The notes beneath the pieces are model-generated. The model had not been told where the DNA came from and ran no database searches. It saw only the letters and a list, made by a program, of their open reading frames with translations. This document shows, piece after piece, positions 1 through 64,000 of a DNA stretch of 64,000 bases (the first letter of the stretch is position 1; each line of letters begins with the position of its first letter). The stretch covers positions 62,001-126,000 of the forward strand of contig MU626268.1 of assembly GCA_025603075.1 (NCBI GenBank). Direction: 5' to 3'. The translations under genes were made by a program, and so were the position numbers. The stretch comes from Neoconidiobolus thromboides FSU 785 (lineage: Eukaryota; Fungi; Entomophthoromycota).

Positions 1-2103
1 GCCTCCGCATGATATGAATTTAATTGTTGACTATCAATAGATAATTCTTTCATTCTCAATACTAATTTGGTAAGTGTAGAAGATAATACAGATGCTACAA
101 AATAATCCCCACGTATCAATAAACTACGAATAGGTGGTCTTGGTGCTGATTTTAAAGCTTCTAAGTTGTTACTATTTGACGTAAATGTACTTTCTGTAGC
201 ATAAGTACCATCAGCATTGACACGTCTAGATGATGACTGATAAGTTTGAGTGGTCTCAGGTTCATTACTACTTTGATCTTGTAACTTTTCAAGTTTTAAC
301 TAAGTGGAATTACTTAATAAAATACTATTTTAATTTTATTATTTACCTGTTCTGAAGAAATAATTGGAATTTCGCCTAAACTCTCACGAATTTTTTGCCA
401 TGCAGATTCAATTACTTTGAATAAAAAACTTAATATACAATTCTATTTTACAAATTCCATTATTGAAATTACCTTCCCTTTCAGTAGAATATTCACCAAT
501 AACCCAAAGAGCACCACGTAAAGCTCTTGAAGTTTTAATATCTAAAAAGGAAGCTAATAAATTGGGTAAAATATTTGCTCTTAGTTCAGGGAATCTTTCT
601 GCTACTTCTCTATTTAAATTAATTAATACTAGAAAATACGTTGAGTATATGATAATATGTATAATTACCTAATAAAAGAAATAACATCAACAGCAGCATT
701 ATTATTGTTTTCTGATAAAAATTCGATTAGAACGTTAATGACTTTAGAAGCCACTTCAGGAAATTGGATAGCACAAGTATGAATTGATTTAATCAATAAT
801 TCACGATATTCACTATTCTAGAAAATAAAAGATAAAAAACATCAATTTTGATCTCTCGACAATAACATAGTTAATGCTACCTTTTCATATTGTTGATCAT
901 GGGTACGTGACAATTCTTTTTGTAAAAAATGAATAATCTCATCCACATTACGTTTATTAATCAATGAATTAGCGATCATTAATACTTTAGAACGTACATC
1001 AATATCTGGGCTGGAAGTTACAATTCTTAATAAATCCATAGCTAATTCAGAAAATAATCCAAAATTCTTTTTAGATAAAGATTCAAAACGATCTAATACA
1101 ATTAATTTAACATTGTTATCAGATTCTTTTAGGCCTAACTCTAAGAAGCAAGCACCAGAAGCTATTAAATTTAATTATTAATTGTTGGTTGAAATTAACT
1201 AAATGGTAAGTATTACCTTTAATAGCTACAGTGTTAGATGATAATAAAGGAAGAGATGTAGCAGCTTCATACTTAACGGAAGGTGAGGTAGCACTCAATA
1301 ATTCAACAACAGTTTGAATATATCTAGCCTAAAAAATAAAACCAATCAAACTGACCTTTCATAAAAGCAAAATTACAACTTACTTTTTCACCTACATTAT
1401 CAATGGCATCTTTACGAATATGCTCTAAGATAGCTAATTGAAGTAACTCATCAAATGAGATAATTTGTTCATAATTTTGCTTAATGAATTGGGTAGCTAA
1501 TTGAGGAGCAGTGTTACTTAACATAATAAAAGCATTACGTTTACAAGTAGCATCAGGTTCGGCTATAAGGAAAGATTGTAATAATTCTGGAGCATCAGGT
1601 AATAAATTGGGATGAATTTTATAAATGGAATGAATGGCATTAATGGCATTTTTTCTAACATAAGATAAACGATGTTCTAAACATGCTCTACAAGAGGGTA
1701 TCAATGGTTCTAATAATTCCACTTGTTGTAATTTACTTAAAAAGCGTAATGTTGCTCCACGAATGAATTCGTTGGGATGTTGTAAATCGTTACGAATGGC
1801 ATTACATACTAAGATCATTTCTTGTTTTAACTTACCTTCATTATCAAACTTTGGGCATACTTCCCAGTAAAAATGTAATATTTTTTTTAATACTTTGTTT
1901 TTAGTAGGCATAACAAAGCGGATAATATGCATTAAGAGATCCTCACAATTATCTCCATTTAGAATGAGATTGATAATTGACTTTAAACTGGATATCTTTT
2001 CACTATCACGTCCTTTTTCTAAACTCTTTTTAAGTTCATTATGGCTAGGTTCATTTCCTTCTTCCATAGAACTTAGTATAGTATATACTGGTTCGTGACT
2101 CAT
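1..2103 (-). CDS. SEC26: Coatomer subunit beta (COPI beta-COP), multi-exon, runs off the window start
   Basis: ORF 1324-2103 has the beta-COP N-terminus (LLMHIIRFVMP...LKKILHFYWEVCPK...QEMILVCNAIRNDLQHPNEFIRGATLRFL). Downstream exons include DLLRIVTSSPDIDVRSKVL. GT-AG introns lie near 1330-1385, 625-690 and 300-345. Confidence 0.95.
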
Positions 2104-2763
2104 TTTGAATTTGGTTGTATCTGGTTATTATTTGGTGAATAATATAAAAAATTGTATGATGTAGTGTATTTAGAACTTATAGACTGAATCCGAAGATTTA
2201 TGATGTTTTATTGGTGCTATGAGATTTGATTAAATGGTAGCTTATTATTGGTTCAAACTGGAATTTTTTAACTTTTTGACCTTATAAATTAGTTTTCCAA
2301 TGTATTAATCTAATTTATATTATGATAGTATAGTATTAACATACAATATTGTTACTGCATCATGAGTATTTTTTAATAAATGTTTTATGATAAAACTATA
2401 ATAAAGAATAAATTTAAGTTTAGTTGAATTAAAGCTATAGTATGACATTTTATTATCCTTGAATTATTTGACACTACTATTTATAATAAAAAGTAATTAA
2501 ATTTATTAAACTCTTATTCAAATTCAAGTTATAAATAAACTCAATTACTATTATCTACAATAAAATAGCTTCCACTCATTAATTAAGTTATAAATAACTC
2601 TTTAAAACTGCATATTTTTATAAAATAACAAATTCCATTCTCTAATTAACCAATGAAATCTTCTGATGTGTTTAAAGTCTTTTAAGGAAATAACATCAAA
2701 AAATAAAACAATAAAATAAAATTTTTAAATCAAAGATAAATTTCTTTTATTCTATATTTCATT

Positions 2764-4295
2764 ATGAATCCCAATGTACCTACAGAAAAAATGTTAGACA
2801 TTTTATTAGATGACTTAGAAAGAGTAGAAATTAATGTAAGTGTTTCAATAATACATATTATTTTATTTATAATATCAATAGGGTAACCACAACGAACAAA
2901 ATATCGATAAAGAAGAAAAAGAAGAAACTAATGGATTAGACTTTAGTCAAATAAAACCAAATCAAAGTCAGGAATACTCTAAAGAATTGTTATCAGAGGA
3001 AGAAGAAGAGTTTCAAAATATTAACATCAATGAACAACAAACAAAAAAGAAAGCTAAACCAACAAAGATACGTATCTCATTAACAAAAGAAGTCAAAAAA
3101 GAAGAAAAAGAAGAAAAAGTCCCACTTACCAATAAAACGAGATTAGTTACCTTACCTGCAAAAGATAGTCAAGAAGAAGAAAAACATCTAAAGGAGTATT
3201 TAAATATGATGAAAATAAGTAATGAAAAAGAAAAGAAAAAGGAAGAAGAAAGAAAAGAAAAAATTAAATTATATGAAAAAGAGCAACATTTAAGGAAAGA
3301 ATTATGGGAAACAAAATATTTAGTAGATATTGATAAAAACTTAAAATTAATTTATTCGGATTTATATGATGGTTTGCCTACAGCAGTTCGAGAAAAAGGA
3401 TGGCAATTATTTTTTAAAAGAAGTATTAAATCCAATACTAAAAATCAATATTTAAAGCAAATTAATGAAGAAGAATATCAATTTTTATTAAATCGATTTC
3501 AACATTCCAACAATTTAGAATATCAAATTAATCTGGATAAAAATTATCAAAGAATTGAATTACAAATTAAATCCACATTTCCAAATCTTCATTTATTTCA
3601 AAAAAATTGTCCATATTATCAAAATGTTAAAGATATCTTAATTGCTTATGCTTCACTAAAACCAGAATTATTAATTAAACTAACAATTGCTAATTTAGCT
3701 TCAATACTACTGTTAAATTTAAATGATTATTGGAGTTTTATTGGATTACAATTATTATGTAATAACCCAGTTTTAGATGCTTTTATGTATCATAATAATA
3801 ATTCCATTTATACAAAGTTTATTGTCAAATTTGAACATGCTTTTTTGGAAAAATTACCAAAGGTAACAAAAGAGAGATCATTTTGTTATATAATTTTTAT
3901 TTATATAATTTTATTTTGTTTTAGTTATACCTTCATTTTCAAAAAATTAAACTAAAAAGTGAAATGTATTTACATTCTTGGTAAGTAATAATGACAATAA
4001 TCATATGTTTCTATTAATCTGTTGTATTCTATTATTTAGGATCGAAAATTATTATACAAATATGTTAAAATTAGAAGATTGTTTAATTTTGTGGGATTAC
4101 TTAATATTATTACCTGAATCTGAATTTCAATTGTTAATTGAAGTTGGTATTTTAATTTTAAAACATCAAGAAATTCATTTATATAATAATCGTATTGATG
4201 AAATTTTAAATTATTTAATTAATTTAGAATTACAATTAACTAATTTAAAGCAAAGTTTATTTTTATTATTGAAAAAGGGTAATTTTATTAAATAA
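2764..4295 (+). CDS. TBC-domain Rab GTPase-activating protein (TBC1D12/14-like), 4 exons
   Basis: ATG at 2764. Introns 2836-2881, 3863-3924 and about 3981-4038. Motifs GLPTAVREKGW, IELQIKSTFP, DILIAYASLKP, LYLHF...MYLHSW and LILWDYLIL. Confidence 0.85.
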
Positions 4296-4413
4296 CTATA
4301 TCAAAAATAGATTTAATTTATTTTAATTTATTTAATAATAATAATAAAATGTACAGTTTATATATTTATTTTTGTTTGTTTTTTTATTTCTACATAGTAA
4401 TATCAATATTTGG

Positions 4414-7400
4414 TTAAAATTTAAACGTTGTTAAATAAAGGGTAAAATAAGCATCTTTTAAATTAAAATTAAATAATTTTAAATTTAATAAATTCCTTCT
4501 TAATCTTAAATTTTTAAGAAATATTAATTGAATTTTTAAAACAAATAAAGTATCTAAAATAACTTGTTGTTTTGAATGATTTTTAAAATGAAATTTCATT
4601 TTATCAATTAATAATTGTTGAAATTTTATATTGTTTTGTTTGTATTCATAGTTTAATTGGTTTAAATTTTTTAATGAATTTTTACTTTTATTTAATAGAT
4701 TGTATAATTCATGACTATGATTGGTATTATTATATAATAAACATTCATTTAGTACTTGGTTAAAATGATTTAATTGATCACTATTATTATTATTATTATT
4801 ATTACTATTATTATTATTACAATCTTGTATCGATTCATTATATATATTATATTCCTTTTTAAATACAAAATTACTATAATTATGTTCACTAATTAATTGA
4901 TTATAATTATTTGTTATACCAAATTTAATTTCAGTATTAAAACATTGATGTGTATTAATTGTATTATCATTGATTTCATCCCAATGATAATAATTTGATG
5001 TATTATGACATAAATCTGGTATTAGATACTAACAAATTATTAAGTATTAAATATAAATATTAAGTATTATTATTTGTTAAATCTATTTACCTTTTCATAT
5101 TTTGATTCGAATTTACAATTAAATAAATCATTGATACTATCTAACTCCAATTGTTTGATTATAATACCAAAATTGGGCTCATTGCTATCAGTGATATTGT
5201 TTAAATCAACCTTATTATTACATGACCCACTATTGTTACTGCTATTCACTTGACTGTTATTGTCAACATTTAGCTTACTATCACTATTTTTAACTAATTC
5301 ATCATTAATATCAGTATCCGATCCAATTATATTATTATTATTTGAATTGCTATTATTACTGTTGTTCAATTGGGTGATATTTGCACTATTCAATTCATCA
5401 TTGTTACCGTTACTTGATTCATTCTTATTATTACGATCTAGCTTAATAATGTTATTATTATCTAATTCCTCATAATTCATAATATCTATTTCCTCATGCT
5501 CATCGTTAGAACTATCCAATCTAATATCATTCTTATTGTTTACTTTATTATTGTTATTGTTGACTGTATTATTGTTTTCATCTAGTGTATTTTTATTACT
5601 AGTGTAGAGCCTATTATTTCTAATAAACCCCAACTCCAAGTCCTTGTTATTAAATAATTCATCCTCGTCATCCTTGTTATTATATAGCTCGTCATCGATA
5701 TTACTTATTTCATCGCTAATAGTAAAATAATCGCTATTACAAGTTAAATTTAAATTTGCTTCATTTAATATTGTGTATTTTGTATTAAACTCCAACTCAT
5801 TTAATAAGTTTAACTCAGTAGTAATTTCATAATTAAATATCTTTAATAATTGTTGAATATTTAATTGATTATTCCCGTCCTTTATATTATTACTCATACT
5901 ACTATCTTTCAGTACGTTATTACTCTCGTTATTATTATCCGTTGTCTCATTCAAATAATAAACATTTAAATAACTCAATATTCTTCTAATATCAAAATTC
6001 AACATATAAATTAACTTTTTAATACAATTTAGCTCCATGATTTTTTGATATTTTAATCCTATTAATTGTAGAAATAAAATTAATTGCTGTTCATTCCAAG
6101 GTTTGAATTTTATGTTTTTATAGACCATTGTTTTTGGTATTTGATCATTTATTGAATCTAAAAACATTAATATAAATTATAGCACTACTATAAAAAATTT
6201 ATAATAACTTACCATTACTAATAAGTATAAACGGCCTTTTACTTAAGTTAGCAATTTGAATTAAGCTGCTTAAAAAGTTTTTATCACTTGAAAATAGAAT
6301 ATCTACTTCTTCAATTAATATCAATAAATTTGATTTCTTGTTACTCTTATTGCTACCATTTAATAGTCTATTAGTATGATTTTTTTTCACCAGGTGATTA
6401 TTCGATAACTCCAATAACAACTGATTTAATTCTTTATTGGATCTTTTATTTGTAGAATTAATTTCCAATATTTGATAATTGCATTCTTCTGCACATAGAT
6501 AAATACAGCTTGTTTTTCCTACTCCATGGCTACCATAAATCAATAAAAAAGGTTCCATTTTATTGGCTTTCTTTTTCTCTTTAGTTATCTTCTTTTTACT
6601 TTTCTTTTTTCTACTTCCATAGTCCTCTTCTTCATTTTCTTTTATTTTTTCTCTCAAGTTCATCATTTCATTATAAATTTCTTCTTCTTCATTATCATCA
6701 TAAATAGTATTATCTTCTGGTATTAACTTCCAATAACTCAACCATGTTTTAATTTTTATAATACTATCTTTATTATTTATAAAACCTCCGTTTTTTTGTG
6801 CCGAAAAATTATTTAATAAATCTTTATTGCTATTTGTATTTTTATTAAATGAACTAAAAATTGATTTTTGATTACTATATAGCTCATTTTGTTGAAATAA
6901 ATTAAACATTGTTTCGAATGAAGGTAAATAAACCGATCCTTTCTCTGATTTAACTATCCCTTTTTTCTTATTAACATCAAATTTAAAATCATCTATTGCT
7001 TTGTTCCTTTCGCTCTCTTTCCCACCATCAATAACATTATCTTCTTTCTTATTATACACGTCCTCATTTTTATAAATATCATTAATGATTTCTTTTTCCA
7101 CTATAATTACCTCTTTTCTCTCTTTAATATTAAATTTAAAATCCTCTGCCGTCTTACTACCATCGCTCTTTTTCCCATCATCATTAACATTCTCCTCCTC
7201 TTTTTTATCTGTCATACTTTCATTCCCATAGACAGCTTTAAAATAATAATCATAGTATTCCTTATCCGGATAAGGAGTTGATGTTAGTTCTTTATATGTC
7301 CATAATTGCTTAACTGATAAATTATTACTACCCATTTCCCATTTTTTATTAAATAAACTATAATATTTTTTATTAGTGGATTCTTTTTTGTTGGCTTCTA

Positions 7401-7648
7401 AAGAATCATCTAATACTATACTATCTTCCAGCTTTATTTCTTTATCTGTTTCGTTAATAGTATTTTCTTCATTATCTATAGCAACATCTTCTGTTTCTTT
7501 TAAACGAAAAAAGTATTAGTTAAGTTCAAAACAGTTATAGATTAACTTGAATTTTATTTCATATACAGAAATACTTACCTAATTTATTCTTCTTTTTTGG
7601 TATTATTAAAAAATAATTGGTCAATTTATTTTCTTTTCGTTTATTCAT
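4414..7648 (-). CDS. ELG1: ELG1/ATAD5-like alternative RFC clamp-unloader large subunit; 3' end uncertain
   Basis: Walker A context LLIYGSHGVGKTSCIYLCAEECNYQILEIN, Walker B variant LILIEEVDILF, and KRPFILISN. ATG at 7648 (MNKRKENKLTNYF); intron 7578-7497 joins in frame to ORF 6199-7335. Exons below 5070 are not resolved. Confidence 0.8.
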
Positions 7649-8151
7649 ACTGACATTAACACTTCCTTCTAATAATTTAATGTTTACTGCTCCTTATTAA
7701 TCGTAGTCTAATAATCCTTTTAAGTTAAATTGAATATAAGCATTTTAAGTTTTGATTAATTGGCCTTTAATTGGATAATAAATTTTAACTTAAATTGTAG
7801 AATGTTAAAAATATTTGATTGGGTTGGAAAAATGCTAACAACTGCTAAGAAAAACGTGTAACTTGAAGCCTTGAAATTGGTCAAACCATATGTCAAAAAA
7901 GTAGATGTGTTGGTAGGTTTGGATAGCAACCATCTTGAGTATATTATACCATATTAGTATAATGATACAAAAAAAATCAAATAAAAAATGCAATATTTAT
8001 TTAGAAGTATAAGTAGTTTTACTAAAGCCGGGAGTAAAAGAAAGATGAATACATATTTAGATGCTCTTTAAACCCAATATTTATGTTACTTGGACTCAAA
8101 TTGTTAAAATAAATTTCTTAAATTCTCATATGATGTAACAATAAAACATAT

Positions 8152-8247
8152 GGGGGATGTATTTTTTTGTTTAAGAATTTTACTACAATTTTTCCACTCA
8201 AATAGTGCTTAAAAAATGGAAAGATAATGAAACTAAAAAACAGCCCC
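8152..8247 (+). mobile_element. ~97-bp Sola-related MITE, copy 1
   Basis: GGGGGATGT...ACAGCCCC flanked by ATAT/ATAT. Confidence 0.9.
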
Positions 8248-8399
8248 ATATAATAAAGCAAAAAAGGCCTTTTTATCTTCAGGTATATAATTTACAACAA
8301 GTAGTATACGAGTAGCACCAATATGATTACAATCAAATTCATTTTCTCCCCAAGTAAAGCTTAAAATTTTGATTTTTCCAAGGTTCGGGAAAAGCGATA

Positions 8400-9390
8400 C
8401 AAAATGAACAAGCTCTTTAATTGTGATATAACCGGAGTGAACTTACTTACTTAAATTTGTTTTGTAGAGTTGCACTAAATTAAATTGTATCCCTTTTTGT
8501 AGAAATCTTCTCTATTAAAAATTTTGTTGTCAAATTTTTGATATTTAAGGCGTAAATCATGAAAATGTATAGTTTGAATGTTTGCTTATGAAGATATCTT
8601 GATGGTTCTTTTGTTACATACACGAAATTTACTTCTTTTGAAGCTGGTAACTTTAGAAACCTAGAACTAATTCGATACCTTGGAGTAAAATAACATAAGG
8701 CAATGTTTCTTCTCTTTTCAGTCATTTTGAAGCCCATAAAATCTAAATCATAGTTCTCAATATTTAATAGCTTTACTTTTTTTTAATTATTTTGAATCAC
8801 CAAAAGAGTTGTCAGCATAGGTTGGACCAAAACAAACAACTTCGAATTCTGACTTAAAGTTCGAATTTATATTCGGATTAAGTTTATTAGGGTCATACTT
8901 GAATGCACCAAATAACATTAATGCTTTTAAATTAGTAAACTTGGTTTTAAGTATATATATTCCATCAAAGTGAAGTGTATGTTCTACATCTAATATGAGT
9001 GACATTAATTTGTTTGGATTTAAATAGTTAGCAATATTTCTAGTTAACATAACATCCGTTGTATAAAATTCCAATATTTTGATAAAGTATCTGGTCTGTA
9101 TATATCGTACATCGATATTAGACTTGAACACGTATTTAGTTACTTGGTATTTCTTTATTAATTACATTAATATATTTGATTAAGCCAAAATCTTTTTTGA
9201 TAAATTTTATTTGATAGTCTCAATATGTACAACTGTTTTCTTCATTATACATTAAGTTGAATTGTACTTGATCACTCTAGCTATGATATTGAATAAATCT
9301 TTGCTTAAAAAACACAAATCAATCACATCTTTTGGATCTAATGATTTGAGTATAGTTTCTAACAATATGTCAGTCAATACGTCGGTCAAT
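8400..9390 (-). pseudogene. F-box/LRR-like paralog 1, disrupted
   Basis: Minus strand near 9390-9260 reads LTDILLETILKSLDPKDVIDLCFLSKDLFNII (F-box-like) followed by a stop. ORF 8787-9131 has NYLNPNKLMSLIL, shared with the other paralogs. Confidence 0.6.
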
Positions 9391-9868
9391 CAGTCAAGCT
9401 TCAATGTCGCTTAGAAGTACTGTAAATTACAAAAAGATAGCTTGAATTGATTTTTTATATATTTTGGCATATCAATGAATTCTATCAACAAAGCATATAC
9501 AAAATAGCACTACTGAGACAGCTTATTGTTGATTAGATGAATTTGAGCTAACTTTAAGCTATTATTTAACTTAGCATAAATAAAATAAAATAGTAAAAAT
9601 AAAATCTTATCCATTTTTAAAATGAAATAATAAAAATTATTATTTTATTTATATGATTTCTTTACTTCACCTTTTCATTATAATTATATTAATTCAACCC
9701 TACTTCAAAAGTTATATTAAAGTAAAAGTTAACTCTATATTATATATATAAAGTCGTTTTGATCTATTTTGTCGCTTATCATAGTCTATACTCTCATCTT
9801 TAGATTTTATAAATAAATATATTAAAAATTTACAATTTTTATTGAAAGCAGTTTGAGTTTCAGTATAT

Positions 9869-9967
9869 AGGAGTGTTCTTTTTGACTTCATTATTTTTTC
9901 CAATTTTTAAGCGCTATTTAAGCAGAAAACTTGTTAGTAAAATTCTTAAACACAAAAATACATCTCC
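9869..9967 (-). mobile_element. MITE copy 2 (first of a tandem pair)
   Basis: Family body; ATAT at 9865-9868 and 9968-9971. Confidence 0.9.
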
Positions 9968-9971
9968 ATAT

Positions 9972-10070
9972 AGGGGTGTTTTATTTGATTTTATTACTTT
10001 TTTTATCTCTTAGACATTATTTGAGTGAAAAAATTATTAGCAAAATTTCTAAATACAAAAATACATCCCC
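9972..10070 (-). mobile_element. MITE copy 3 (second of a tandem pair)
   Basis: Family body; ATAT at 9968-9971 and 10071-10074. Confidence 0.9.
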
Positions 10071-10910
10071 ATATTTATAAAATAAAGATCCAATACTTTG
10101 AATATTTAAATTGAAGTAGCTTTAATAATATAAAGCAGATGGATAAAGAGTTCTTATATAAATGAGTATAGAAAATGATTCAATCAAATCAATTTAACCA
10201 TAGTTCCTGTTATTAAGTGGGCTTATTTATCATTTTCATAAAATCATAGTTCCTTACTGTAAGCTATATATAACAGTTTTTTTCAAAATCCGAGCACTTT
10301 AGGGGCTTCGTACTTTATTTATGAAACATGATTTATTTATAGATTACATCGAAGAGATTTAATGGAACGTTATTATCACATTAGCACAAGGGTATATTTG
10401 GGCTTAAAATTTCAGATCTTGGAAAATTCTAGCAAGGTTTGTTTATTGAGAGCTGTCCCATAGGCGCATGGATTCTGTCTATGGCAATTCTAAATTTTGT
10501 GAAAATGAAAGATTTACAATCCATGTGAAATGAGGTAGGGGTAGTAAAATTACAGTTAAAAATCACTTCATGACTAGACCAGCATAAGGATCTGGAGCCA
10601 ACAATAATGATACACCAACTGGTTCATCTTTATACTGTGAGTAAAGAGAGAGGCTAAATTTATTATCTTACCAGGATCAAGGGCTGAAGAACTGAAGAAC
10701 TGAAGAAACCTTTACCCATATCAAACCAAAGCTATTCAGAGAATGGGCGCAAGTAAGAATGATGGAAGGGGTCTTGATTCTTTAGAGATAGAGGACGTAT
10801 AAGTTGGTAGTTTTAGAGAAAGCATGAATTCTCCTTAAACTAGTGATGTAAATGCCATTAACCTTTCATAATAATTATTTTATTCTGCCGAAGCGAAGCT
10901 ACTAATATAT

Positions 10911-11008
10911 GGGGATGTATTTTTGTATTTAAGAATTTTACTGACAATTTTTCCACATAAATAGTGCTTAAAAAATGAAAAAATAATGAAACTAAAAAAA
11001 ACAGCCCC
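10911..11008 (+). mobile_element. MITE copy 4
   Basis: GGGGATGT...ACAGCCCC; TSD ATAT/ATAT. Confidence 0.92.
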
Positions 11009-11656
11009 ATATGTTGTTCTTTACTAAAGCTGGGCTTTATAAAATAAATCCAAATGAAAGCTTTTAAAGCTGTTACATATATATATGAGATATCATTCAC
11101 AATGCAATCAATATGTTACTAGTATTAAATAGCTGTCAATGTAGGCACATAATGGGATTTAAATATTTCACACTAAATACGGAATTAAGATCTAACATAT
11201 TTAAAAATATTAGCCTTTACTAAGGGATCGAAACCAAACAGGGTTGAAAATTCAAGGAACTGTCTTGAAAAGGGAGTTATTACATTGCTTTGATACAAAA
11301 GATAATTATAAATTATATAAAGGTTGGCTATTCAGTGTATGGTTTGAATTAAAAAACTTTACCTGATATCACAACTATGTGATACCCACTACTCAATATA
11401 ATAAAATTGTTTAATTATTGTTGGAGTTTAAATTAAATTATGAAACAAATCAGCAGAGTTCAATATGAATAAGACCAATTAATAAATAAAACGACTTGAT
11501 CATAAAATAAAAATACTCAAACACGATTAACTATGACTAATTTTTTATAGCTTTATCCAATTTAGTGATGGAATATGCCTTACTAAAACATTAAAAACAT
11601 CTTCACTGTAATTTACCATAAGCGTAATTAGTAACAAGAGAGTAGTATGCTTATAA

Positions 11657-12859
11657 TCAGGTTCTACACTTTGATTTTTTAATGAAACATTTAACATCAG
11701 TTATTCTAAATTTTGTGGAAAGGAATCCTCTAGTTGCAGTATGACAGTAATTGGCTTGAACTTGTTTAACAAATTTGCACTTAATTGAACTATATCCATT
11801 ATGAAAATCATTTATAGAGAAACTGGGACTATCATGTAGTTTACAGTAAAGATATAAACTAAAAATATAGATAGTTTGAATATTTTGGAATAAAGAGATT
11901 GGATTTAAGAGGTCTCTAGATAAAAACTTGAAATAGGCTTCTTTTAAAGTAGATAATTTTGAAAAATTATAATTGAGTATTTTGTCTGAATCAAAGCAAT
12001 CTAATGCAACAACATTGTTGTTTTTAATAAATTTGAAGTCATAGTAATCATCTTTGGTATCTGAATAGAAACTGATACAACCCATTAACCCTATACTTTT
12101 TAAGTCTTTCAAGTCCTCAAATTCATTAAAACAAAAATCATAGTTTGTTGCATTTCGCGTAATTTCCAAATCTAAATTGAGATTGGATTTTGTATCTATG
12201 TTAATCGTTAAATGATCAGTCAAACGTAGCAGAGGCTAATTTCAGTGTTTCCAAATTGATGAATTTTATTTTAATTATATTTAATCCATCAAAGTTTAAG
12301 TATTCCCCTATATTTATAATAAGTGACTCTAATTTATTTGGGTTTAAATGTCTAACTATATCTCGAATTGACGCATTAGATTTTTGATATTTAAATGTAT
12401 GAAGTTGTTTAGAATATTGGCCAAATGGACTTAATATTAGCCTAAAAAGACTAATTAGTAGTCAATTTTTCTAATTTTATTAATTTTGACATCTCAATAG
12501 TTAATCTTACATTTTTATTATTATTACTGCTAGAATTATTACAAACACAATCTGTACTTAAATATCATGTGTATCTTAAATCTATACAATAGTTTAAATA
12601 CTCAAGATCCTTGCTTTCAGTATCCATATGTTTTATAAATAATCGATTCTCTTCAACAAGTTCCTATTAATATTCCCAATATTTAGTAAAGCTAGTTTGA
12701 TTATATAGTCAATAAGTTGAGTTATACATCACTTACTTTGTTTGCAATGTTAAATAACTCTTTATTTAAGAAACACAAATCGATTGACTCTTCTGGATTT
12801 ACTGGTTTAAAGGCTTTTTTTAGTAATATATCAGATAGTTTATCAAATTCTAATTGCAT
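11657..12859 (-). pseudogene. F-box/LRR-like paralog 2, probably disrupted
   Basis: ATG at 12859: MQLEFDKLSDILLKKAFKPVNPEESIDLCFLNKELFNIANK, then a GTAAGT donor at 12736. Later reads RHLNPNKLESLII. An in-frame TGA lies just upstream of ORF 11657-12223, and no clean spliced ORF was found. Confidence 0.6.
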
Positions 12860-13177
12860 TTCGGAATTATATAATCGAAAAAAAAGGGAAAGAATTAAAT
12901 ATTGATTTTGTTGATTTTAGCTCCTAATTGAATTTTATGGACAAAAATTTAGTCAAGATACTGCTACGTACTGGAATACTATTGGCTAAACATTTTAAAT
13001 TTACCTTTTAAAGTGCGAGGTTTGACTAATTTACTAAATTAAGTTGTATAGTAAAACTTAAGAAAGGTTAGAATGTCAAAATGCTAAAAGCAATTTTTCT
13101 ATATCCCTACTGTATTTCTAAATCATCCTATTGCTATAACAGTTAACAATAAACGTAATCTGGTTATTTAAATATTT

Positions 13178-13275
13178 GGGGCTGTTTTTTTTGGTTTCAT
13201 TATTTTTCCATTTTTTAAGCGCTATTTGAGTGGAAAGATTGTAGTAAAATTCTCAAACAAAAAAAACACATTTTC
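13178..13275 (-). mobile_element. MITE copy 5
   Basis: Family body; TSD ATTT/ATTT; one end decayed. Confidence 0.85.
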
Positions 13276-13599
13276 ATTTATTGTACTATTTTTATAGAAG
13301 TAATACCAATGTGTTACGTGTGAATTAGATCATTTAATACAGAGCTTAAATAGTGGGGACTTTATTAAACATGATGTAAGTACATTTTACTTAAGAGTTG
13401 ATTTTTGTGTAAATTTATTAAATATTATAATCTGTTATCTAATAAAGCATAAAATAAAACATTAAGGTTTAAGGTGTATTAGTATGACAACATTTTAAAT
13501 TTTATAGAACCACATAAAAAAATATTTAATTTATACATAACATGGTTCAATAATAAAAATAAATGTTAAAATGTAGCTTATTACCTGAATTATTTATAA

Positions 13600-13989
13600 T
13601 TTCATCTGATTTAAAAATGAGATATATTTTGATGAACTATCAAGGAATGTCTCATCACAATCTTTTAAAGCTATGATAAGTAATAGTGGAGTAGTATTAA
13701 TATATTTATAATCAAGGTCTCATCTATCTTCGCTTTTTAAACTCAAGTAATTAGCTTTAACTATTTCAAGTTTTGAAAACAATATAAGGTAAAAGGACCC
13801 TGATTTTAATCTTAAAGTAGCTAATTTCAGTTTTTTTGATAAACTTACATTTGGTTAAATTATAGTTATCACATTTAAAAAATATACCATTTTTAGGTTG
13901 GTTATTAAGGAAGTTTTTATTAGCAAAATAAATCGATTGAATATCTGTGATTAGTGAAATGAGGTTTAGTAACTCAATAAACAATTAGC
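13600..13989 (-). pseudogene. C-terminal piece of F-box/LRR-like paralog 3
   Basis: ELLNLISLITDIQSIYF...KCKFIKKTEISY aligns with DLLNPISLFQNIQTIYI...KCKFVKQVQANY of paralog 2. Confidence 0.6.
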
Positions 13990-14208
13990 ATATGGGGCTG
14001 TCCTAATTGGTTTTAAAATCTACTTAGAAATTAATCCAAATTTAAAATTTTAAGTTTGTGTCCAATATAACGGTTAAATCTAAAAAGCCTAAAATTAAAT
14101 GTCTCTATTTAAAACTTATTTTAATTGCTTCCTTTTCTTAAATAGCTAATCTTCCTAATTGTATAAATACAGTTATTTGACTTTATTTTTTGTTGAAATA
14201 AAAATAAA

Positions 14209-15897
14209 ATGCAAACTTTCATAACTAAACTTCGAAATGAAATTTTCAAAAATTTCAATACAATAGGGAGGAGTACACAATATAAACATTGTAATTCATT
14301 TACATCAATTTTAAGAGCTACTTATAACAACCCAAGGTTTATGGAATTTTACAATAAAACAAAACAAAGAAAAGATATGTTATCAAAGTCTACTATCGAT
14401 AATAATAAACTTAATCAAGTAATGTATAAAATTAGTGCTTTAAGGGAAACAGGAAACAAAAATCAGCAAGTAGCGTTATTATCAACTATAGCTTCAATAT
14501 ATTCTTTTGATGAATGTAAAAGTTTTGGGTTTAATATAAATAGAAATCAATATGATTATTCAAAAACAAGTAATAATAATAATATATCAACATTAAAACC
14601 TATTATTAAAAATACAAAAAAAATTAAAGATGAGCAAATTGAAACTACCATACAATATTTACTAAATGATTCAACTATTTCATCAAGCTTTAATAAAAAA
14701 AATAATGATAGTAAATATTCATCAGATAATATATATATATTAAATAAAAGTAGAAGAATGATATATAGTAAGTATTTGAATGATCTAAGAGATAAAGCAG
14801 TAGCTAGGTCAACGTTCTTTAAATATATACCAAGTAATTTCAAAAATCCAGCAAGAAAAACGGATCTATGTAATATATGTACCCAGTATACAGTTAGAAA
14901 AAAGTTATTCGAAAATAAAATAAATACAGCAAAAAACAAAGCAGAGATAGAAGAAATTTTCAACGAAGAAGAAAAACTATACAGATTACATAAATTCTGT
15001 GTTGATACTCAAAAAAACACATTTAATGAAACTATTAAAAAATTAAATAACAAAAGTTGTATAATAGTTTTAGATTTTAAACAAAATATGGAAATAGGAA
15101 CAAGACCAGATTCAATAAATCTAGATCATTATAATAAACAAGTTATATCAGTATTAGGCTTTGGTGTTTTGTATTTAAAAGATCATAAAACAATAGGCAA
15201 AGTTTACTTTGATTATTTATCTGAAATATTGAATCATGATTCAGCATATGCAGGNNNNNNNNNNNNNNNNNNNNNNNNNNNNNNNNNNNNNNNNNNNNNN
15301 NNNNNNNNNNNNNNNNNNNNNNNNNNNNNNNNNNNNNNNNNNNNNNNNNNNNNNNNNNNNNNNNNNNNNNNNNNNNNNNNNNNNNNNNNNNNNNNNNNNN
15401 NNNNNNNNNNNNNNNNNNNNNNNNNNNNNNNNNNNNNNNNNNNNNNNNNNNNNNNNNNNNNNNNNNNNNNNNNNNNNNNNNNNNNNNNNNNNNNNNNNNN
15501 NNNNNNNNNNNNNNNNNNNNNNNNNNNNNNNNNNNNNNNNNNNNNNNNNNNNNNNNNNNNNNNNNNNNNNNNNNNNNNNNNNNNNNNNNNNNNNNNNNNN
15601 NNNNNNNNNNNNNNNNNNNNNNNNNNNNNNNNNNNNNNNNNNNNNNNNNNNNNNNNNNNNNNNNNNNNNNNNNNNNNNNNNNNNNNNNNNNNNNNNNNNN
15701 NNNNNNNNNNNNNNNNNNNNNNNNNNNNNNNNNNNNNNNNNNNNGTTATAGAGTCTATAGAAAACAGAAAAATTAAAAGATCGATCCCAGCTTACCTTAC
15801 GAAGATAACAGAGAATTTAAAAATTTCGATATTTACTAAGCAAGTAAGCAGTTTGTTGAATGATAGAAATAGATTATTAAATGTTAAGATTACTTAA
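14209..15897 (+). CDS. Putative DDD/E transposase (Sola-like); central part is N
   Basis: RKTDLCNIC, LHKF...Q...F, CIIVLDFKQN and YLSEILNHDS motifs. Open frame on both sides of the gap; frame across the gap cannot be verified. Confidence 0.7.
   Translation: MQTFITKLRNEIFKNFNTIGRSTQYKHCNSFTSILRATYNNPRFMEFYNKTKQRKDMLSKSTIDNNKLNQVMYKISALRETGNKNQQVALLSTIASIYSFDECKSFGFNINRNQYDYSKTSNNNNISTLKPIIKNTKKIKDEQIETTIQYLLNDSTISSSFNKKNNDSKYSSDNIYILNKSRRMIYSKYLNDLRDKAVARSTFFKYIPSNFKNPARKTDLCNICTQYTVRKKLFENKINTAKNKAEIEEIFNEEEKLYRLHKFCVDTQKNTFNETIKKLNNKSCIIVLDFKQNMEIGTRPDSINLDHYNKQVISVLGFGVLYLKDHKTIGKVYFDYLSEILNHDSAYAXXXXXXXXXXXXXXXXXXXXXXXXXXXXXXXXXXXXXXXXXXXXXXXXXXXXXXXXXXXXXXXXXXXXXXXXXXXXXXXXXXXXXXXXXXXXXXXXXXXXXXXXXXXXXXXXXXXXXXXXXXXXXXXXXXXXXXXXXXXXXXXXXXXXXXXXXXXXXXXXXXXXVIESIENRKIKRSIPAYLTKITENLKISIFTKQVSSLLNDRNRLLNVKIT
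15255..15744. other. Assembly gap (490 N)
   Basis: Run of n characters. Confidence 1.
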
Positions 15898-16352
15898 GTT
15901 ATTAATAACTAAGTTAATAAATAGTCAAAGAACAAGTAACTGTAATAATATGTAAAAACTATTATTACTTGCACTATATAGGGATGGTTAATTATAGTTT
16001 TGGTGCTAACCACTCCCTCCCATGCAGCTATTTGTTAACTTGGCAATATATTAATAATGTAGTTATAACATTAAAATAGTTTATTTATTTGATAATAAAT
16101 CTAAAATGTTGGTTATAAAGCAGTTGATAATAAATATTTCTCAATTAAGCTTTATAAGAACATATATTTAAGATCTAGTAGAAATTCAACTAGCTTACAG
16201 TATAAACTATAATAGAATGATTTAGAACTGTTTCCGGGTACTTTTGTTTTAATAAAAGATATGATTTTATAGAATTTTAAGCGAAGTTTTTAAAATACAA
16301 AACTTTTCAAAAATTGGATAAAATAATGAAACTAATTCAGACAACCCCATAT

Positions 16353-16690
16353 TAATTTCTACTTGTATCAAATCTAAGATCTTTACATCAAAAAAATATA
16401 TTAAAGCTATAGTTGATAATAACGCTACTTGTTGGTTTTTACTTCCTGTTTCCTTTAAAGAATTAATTTTGTATACTATTTAATTAAGTTTATTATTATC
16501 AATATTAAACTTTAATAGTTTTTATTATTATTATTATAAAATTCCATAAACTATAGGTTATTATAAATAGTTGTTAAAATTAATGTAAATAAATTATGTT
16601 TATATAGTATGCTTCTCCCTATTATATTAAAAATTTTAAAAACTTCAGATTAATTTTTAAATAAATTCTGAAACCAATTTGGACATCTCT
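16353..16690 (-). mobile_element. Inverted, internally deleted 5' fragment of the same transposon
   Basis: Reverse complement starts AGAGATGTCCAAATTGGTTTCAGAATTT (left-TIR homolog) and aligns with about 14245-14552, e.g. identical CAAGTAGCGTTATTATCAACTATAGCTT. ATAT at 16691-16694. Confidence 0.85.
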
Positions 16691-17649
16691 ATATCAAAGC
16701 GAAAGAAAGTGAGAGTAATTGAAGTATTTTTTTGAACTCTCATTATCACTCTTATACAAGAGATGTTAGAAAATTATAGTAGATTTAGTTCATTTAACCT
16801 ATGATTTAAATAACAAAAATTTTACTAAAAATAATGATATAAAATTTATCTAAAAGCTAATTTATTTATTATAGTATTCAATAGTGCAGTTTAAAGTTGC
16901 TTGATTAATCATAATATCAAGTATTAAAGTTTAGCTCCATTGATATGAAACTACTTTAAACAATAAAAAATATAAATAATCTAATGATTTATTACTTTTT
17001 TTGAAAAGCTTCCGCCTAAGTATCCTATTAACTGAAACATAAGTGATAAATGGTAGTAACAGTAACTACTGGGGACTATGTCATCCCTTTAGGGTTGATG
17101 AAAGAACAAAAAAAGAGTTTAAATCCTTCTTATTTTGTCTTACTATGAAAGGCAAAGCGGGATCTAAGTTATTTTCTGTATCCATAAAGATTCATACTGG
17201 ATCGACAGACTAACAGAATTAAAGGTTAAGAACGAAAGTGAAATAGAGTTAATTTATTTTAAGTCAAAACTTTTGTGAAGATTATAAAGCTCTGTAGCCA
17301 GAATTAGGAACCAAGTCAGGAGTAAAACCTTAGGTACAAGGTGCGATACTAAATCAAAAGGAATAAGGTCCAGGAAAGGTTGGTGTTGGTGTTGGAGTTA
17401 GTGATAAGGAGGACTCAAAGTGCTAATATAATAGTACAGGAATTTGGTCTATAAATAGTATAAGGCCTGATGTGTTAAAATGAAGATAAAAGTGTTAGAT
17501 TAGAAGAGAACATAAGGATATGGGGAAATGGTAAGAGCAACACGTATGGGTAATGGTAAAGGATAGTAGAAAGTTTTGAGTTTAACTCTTTTTCTATAGA
17601 GAGGTAGTAAAAAGATAGATATGAAGGCTATAAAAAAGAGTGAACATAT

Positions 17650-17747
17650 AGGGGTGTGTTTTTGTGTTTAAGAATTTTACTACCAATTTTTCTATCCAAA
17701 TAGTGCTTAAAAAATGGGAAAGTAATGAAATCAAAAGAAATATTCCC
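17650..17747 (+). mobile_element. MITE copy 6
   Basis: Family body; flanks ATAT/ATAC. Confidence 0.85.
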
Positions 17748-17749
17748 AT

Positions 17750-18500
17750 ACTACACAATGTTTTATTATAAGACGTAGCAAAAAATGAATTAAAATCAAG
17801 ATCAATTGTAGAGACTTTAACTTTTTTGTAAAAAGAAAAGTGATTTTATGTAAGCTCAAAAACCAAGGGTTATTGACTTCAATAATTGAATTTTATACTC
17901 TTTAGTTGCCTTAAATTGCCAAAATACTTAATATTAAATTCAAATCCATAAGTTTCATTGATTTATAACTCTAAATCAGAAGTAAAATTTACATTTGGAC
18001 CAAATTTAATAGGAGTAAAATTAAGTTTGCAAAAAGTTAAAAATAGTATCGTTAATTGATTAAATTTCATTTTGATGATATCCAACCTATCAAAATTCGT
18101 TTTTTCTGAAGTTCGTATTCTAAGTAACCTCAATATACTCAGGCTTAGCAACTTAATTACATTTCTAATACACATATTGTCTCCAAAAAAGTCAAATGTT
18201 TTGAACTGATTAAAATATTCACTAAATAGGCCTAGGTATTGTTCGTCCTTAAAAGTGGCTATGGTCATTTCTTTCAATTTCGACAATACAATAACTACTC
18301 TAATATTATTATCATTAAAACACCTGTCATAAATATCACGATTATAGAAATAAAACATAGATTTAAATCTGGACAATTATTTAAATACACTGTAATCTCA
18401 TTTTCAATATATATATATATGTTTCATTAATCCACTGTTTCTTTAATAATTTCACAAAAACACAACCCTTCATTTTTATAGCATTTTTGTTTAATTTACT
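17750..18500 (-). pseudogene. N-terminal and middle piece of F-box/LRR-like paralog 3
   Basis: RNVIKLLSLSILRLLRIRTSEKTNFDRLDIIKMKFNQLTILFL aligns with RDIVRHLNPNKLESLIINIGEYLNFDGLNIIKIKFINLETLKL of paralog 2. Confidence 0.6.
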
Positions 18501-19028
18501 ACTTTAATAAGTCAAACCCAAGAAAAAGTTGAACCTTGGGGTTTAAATTAGCTCATAGCTAATATTGTACAATTATAAATCAAATATTTGAAATAAAAAA
18601 TTAGATATTTGCAGTATTAAATAATGAATATGTAACATATTGATTTAATATTTATGTTTTTAGTATTTAAGATCTTTTGATATTTTCTATTTTTATCTTA
18701 TGCCTTTTTTTAATTTATTAATTATACATTATTTATTATTAGCAAATGATATTGATAGTAAATTATTTTTATTAGTAATAGTACTTTAAATTTATTATGT
18801 AAGATAGTAATTTATTATTGATTAATTGTTTATTAGTTATACTTTTATTAGAAAATTATTACTGTATCTCGCTAAATAAAAATGAAGTCAATTAAAGTGC
18901 GGTTCAAAAGAGAAGACCTTAATTTATTTATAATAAGAGGAAATTGGGGATGGTAATTAAAATATTGATTGTAAAGTATAAAAAGATTAAAGATCCAACA
19001 AAAAAAATCATCAATTCAATAACAAATC

Positions 19029-19244
19029 ATGAAATTATTACCCCTAATTTATTTACCAGCTATAGTATTAAGTTTGCCGACTGGAAGCGGCCATGGTCAT
19101 CATCATAAAAATACTGTTGAAAGAAGACAATTCGAAGGTTTATTAAAATTGGGTGGTGAAAATGGTCTTATCCCTGGGTTTGCTGGCTCTCCTTTTGATC
19201 AAGTACTTTCAAGACTTTCACAAATGATGGGTGGTCCAGCTTAA
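19029..19244 (+). CDS. Small secreted propeptide (71 aa): signal peptide, His-rich pro-region, RR site
   Basis: Hydrophobic N-terminus MKLLPLIYLPAIVLS, then GHGHHH and ERR|QFEG. GC-richer than its flanks; TATAAAA at 18977; CAAATCATG start context. Confidence 0.7.
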   Translation: MKLLPLIYLPAIVLSLPTGSGHGHHHKNTVERRQFEGLLKLGGENGLIPGFAGSPFDQVLSRLSQMMGGPA

Positions 19245-19619
19245 TCTATTTTATTAAAAATAAAACTAGTTATCAATTTATAGTTTTATTACTGTATAAT
19301 GAAGTTATTTTATTGTTGGTATTATAAAGCCTATTCATTATTATATAGATTAATAGTTTTAGAGTTTATAAAATATCTATAAACTTCGACTATTAATCTA
19401 TCAGAATATTGTAACTATTGAGTTATTTTGATCTTCAGTTTAAAGTTTACATCAATTGGATGAATGTCATAGCCTCGAAGCACAATCTAGATCTATTTAG
19501 CTGATTTTAATCTGCTTCATAATAATACTTCATGTGATCACTTGATTTCAAAATCATAGCTATAGATCATAGATAATTTTATTAAGCTCTTTCTTACTTT
19601 TATTTTATTTTAAAACAAT

Positions 19620-20420
19620 AATACTGTTTGATCAATTAACCAACATATTAATAGAAGAGATATTCGAGCTAGTCCATCCAGAATAATAGTTGATTTATGT
19701 TTTTTAATTTACTATATAATCATGACAATGCCAATAAGTATTCATGTTTTCAGTAACATTTCATTAGGAGGTACTGATCATTAAAGCACGTAAGCGTAAA
19801 ATCCATGCATCAACAATTTTTGTTATTGTCCAAATATAACATCTGTTTACTATTCAAGTGAACCAGATGATGATATAAGTAAGGTTAATAGTGATACTTG
19901 AAATGTAAATGTTCATAGTAACAGTAGTAACGATAAACTTAATGAGCTCATAAATTATTTTTATAGTTATTATGACAGTGATAATAATAATAATACAGAC
20001 AATGATTACAAAGCTAAAAAGTTAACTCCCAGGCTGCTAAAATTAATAAAATTAATTATGTACATTTTACTTATATGACCGTATTCACGTGTATTTGGTA
20101 AATATTTAGGTCAAATTGGAGTGTTCAAGTACAATAATTGTGATATAACGTTTATACATGTTACTGATGGATTAAACCCAAATAGATTAAATCCATTTGG
20201 ATTATATTGTGGTGATTTGTACATTAATAGGTTCGATATAAAACAAAATATACAAATTTAAAGGTACTTAAGATAACACTTGGAGAGTTTGGTAGTAATG
20301 ATATAGAATTTAACCCTAATTTAAACCTCATTGTTTAAGAAAATTTAGGTCCAGGTCATCATATTAATGTAAAGGATAATTTAGCCAAATATAACTTTAT
20401 AAAACAAATTAAGATCAATA
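19620..20420 (+). pseudogene. F-box/LRR-like paralog 4, disrupted
   Basis: LFDQLTNILIEEIFELVHPE*, then VDLCFL in another frame. FGKYLGQIGVFKYNN...GLNPNRL matches FGQYSKQLHTFKYQK...HLNPNKL of paralog 2. Confidence 0.6.
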
Positions 20421-20443
20421 ATTTTGAAGCCATATTTGACGAT

Positions 20444-20496
20444 TTTCTTTGTTTCTTTATTTCTTTATTTCTTTATTTCTTTGTTTCTTTATTTCT
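20444..20496. repeat. 8-bp tandem repeat (TTTCTTTR), about 6 units
   Basis: Directly visible. Confidence 0.9.
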
Positions 20497-21570
20497 TATT
20501 CCTTTTCCCAAATTTATAAGTATTGAAAATTACATACAATTTTAAATTAATAAATGTCTAAAGAAATCAATTGAATTAGCTACCCCATCATTACTTGTTG
20601 CATCTATTGAGTTTATGGATAACAGTGCAATTAGTAATGCAATGGAAACGATTGTAATGCTAAACTGCGCGAACTTATGATGGATTTGCACTCTATACTA
20701 TATAAAATATTTAGTGTTTAAGGAACAAGATAGGATGATCAATTTACCAATATTGCTTTTTATTAAGTTCTATGAATTCTGTTATTAACTATTAGAAGCC
20801 CATATATTTTTGCTTTATTTTACTAAACCTTTGGTTGTAGCCTCTCAGCTTTTTACTCTACCCTTCCAGCAAGTCCTCCTTTTTGTTCTCTGAATAGAAA
20901 ATCTTTGTAAATTTATAAGCGGATCGAGTATTTCTCATTTATTTCTCTCTTTGAAACAAAACTAAATGTTGATAAAACCATATATTTTTCAAGGTACCTT
21001 TTTATTATATTTTCACATTAGCATTATTTTGTGCTTTTTATTTCTTTCTAGAAATTACATTCAAAAATATCCTTTAAAAGCATCACCTTGGATTTTTTTA
21101 TTTCAAAAAATAAAACATTTGAAAATTCACAAATATTTAATATATTAAAGTGAAATATTAATTGCGTTTGAACACTATTTATAGTATTAACCAAAATCAT
21201 TTTTATAGCCTTTTATTGCCCTTTAAAGCCTGGTATTCAACATAATTAGCAAATTAATCAATTATACCCAATTTTTCTATTCAAAATAAACAACGTTCAA
21301 TTTGATTTAATTAATTTCAAGTCCAAATTCAAAAATTAGGCTTCAATTTTAACAATTGAGACTACCAAATTTAGCTCAAATCACTTAATAAATTACCAAG
21401 AACAAGAGCCCACCAATCACCTAAATCGATTAAGAACCACCTAAGCTAAAAATTTGATTAAAGTAACAAAAAAATTACTCAATTGTTAAGGCTCAACTCT
21501 CTAAATTAATTTATTCTTATCTTTTTTACAATTTTATATATTATCAATTTAATTTCAATAACTTAAAACA

Positions 21571-22588
21571 ATGTATAGTCAACGTTTATTCGTTATTCTC
21601 TTTGCTTTACTAAGCTTGAACTCTATTCTATCAAATACTTTAGGTAATTTCATTAGTCCCATAATTCATCCCATGTTAAATTTAAAGAATTTTAGAAAGA
21701 CGAGAGGGTTGTTTATCTGAAGGAGATTGTCGAGCTCAACAAATTGAACGATGTAGTTGTGATTATACTCAACAATGTGTAATACGCCCGCGTAGTTGCT
21801 GGGAATGTCAAAAAGAAGAATGTATACCAATTAAAGATTCAAATAAACCTAATGAAGTTAATGTAGCTTTAATTGCATCGACTTCAGTTGGTTCAGTTAT
21901 TGTATTGATATTGATTATTGGTGGTGTATTTTATTTTAGAAACAAAAAGGAAATTGAAAAACATGGTGGTATCCATACATATGTTAGATATCGAGCTAAT
22001 AGGGATTCTATTATTATGATGGTAAAGATTCAAGTTTATAATCATTAATTTTTATTCATTTCAATTTAATTATAGACAGGAGACGAAGATGTCGAATTAT
22101 TAAATAAAAGGCTATCCATGTTAAGTTTATCCGGAGAAAGTCAACGAGGTTCTGTTTTATTAACAACAAAAAAGCATAATTTTGATACAAATAATAAACA
22201 AAAAGCTAAGGTTATTAAAGTGGAACAGGATATCGAAGATTTGTTTGAGCCAGGAACTATTATTGATGTTGCTCAAAATGGTAATAGAAATTCTAATCGA
22301 GTTAGTTTATTTAAGAATCCTAGTTTCAATGGTTCTACTCATTCCGAAGTTTTAATTGCTCCAACTTCATTTCAAACTAGAATGCCAACTAAGCTTCATG
22401 ATAAAGATGGAAATCAAAGACCAGTTTCTATTGCTTCATTTCAAACAGAAATTTTAGAAAACCCATATAATTTGAATGATAGTATCAATGAAGAGTCAGA
22501 TAACAATACTTCATTTCATTCTATTATTGTAAATAATAATCTACATGAGATTCAACTGGAAAGTAAAGAACTAAAGAATGAAAAGTAA
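21571..22588 (+). CDS. Opy2-like type I membrane protein, 3 exons
   Basis: Exons 21571-21643, 21696-22021 and 22076-22588 splice in frame. Signal peptide; 8-Cys ectodomain ending C-x6-C-x2-C-x4-C (CVIRPRSCWECQKEEC); TM segment VGSVIVLILIIGGVFYF; cytoplasmic tail. Confidence 0.75.
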
Positions 22589-22675
22589 ACTTAAAATAAG
22601 AAGTGTGAAAAAATAAATAATTATATGTATTATGAATTTTTATTGTTTTTTGTTTTATTATTTATTTTTAAAAAT

Positions 22676-24578
22676 TTAATTTTTTGTTATTATTTGCCAT
22701 AACCATTCATCTTTTTCTAATGGATGTATATTATTATTACCGTTTTGTTGGTTTTGTTTTAATTCTATTAATTGATCCCATATTTCAATATCAACACTTG
22801 AATCTAATAACAAAACTTTAGATTTGATATAAGCTAAGAAGGAGATGGGCAAGTAGCAGGGAGTAAATAGGTGAAATGGAATAGAATACCAAACATAGTT
22901 TAAATAAATTGGTAAATTTAAATTAATTATGTTAATTAAATATAAACTTATAAGTATTTGTTGATCATATGTAAATGAAATTCTATTATTATTATTTATA
23001 CTTTCAGTATAAAATTGAAAAATGGAATTTTGTGCTGCTGCTTCTACAATTGATATTTGTTGAAATTTACCATTTTGTATCATTTCTTTAATTAATTCAT
23101 TAGCTTGAATGTAATTTTTGGTTTGAGTATAATAAACTAATAAAATCAAATTATATTCTGGATCATTATAACTTTCAATATCTTTAATTAATAAATTAAA
23201 TGAAATTTTAAATTGTGGGTAATGTTGATATTTTAATAACAACTTTAATTGTTCTTGTGTTAATTGAATATTATTATGTTGGTTCACATGTTGATAATAT
23301 CTATTAAATAATAAAAAGGTACTCGGATCTTTACTATTATCAACTAATAAAATCAAATATTTCATCATAGTTTCTACATTGCTCCTTTCTTTACTTCCCA
23401 ATATATTATTTTCGTTTCTAATGAATTGATCAAAAAACACATGTAATACTTTACGACTATATTCAGGTTGAAGTAAAGCAAATTTAAATAAAATAAAATA
23501 ACATTCAATATCTTTTTGATTCATTGAGTTAAATCGATCAATCATTAATTTGTAATTGAATTTATTGAAAGATAATAATATTAAACTTAATTTTAAATGT
23601 TTTAAATCATAAATTATTTCCTCTTTTAACATCTCTTCTTCAACTAATTGTAGCTTTATTCTTAATTGTTCATTATATTCATTACTAGTATGACTTTTTT
23701 CTGTTGAAGTTAATAATTGACTAATATCTATTTCTATATCTCTACTATTTATATTTATATCTTTAATACCACTAGCTATCGATGTTTCATTTAATAAAGT
23801 AATAAAAAAAGGAGTATATTGTTGAATATTATTAAATTGAATTCCTAGCTCATTTAATTTGCATTTAATATTTAACATCAATTCAAATTTATCCATCTCA
23901 TTTAACTTTACTTTTTCAATTGTTTGAAATAACATGTCAAATTGATTACTATTAAATAAAAACAGCTTTTGATAATAACTTTCAATAATATTAAATAGAT
24001 CATAAATTAATTGTATAAACTTATTTTTATCTCCTTCATTAATGGCCAAAAATTCACAATAAGTATAAATTATTATATTCATTTCATTCCTATGTATGTA
24101 ATTTTTTTTTTCAATTTTGGAATTTAATATTAATTTCATTCCCTCTTCATCTTTATTTAAAATACTTCTCTTTAGTTTAGTATAAAATGTAAGCATCTCT
24201 AATAAATTATAATTCTCGAAACTTGGCTGAATCAATTGATTTAATATTGGATGTTGTTCAACGCTTTGCTTAAGTTCAATAAGTTCTTCTTTTGTTAATT
24301 TAAATACAGATTTGATATTTTCAATATCGCCAGAAAGACTATTCTGAATAATTTTTTGATTTTCTATTTGAGACATGTTATTTTTGGCATCATGATCTGC
24401 ACTTAAAGTAGAAGCATTAGTAAACTAAAAAGAAATTAAACTCTTGTTATCTATAATTAAATGAAACTATTACCTCCTTTAACAATTTAGATTTTACAGA
24501 GTAGTTAGAATTGAAAAAACAAGTTGAAGCTGATTTATTAGTAAGTATACGAGTTATTAATTGTTTTCTATATACCAT
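22676..24578 (-). CDS. Helical protein of unknown function (~617 aa) with a mitochondrial presequence-like N-terminus
   Basis: Exon 24578-24474 (35 codons, R/K/S-rich, no acidic residue until position 35) and intron 24473-24425 join in frame to ORF 22676-24376. Confidence 0.7.
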
Positions 24579-25043
24579 TGTTAAAAATAGTTTAATTGAT
24601 ATTAGCAGAAAATTAATTAATATTTTTAAATCTGATTTCTTATCGGATTTTAAAAAAAATCCCACAAAGTTTCGGATTTAATTAAATTTAGGTTTAAGAT
24701 TTCGAAATTTAGCTATTCATTTGTGATATAAAAATTAATTCATTTATTAGAAATTTGACTCAAAATAAAACTAATAGTTTTTTTATTAAACCTATTAATA
24801 GTTATATACTAGTAAATAAAAACATACTATACACTTCAATTTCCAATATAATAAATATTTAGTTATTATAAAATAGTGCTATAAATCATTAACTATTTTT
24901 AAAATTTTAGTAAAAAAACTCAATAACTTATACCCATATTAAATTTTATTTCCATTATATTTATTTAAAATAATGTATTATATCTTGAAAAAATTCTCAA
25001 TTTAATCGATATGGGACTAGCATACTAACTATTAAATTATTTA

Positions 25044-27122
25044 CTATAGATTCTCATAAAACTCCAAATAACTAGCTGGCAAATAGATCAATTTTTCTTC
25101 ATTATCAATTGAATGGCATAGCCACCAATCAGGATCTTCTTTTTCAATAACAATAAAAATACTATCTGGTTCAAAAACCGTATTGTCTTCATCTTCTTCA
25201 TTCTCATTACTATATTCAAACAATAATTTATATTTACTTCTCTCTTCTATATTCTCATTATTAAAAATAGTTTCTTCTGCTATTTCATTGTTTTCAATAT
25301 CTTTGTTAATTTCTTCTGTTTCGATGATTGTATCCTCATTATATTGTTTGGTATTAAAGATGTTGTTGTCCTTAATAGAATTGTCAAATACATTATCAGT
25401 ATTAGCATAATTATCAAATGCATTATCTTCATGACTATCCTCATAATTATTAATTTGATCAGCATCATTAAATAAATTATTTTGTTGCTTATATTCAATT
25501 TCCCCATCTTCATTAACAACTTCAACATAAGATTTAGGAAACCAATCCATTAAAGAGGGATTGTTTATTAAATAGCCTAATAGCCATTCTTCATTTTCTT
25601 CTAATACATTTAAATAATCGTTACATTGAAATTCAAATTCACTATCTTCAACTGAATAATCATAGCTAGCAATTGCTTTATAAAGTATATTTTGTTCTTG
25701 TTCTCCTTGTTCTTCTTCTTTTAACCCAATTACCTCTTCATTATTTTTATTTGTATCCTTATTACTTATTTCTTCAACTATACTTTTTTCCTGTAATTCT
25801 TCTTTATTATCTTTACTCTCAAGGACGTCATCTTGCTTTACTCTTTCCTCTTTATTGTTATTAATATTATTCAATTGGTTAAAGAATGGATTATGGCTTT
25901 GTTTATTTAAAAATGGATTATTACTCTTTACTTCTTCTAATTTGCTTTCTTTTTCAATAATTCTTTCCTTTGGATCTTCTTTTATTTCTACTTTTGGTTC
26001 TATTACTTCCGCTTTTGGTTCTATTACTTCCACTCTTGGTTTTTCTACTTCTTTCGCAATCTCTTTCTCTTTTATTATTATATTTTGATCAATTTCTTTT
26101 TCAGGTTGTTTAGATGCAATCGATTTGCTTATATTACCGTTGCTAAATAGCTCGTTGCTTCTAACATTACCGATGTTATTAATAGTATTTCTATCAGCAA
26201 TATTATCACTATTAACACTAATATCCTCCACTTTAGTATCCTTTGTTTTCTTTTCTGGAATAGCTAACAATTCAACGTCTTTAATATTGATATTCTCCGA
26301 TAGCCTTATTAAATCCTTTAAAAATGATTTAAAATACACATTCTTACTAGCTTCAAAAGATTTATATAAATTCATTTTAACTTTGAAATTGTTAAACTTT
26401 ATCTTTTCTTTCATAAAATTTTCAGGTATTAAATTCCTTTTAATCGTTTCCATTTTACTTTGAATTTCTTCTTTTTCTTGTTGAATTGCTTTAATTCGAT
26501 TGATTTCTTCTTCTTTTTTGATTTCAAGTTCAATTTCATATTCCTTGATCCTTTGTTTAGCCTCTTCATTAATTCCTTGAGTTTCATTTTCATTATTTAA
26601 ATTCAACTGTTGCATCCTTTTTCTTAATAACTCTTTTGCTTTTCTACTAATTTCATCCCCTTCTTCCTCTACCTCCTCTTTCTTCTCACCACCCAACTTA
26701 TATCCATATTGCACACTGTCTTCAACTTTAAATATTTCTAACTTAATCTCATAGCATTTATTTAAACTATTAATCAACTCATTTTCAACCCAATTACCAT
26801 TTTTTAATTGCTGGTTTTTTTCGTACAATTGAATAACTTTTTCATACTCTTTAGAATCTATCTTTTGATATTTTTGTTCTAATTTTTGATAATATATTTC
26901 AAAAAAGGCTTCTTTAAAGATTGGTACTTGTTTATATAATTCTTTACCATTATTTAACGAACTTTCTGGTAATGGTTTATCCCTTTTGGTTATACTTTGC
27001 TTCTTTTTGAGGGCTTCGAGTTTACCTTCAAGTAATTTGATGTTGTTTAGCAAACCTTCTTTTTTATTTGAGGCTTTAACTCTAGTCCCTGCTTGGTTAA
27101 ATGGTTGCATATTAGTATGTAA

Positions 27123-27157
<35 letters not shown>

Positions 27158-27686
27158 AAGTTTGGAAATTATTTTCTTGATTCATTGAATTATTATTATT
27201 ATTACTGTTCATATAGCCAGTTTTAAGCACCGTTAAGTTGGGATTATTATTATTAAACATAGGATTCACGTTATTTATAGCTGGCTGAGGACTGCTATTA
27301 TTATAAATTGGGATTTCATTTAAACTATTTGGCAAATCACAACCATTTACTCTTGCTTGAATGATATGTAAACCTAAACAAAATTGATTGAGATCTAAAG
27401 AACCTCGATTATTTGGATCTAATAAGTTCCTATTAATAGTTTAGTTTAAGTCTCAGCATACACTGTTTAGTTTCAATAAAGGAAAAAGGACACTAGATTT
27501 ATATTTTATTAGAAAATAAAATTTTACTTACCAAATATAAAATAATTCTTGAGCATTCAAATTACTCTGTAGAAAGACTTGTCTGGATTTATCCCCAGTT
27601 AATAAGCGTCTTTCATCTCCATTAAGACTGATGTATAAATTTCGATATCTTTGTGCTTCTTCAGGTGTTAATGGTTGTATTTTCAT
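25044..27686 (-). CDS. EH-domain + coiled-coil + two SH3 endocytic scaffold (intersectin-like)
   Basis: EH domain split by an intron (LLTGDKSRQVFLQSNLNAQELFYI-W-NLLDPNNRGSLDLNQFCLGLHII...LP). Two NPF motifs. SH3 domains YKAIASYDY...WLLG...WFPKSYV and YKLLFEYS...DWW...YLPASYL. Start position is approximate. Confidence 0.85.
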
Positions 27687-28411
27687 TGTCTTTTTTAAAA
27701 TTGAAGTGGCTTGGTGTTATTTTTCTAGAGTTCAAAATGTTGTTTTAGGAAAGAATACATTTTTGAAATATAATTGGCTAGTATCAACCAATAGACTGAT
27801 GGAACGAAACTTTGGTTGATGGCTTTTAAAATTGTAGCCATGTTTTTTCAGTGCTTAAAAAACTGATTTATTGGAATGTTTTTTGTCAGTTATCCTTTTT
27901 GCTATTTTCAAGTTTAAAAATTAACCAGTGCAGTTATTTAAGTTCTAAAGTGTTGATAAATGATGAATTTTATAATCAACTATTTCTTTTATTATTAACT
28001 TGAGGCTTGTTAGCTTGGTTTTTATTTTGAAATCAGTAGCTAACTAGCACACATATAAGCTTGAACGGCGTACTGGTTAATTAGTTTGTAAATTCAAAAG
28101 TAACAAAAAAGGACAGTTGATAAAAAATATCTCCATAATTGTTCCATTTGAGCTAAACTAATCTATTTTAAGGTTTTATTCCGAATAAATGCTACTTAAT
28201 ATATATTTTATTTTACATTTGTATTATAGTTCTAAATTCTAAAAGCATTAAAATATTTTTTCATGATAGAATTTTACAATAATGTTTTAAAATAACGTAA
28301 ATACAATTTTAACATAATATAAAAAGGGATTAAACCCAATATAATTTTATTTTAAAAAATATCTATACCACTGCCACTATAAGAACATAACGCCTATTCT
28401 TTTCACTATTT

Positions 28412-31400
28412 TTACAAATAAAGCGATGCCGCAAATATAATATCTCTTTTGATCAACCTAACACCCTCTGAAAATTTAATCTCAAGTTCATTGTTACCAA
28501 TGGTTTTACTAGCCATAGCCATCTGTCTTAGCAATTCCTCCAATCTGCGAAACATACGAATAATGGACCCCTCAAACACTTCAGTCATTCCGCACAGCTG
28601 TTCGAAACTAACACCAGCACACCAAGCTAATACTACATCCATAAGATCAGGTTTAAATGTTTTTAAATAAAGATCTTCTTCCATTGGAATCCTACATTCG
28701 TTAGTGACTTTGCATATATATTTTGCTTTCTGTTGGATAGTATTGAATGCCTCTTTAAGTTCATCACGTACTTGTACATCATCATTATCAGTATTTTCAT
28801 CAAATACAAAGCAGGATAAAATAGCAACGGACTGCTCCACTGTTAAATCTGTAAACATACCACAAAAGATCAATTCAGTTAACAATAATTCTCCAGGGTT
28901 AGTGATCTCACAAGCTACTCTGCCCTTAATTTCAATTACATCTGAAGGGGATACAAAACCTAAACGGCGTAATATTCTACGTCTACATTTTAACTCATCC
29001 ATCTTTTCAATGTTATTACTACTGCTGACTTTTTCCTTTAGTTTTTTGGCCAAGTTTTCCATTTTTAAATATTCATCATACTGTTCTTTTTTTTCTTCTA
29101 ATAGAGGATCATTACTAATCGGTTGTTCAAGTAACCTCTTTTCACAATCAGCTACCATCTTTACAATATTTTTATTATCTTCACCAGTTAATTTCATGTT
29201 CTTTATAGGATCCAATAAGGGATATACTTTATACCTTTTGTTAATCTCCTATTTAAATTTTTAAATATTATTATTTACATATATTATTAAATCAATTATT
29301 ACACTATATATCATATCTATCTTTTCAATGTTAGCTTTGCTGGTTAAATCAGTTGGTAATTTCACCATAATTTGAGAGTATCCATCTAATAAAGATAATA
29401 CTACTGGAATGACCTGTAACAGTGATAAATAAAAAATAAATAATAATGAGGTCATAAGATTTACCTTCCAAACCTTTTGGCTAGATGGATCTTTTGGATT
29501 ATAAGGTCTTAATAAAGTGCTAATAGTATTGTTTAACTTGAAATCATAACTGATTTCTGAACTTGCACTCTTCTTATCTAATGGTAATAGTACATCTACT
29601 ACAACTACACCTACCTTTTCAGCAATGGTGCCATTTTTGGCTTCTTTCGAAGTTAAATTGACGATGTTATAATTGACTACAAACCCATATCCAAAATCAA
29701 CATCTATATGGTTGACCCTAACCAATCTACCAGGATTTAAAAATGGGACAGCAATCTTGGATTGATTTAATCTCTCTCTTAACAGTTTCGAGCTAGTCTC
29801 TAACTGTTGCTGAACCATATAATATTTAGGCAGCGCAGGATCGTACTCCATTTGACTCAATTGTTTATTCAATTCTTTTAATTGCCTTTTTAACTTAGGT
29901 AAATTGGCCTGGTTCTGGAAGTGCATAAAAGAGTTCTCAAGGATACTTTCAGGTGTTATACCTTCTACTCTAAGTAAATTCAACAACATATTATAATTCA
30001 AATTGAATGCAGAATTCAACACATCTGACATACCCTTGATCATTGACTTAGCTACTGCTGGCTCCATATTCTCATTGATCATCATAATAACGATACCTCG
30101 ATCATCTAGACCTCTACGACCTGCTCGACCACTCATTTGAATGTATTCACCAGATGTGATCCAACGGCTTTCTACACCATCAAACTTACGCACTGAGGTA
30201 AAAACTACTGTTTTAGCTGGCATATTTAAACCAATTGAAAAAGTTTCAGTAGCGAATAATACTTTGATAAGACCTTCTTGAAATAAGAGTTCGATCACTT
30301 CTTTTAAAATCTGTAAAATACCGGAGTGATGGATACCAATACCACGCTTTAATAATGGTAAAATGTTCACAATCTGTGGTAAATTCCTGTCTTCTTCCTT
30401 TAATGAGTTCATTGCGTTGTTAAAGATGTTTTCTACTAAATCGGCTTCGACAGCTATAAATAAAATATTAGTTTACATCATGTTATGATTATATGAATAA
30501 TACATGAATTGAAGTCAATCTTGGACATTTGTTGCGCTAACAACTCACAGCCCTTTTTACCAAATGAAAACACAATCACTGGGTGATAATTTTTGGTAAG
30601 GATCAGCTTGATAATTTTAGATATATCCGATTCACTTCCTAAAAATATTATTAAGTTACTTTTTATATTTGTCATACCATATCTTTATATACCTTGTGTT
30701 ATTTTTCCAATTTTTCTATTCATTCCTTTTCCAGAACCTCCAACTTCTTCCTCCAAAGTATCCTTTTTAATATGTGAAAGCGCCTTTTCAAAGTTGGCCT
30801 CTTTAAACTCCCCATTCTCATCTACAACTAATCGAATGCCATCACCACCTTCCGGGAACAGATAATGCTGCAAAGGAGTAGGCCTAAAATCGGTATAAAC
30901 CACATGGCACGGTTGGTCATGAAGCTTACAGATCCAGTTGGAAAACTCTAACGCATTTGGTATAGTAGCTGATAAAAATACATACCTTACTTTATCAGGC
31001 AAAAGAATCAATGTCTCTTCCCAAATTACACCTCTTTCTTTATCACGCATATAATGCACTTCATCAAAGATAACCCAAGCTACTTCTCGTACGATTTCAG
31101 ACCCACGGTATAACATAGACCTTAAAATTTCGGTAGTCATAACCAAACAGGATGCATTTGGTGAAATTGTTACATCACCTGTCATTAAACCAACATCTCC
31201 AAACTCTTCTGCAAACTCACGGTACTTTTGATTGGATAAAGCTTTGATTGGAGAGGTATAAATAACCCTCTGACGATTCCTCAGGGCTTGTGCAATCGCA
31301 TACTCAGCTACTACTGTTTTACCTGCTGATGTGTGGGCGGCTACTAACACAGATTCATTGCGCTCAATCGAGTAAATACTTACTTTTTGGAAAGGATCCA

Positions 31401-31881
31401 AAGTAAATGGATAAACACGAGCAGGATTGGCATCTGGCTTGTGCTGTTGGATAGGAACATATGGATAGCCAGGTGGGATAGATACTTGATGGCGGACCTA
31501 TTTTCGGTAAATTAAATAAATTGATCGAAGATTAAATAAATAAATACTTACTTGATGCCTAAGTTTTAATTTCTCTTTACCCTCTTCGCCTACTACTTCT
31601 CTTGCGGTCTCCTCTTCAAAGGAGTCTAAGATCTCTGGTTCCATTTGTACGCCTTCCTTTGATTCCATATTATCATCTTCACTGTCAAGATCGTCATGGT
31701 CGGCTTTTAACTTTTTATTTCTATTTTTATTTTTAATGCTTGGATTATCATTTTCCAAATCACTATCATTTTCTACTATTTTAATAGCTTCATTTAGAAC
31801 TGCGTCTAATTCTTGTCGACCTCTATTGGAGCTGGTCACTGCTTTAATGGTGTCAAAAAGCTCTTCGTCGTCGGAAAACAT
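28412..31881 (-). CDS. MTR4: Nuclear exosome RNA helicase Mtr4 (Ski2-like DExH), multi-exon
   Basis: [56 protein letters not shown] and the C-terminal DSHCT ending [11 protein letters not shown]. Confidence 0.97.
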
Positions 31882-32001
31882 GCTGAATCAATTTCAAAAA
31901 AATTCTTTTTTTGATGAAAAGAATTTTTAGAATTTTTAGAATTTCTATGATTTTTGCACCCAAAATTAGTTGTCAAGTTAGGTTTATTGAAATTATCATT
32001 T

Positions 32002-32100
32002 GGGGATGTATTTTTGTCTTTAAGAATTTTATTAATAAATTTTCCACTCAAATAGCGCTTAAAAAATGGAAAAAGTAATGAAGTCAAAAAAAACACTCCC
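32002..32100 (+). mobile_element. MITE copy 7 (120 bp upstream of the MTR4 ATG)
   Basis: TSD ATTT/ATTT. Confidence 0.92.
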
Positions 32101-32680
32101 ATTTTTTGAATTCGTATAAGTCCTTAGTATTTTTACAATAAAATAATTTAAAGGTGCATCTTTTTTTAAAATTATTTTGTTTGCATTTAAAGTTGAGAGA
32201 CAAGGCCATTATTTATTTAAAATTTAAATAAAGTTAACGACAATTTAGAAATTTTGATTACGTTTAATTTGTTTGATAGGACCAATATATTATATATTTA
32301 TTAGTGAGTAATTATTAAAGAAAGTGAGCTTCAAATAAATCTATAATGTTTTGTTTTACCAATATTATAATAAATATGGAAGTATAGAGGGAAAAGAGGC
32401 ATGGTACTTAATAGAATGTAGGACAATAAATAGTCTAAAACAGGATTCACTTTAATAGATTTCGAAGCGTTTTTATTAATATTAAAATGTTTAAACTGTC
32501 TAACTTTTAACTGTGTAAAAAGGAGCTAAATAGATGAAATAAAAGATATCTCATTTTCTTTCTGTTATTTTAAACAGACAGCTTTTTAAGATATCAAAGT
32601 TATTATATTATTGGCTATTAAAGCTTATTATACTTTTGGTCCACATTCAATGATCTAATTAATTACAATATTAAACACTT

Positions 32681-32772
32681 GGGGATGTACTTTTTTGTTT
32701 AAAATTTTAGTATTTCTGCTCAAATAGCGCTTAAAAGGTGGAAAAAGTAATGAAACCAAAAAAATCATCCTC
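32681..32772 (+). mobile_element. MITE copy 8
   Basis: TSD ACTT/ACTT; small internal deletion. Confidence 0.9.
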
Positions 32773-33102
32773 ACTTAAGACCAATTTTACATTAGTATTT
32801 ACTTTTTTATGTTACAAATATACTTATATTAATTTACCAATTTTTATTAAATAGTAATTTAGCCTAGATGTTTTTTTATGAATATTAATATAATAAGCCG
32901 GAAAAATAATAGATATGCTCATATTGAAATCATGAAATTATACTACCTAAGCTTTTAGCACTCAATTATTAAATATAGTAACAAATTTGATAAACTTAAC
33001 TAAAATTAAATATCAAGTATTGAATAATTTAAGTTATATAAAGTTAAATAAAATAAAATATTTAATAACGTTACTATCCAGTTCCATTTCCTATTAATAA
33101 AT

Positions 33103-33200
33103 AGTGATGTATTTTTATGTTTAAGAATCCTACTAACAATTTTTCTACTCAAATAGTGCTTAAAAGATGGAAAAGTAATGAAGTTAAAAAAAACATCCCC
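33103..33200 (+). mobile_element. MITE copy 9
   Basis: TSD AAAT/AAAT. Confidence 0.9.
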
Positions 33201-33287
33201 AAATTTAAACTGATAAATTAATCTTATTTTTTTGTTTGAGAAAACTAATGTTTTATTTCAATACTTCTGCATCATACACTATTAACT

Positions 33288-34481
33288 TTAAAATGTATCA
33301 TTTACAAAGCCTTTTTTATCTTTTTTGAAAAAGTTTGGGATAATGGGTTTATTATTTTTCCTTCTAATATAATAATATATTCCAAATATGATAAGTAACA
33401 AACCTAATACACCACCAACTACTCCTCCAATTATATTGTTCCTAGTTTCATAATTAGGTTGATAAGTTAGTTCATCAATTAAAAACCCACTTTTTAAAAA
33501 GAAAATCGGAGTAACTTTATCACCATCTTTACAAGTTGCAAAAGGAAGTAATAGATGATCATTGTGAAATACAGCACATCTAACCATTACTTCAATTTCA
33601 GTTATGTAAGGTTGAGACCAGGTTAATTTTTCCAAATCAAAGGTATGTAATTCAAATGGTTTTTCAGATACAAGATAAATCAAATTTTTATTTCTTGTGT
33701 GAGTCCTATTTACTTTTCCTAGCTTTCGTGGTGATGTTCCAATTATAAGTTTTGTACTTGCATCATTATCTGAAAGTTTGATTGATGTTACAAAACTTTT
33801 ATCAGAGTTTTGGTTATTATCCCCATTAATCAAGTAGAGTATACCGTTATAAGCTTCCATTATTGGGACTCCGGTATAGTTTAACTTATCTTTGATGAGC
33901 CTCCATGAATTCTCTTTTTCATTATATACTAGTATTCTATCTGTAAAGTTATTCTTTCCTTTTGATTCCATTTTAGTAACGTACACAAAGTATTCATCTA
34001 AATTGATATCGCTTTGACTAACAACGAATCTAGATGGATCAGCAAACACATCATTGTTGGCTTCTGATATATTTGCTGCTTCATTAAATGAGCTTATACT
34101 ACTTTCTTTAGCATTCCAACTTTTATTATTAATATTATAATAGTATACGGAGGGTCCATTCGATACAAAAAATATATTAATAATCCTACTTTTATCACTT
34201 CCAGCGCCACTATAAATTAAAAATTGAGAGACAGGTTTCTCCCACTGAATGAGCGATTCCCATTGACGGTTGGAGCTCTTTGGATCGACTGCAGCATTTA
34301 AATCCAAACTATAGACTGTATTATTGATATTCCAATAATGGTTACGCTCTGTATATTCATCACCAAATGTATATAGTTTATTATTTATTTTAGCGCACTT
34401 TCCATTAGTAAATAGAGGTGAGGTTATGTCGCTTGAGATTACAGCTGTTGCTAAGAAAGCAATTATTAAAAAAGAATACAT
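33288..34481 (-). CDS. Single-pass membrane protein with a Kelch-like beta-propeller ectodomain, intronless
   Basis: Signal peptide MYSFLIIAFLATAVIS. Kelch-like strands (NNKLYTFG, YYYNINNKSW, YNEKENSW, GILYLING, TFDLEKLTW). TM segment IIGGVVGGVLGLLLIIFGIYYY followed by RRK. Confidence 0.8.
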   Translation of the reverse strand: MYSFLIIAFLATAVISSDITSPLFTNGKCAKINNKLYTFGDEYTERNHYWNINNTVYSLDLNAAVDPKSSNRQWESLIQWEKPVSQFLIYSGAGSDKSRIINIFFVSNGPSVYYYNINNKSWNAKESSISSFNEAANISEANNDVFADPSRFVVSQSDINLDEYFVYVTKMESKGKNNFTDRILVYNEKENSWRLIKDKLNYTGVPIMEAYNGILYLINGDNNQNSDKSFVTSIKLSDNDASTKLIIGTSPRKLGKVNRTHTRNKNLIYLVSEKPFELHTFDLEKLTWSQPYITEIEVMVRCAVFHNDHLLLPFATCKDGDKVTPIFFLKSGFLIDELTYQPNYETRNNIIGGVVGGVLGLLLIIFGIYYYIRRKNNKPIIPNFFKKDKKGFVNDTF

Positions 34482-36010
34482 TTTTTACTTTAACTTTTTA
34501 TCCTTTTCTTTCAATAAATACTTTTCCGAATCCTAGAAACATTATGTAAAGTATATTTTCATACATGTTCAAATCCTGCTTTGGCAACGCCAATTCTACT
34601 TTAATAAATAGTTATCTTATATTGCTTATACTCAGGTTATGATTGGAAAAAGTTATAATTAAAGCAAATTATTCCTAAATCCATACTTCGCTTAAGGTTT
34701 AAATCAGTGACACAAATCATGGTTATTTTGCACACTTTATATTAATATATATTTCAAAGATCTACTTATATATAGCTCAATATCTCAAACATGGTTATAA
34801 AGCAAAAATATTAGACTAAATTAAAGCAAAGAAAAATAAACTGTTAAATTTAATATTCAAACTTTTGTAAAAATCTAGTGAATTCGCTATTACCAACTCA
34901 TAGAAATTATGAAAAAAAGGCAATTCAAATAACTGATCCAGCTTCAAAGATGCTTTAACTATGGAATGAGTATTATGTAATTTCAGATAGTAATTTTGTG
35001 AATAATTTGTGCTTGAGGTACTCTTATTCTTAGTACGCTAATTTATCTCCATTTCGGGTAGCCAGAGCATCCATAATTATGATAATATTCTAACCTTAAT
35101 CTTTATTTATAATAGCCTATATTTATATAGTATTACAATTATTTAATATGAGAACTTTATTAAATTGAAGCTTAAAATCATGATATCATAAAAGTTTCAT
35201 TGATTTAGAGTTTAGCTCACCAAAGAAGGATAACCTTCCTATTAACCTTATCATCCTCACTGCTATGTAAGAAACTATTTGAAGAACTGAATTAAATGGA
35301 TCTTACTTTGCCTTTCAGCTAATTTCAAAGGTAGATAATTATCAGACAAGATCCCCTACTTTACTGGATACTTTTAGATAATAATCCTATCCCTGAAGAA
35401 AGTTCTCTTAGATATTTAAAGTTTTGTTTTGGCCGATAAAATACTTGGTGTTTCGGCATTTTAATGGAAAAAATGCACAAAGATAACATGCTAAAATTTG
35501 TTAGATAGTGTAAAAACAAAGGGGAATAACCCAGAAACCTGTTCGTACAGCTTATGATCAAAAAGAAGAATAAAATAAAATGTATACAAATATCCTTTAA
35601 ATTTTAATGTGTTTTGTTTTTTAATTGTAGCTGTTTATATACTATCTTCGGTAAAAGTTTATCGGTTATAGTTAGGGATATTAGAATTTAATATGTTCTG
35701 TATTTTTTCAAGGTTCTAAGTTTTTGAAAATATTTTAATTTCCCTAAAGTTACCTTTCATCAAATATGTTTGTTTAGGTTTTATACTTGAAAATATTTAT
35801 ATTTTCTTAGTTCATGGCAAAAGGCCTTTATAGGTTGTTGGTATTTTAGACGATTTTGTGCCTGTGAGGTTATAAATTGCTATAATAAAGCGTTTCTTAC
35901 TAGAAAACACATGGGGTATCCGAATTCGTTTTATTTTTTTGTCTAATTTAAATATTTTAAATTTTAAAAACTTTGCTTAAAATCCTACAAAAATAAATTC
36001 TTTATTAAAG

Positions 36011-36476
36011 TGTGAAATCTGGTACTCAGTGGTTGGAGTCAAAAGCAGCTCCTGCTTGATTGACTACCCGTAAGTCGAAAGGTTTTATTAGCCTATATAA
36101 CTAAGATAGACTTGAACTGTAAAGAATAGTACGTAATATGCTACGGGCTATATAAGACAAATAGAATAGGCAATACTACTGTAAAATCTACGTAAAATAT
36201 TACCAGAAAGATTTACTGGCTTTATTAAAGGCAAAATATTAAGGAATAATTCAGTTAGAAAGCCCTAAGTTATTATGTTTTAAAATCTCTTTTATACCCC
36301 AACAAGTATGGATATCAAAATAGGGAGATGATGTTCTTCGGAATTACATGATAGAAATCATCATATCAAATCAAAATAAGAGCATGGGATTAATTGTTTG
36401 TGAGCTCGAGAACACAACAACTTAAGTGATTGTTATGTCATAATCAATCATAGAGCTCACAAAGCGATATTTCACA
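36011..36476. mobile_element. Putative solo LTR inserted in transposon copy B
   Basis: 466-bp block absent from copy A; TG...CA ends with an 8-bp inverted repeat TGTGAAAT/ATTTCACA; flanks AAAG/AAAC; TATATAA motifs inside. Confidence 0.55.
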
Positions 36477-37239
36477 AAACCAAAAGTACTTGGCTACTTT
36501 TAAACCATTTTATTACAATTTATATTATAAACTAGTGAAATTTTTATTGAATTTAATAGAGACTCCGCGATTGGAAAGGCTTTTACTAATATAACCCATA
36601 TATTAATATTAATCGAAGTTTTAATATATAAACAAGTAAATAAATATTTTTATAAAACTTTATTGAGAAATATTTATTACCAATTGCTTTATAGTCAAGA
36701 TCACAAGTTTGATATTGAACAAATAAATAATTTCAATGTTATGACTATATCATTAATATATTAATGAGTTAACAAACGGTTGTATGGGAGGTAGCAGTTA
36801 ACCCCAAAGCTATAACTATCCCTATATAATATAAGCAATTATATTGCTTATATTTATTATTATAGTCACTTACTCTTTAGCTATTTGTTAACTTATTTAT
36901 TAATAATTTAAGTAATATTAATAATTTAAGTAATATTAATATTTAACGATTGATTCCTATTATTCGATAAACTAATTACTTGCTTAACAAATATTTAAAC
37001 TTTTAAACTTTTTGCTATTTTTGTAAAACAAGATAAGGTTGGTTTTTTAATTTTTATACTTTCTATAAACTTTGTAACTTTAACTGAAACTATATCACTT
37101 TTTTTTAATCTATCAGATGGTGGATAATAATATAATTTATTATTATGTTTAATAAATATAAATACTTTTTAATATCTTATATTTTCATTACTCTTATTTT
37201 TTTTCCATACTTTTCAAAAATTACATTTATTTCTCCATT

Positions 37240-37338
37240 GGGGATGTATTTTTGTGTTTAAGAATTTTATTAGCAATTTTTCCACTCAGGTAGTGCTTAA
37301 AAGATGGAAAAAGTAATGAAATAGAAAAAAACATCTCC
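37240..37338 (+). mobile_element. MITE copy 10 (inside copy B)
   Basis: Family body; TSD ambiguous (ATTG if the left end has 3 G). Confidence 0.9.
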
Positions 37339-37487
37339 ATTGTTAACAATTGAATTAGTAATTCTATTATGTTTGTAAATAAAAATTAAGAAAATTGAAA
37401 TTAATTGATTAATACCTTTTGTTTTACCTAATGCTTCAAAACTATTTTTCTCTTATAAAAGATTTTTAAAATGTTTATCAACTATAT

Positions 37488-37585
37488 GAGGATGTTTTAT
37501 TTGGTTTCATCACTTTTTCCATTTTTTGAGCCCTGTTTGAGCGAAAAATTTATTAGCAAAATTCTTAAATAAAAAAATAATCTCA
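37488..37585 (-). mobile_element. MITE copy 11 (inside the copy B transposase)
   Basis: TSD ATAT/ATAT; removing it restores the host reading KNIVDKHF. Confidence 0.9.
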
Positions 37586-39349
37586 ATATTTTTTTCTATA
37601 ATGCTTAACAAAAAAATCAAAATCAAAATCTAAACTATTATTTATTTTATAAATTTCTTTAACTACATAATATAAAGGCTTTTGAAATTTAAAATGATTT
37701 CCTGTATTTGCTTATATATTAATCTTTATAAGTTTTCTAAATAAAAGCTTCTTAAATATTGAATTAATTAAACAGTTTCCTGCATATACCAAATTATGAG
37801 TTGATATTTCAAATAAATAATGAGAATGAATTTTGTTTATCATCATATTATTTTTTAAATATAAAACATCAAATCCTAATACTGATATAACTTGTTTGTC
37901 ACAATAGTTTAAATTTATTAGATCTAGCTTTGTTTCTATTTTTATGTTTTGTTTAAAGTTTGAAATTATTCTATAACTTTTATTATTTGATTTTTTGAAT
38001 AGGTTTACTAACTATATTTTTTCAAATATTAATATAAAATTCATATAATTTATACAACTTTTTTATTTGAAAACTCTTTTATCTTTGTTTTATTTTTTAT
38101 TGTTATATCTATCTTATTTTTAAATAGTTTTTTCTAACTGTATACTAGATGCATATATCACACAAATCTGCTTTTTTCGCTGGGTTTTTAAAATTGTCTA
38201 TTATATATTCAGAAGACGTTGACTTAGCTACTGCTTTACCTTTTGAATTATTAAAATATTTGTTATACACTATTTTTTCTACTCTTATTCGATATATATA
38301 TTATCTAATAAATATTTATTGTCATTTTGTTTTTATTAAATTTTAGTAAAATAGATGAATTATCAAGTAAATATTACAATATCACTGCATAATTTTTGTT
38401 TTTGTAACTATATTTTATAAAAATATAGCATATTTTTTTATAAATTCTAATATAATACCAAATAAGTAAGTTGTTTTATACATTGTTCATAGAGTTGAAG
38501 GTTTTAAATCATTTGTGCCAAACTTCTGTATGACTTTCAATCTTTCAATTACATTAAAGAGCACCTCTTTTTTTCTTTTATTAAAGGTTTATCCCCTCTA
38601 ACATTAGAATCAGCCCTTTTTTAGCTACCACTTCTATAGTATGGCTCATCTATCAATAATTTAAAAGCTAAGCTATAATTTATCTAAGACAATTATGTTA
38701 ATAAAAAGATATCTGCAAGGATGGCAGACTCTCTTTAACAGAGCATTTTACCTCGTTTCTTTAAGTGTAAATATTTTTTAAGGGTTTAGAGCTCCTAGTG
38801 TCACTTTTTAACTCCAGGATTGAAACTCTCAGCTTCAAATCGGTACTTTCGCTGATGTAAATTGTTCTCTTGATTGTTTGCTGCTTTCTCGCTCTTAATT
38901 CCTTGCTTATTAATTTTCTTTCCTCTTATTAAATGAATAAAACACTACTCTAGGGGATAAGAATAATAATTTTTAGGTGGAAATTAAGTAAAATTAACTG
39001 TAACAGCAAATTTTTTTATTTATAAGAGTAAAAGTTAATCTCATGTAAAAGATCTACTGCAGCATTTTTATACCTTTAACAATTTATTTGATATTTCCGC
39101 CATAATAAAACCGCCTTTGATGAAAATTAAATATTTTACACTGCAAATACACAATGATAACTCATATAGATAAAAATTACACAATTCTTTCTAATTACTT
39201 TATTCAGAAGAAATGGTTGATATTCTTTTGAATTATGTAAACAGTGCAGATTCAAAATCTCCAAATATAACAATTAACCTTAGTATCTAAATAACAAAAC
39301 ATGCTCAAGCTAGTATAAAGCTCTTTGACTTTATTTCATTTGTATTTTG

Positions 39350-39822
39350 TTAACCACATTCATTATGAACTATACATTGGCAACAATGATAAGCAGTCAT
39401 AGGATTCCTACTAGATAGATTAATCTGATTAAATAAATTACTATCGTCTAAAAGCATATACGGCGATTTATTTCCTTTGTAAAAAAGTGAAATTATAAAC
39501 GTAAGTAATGTCATAGTGATTATTATAAAGAAATCAATCAGGCCATACCACATAACATTGAACGTAGCAAGAGAAAGAAAGATATAAATCAAACTTCTTC
39601 CACGAGGAAACATATAAAATTTCAAGTGCTCAAGATGATGCAATTGTAAAATAGGTATTTCATATGCTAATACAAAATGTGATAGAATCTACCGTAAAAC
39701 AGATAATATTACTCCATGTCCATAATCCTAAAAATAGTACTTCATTTTAAATGCACTTACAAGTACCTCTAAACCAACAATAATATTGACGAAGGATGAA
39801 AAAATCTTAGTCTCTTAGACAT
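39350..39822 (-). pseudogene. TVP15/COPI-associated-like intronless copy with two in-frame TAG stops
   Basis: ATG at 39822: MSKRLRFFSSFVNII...YYF*DYGHGVILSVLR*ILSHF..., in frame with ORF 39350-39643. Confidence 0.8.
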
Positions 39823-40647
39823 TGTAATCTAAATATAGAGTACAAAATATAAGATAAAAGGCTTCATAGCTGTATATAGTATTTCATTCAAATACATAAT
39901 TAACCTCAATTCAAATCAAAATAATTTTTTATAAACATCTCACATGTCGCAATACAGTATTATTAATATTATACCCTTTTATCTTTATTCATTTCACTCG
40001 TATGAGTAGATGATAGTATCTCTTCTAGTTATAACTAATGTTCTTATAATTAATTACACTTTAATTAAATCTATTCGTTACTTCTGTAAATAAAATATTC
40101 TGCTAATTTTGATTAAATGGAAAAGCTTAAACGTCTTTATTTAATTGTAGACTCGCATGCAAATAATACTAATATTTATCTTTTTTAATTAACGTATTAG
40201 CATAGATATGAAATTGACATAAATATTATTTCTATTTCAATCTTTCTGTTGAATTCTTAAATGACTTTAAAAATTATTTCTGCTCCTTCTGGTATTGGTT
40301 TCTTTTTCTACCATTGGTGGCTTTTTAACGTGATTTCAAACATCAGCATTAGTAGTATTTGATTAGAATAATATTACTTTATAAATAATTTTAAATGTTA
40401 AATTTAGAATTCCAAGAGCCGAAAATAATATATATATCCTTGTATAGTTCAATGGTGTTAGTCAAACTATTAACAACATGATGTTCCTCATAGATCTTGT
40501 TAAACTAAATACTCTTAATCATAATTTGAACATATAGTAGAAATTATCCAAGTTGAATCAAATAATTAGGTATTTTTTGAAAGCAAAAGGTATAGTAGAA
40601 TGTCACATAATCTCTAGATATTTTTTATTTACTAAATAAGAGTATTT

Positions 40648-40745
40648 GGGAATATATTTTCTTGTTTAAGAATTTTACTAACAACCTTTCGGCTCAAATA
40701 GCGCTTAAAAAACGGAAAAGTAATGAAACCAAAAAAAACATCCCT
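40648..40745 (+). mobile_element. MITE copy 12
   Basis: TSD ATTT/ATTT. Confidence 0.9.
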
Positions 40746-41089
40746 ATTTGTTATCAGATTAGTGCTTACTTATGTCAAAAACTTGTGTATCTCCTTTAAG
40801 ATCCTCTATATAAAGCTTTATCATAGTAAGTGACAAATACATGTATATTTATATTACTTTTATATCTTCAAAATGTATACTTTTGACATAAACTATTCGT
40901 TAGAGCATATTACATAATAAAGCCTATTGTAAAATTCAAAATTTATGACATGGGTTCAATTAATAAAGATTCTTAGCTATTTCGATATTAATTTAAAACA
41001 GCTAATATGGTATTTATTTCTAAATAAAATAGCCTTGAAAACGAGGTAGATGGCCATAAAGGTAGTCTCAAAAAAGGATGTCTATCTAT

Positions 41090-41186
41090 GAGGATGCTTT
41101 TTTTGGCTTCATTGCTTTTTCCATCTTTTAACTGCTACTTGAGTAGAAAAATTGTTGATAAAATTCTTAAATACAAAATACATCCC
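41090..41186 (-). mobile_element. MITE copy 13
   Basis: TSD CTAT/CTAT; GAG terminus. Confidence 0.88.
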
Positions 41187-42009
41187 CTATGCTTTTATTA
41201 ACAGGGATACTCTATATAAATTTTTTTACAAAATAGGTGAAGATGCTTCCTTCTGCGATTTTCAACACAATCATCACGAATATTTTTATACATGCCATCA
41301 TCTATGAATTAATTACAGTGAGAAAAGAACAGGAATTTAGACTTTTTTTGTTTTGATAGAGTTAATCTAGGAAAAAGGACTTAACAACAGTTAAGAAGGC
41401 AAAAATACATACTGGTTCTTTAAAAAAGGGCACCAGGCATAACAGATGTATCAGATGTATTAAAAAAAGACTAACTAATTAAAACCCCATCAAAAAAAGA
41501 CATACATCATATAAAGTCCAAAACTGGAAGTAATTCAAAATAAATTATTACTGTGTAAATTAGATAGCTAATTTTGCAGAGACTTTGAAACATGTTATTT
41601 CAACGATTGGAAGCATAAACTTTGCAAAGAGCTCAAATAATATATTCTAATGTAGTAAGATCAAACTACTTTTAAAAAACGATCAAAGGGAATAGACTAA
41701 AGAGATAAAAAAGCGGCATAAAGCGGAATAATAACTTATTAAATCTTAACGAATTAAAGGATAAGTTAGATGAAAGAAAGGGATTCATATTTATACAAGG
41801 GTTGTCTCAAAAGGATTTGTAAGAACACAAGGCGGAAACGCTCCTTTTCCCAAAAATATTAAAGGTAGGAGAGGGGATCACCCAGAAATGAGAATTTCAT
41901 TTGGTTTTTATGTTCTCTATTTCATTTATTTAAAACAAAAAAAAACCAACTATATACATGACTGTTAAAATTATAGCTAATCTTCCCAATTAGTTAATCG
42001 GTTAAAAGC

Positions 42010-42520
42010 TAAAAAAATTTATGCACGTTTATATAACTTTGATACTTACTTCAATTGGATTTGACAAAGCATCATGACCAATGGAAGTAGTTTGATAGTA
42101 AGGAGGGGCAGATCCGAGCTAATTATCAGTAAGATAATCATCCTCAATTGGCATATATAGCGATTCATTTTCTTAATAAGAGTATGAGGTTGTAAATATA
42201 TTTACTGTAGCAATATCTGCTGTAGTGATATCAACAAAGTCATATCTAATTTCGTGGTTCAAAGAAATCGAAAGCAACCTATACTTTGAAATTCTTTGAG
42301 AAAAAGCATTCAGAACCCAAAATACTTTAAATGGTGTTAGTAATCTTACTTGGGCATAAATACAAAATGGTTTTAAGAATAAATAGAGTATATCCTAGAG
42401 TACTCATACAACTGCATCGATAAAGTTAGATATATTCAAGTATACTTATAACTAATGACCCATCAATAATAACTCTAGGAAGTGCTGAGAAAATTATTCA
42501 TCTTCTATTCTTTAGATATT
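42010..42520 (-). pseudogene. TVP15-like intronless copy, heavily decayed
   Basis: ESLYMPIEDDYLTDN*LGSAPPYYQT...SNPIEVSIKVI matches the C-terminus of 45187-45684; N-terminal IIDGSLVISILE. Confidence 0.7.
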
Positions 42521-43021
42521 ACTTCAACATAAAAATTGTTTGTTTCACGTTATATACACTATTTTAAAGGCTAAGCATTAATCTTTATATCAATGTAGTT
42601 AAATTCAACAACCGTTTCATATAAATATATCCTTAATTTTATGATTGGGCATCATATACTTTACTTGGATCAGCTGTAGTTTTAATCAGTGTATATTTTA
42701 AAATATTTAAATATTTAATACAGCTCTTAAAATTTTATAGATTGCTTTTAACCTAGCTTTACTTTTACTTAGTTCAACCCATCGAAATTTTAATAGCTCC
42801 TAATCAACTATAATAACTAATATTGTTAAATGATTATATCAGCATTTTATAAAGACAATCAAAAACTTATTTACAGGTCAAAAATTAGGTTGATAGCCAT
42901 CCAAGTCGGATTTTGCTTGTGGTCTATTATTACGAATTGTTATAAGATTACTTGGAAATTATTCGAAAAGTAACTTTTCGTTAAAATTTAGAATCCTAAG
43001 AGCTGATAGTTATAAATAGAT

Positions 43022-43118
43022 GGGGATGTATTTTTGTATTTAAGAATTTTACTAATAGTTTTTCCACTCAAATAGCGCTTAAAAGATGGAAAAGTAATGA
43101 AGCCAAAAAAACATCCTC
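43022..43118 (+). mobile_element. MITE copy 14
   Basis: TSD AGAT/AGAT. Confidence 0.92.
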
Positions 43119-43427
43119 AGATGCTAATCTAAATAGTTACATAGTAGTAGTTTTGTCACTTTAATATAAATATTATCAATAAGCTATTGGGTCAAAAAAA
43201 TTGTCATGAAGATATTAATTAGTATATAATTTTATCTTAGATTTAAACATGTTTCTTTAAAAAATTCTGCAATTTTTCCTATCACTACAATTGAAGACTG
43301 TACAATAACAGACGCTAGCATAAACAGTAACTCATATCCTATGTTTTTAAATCATTGAAAGTTATTTAGCTTAATTTATACTTTTTAGTTTTTATTGAAA
43401 GCTGATTCTAATATATGGAAAAAATGT

Positions 43428-43524
43428 GGGGATGTATTTTTGTGTTTAAGAATTTTACTAACAGATTTTCCACTCAAATAGCACTTAAAAATGGAAAAAA
43501 TAATGAAGTCAAAAAAACACTCTC
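43428..43524 (+). mobile_element. MITE copy 15
   Basis: TSD ATGT/ATGT. Confidence 0.92.
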
Positions 43525-43549
43525 ATGTAATCTTTATTTAAAAAATATG

Positions 43550-43930
43550 CTTTACAGGTTTGACTATTTTATCTCCTTATGAAAAAATATGTATACTTGA
43601 ATAATAAAATGAAAGGTTTTGTTTAAATAGTCTCATATAATTTTAGCAATTGATTAAATGATAATATAAGGAAAAATGTCTACGTTAAACTTCTTTCAGG
43701 AGGAAACATATAAAATCTGAAATATTTAAGATAGAATTGGTTGATTGCTGGTATTTCAGACAAAAATACAAAACGAGCTGAAAATAGCGTAAAATGGGAG
43801 GTAGAATACCATGTCCAGGATAACTGTGTCCTTAGTAATAATAATATCATGTTTTATATACGTTCATAGCTAATGTTGTACTAATGATAACATTAGAGAG
43901 TGATGAAAAAATTGTTAATGCTTCAAACAC
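43550..43930 (-). pseudogene. TVP15-like intronless copy, decayed and 3'-eroded
   Basis: LTIFSSLSNVII...GHGILPPILRYF...FVFLSEIPAINQFYLKYFRFYMFPPERSL, with stops and a frameshift. Confidence 0.7.
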
Positions 43931-44974
43931 TTTAAGTTTAATACTTAAAAGATGAAATTTCTTTTGTAGCTATTTATAATATTTTTAGTAACTATTTGAT
44001 TAATAGCAGCTTAATGTTAAAATAAAGATTTCATCATCTTACTTCACATAGCACAGCCCTTTTTAGGGATATAGGTAATTTTATTTTGTTGTATTCATAT
44101 TAAATCATTGATTTCCTTTTTAAATGTATCCATTATAACTAACAACTATTTATTTGAAAAGAACTTTTATGAATGTAGAAAAAAAACTATTCATTTATTT
44201 ATATACAATGACATTTAATAGTTTTAATGAAATTTAAATGCATTTGGCCCTCTCTATAAATGGTGATAGTGTTTTTCTCTTGTAAATACTGCATTTTGTA
44301 TATATTCACTAATGACCCCAGTCCAATAATATCTTTTTGCGGTTTTATGATGATCCCAAATGAAATAATATTTTGTATTTAAAGTTTTTTGAAGTTCGTT
44401 GCTTAAGTCTCAGATAATTTTAAATAGATTTATAATTTTCGATCCAGAATGCCAAGGACCACAAAAATAAACACGGTTAATTCAGCAATATAAGGGATGT
44501 TGACCAGAGTATTTATAATCTGAAAAACTTTAAAAACTTAGTATGAATAAAAAACTTTATAATATACCTTATAAAATAATTTCATTTGAAAATACTTACT
44601 ACTATTGTACTTGCGAAAGCAAAATAAAGAGTGAAATATAAAATACTAAAAGGAGATATAAGGGCAGGAAAAATAGAACATAAGTCGAATAAGTAACAGA
44701 AAGTAGTGTTAATTTATGATATCCTGGTTTCGAGATAGATAGGCTATATAAAACGTTTTTAAATTAGCTTAGTACAAGTCAACAGATACACAAGAACAAG
44801 TAGTAAAAGGTAACAAGAAGCCAAAGGTGCTATTAATAGTAACTTAAAACTATAAAGTTGGTAGAAATTTATTTAAACATCATTTTAAATAATTTATAGA
44901 TCATTTATGGTTTTAAATATATATCACCTGATAATATCTGCCATCAAATTTTAACTTGTAGGGATTTGGAAGGT

Positions 44975-45071
44975 TTAAATGGATTTTGTGCTTAATAATT
45001 TTACTAATAATTTTTCCGCTCAAATAGTGCTTAAAGGATAGAAAAAGTAATGAAGCTATAAAAATACCCCC
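44975..45071 (+). mobile_element. MITE copy 16, left end decayed
   Basis: Family body and ...ATACCCCC-ATAT right end. Confidence 0.8.
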
Positions 45072-45186
45072 ATATGTTAAATTGTAATATGTATTTATAA
45101 TTATGCAAAAATTTGTATCACAACTTTTAAAAATAAAATTGGTAGATAAAAGAACTACGATATACAAATAACAATCTTTATTTAAA

Positions 45187-45684
45187 TTAAGTTGATACAA
45201 CCTTGATACATGCTTCGGTTGGATTTGATGGATTCCCGTCATCAGTAGAGAAGGTTTGATACGAAGGAAGAGCAGACCCAGGACTATTATTAGGTGGTTC
45301 ATTTTCATTTATAGGCATATATGGCGATTCCTCCCCTTTATGATATAATGATATTATAAAAGTAATCACTGTAATGATGCCCAGTACAATGATATTGACA
45401 ATACCATACCATATAAGACTAAATGATGAAATAGAAAGGAATGCATACATTAAACTTCTTCCAAGTGGGAACATATAGAATCTAAAATGTTTAAGATAGA
45501 ATGGTTTTATAAGGGGTATTTCAGATACCAACACGAAGTGAGCCAAAAAATAACGTAAGATGGATAGTACAATACCATGTCCATAGTCATAATAGTATTG
45601 ACGAGTTTCAAAGACACTTATAACTAGTACTATACCAATAATAATGTTTGCCAATGTTGAGAAAATTCTTAATCTTTTAGACAT
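45187..45684 (-). CDS. TVP15/COPI-associated-like multi-pass membrane protein, intronless, 165 aa
   Basis: Intact ORF with several hydrophobic segments; the LVSE...FYMFPLGRSLMY pattern resembles the E...F...GRG.FY signature of the TVP15/COPI-associated family. Family assignment is by eye. Confidence 0.7.
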   Translation of the reverse strand: MSKRLRIFSTLANIIIGIVLVISVFETRQYYYDYGHGIVLSILRYFLAHFVLVSEIPLIKPFYLKHFRFYMFPLGRSLMYAFLSISSFSLIWYGIVNIIVLGIITVITFIISLYHKGEESPYMPINENEPPNNSPGSALPSYQTFSTDDGNPSNPTEACIKVVST

Positions 45685-46933
45685 TGAAGTTTAATATTGA
45701 TGTGTTTATTTTTTAAATAAAGTATTAAAATAATTATTTATCCTTTATGATTATTTATACCTTTTTTTGGAACAATCTAATCAATGGCAACTTGATGTTA
45801 AATTGAAGGTTTGTACACTAATCTATATACGCAGCTTAATTAACATATAGTTAATTTCAAGTTTATATTTTACATGCACATTAAACCATCAATTTCCTTT
45901 TTAAATATATTCACCCGTGATTATAAATAGTGCTTATGTACAAAATTTATGAGTTCATTGTATATGATGTAGCTATTTCATTTATATAAAAGGAGATTGA
46001 AAAAAATTAATGAAATTACCTACGTTTAGTCCCCTTTATAATTGACAACCATATCCGCCTTTTGTAAGCCTTGTTTATGATATTATTCATTGATGGTTTT
46101 GATCTACTAAATTAATTTTTTAAGCTTCTAATATTTGGAGTTTATATAAGATGGCTATTTGTATTTAAAGCTTTCTTAAATGTTAATTAGAGTATTGTGA
46201 TAATGTTGGTTTTATAATTAGCTGTTTGAATGCCAAGAGTCATAAAAAATAAATAAGGATTAATTTGGTAATGTGCGGTATTAGCTTTGATGTTGGTAAT
46301 ATCAAAGTTCTTAATAAATTCATATCTGTAAAACTATTACAAGCTATTGAAAAGTATTTCTTCCAAAGAACTTTAATTATTTAGTCTCAGGCATCCTATC
46401 TATGTAAAAAATGAAGTGGAGTAGGATGTGTTTAAAAGGGGCCAAAACTGCAGTAAAGGTAAAAGACGAGTGGAATAATAGAAATCAGCTAACTGCAACA
46501 ATCTACAACGCCCTATTTTTGAACAAGATACCTGGTATCAAGAGGTTTTGAATTAGCTTTGTTCAAGTTAACGTAGACAAAAAGGAATGAATAAAAAACA
46601 ATAAAGGGATAAAAACGATATCTTTGAAAACTTGAAGGCACATAAATTAGGCTTAGATATATTATGAATGATTGTAAATAGTTTATAAAACATCATATAA
46701 TTATAGATCTATACTATGTCATTATCATTTATTGTTAAAGTCAAAAGGATTAACTATTTCATACCTTTACGCTACCGTGAGTGCTTTAGCTAGACTTTAA
46801 GTGTTTTACATATTCTAGAATGTAAAAATTTAATTTCTCATATATTTTGAAATTTAAAAAAAGCTTACATCGTAATATTCAAGAGTGACCTTGTAAAGAA
46901 ATTATAATACATAAATAGTAAAGTTTATTTAAA

Positions 46934-47431
46934 TCAAGTTGACACGATTTTGACATCTATTTCGTTTGGAATCGCTAATGGATTGCCATCATTAGGTAAG
47001 GGCTGGTAACAGGGAAGAGCAGAGTTAAAATTACCATTAGATGGGTCATTGTCTTTTACAGGCATATATGGCGATTCCTCCCCTTTATGATATAATGATA
47101 TTATAAAAGTAATCACTGTAATGATGCCCAGTACAATGATATTGACAATACCGCACCATATAAGACTAAATGATGAAATAGAAAGGAATGCATACATTAA
47201 ACTTCTTCCAAGTGGGAACATATAGAATCTAAAATGTTTAAGATAGAATGGTTTTATAAGGGGTATTTCAGATACCAACACGAAGTGAGCCAAAAAATAA
47301 CGTAAGATGGATAGTACAATACCATGTCCATAGTCATAATAGTATTGGCCGGTTTCAGCTATACTAATAGCTAATACTACACCGACAAAGATGTTAGCAC
47401 ACGTTGAAAAAGTCCTTAATCCTTTTGACAT
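46934..47431 (-). CDS. TVP15/COPI-associated-like protein, intronless, 165 aa
   Basis: Intact paralog of 45187-45684. Confidence 0.7.
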   Translation of the reverse strand: MSKGLRTFSTCANIFVGVVLAISIAETGQYYYDYGHGIVLSILRYFLAHFVLVSEIPLIKPFYLKHFRFYMFPLGRSLMYAFLSISSFSLIWCGIVNIIVLGIITVITFIISLYHKGEESPYMPVKDNDPSNGNFNSALPCYQPLPNDGNPLAIPNEIDVKIVST

Positions 47432-48199
47432 TTTAAGTTTGATACAAAAAATTGGTTTTTTATTTAATATATATACTATTTTATAATATTATTTAGCCAA
47501 TAATAATTAAACATTAAATCTTTGCCAAGGATTTGAATTTAAAAAGTCAGTAATTCCGAGTAGGGGTTAAAAAAAGTGAGTAATTCTTAACCTTTATGTG
47601 ATTCAATTTATTCGCTATTTTATTTGGATATTGTCACAAGCCTTTTGGTTCTATATCTTATGTTTTATTTCAATAGCCAGCATATCTCTGAACTTAACAT
47701 TCATTTCAATAATGCCAAGAGATATCTGGATTTATAACTGATATTCTTTAAATCCTATATAGTGTTACTAAATATCTTTTTTATTTCAGTAATTCATTTA
47801 CTTTTAGAAATTCTAAAATTGAAAAACATGAGAGTTCAATTTTTAAAACACATTCTTATGCTATTTTATACAACTATACAGTATTAGTTAACTCCTTGTT
47901 AGTTTCAAAAATCCTAAAAATTATTATAAACAAAATTTTAAATATAAAAAAGACTGGATAAGATTAAAATTTAATCTACATTTATGCAAATTTAATCAAT
48001 TTGTTGTGTAGTAATCCTACTATAGCTATATCTCTTGCTATATATCTACTACCAAAATTGAAATTATTTACATTTTATAACTTTAACTATCAAAAATCTT
48101 GAATTGCTTTGGTAATTTATTTTTTTAGAGTACATGTATGGCTTTAACATATCTAATGGATTAAACATAGTTAAAAATCTATTTTACAAGTTGAAATAT

Positions 48200-48293
48200 G
48201 GTGATGTATTTTTTTGTTTAAGAATTTACTAGCAAGTTTTTCCACCTAAATAGTGCTTAAAAGATAAAAAAGTAAACCAAAAAAAACACCCCC
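48200..48293 (+). mobile_element. MITE copy 17
   Basis: TSD ATAT/ATAT. Confidence 0.9.
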
Positions 48294-48372
48294 ATATGTC
48301 TTCATACAAGAGCAAATTAAGTTAATGTCAAAATACTAAAATTTATTAAGTTGAGCTTGTGCGATTTGATGT

Positions 48373-48869
48373 TTAATTTGATATGATTTTGATATCTACT
48401 TCTTTTGCGATTGCCAGAATGTTTTTTTCATCAATCTTCACTTGATGATAAGGAAGAACAGGCTCTGGGCTGTTATTAGATATACCGTTCCCATTTATAG
48501 GCATATACGGTGATCCAGTTCCTTTATGACGTAATGCAATTATGAAGGTAATTACTGTAACGGTTCCTGTTATAATGATATTAATAACACCACATAGCAT
48601 AAGGTTAACGATGAGATAGAAAGGAACGTATACATCAAACTTCTTCCAATAGGAAACATAAAAAAGTTAAAACGATGAAGATAAAATTCCTTTAACAGAG
48701 GGATCTCTGACAAAAATAAAAATAGAGCTAGAAAGGAACGCAAAATTGATAGTACGATATCATGACCATAATCATAATTAGGTACCCTGGTTTCGGCTAT
48801 GCTTGTAGTTAATACAATATCAACGATGAGGTTAGCGATAGATGAGAAAATCCCAAAACTTTTAGACAT
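48373..48869 (-). pseudogene. TVP15-like intronless copy with one -1 frameshift
   Basis: ORFs 48570-48869 and 48373-48600 join into a full-length paralog if one T is restored near 48607. Confidence 0.75.
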
Positions 48870-50669
48870 TATGAATTACTTTATGAGACCGAAAACTTAC
48901 CTCATGGTTGACTATATATATAGTTTTATAAGAACCAATTAGCAAATATTACTTAATATTTGGCTTTTGCCAAGGGTTTAATCTTTTATAAATCAAGTAA
49001 TTAACTTTTCACACTAATGTACTTTAATGTATTATCATTACTATAACTATTAATTCTGCCCTAATCAGTTGAATATTATATAGTTTGGTTTAGTATTGAC
49101 ATAGCTCAAAGTTGATAGTTGCTTCATTAATATAAGAAGTATATGGACTTATAGTTAATGTGCATAATTTAAACTATACAAAATAATATTTAAAAATATT
49201 TAAAATAGTGTCTAGTTTGATCTATAAATACACTCAAATTTTAAGAGTAGCATTTTAATATTACAACATGATAATATATTTGATATATTAAATCAAGCCC
49301 GCTGAAAACATCATCTAGTATGTTAAAATGAATGTTTAAAGACTATATAATATGCTTATTTTAAAGTTGTGTTATATATAGTAAGGGATATTAAAGCAAT
49401 GCTTTTAAATATTAGAATCTAGTCAGAGTATACTGGATTATTTTTAGGTGTGATTATAAATGACTAGGCTTTAGAATAAAGAACAAATTTGGTAAATTTA
49501 TTATCAAATTAAGTGAAAAAACTTATAATCTTTGAAATTATAAAAGTAAATTTGCTAGAATAGGTTTTAATTGGCACTTTTTTAAAATAAAATTTATCCT
49601 TCTATTTTTTTAATATTTTTGTTTTATATTTTTATCCTATAATAAAATAGTTTATATGCATGTTAAATTTTTATGTATATAGTAAATATTTTTGAAGCAT
49701 TTGAATGTATCAAAATATAAATACAAGTTTTACCAGATCTCCTTGTTATTTAGTCTATCAATATTTTTAATTAGATATAATAAAAACCTAAAATTTAGCT
49801 AATACTTTTTTTATTTTTTTATTTTTTTTATATAACAGTTTAAAGTTAATATAAACAGCTGCTATATTAGATTTTACGTCATATGTTTATATAGTATTAT
49901 AACTGATACTACAACACTTTTAAACATAATATGGGCTTATTTCAAAACCAATAAAGTATGGTTACTCCCCTGGTCTATTAACTCCTCATCCCTATCATTC
50001 TTATAAGCTTGAGCCTTTTGTCTCTATTTTTTATTCTTTTACTTCTTAACATTATTAGTTAGATAAAATATTTGGGCTTTTAAGCTTTTAAGAATCTAAA
50101 AAATATCAAAAATGCTTCTTTCAGCTTCGTTTGAATTTTTATAAGGGCTATTTTTAGTTTTAGTAAAGTTGTCACTTTGAAATTCACTTTAAAATTCACT
50201 AAATTAATAATATATATCTTGGTAAATAAACCTTATATACAATAAGTGGGATTTACAATGTTTTAATTATTAAATAAATCAAGTGATGCCCATATAAAGT
50301 TTTTGAAATTACATAAAAGTTCAGTTTTAAATAATAATCTCACGCTTTGATTCAGCCCCCTTTTTAAACGTTATGTAAACAAAATTAAATTTCAATTAAA
50401 TACCAAAATTTTTTATTTAATAAAGAATCAGATGAGAGGATCTAAATATTACAGACAAACATTAAAGGATAGATAGGATAGAGATACAAGTAGCAATTAA
50501 ATAAAAACATTCTTTCGATACTAAAAATTAACAACTTTAACTTTTTTACTTTTCTTTTTTTACCTTAATAATTTACGTATCGATTCTATAAAATTAATTA
50601 TTAGTTACTATAAAAATAAAATAGAGAGTAATATTACTTAATAAATATTTCAAAATAGAATAAAATGGC

Positions 50670-51810
50670 AACATGAGTTGCGTTAACAATAAGCGATAAG
50701 AGTAGGGCCGATTCCTATATGTTTGTACAAAAATCAACCCCATTACTATGAGATGCACAGCGGATTTCTTTAAAACATTCTAAAAATTTATATTAATAAT
50801 TAATATACCACCATATATGAAAAAGAAATAATTACAATAGCTAACTCTTTCCAATTAAATTCTTTTTTAGGTACATGTGCTACATTCAATTCCTTTTGAA
50901 TAACCTCCAACCTTTCATTTAAAGACGCAACTTGAGTTTGAAGTGTTTCAAGTGCATGTTCGGCCTCAGGTGGCAATCTACTTGGATATAATAAATTCCT
51001 ATCCAAATTTTGGTTATCTGGAGGACTATAAAAATTATTTGCACGTACAGTGCAAGTAGACATAGTAGCTCCATCGTCAGATGAATAATCAAGTTCATCA
51101 GAACTAAGGGGATCAAGTGGAGTATCTTCAATTGAATTAACAGAAGGTGTTTTAATAACAGGTATACTATTTTCCATCCATCGATGATTTATGTTCAAAC
51201 TTAAATGAGTTAATGGTGGACTGGTATCATTCATATCTTCTGGGCATGAAAAATAGTCTTCTTGAGAATTAGAACTTTGTGCTGATAATGGAAGTGAACG
51301 AGGTTCAGGAAGCTAAAATTTGAATTAAAATTTAGATTTATTTACTTAAATATAAGTATACTTTAATTTCGCTAATCCTTTTTCCTCTTTCTAAACTTTC
51401 AATTATATCATAAATAAAAGGTCTGTCCGAATACCTTTTTAACAACTAAAACATAGTTAATTGATACGTCGATTTCATTTTATATAACAATCTACCTGTA
51501 ATACAGCTTTATAATATTCTTCTTGTGCTTGAGAAGGAGATAATGATTGCTTTTTAATTTCCGAGTCCCTATAATAAAATAATGAATTTCATGAACATAT
51601 TGATTACTTAAAGTCATACCATGAAGAATTATTATTATTTGTATTATTTATATTATCTGTTTTTGACTGTAATGATTGATTATAGAATATTTGCAACTTT
51701 AACTTCTCTTCAATAGTAGGTTGAAATGGAAGGGGTAGTTGACGCATAACAGTTAAAGCCTGATCGAATCTTTTTTGAGAATGATAATCTTTTGTTAATG
51801 TGACCATCAT
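50670..51810 (-). CDS. Acyl-CoA-binding (ACB) domain protein with a coiled coil, ACBD5/Atg37-like architecture; multi-exon, 3' end uncertain
   Basis: RFDQALTVMRQLP...FQPTIEEKLKLQIFYNQS, SPSQAQEEYYKAVLQ and LLKRYSDRPF exons; ALETLQTQVASLNERLEVIQKEL coiled coil. Confidence 0.65.
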
Positions 51811-53653
51811 TTAGAAGATGAGAATTAGCAAAGCAAAACTTTTAAAGTGAAACTAAGAGAAAAGGATAACAAAGAAATTTAAATTTTTATAAAATAAAGC
51901 TTGGTTTAAAAGATAAATTTAATACTCTTATTATTATAGTGATTGAATTGGTTTTGATTAGAAATTTGGTTGGGTGAAAATCGCTGCATTACAGCCAATT
52001 ATTTTACCATTTTATAACAAACTTACTTTATTTTTTGATGAGAAATATTTTCTACTAATTTCCCTTTAACCAACTAAAATATTATTAAAGGCATCTCAAT
52101 TTTATTATTGGAGTATCGGATGATCCTTTGATTTTATAACTTGTTGTTTCCAACACATGCCTAATTTTATTTTGTACTTAAACCTTTTCAGTTCTCTTTT
52201 TATGCCTTGTATAATAATCTGATTTTTTATCCCCTGAATCCAAAAATATCCCCAGCTATAAGTTATAACTCTGGGGCAAAATAGAAATGGCTTAATGATT
52301 TTAAAATGAACAAAGTTTCATCACAGCCAATCAAAGCTTCAAATTATATTAAATTGTTGGAATTAGCAGTCACTCAAAAGATTGTTTAGCTAACCATTTC
52401 GTTTTAAAACTGAAATTTATTTAAAACGTTTGAAATTTATTCAAAATTAGAGTTATAAATTTAATTATGAAATTAATTGACAAAATGGTATAAACATGGA
52501 TTTTATTAGCCAATAATGAATCATCTATAATATCTTTATTTAAAAATTATAAGCTCATCATTCCATTCTATAACGACATTGATGCCGTTGACTCTTCATC
52601 TCTTTTATTTTATAATTGCCGAAAGAAATGATAACAATTAACTAAAGTTCAGTACTATTAAGTAAATAAAACTTTTATTATCTATATGTTATAAAATTTA
52701 ACAAATTGCCTCAATAAACTACGATTCTTAATTCAACTACACTTCTTAGTTGTTTACTTTCAATATAAATAATACAAATAAAAATATATAGTTGAGCCAT
52801 TTTTTTTATTTTTAAACTTCTGTTTTTTTAAGGTAAAATAACAATTTCTCATACCCTCAATATTAATTTATTTACAATTTAAGCAACTACTTTACCACTA
52901 ATTTTGATTGTTGTGCTTTAATATTTTTTTGCAAATTAAATATTGACTATCAATCTTTGAGTTGCTTTGCTACATGTGGTTTTAAGATTAAAATCAGTTA
53001 AACTGAGTTGATTTAAATATCAAAAAGTTTTTTTTATAACTTTATAATCAAAATAATAACACCAAGAATAATAGCAAAGGATTTAGCTTATATTTCTTTT
53101 ATTGAGTTTAAACTTTGTACTCTAATTTTTAATATTTAAAATGGATTGCATTTATAGTGCGTTAAAAAAATGCTCAGAGCCTTCATTTTAGAAGCAAAGA
53201 AGTAAACCTACTTTTAAAGCATTAAATTTCTCATCCCTTAATCTTCATTATATCTCAGTCTATTCATTTTATTGATGAAGTTTTATTTATGCACTTAGAT
53301 TTATTGCCCCTTATTGAAATTTATCTACATGAGTTTAAAAACTTAAACTATAAAAAAAACTCCAATTTAGTTTTGTTCAAATTCGAAAAATTCAATTGCT
53401 TCAATTTTAAATAGATAAGTGTGAATTTTTAATACATGGAGCCTTTTTTAAAATTCTTGAGGCCCTTTTGGACAAGTGGATTAATACCTTTTGTATATTC
53501 AATAGCAATTAAACATTACTATAAGAGTGTCAATAAGTTTCAAAGCCTGATTAATCGTCTATGAAATCCATCAGTTCAATTTAGGTATAGGTAATAAAGT
53601 TCCTTGTTCATTATAAAATCAATCTAAGCGTAGTATTTTTCATAATGTTATAT

Positions 53654-53749
53654 TGAATGTATTTTTGTATTCAAGAATTTTACTAACAATTTTTTGATCA
53701 AATAGCGCTCAAAAGATGGAAAAAATGCTGAAGCTAAAAAAACATCCCC
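53654..53749 (+). mobile_element. MITE copy 18
   Basis: TSD ATAT/ATAT; left G-run lost. Confidence 0.88.
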
Positions 53750-54281
53750 ATATAATAAATCAAAATACCAGAAAATTAATGCTAAGCTTAAACAACTCAT
53801 TTAAAATGTTGCATTTTATACTTGGTATTCTATGTCATGAGTTAATAAATAGGTTTTAAATAGATATCAGATATAAGAAATAAAATGTAACTATATAATA
53901 TTTTCAATTTTAAAATTTTATATAGCATTCAAACTTTTATTTCTTTTTAATTTATTTAGTTTGATTAAAGTGTTTAATTGTATAAAAAGTATAGTATTTT
54001 TTTCCAACAAAAGTATACCAAAATCTTTAATAATAAAATTTACAGAACTAAGATATTAAAATTGATAAAAAAACCTAGATTATTATAATTTATATTATCC
54101 ACTTCTATTAAGTCAACTTTAACAGATTTATTAAATATAATAAACACAAAGTTAAACCACAAGAAACTATGCCAAGGTTTAAAAAATAATACTAATTTTA
54201 GAAAATATTCATCTCATTGTGGATCCTTTTTTCTAGAGTATAAAAACTCAAGTTTATTATTCAAAGTCTTAAAAAATAAAA

Positions 54282-55750
54282 ATGATATCTCTTTTATTAT
54301 TTATAGTCATAATATTAATTAGTTTAATTTATCTTGGTAATAAACTATTAAATGAAGCTGCTTTTTCACCATGGTACTATCGATATTTTAATCTATGGAA
54401 ACCAAAATACCCTATTCATGGTCAATGTGAAGAGGAGTATAAGGAAGTTAAAGAAGTATTTAGAAACAGTTTTGAACGTGGTATAGAAGTTGGTGCTTCC
54501 GTAGCAGTTTATAACAAAGGAAAACTAGTGGTAGAACTTTATGGCGGTTATCAAGATTATGAAAATAAGGAATTATTTAATGAAACTACATTAACGATAG
54601 TATTTTCAAGTTCTAAATTTATGGTAAGACTTTTTAACTTTAATAGTGGTTTTTATATAATGAATTTGAATTAATGTTATTGAATTAGGCCAGTGCTGTT
54701 ATTGCTAAATTAGTAGATCAAGGGTTACTTGCTTATAATGAAAAAATATGTACATATTGGCCGGAATTTAGTAACGGTGGTAAAGAAGAAGTAACCTTAA
54801 CCGATTTATTACGTCATGAAGGTGGATTACCATATTTATTAGATCCAGAGCCAGCATATGAAGATGTTTATGATAGTAAAAGAATGAAAAAAATTATTGA
54901 AAATACGACACATGTTTATAATGGAAAAAGAGTACGTTGTTATCATGGAATAACCCGAGGATTAATTTTAAATGAACTTGTTAAATTAGTCGATAAAAAA
55001 GGACGTAGCATTGGACAATTATTTAAAGAAGAGATTAATCCAAAGTATAATATAGAATTTTATTTAGGTTTAGAAAAAGAATATGAAAACCGTAAAGCTA
55101 AATGGTATAATTATCCTACATTAGATGCTTTGACTTTGTTTTTACCTAAGTGGTTAATTGGTAGAAAAGCAGTTAGATTAAATAGAGATACTTTAAAAAG
55201 AGATTCTAATTTAATGAAACTGATGAAATTAAAACTATCTAATGAAAAGGATCTTCCAAATGCTAAAGATATGCTTACAATTGAAATCCCAAGTGTTAAT
55301 GGTCATACTAATGCAAAATCAGTAAGTTGATTTTTAATGCTACATTAGTTTTTTACTGACTAAATCGAATTTTATTAGTTAGCTAAAATAGGTAGCTATT
55401 TTGCAAACAATGGCAGTGTCAATTGTAAAACTTATTTAAGTGAATACACAACTACAGAATCAATAGGTGAAGTAGTTGAAGCATATGATGAAGCTATCTT
55501 ATTAAAGACTGAAATGACTAAAGGCGGCTTTGGAATATTTAAATATAAAGAACTTGAAGAATATTCCAATGTATCCTTTTATGGTTGGGGTGGTATGGGC
55601 GGTAGTTTGATTTTATTTTCTCCAGAATATCAATTCTCATTTGCCTATGTTATGAATGCTCAACATTTAGTTTTGATGAGTGAAGGTAGAGCAGTGGATT
55701 TATTAGTTACTGCTTTTAAAGCTCATGTAAAGACATTAACTAAGAATTAA
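54282..55750 (+). CDS. Beta-lactamase-family (SxxK) serine hydrolase with an N-terminal membrane anchor, 3 exons
   Basis: GASVAVYNKGKLVVELYGG, VFSSSK (SxxK), YWPEFSNGGKEEVTLTDLLRHEGGL, YHGITRG and GWGGMGGS. Introns about 54624-54688 and 55323-55378. Confidence 0.88.
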
Positions 55751-56201
55751 TTTATTTATTTGTTTTAATAATAAATTGTTTCAATGTTTTTAATACTTTA
55801 ACTTATATTATTATTGAAATAGACTTATAATAATAATTGACCAACTTAAAGTTAGTATAAACTTCCAGTAATATGTAATGATAATATAATTCAGGTTAGT
55901 ATATTAATAATTAGCTTTATTTTCACATGCCAATTGCATCATTCTATTGATTTAAAAGGAAGAAACTTATACTAAATGGTAAACTATATCTAATCCAATT
56001 TTAATGTATTAAATATCAAGGGTAGCTCTAGTAATATTTAACATACAATTATTATATCAAAAAAATATTCAAAAAACAAAAACTATAAGAGACTATATAA
56101 AAAAGGATTAAACAGGCTTTTAGGGGGTTTTAATAGCTTATAATACTACTGTTTAACATTGAAACTTAGAATATCAAATTCGAAATATAAAAAGTACATA
56201 T

Positions 56202-56294
56202 ATGTTTTTTGGTTTCATCGCTTTTTCTGTTTTTTTAAGTACTATTTGAGTGGAAAATTCTTAGTAAAATTCTCAAACACAAAAATACATCCCT
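56202..56294 (-). mobile_element. MITE copy 19, one end eroded
   Basis: Family body; ATAT on both sides. Confidence 0.85.
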
Positions 56295-56936
56295 ATATAT
56301 TAATATATTAAGCATATCATGTTTTGGGTTAACCTTATTGAATATTCAGATTGATCTGTAAATAGTATAAATCAAACGAGTGACTATAATTTTGAATAAA
56401 TGCTAACAAACTATGTAATATATTTAATCATTATTTAGATTTAATTCTATACTTTATTGTTTAATTAACATCATTAAAAAATACATTGACTAGTACCAAA
56501 AAACAAGACAAATCAAACATAGGGATTATAAGTAATAAATCAACACAATAATTATAAAACTGTTTATTTATAAAAAAATGACAATTAAAATAAAAAAGCC
56601 AAGACCAAGATCTTCTTTTGCTATCTTAGCATAATAAGTAGATTTTCAAAATACAGATTTTCTTTTGCTATCTGGCTATAAATAATGGAATTTTAGAGTA
56701 TATTGTATGCTTTTCCTAGTAATAAAAAAATAAACCAGGTTTTTTTCTTGGGGAAGGCGAGCTTGTATAAAACATAATCATTGAAGGTTATCGGATTATC
56801 AATATATTGTATCAACTAATAAGTGGTATGACCAAATGCTACAGCAAAAGTAGTAAAAAGCATATTAGAATGTATCAAATAGATCAAAAGTGTCAAAAAG
56901 CCTAGTTTAAGCGCCAAAGGAAGCTAGTCAAACTCC

Positions 56937-57200
56937 AGAAGTTATTAAAAAGTGTCAGTGACCAAAAGAAGCATCAAATAATTACAGTTATATTGTATAC
57001 TTAAATAATGAGAGCTAAATGACAGAAGTTATTAAATACAAGCGATCAAAAAAAGCATCAAAAAATTTGTAATACTACCAAAGCGACCTAAATAGCAAAA
57101 GATTAAAATCCAAGAAGTTATTAAAGAATACTAGAGTAACCAGTAAAGCATTAAACAGCTTATAGTATTACTCAAGCGCCTCAGGCAGTAGAAGAAGAAC
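56937..57200 (+). repeat. Three degenerate ~88-bp tandem units
   Basis: AGAAGTTATTAAA at about 56937, 57024 and 57113, each followed about 30 bp later by AAGCAT(C/T)AAA. Confidence 0.6.
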
Positions 57201-57801
57201 AAATACTGAGTTACCAAGCAACAGAAAGTCAAAAGTCCGTCATAGGGGAGAATTGAAAAACAAAAGTTTTTAATTCCAATAGGTTGAAAAAAATCCTCCT
57301 TTATATACTTTTTTTACTGTGCTTATAAAAAGTAAAACGGATTTTAGTAAGTTGTGTTATCTATGAACCCAACACTTAATTATTATTATTTTATAATTAT
57401 ATGTAGTTAAAAACGTTTTATGTGTGAAAATTGCTATTTATATTATAAATCAAATAGGTATATGTGTAATGTTTTAATTCATGTGGTCGTCCTTATATTT
57501 TACTCTTGTTTTTTGTATTATGCTTCCTTATATTTAGGTTAAAAATAAATATCGTTATCTTTTATCATTCTTTATTAACCAATAATGTATTCTATTCTAT
57601 ATAATATCATGTTTTAAATATAAAATAATAAAGGGATGCATTAATATAAATATTGAACTAGTATCATGATAAAATACACGAACTAAGTAGAGCGTTGTTT
57701 TCTGCTTATTCAATAAATTTTGAACAATTATCATGAGTTATAAGAAAGTTACCACTTTTGAAACAACGCTAATCTTAAGTTTTAAGAATTATAATATAAT
57801 A

Positions 57802-57890
57802 ATGTTTTTTTTAGTTTCACTACTTTTTCCATTTTTTGAGTGTTATTTGAGCGGAAATTTTATCAGCAAAATTCTTAAAAAAATATCCCC
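57802..57890 (-). mobile_element. MITE copy 20, degraded
   Basis: Family body; TSD unclear. Confidence 0.8.
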
Positions 57891-57937
57891 TATTTTGAAA
57901 CTTTAGATTGATTCAAACAAGATTATAGAATATGAAT

Positions 57938-58032
57938 GGGGATCTATTTTTTTGTTTAAAAATTTCGCTATCAATCTTTCCATTCAAATAATGCTCAAGA
58001 AATGGAAAAAGTGATGAAATGAAAACATCCTC
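57938..58032 (+). mobile_element. MITE copy 21
   Basis: TSD GAAT/GAAT. Confidence 0.9.
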
Positions 58033-58085
58033 GAATATTAAAATCATTGACCCTTAATATACTATCTTTTGAATAAATAACGTAT

Positions 58086-58183
58086 GGGAATGTATTTTTG
58101 TGTTTAAGAATTTTGCTAACAAATTTTCCGCTCAAATAGTGCTTAAAAAATGGAAAAAGTAATGAAGTCAAAAAAACACCCCC
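58086..58183 (+). mobile_element. MITE copy 22
   Basis: Flanks GTAT/ATAT. Confidence 0.9.
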
Positions 58184-59769
58184 ATATTTTAACTAAGAAA
58201 TTTGCGTACTTTTATAATTATCATTTAATTTACTTTATTACAATATTGTATTCATCAATAGAAAGGTTAGAAAGCTTTATAAATATCACACAGTAATATT
58301 TTTTATTGAGATTATTACATCATTTTAAGGGATGATTATTGCTTTTAAGAAGATTTTTTGAAAATATTAATATATAAAATATGTTATAATATAAAAAACG
58401 GTCTTATTAAATATATATCAGTTTTATTTAAATCATATAATTCTAAAAAACGATATTACATCATCTGATATCAAATAAGGTTAATCAACTTTTACTATTA
58501 TTTTTTATGTGATGCTGTGTTATCAATAGCTTTGTGAACCTTGTTTTACAATTTGTAACCAATTTCGTATTATAATAAAACAATCATAATGATAAAGTTA
58601 ACTATTTGGATAAAGTTAAGGTTAGATATAAAAACAATTGTATACTGTATTAAGAACGCTAAACTTTAATGAAGCTTTGATAAATTAAGTTATTACTAAA
58701 GTTTTAGCTAAGGTGTAATTTATATAGCTACTCAAAGCTCTCTACACCATTTAACAAAAACTAAAGTAGTTATTATTTCTAGTTGTAATTTGATTGTTTT
58801 TATTAGTTATTTTAATGATAATAGTGTGATAAAGTTACTAAGCTAAAAGCAAATAGGAGGTTTGAACTAATATATTATTTATTAATAGATTAAAGAGACT
58901 ATAAACATCAGCAGGTATATGCTTGTAATTTTTTATATTTTAAGTGCATTTTTTCAAACAAAAGTAATATGTTTATTTCAGAATTAATAGAATATAATAT
59001 GTAATTTTAGTGGAAGATGAGCGAAGGTGAGTATCTAGGGACATCGAGCAAGAAGAACAAGGCATTTATCCATTTGGTACTACTTTTAAGTACTAGCACA
59101 ATTCTAATAGCGTGAGTGCTCTCTTTTAGAATAAAGGATTTTCACTCAAGGAAAATGAAACCCAGAGGAAAAAAGGGAAAGGACAGCTTTGAAATTAATA
59201 TTGCAGAAATTTATATGAAAAATCTAAACAGCTGAAGATAAGAAGAGAGGATGAACACAATCCATTTGATCTTGCAAGGGTTTAGTGACAAAGTTAAAGT
59301 CTAGAATCAAGAACAATGAAATAGATGGAGGGCCTTTCAGAAAGACAGATGCGCACATTAACCAAACATTTTTTGTTTTTTGTCTTCATTTAGTAAGGTA
59401 TTTCCAATCTTCCCATTTGATTGATATCCATGTGTATTCACTTATATTTACTATATTTATAAAAAAACTACTCATAAAAAATGATTTCGGTAAATATAAA
59501 AAACATTATATAATTATAGTTTATAAAAAAGGGAAATGTCATACGTGATAAGGACGTTTATTAAGTTTAGCACCTTGTTAATAACAGTATTGAGTATATC
59601 ATGACCAATTAGTTATATACCAATTATAGTTCAAACCCTGCTGTATAAAATAGGTAATTAAAATACTATGCATTATTTAAACTACTATTACCACAAAATA
59701 ATAAATGTAATAATTAAGGCATTTGTAGATTAATAACAAGATCAAAATAAGTATACAAATTAATCAAAC

Positions 59770-60650
59770 TCCCCAGTATGTCAATCAAGCAAAGATAAGC
59801 TTCAGGTATTCAACATTAGGCTAAGATACATAAGAATAAGCACCTTCTATATAGTTAATAGTTAATAGTCAAGAAGGAAAATTAAAGTGTAAAACATATT
59901 GTCAATTAAAAGATGTTCTAATATCCACACTTTTTAATACTTTTACTTTATTTGTTAATATTTATACTTTGACTTAAAAAATAAGTGAGAGAGTATGAAT
60001 AAATTAATAAAAGAAGGCAAAGTTAAATACCTCAAATTATTTGAAGGTGATGAAGAAGTGTTAAAAAAAGTTCCTGAAATTTATCCTATTCTTATAGTAC
60101 AATTAGCTTTAATTCAAAATTAATAGGAAATGTTGTTGAGAAAAATGGACTATCAGATCTACATAAAGAGTTAGTGGTAACCATCATAACTTAGTATTAA
60201 GTTAAAGCTTATTGATAAGAAATTAAATAAAAATGATTTAAGGTTTATACATTATTTACGTTATATCAAATATGACTTGAATTTAATTTTTAAATTTTCA
60301 AAAAACTTCAACATATAGCCAATTGAATAAATATAAGAGCTTCTTAACTATGCTTACCTTAAGCTATGAGGTAGGTAAAATTAGATTATTTACTGATGCT
60401 TTGACTCATACATCAGTTCGGATATCTTATATCAGATGTTAAACAACCAGACAATCTCTACATATAAATCATTCAAAGTTATATTACAAAATCAAATCAT
60501 CTATAAATCCTATAAAAAAAATAAGAATAATTACAAACTCATTAATCCAGAACGAACTTAATTTAGCGGCCAAATAAAAAATACCAAGAAAAAAAAATAG
60601 AGCTGGATTCTAAGCTTAATCCATTATTACATTGGACCCAGTATTTATTA
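59770..60650 (+). pseudogene. Aldo-keto reductase pseudogene
   Basis: MNKLIKEGKVKYLKLFE...YPILIVQ and VEKNGLSDLHKELVVTIIT* resemble the AKR consensus L.KEGKV+YLGLSE...HPI.A.Q and NG+L...+ELG+.+VAY. Several stops; boundaries approximate. Confidence 0.55.
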
Positions 60651-60734
60651 TCATTTTTAAATTTAGACTTTAGATTATAAAAATTAGAACATTCAAATTT
60701 AATTAATGTTTATTTTTTATTACTTTTCTTTAAA

Positions 60735-61668
60735 ATGAAGACGTTGAATTTCTATTATCTTAATACTACAATCAATATCTCCATATCTATTTTATTGATT
60801 ATAAATGCACTTATTTTATTCAATATAGCTATTGATAATGATAGAAGTTATGAGAACAAAATCCATAGTATTATTATAGCTTTGTTTAGGCTGTAAGTAG
60901 AATCTAATTTAATCAATTGAATATTTATTAACAGTATAGTATATGTGCCGTAACTATTACAGTCTCTGAATTTACTAAGTTGCACCCTTTTTATTTAGAA
61001 TATTTGTATAGCTTTATGCATCCTATTGGAAGAACTTTAAGTAATTATAATAGCTATATAGTTTTTGATTTTATTAACAATTGATTTCTTTAGTTTATTT
61101 AGTGTAAGTTTTAATCCTAAGTTTACATTAGTCGAAATACATTAATCAAATACATAGCTTTGCCATCATATGTTTTAGTTATAGTTGGTGGGGGATAACA
61201 AGCACTTGTAGTATTGCAGTATTAGCGATGACTACTTTATTATTAAATTATAATAAAGGATATAATAAATCACCATATATAAGCAATAAAGCAATAAAAC
61301 AAAAATTAAATTTGAATAATGAATCTACAATTAATCACTCATCGAATAACAGTAGAAGTAACTCAAACATCGATTGGAATAATGATATTACCCCAACTAA
61401 TACTATAACAAACGATGATTTAGGTAGTAATGGAATTAACAGTACACAAGTTAATATTATTGGTAATATAGATTTTGAAAATATTGAGTTGCCTGAATAC
61501 AATAGCATTACTTTTCCAACCCCAGCTGCACATAGCTCTTCAATTACTTTTATTGATTCGGTGCCTAGTGCCCCTACCTCTTCAATTACACCTATCCCTT
61601 CAGCACTAAATAGTTTATCGTATATTGATTCAAAGCAAAGTAACAATTCTAAAAGTTCCAATTTTTAG
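60735..61668 (+). CDS. TVP15/COPI-associated-like membrane protein with 3 introns (259 aa, Asn/Ser-rich tail)
   Basis: Exons 60735-60892, 60940-61040, 61094-61103 and 61158-61668 total 780 nt with GT-AG junctions. The translation aligns nearly gap-free with the intronless copies: HSIIIALFRLICAVTITVSEFTKLHPFYLEYLYSFMHPIGRTLIYLVFAIICFSYSWWGI vs HGIVLSILRYFLAHFVLVSEIPLIKPFYLKHFRFYMFPLGRSLMYAFLSISSFSLIWYGI. Confidence 0.8.
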
Positions 61669-61892
61669 ATTTATAGCACTTGCTATGTTTAATAAAAGGA
61701 TCAGAATGTTATAGATAAATAAATAATATTAATATTATTTCCCAAGCTTTATAAAATGATTTGAATTTGTTAGTTTTTATAGCTTTGAATAATAGCCTTT
61801 CATTTTGAACTTTCAAATATTTTTATTTATTTAGTAATGATAAATTTTAGTATTAAATAATTATATTGTAAGCATTTAATAAATGAAGATAT

Positions 61893-61944
61893 ATTTAAGT
61901 GGAAAGATTGTTAGTAAAATTCTTAAACAAAAAGATACATCCTC
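61893..61944 (-). mobile_element. MITE copy 23, half element
   Basis: TTTAAGTGGAAAGATTGTTAGTAAAATTCTTAAAC...ACATCCTC only. Confidence 0.75.
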
Positions 61945-62324
61945 AAATGTTGTTTCTTGGCGTTATCTTTTTCAATGAAATAAATGGTTTATTAAACAAA
62001 TAGCTAGAATTATCCTTAACATTCAATAGACCGAATATTGGCTTATAATAAACCTTGCTTTTTATTTTAAGTGCTGTTCATTATAAGTAATTGAATAGAA
62101 TAGTTGTTATATAGAATGGAAAGTTATTAATAAAATTAATATTGTTTTGTTTATGTCATTTAATAAAAACTAGATTAGCTTTAAGTTGATTAATTTACTA
62201 TTGTTAAGTTGATAGTAATATCATTGTTATTCTACTAATTAATGATTGATAAAAATGAAGGATGTTTATTTTATTTATTTTCATATACCAACTTTAATGA
62301 TACTATCATTTTTAAATAATACAT

Positions 62325-62423
62325 GGGGATGTTTTTTTTTGACTTCATCATTTTTTCCATCTTTGAGCACTATTTGAATGGAAAAATTATTAGTAAAATT
62401 CTTAAACATAAAAATACATCCCC
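62325..62423 (-). mobile_element. MITE copy 24
   Basis: GGGGATGT...ACATCCCC; flanks ACAT/ATAT. Confidence 0.92.
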
Positions 62424-64000
62424 ATATCTAAATATTAAAAGTGAGTTAATTTCTATGAATAAGTTTAAAATTCAAGTTAATATATTTAATTTTCTTATTT
62501 AGTTTTCTTAAAGCTCGAATTATGATTTGCTTAAACTAAAAAATCAATAAAATTAAGACAATGTTTTTTCTAGTTAGATTTAACTACTAATTTTTCAATC
62601 TCTCATTATATAAAAAATGGCTAAACCATGGGTATGTAAAGAGAATAATTCTTGGTTATTCTAATATTTAACCTCCATTATTAAAATGACATATTGATGT
62701 CAATCCCTATTTTAAACAAGTGACTTAATGTTTTTATTTTTAAAATGTTTATCAAATTCACCTGGTTAATTAACAACAAAATAATCAACTAAAATAACTA
62801 AAGAAATTAAGATGAGATTGCTTTAACTTTACATCTGCTGAAACTTTATCATGACCTGATTTACAGTAACTTTAGAGTCAGTTGCTGTTTATTTGTTCCT
62901 TTTCTAATGCTTAATCTGAAGATTCTAGCATGATTTTGACAGTTTTTTATTCTTGAATAAACAGTTAGTTATGTTGAAATATAATTACAGCAGTTGTATT
63001 GATTTATAGTTAGTATCAATTAAATCCTAGTGAAGAGTAGGAGACTACAAGTCATTTCCCTAATTATTGTTTTTTTTGTTACTATTACTGATTGGACAAA
63101 TAATTCACATTCTTATCCTCATACTTCATCATTAAGGCCAAATTATTATTAATAAAAAGGCTCATTTGAGGTAAATTTGGTTTTAATTATAATATAAATT
63201 GTGGGTCACAAAATGAGTATTTTAAGTGTGGGGTGAAAGCGATCATGTTGGTTCCTTGTCAAACTAATATTGATATTAATAAAAGTAATGATATCCGTTA
63301 TTAGAAGGTTACTAATAATATTAAAAGTAAATTCAATTTATTTATTAAAAAGCAGTAGCTTGTTCATATACGAAAAGTGAACCTATGGTCAACCTATCAT
63401 TATTATTATTATAAAACTATAAAACATCAACAAAAAATTAAGTCATTGATTGTTTATGATCCTCTTGATTTTACATCTATTTAAGCTTAGATGTGTGCTG
63501 ATTAACTACTCATTTACAAAAAAAAAACGAATATTAAGTAACAAATCACCATAACAATATAAATCGCCAAGTATAAAATTTATCACTAATTGTTACACAT
63601 TAGAGATTAACCAATACTATTATTAAATCCTTTTAACAAGCTCATAATTCTTGCATAGTTTATTTATGCTTTTTGTATACAAAAACCGACAAATTCCAAA
63701 ATTCAAGCTTGGATTTTTTAATTTCCAAATGATCATGATGTTATTATTTTGACAAATAATATTAGAACAATTATAAAGCATGAGATTAAATGATTTGATT
63801 ATTCTTATATTTGAATTCATGCTATCTACTTTATGTCTAAATCCATAAACTTTGTTGAATATGGGCTTGTAGTAAAATTAAGGTTAAATGAAGTTGATAA
63901 TAATATAAATATAAATTAAATGAAAGGTTAATATTAATTTTTATTTTGTATTTTTATAATTAATTATGACTAATACTGCATTCAACTCTTTCCGATTAAC

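Follow-up and report, generated by a model that had tools for sequence, protein, structure and literature searches.

TVP15 proteins (PF08507, COPI_assoc) are small four-helix membrane proteins of Golgi-endosome vesicles. As for the loss of introns, the reverse transcriptase (RT) model predicts a 3′-biased loss of adjacent introns (PMC3652778), and recombination-driven intron loss has been described in Cryptococcus (PMC2395259). In the fungus Neoconidiobolus thromboides FSU 785, a family of TVP15-like genes keeps three states in one genome: the three-intron ancestor type, the loss of two 3′ introns, and the complete loss. The 10-nt microexon between two lost introns is a built-in marker of a spliced-RNA template. 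With this, the family offers a natural and compact case on which the RT model can be tested in a little-studied fungal lineage. A sequence-only reading of a 64-kb stretch of this genome (hereafter, the window) had proposed that a retrogene derived from a three-intron gene founded a local array of intronless copies. Here, I describe the family throughout the genome and weigh this proposal against the loss of introns in place.

The gene family in N. thromboides

It was found that the genome has 17 loci of the family, namely two canonical TVP15-type genes (C12 and C27) and a subfamily of 15 genes. The canonical C12 and C27 lie above the curated PF08507 cut-off of 30 bits (47.8 and 42.1 bits, respectively), and the intact array copies lie below it (24.1 bits for c47; see Table 1 for c45). 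Residues 11-124 of c45 match the profile positions 6-118 (113 of 130 model positions), and P0001, P0003, P0006, and P0007 each have a precomputed PF08507 match. Four hydrophobic segments are visible by eye in the family alignment and fit the four-helix layout. On these scores, the array copies are divergent relatives of PF08507 and not clean members, and family membership by itself suggests a putative role of the protein in Golgi/endosome vesicles. Motifs peculiar to the subfamily are F/M-x-P-[ILF]-G-R, W-[YWC]-G-I, and, following helix 4, SPY[ILM]P. Word searches with a single protein and with the family alignment returned only N. thromboides proteins. The subfamily would thus be a private set of 15 genes of small, putatively four-helix membrane proteins.

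Five subfamily genes on four contigs (W60 in the window, C101, C10, C116b, and C116c) have three introns. The columns and phases (2, 1, and 2) of the introns are the same in all five, and so are the lengths of exon 2 (101 nt) and of the microexon (10 nt). In C116, introns 2 and 3 are gone, and the 5′ intron and the microexon codons are retained. The intronless genes are the six copies of the array in the window, two genes on C144, and one on C355. Only these three states, {1,2,3}, {1}, and none, occur among the 15 subfamily genes, and no gene lacks just intron 2 or just intron 3. The four microexon-coded residues are aligned gap-free in both loss groups, the intronless clade and C116. Intron 1 is present also in the canonical C12 and C27 in the same column and phase as in the subfamily, and introns 2 and 3 are absent from both. 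The gene models of C101 and C116 are exactly the NCBI-named proteins P0006 and P0007, respectively, and another NCBI-named protein, P0003, is 100% identical at the C144 locus. The other four microexon genes (W60, C10, C116b, and C116c) are apparently unannotated and are flagged here.

The six-copy array and W60

I searched the 64-kb window by tblastn with the intact 165-aa copy and by a repeat finder. As listed in Table 1, there are exactly six COPI_assoc/TVP15-like copies between 39.4 and 48.9 kb, all on the minus strand. They are arranged head-to-tail with a spacing of 1.4-2.6 kb, and MITE insertions are found in the spacers. The similarity between the copies ends 30-120 bp past the ORF, and the unit ends are not definable. 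A weak tblastn match at 5254-5697 was rejected as a further copy; it runs antisense to a gene of low complexity. Two copies are intact, one has a single frameshift, and three are decayed, and the array copies align with W60 without a gap across all three intron sites. These results confirm the sequence-only reading on the number, strand, intronless state, and condition of the copies, and on their reading straight through the three intron positions, which the family alignment shows as gap-free. The birth-and-death of the array, also proposed there, holds as tandem duplication at the DNA level followed by decay. Among the intact intronless genes, dN/dS is 0.17-0.58.

W60 is the gene on the plus strand at 60735-61668. 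Its three introns, claimed in the same reading, stand and are shared as a structure with four paralogs; the end of exon 1 had to be moved from the ORF end to 60892 in phase 2. The predicted product is 259 aa in length, encoded by a gene with three short canonical introns and a 10-nt microexon between the last two. The splicing is predicted on comparative support, as the same three introns and the microexon are present in four other paralogs. Further comparative support is that the model of one such paralog equals an NCBI-named protein residue for residue. A database search with exon 4 for a multi-exon W60 protein returned only the 146-aa ORF of W60 itself.

Table 1. Positions in the window of the six array copies and of the W60 gene parts.
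Feature	Position	Strand	Description
c39	39350..39822	-	Pseudogene with its ATG retained; frameshift of 1 nt near codon 7; TAG stops in frame at 39730-39728 and 39691-39689
c42	42026..42509	-	Heavy decay; many stops and frame changes
c43	43653..43918	-	5′ fragment, approximately residues 5-89, truncated after about residue 90; stops and a frameshift
c45	45187..45684	-	Intact, single exon, 165 aa, identical to P0001; PF08507 25.9 bits
c47	46934..47431	-	Intact, single exon, 165 aa, identical to P0002; 80% identical to c45
c48	48373..48869	-	Complete except one frameshift near 48600
W60 exon 1	60735..60892	+	Ends in phase 2; weak homology to paralogs
W60 intron 1 (predicted)	60893..60939	+	47 nt, GTAAGT..TATAG; column and phase common to seven other intron-bearing paralogs
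W60 exon 2	60940..61040	+	101 nt, as in the other four three-intron genes; similar to P0006 residues 48-80 (E 9e-9)
W60 intron 2 (predicted)	61041..61093	+	53 nt, GTAATT..TTTAG, phase 1
W60 microexon (predicted)	61094..61103	+	10 nt; encodes I-Y-L-V together with neighbors
W60 intron 3 (predicted)	61104..61157	+	54 nt, GTAAGT..CATAG, phase 2
W60 exon 4	61158..61668	+	Includes stop; first part similar to P0006 residues 85-125 (E 1e-9); tail long, N/S-rich, and without relatives

Gene tree and direction of change

The gene tree itself is unrooted, and it was rooted on C12 and C27, with the canonical type of TVP15, which is widely conserved, assumed to be ancestral. Under this root, clade A (support 92/94) consists of C116, C116b, and C116c, and clade B (89/86) consists of a clade of C10, W60, and C101 (85/86) and the intronless clade, whose monophyly has moderate support (74/76). 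The stem of the intronless clade is short (0.27), and all three introns were lost there. Since three-intron genes are present in both clade A and clade B, the two groups separated by the deepest split within the subfamily, the three-intron structure is ancestral, and, as had been supposed, the introns were lost rather than gained. A tree uniting C116 and the intronless genes as one clade was rejected (p-AU 0.002). Therefore, two separate multi-intron losses took place in the subfamily.

The sister of the intronless clade is the clade of C10, W60, and C101. W60 as the sole sister was not formally rejected (p-AU 0.07), and W60 as the sister to the array and C144 without C355 was rejected (p-AU 0.02). 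The protein identity to the array is 35% for C101 and 29% for W60. W60 is one of three members of the sister clade and is not a demonstrated parent; the array does fall beside the clade containing W60, as the expected grouping had it, and W60 is not singled out as the sister. The claim that a retrogene founded the local array is not supported. The intronless state occurs on other contigs too, in C355 and in both C144 genes, and the loss of the introns is older than the array.

Flanking sequences and repeats

I compared the W60 flanks with the array spacers for a shared neighbor gene and found none; only MITEs matched, and the flanks are uninformative at 29-35% protein identity. C144 and the window were also compared for a segmental duplication, which was rejected; the one additional DNA match belongs to a dispersed repeat of 465 bp that is present in at least 45 copies. 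The genome seems nearly free of retroelements. A promoter motif, CCTTGGCAA, is common to C101 and the intronless copies. The motif is suggestive; it is inseparable from ordinary CCAAT/TATA promoter grammar.

Mechanism of intron loss

The best explanation, which I hold with moderate confidence, is that the introns of a three-intron ancestor were erased in place by cDNA recombination and that the intronless gene then spread and decayed at the DNA level. The subfamily ancestor had three short introns, with the last two 10 nt apart. Most likely, a local DNA duplication generated two neighboring copies, and cDNA recombined in place with one of them, so that the introns were erased and the 10 nt of the microexon were kept. 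The intronless gene would then have spread by tandem DNA duplication (the six-copy array) and by dispersal (the C144 pair and C355), and the copies are now decaying one by one while the intact ones are kept under purifying selection. W60 is a surviving neighbor from the sister branch rather than a demonstrated parent.

Several lines of evidence point to this explanation. All introns were lost precisely at once and the 10-nt microexon was retained, which indicates that the template was a spliced transcript; most likely, the three introns were removed together by copying from spliced RNA. A single block deletion is excluded because the microexon-coded residues stay gap-free in both losses. The loss seems to have occurred at the existing locus and not at a new one, as C116 keeps its 5′ intron and thereby matches the predicted 3′-biased loss of adjacent introns. 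The two 3′ introns of C116 were lost in the manner of cDNA recombination in place. The distance between W60 and the array is 12 kb, and the chance of this linkage alone was estimated at approximately 0.03 among 8 locus clusters in 24.6 Mb; the linkage favors a local DNA duplication. Similarly, C116 lies 22 kb from C116b and C116c. A source of reverse transcriptase is present, as an RVT_1 match of 111 bits lies within a 1499-aa open frame at C168.

Retroposition and loss in place yield identical coding sequences. True retroposition, in which the spliced mRNA of a three-intron member was reverse-transcribed, inserted as a new gene, supplied with a promoter, amplified in tandem, and dispersed, is unlikely. 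It would account for the absence of all three introns, the 5′-most included, from every member of the intronless clade without an intermediate, and both a surviving intron-bearing sister lineage and at least one long ORF with an RT domain in the genome agree with it. However, the 150 nt 3′ of the stop codon contain no run of 6 or more A residues in any copy, the only such run nearby starts 157 nt past the stop codon of c48, and the A content 3′ of the stop codons (0.30-0.41) equals the background; age-related erosion could be the cause of the missing poly(A). Moreover, the genome has just two RVT_1 matches, the loss is older than the array, and the C116 event in the same family cannot be retroposition, as intron 1 was kept. 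The closeness of the array to a sister-clade gene is the opposite of the expectation for random insertion, under which it would occur in a few percent of cases at most in 24.6 Mb. Thus, of the earlier equation of simultaneous loss with cDNA-mediated duplication, the spliced-RNA template is supported (one short stem, microexon codons kept), while the hallmarks of retroposition were not found. It is doubtful that the founder was a genuine retrogene that became functional and gave rise to arrays on two or more contigs. If true, an early-diverging fungus would possess an expanded retrogene family under selection, which is rare, and the products of this family may be private vesicle-membrane adaptors with SPY/LPxY docking motifs.

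It is still less probable that separate genomic deletions, each of them precise, removed the introns one after another through microhomology or the repair of double-strand breaks, without an RNA template, and that all intermediates have since gone. The divergence is old enough for intermediates to have vanished (within the intronless clade, dS ranges from 0.7 to more than 2; protein identity of 26-38% between the intronless clade and its three-intron kin), but the 15 subfamily genes show no state between three introns, intron 1 only, and none, the stem of the intronless clade is short, and both events took the introns flanking the 10-nt exon and left its 10 nt in frame. An ancestrally intronless family whose three-intron genes gained their introns is close to refuted: although the tree itself is unrooted and introns 2 and 3, being absent from C12 and C27, were acquired at some time prior to the radiation of the subfamily, intron 1 is common to canonical and non-canonical genes in column and phase, the intronless clade is nested in clade B under the canonical root with three-intron genes in both clades, and it is not credible that identical introns were gained five times in parallel.

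Comparison with known systems

The array copies match most of the PF08507 model and, unlike TVP15, have a score below the cut-off and private motifs. As a tandem array in birth-and-death, with two copies intact, one freshly broken, and three decayed, the N. thromboides array shows nothing unusual. It resembles processed retrogenes in that intronless copies exist beside intron-bearing kin with precise junctions and that the intact ones are under purifying selection. It differs from them in having no poly(A) remnant and in lying 12 kb from its kin instead of at an unrelated site, and the intronless state here is older than the array.

The present case can also be compared with the RT model and with the loss by recombination in Cryptococcus. 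In erasing introns by cDNA recombination, the mechanism is ordinary, and the family is a neat case of it. Two differences should be mentioned. As the family is multi-copy, a paralog could have donated the cDNA, and one of the events removed every intron, which by itself is indistinguishable from retroposition and uninformative on 3′ bias. On the other hand, adjacent introns were deleted precisely and together in both N. thromboides events, and C116 shows the 3′ bias with its 5′ intron retained.

The array and the family

The window DNA is AT-rich (about 25% GC) and eukaryotic. Using tblastn with the intact 165-aa ORF and a repeat finder, I found six minus-strand TVP15-like copies within 39.4-48.9 kb, at spacings of 1.4-2.6 kb and named here by kb position. 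As the sequence-only reading had stated, all are intronless, two (c45 and c47) are intact, one (c48) is frameshifted, and three (c39, c42 and c43) are decayed. The two intact copies are 80% identical. Their Pfam match is PF08507 (COPI_assoc, TVP15 family), covering 113 of the 130 model positions at 25.9 and 24.1 bits, both below the curated cut-off of 30. DNA similarity among the array units is limited to the ORF and 30-120 bp of flank. The comparison of c45 with c47 gives a dS of 0.23; for the array against C144, which carries two intact intronless genes in tandem (168 and 166 aa; 60-66% identity to c45), dS is 0.7-1.2. Since dN/dS is 0.17-0.58 among intact copies, these copies are maintained. 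Intact, freshly broken and decayed copies stand side by side, which fits the birth-and-death evolution proposed earlier.

The assembly (24.6 Mb, 799 contigs) was searched with PF08507, c45, the paralog proteins P0006 and P0007, and the family alignment profile A1, and 17 loci were found, named by contig. C11 carries the array and W60, the plus-strand gene at 60.7 kb. C12 and C27 are two canonical genes above the Pfam cut-off. C144 encodes P0003, an NCBI hypothetical protein from Neoconidiobolus thromboides FSU 785, at 100% identity. C355 has one intronless gene (152 aa, P0005), C101 the gene of P0006, C10 one further gene, and contig C116 three: C116 (P0007), C116b and C116c. Word searches across 5.8 billion proteins found nothing beyond proteins of N. 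thromboides. For W60, C10, C116b and C116c, no multi-exon match was found in the protein database; public annotation has probably missed them. On C116, both TVP15-like blocks have DUF4436-like genes nearby (C116:59326-59877 and C116:25610-26140); the DUF4436 family has at least 17 loci, and the proximity may be chance. A weak tblastn match at window 5254-5697 was rejected as a family member, being antisense to an N-rich low-complexity gene (5070-6167, minus).

By family membership, the product is a predicted small membrane protein of Golgi/endosome vesicles, with four helices. The cytosolic tails of clade B (see below) retain SPY[ILM]P directly after the fourth helix and, more distally, LPxY (LPSY, LPCY, LPVY, LPEY). 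These motifs resemble docking sites of WW-domain ubiquitin ligases; as a lead only, they may be such sites.

Coordinates of features in the window and the assembly
Feature	Location	Strand	Remark
c39	39350-39822	minus	ATG retained; 1-nt frameshift near codon 7; two in-frame TAG codons
c42	window array	minus	badly decayed or truncated
c43	window array	minus	badly decayed or truncated
c45	45187-45684	minus	intact, single exon
c47	46934-47431	minus	intact, single exon
c48	48373-48869	minus	single frameshift near 48600
CCTTGGCAA	47522-47530, 48967-48975	minus	upstream of c47, c48
CCTTGGCAA / ACCTTGGCAAC	L008 about 1342-1350; L017 about 2163-2171 (minus)
W60 exon 1	60735-60892	plus	predicted
W60 intron 1	60893-60939	plus	predicted
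W60 exon 2	60940-61040	plus	predicted
W60 intron 2	61041-61093	plus	predicted
W60 microexon	61094-61103	plus	predicted
W60 intron 3	61104-61157	plus	predicted
W60 exon 4	61158-61668	plus	predicted
C10 three-intron microexon gene	G000:C10:206652-207259 (L035)		intact
C116b/c three-intron microexon genes	G000:C116:37681-38311, 38640-39275 (L036)		intact
SPY[ILM]P / LPxY tails	e.g. 45190-45330	minus	c45, c47, C144a/b, C101, W60
MITE, about 100 bp	37239-37335, 40644-40745, 41088-41190, 43021-43119, 43427-43525, 44984-45077, 48196-48297, 61886-61969, 62323-62434
Dispersed repeat, 465 bp	36011-36476		at least 45 copies, about 80% identity, across assembly

Shared introns and the gene tree

The predicted spliced model of W60 was searched exon by exon. 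Exon 2 matches P0006 residues 48-80 (E 9e-9), exon 4 residues 85-125 (E 1e-9), and exon 1 weakly; the microexon encodes the four residues separating the two stronger matches. For the alignment and tree, coordinates were used to set the exon translations in a single row. Intron lengths are 47-54 nt, with GTAAGT or GTAATT donors and TAG acceptors. The three introns read earlier from the sequence are thus borne out as a prediction by canonical splice sites and by positions common to four paralogs: W60, C101, C10, C116b and C116c have three introns in identical alignment columns (phases 2, 1, 2) with canonical splice sites throughout, and in 5/5 the lengths agree to the nucleotide, 101 nt for exon 2 and 10 nt for the microexon. 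The models of C101 (199 aa) and C116 (165 aa) agree at every residue with NCBI-named P0006 and P0007; thus, independent annotation arrived at the same microexon structure. In C12, C27 and C116 only intron 1 is present, with unchanged column and phase, and the sites of introns 2 and 3 are read through. The intronless genes run across all three sites without a gap; for the array against W60, a near gap-free alignment had been noted before. The subfamily of 15 genes has only three intron states: {1,2,3}, {1} and none.

The tree (15 rows) was rooted on C12 and C27, on the premise that the species-private subfamily derives from the widely conserved TVP15 type. Clade A comprises C116, C116b and C116c (support 92/94). 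Clade B (89/86) joins [C10, (W60, C101)] (85/86) to the intronless clade (74/76), inside which the array and the C144 pair group (98/99). Since three-intron genes occur on either side of the deepest subfamily split, the microexon structure is ancestral, contrary to intron gain, which the sequence-only reading had named as a refuter. Under the reverse premise the same introns would have been gained many times. All three introns were lost on the intronless stem, whose length is only 0.27. Joining C116 with the intronless genes was rejected (p-AU 0.002); thus, the loss of introns 2 and 3 in C116 was a separate event. Placing W60 as the only sister of the intronless clade gave p-AU 0.07; placing it as sister of the array plus C144, excluding C355, was rejected (p-AU 0.02). 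Within the conserved core, c45 shares more identity with C101 (35%) than with W60 (29%).

CCTTGGCAA lies about 90-100 nt 5′ of the ATG in c47, c48 and C144a, followed by ATTGGCT (reverse CCAAT) and TATAAAA. Three-intron C101 has ACCTTGGCAAC 78 nt 5′ of its ATG, a 10-mer with only 32 sites in 24.6 Mb. These may be a promoter common by descent or ordinary promoter grammar.

Mechanism of intron loss

In both loss events the introns flanking the 10-nt exon are gone and its codons remain in frame. A spliced transcript as template accounts directly for this pattern. The 5′ part of C116 is genomic DNA because the 5′ intron was kept, and its introns 2 and 3 went by recombination in place rather than by retroposition. 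In the intronless clade, loss in place and retroposition would leave the same coding sequence; the context leans toward loss in place. Retroposition, as first proposed, is the less likely route, and from the 60.7-kb gene it is unsupported. W60, a gene of the sister clade, is 12 kb from the array (chance estimated here at about 0.03, from 8 locus clusters and 24.6 Mb), and C116 is likewise 22 kb away from C116b/c. None of the copies has an A run of six or more within 150 nt 3′ of its stop. Retroelements seem scarce: only two RVT_1 matches, a lower bound, were found in the assembly (G000:C168:40314-40793 and C40:104723-105013), one within a 1499-aa open frame. Moreover, the intronless state is older than the array. 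cDNA-mediated loss, the other part of the proposal, is upheld by the microexon codons and the tree. Two independent exact deletions, occurring twice, are unlikely, and a single block deletion is ruled out by the surviving in-frame codons.

Flank comparisons were uninformative, with only MITEs and the dispersed repeat as matches; the latter is the sole non-genic match between C144 and the window. The MITEs, whose pseudo-ORF resembles KHYLSGKIISKILKHKNTSP, are scattered through the array spacers and W60 flanks. A 490-N run (15255-15744) is an assembly gap or withheld sequence.

Concerted cDNA-templated intron loss, with later tandem amplification and decay of copies, is well supported: a spliced transcript would have been copied into cDNA, removing the introns together in the intronless lineage. 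Recombination-driven loss of introns is described in the fungus Cryptococcus (PMC2395259). The reverse-transcriptase model expects neighbouring introns to be lost together, with a 3′ bias (PMC3652778), and the three intron states of this family agree with both predictions.
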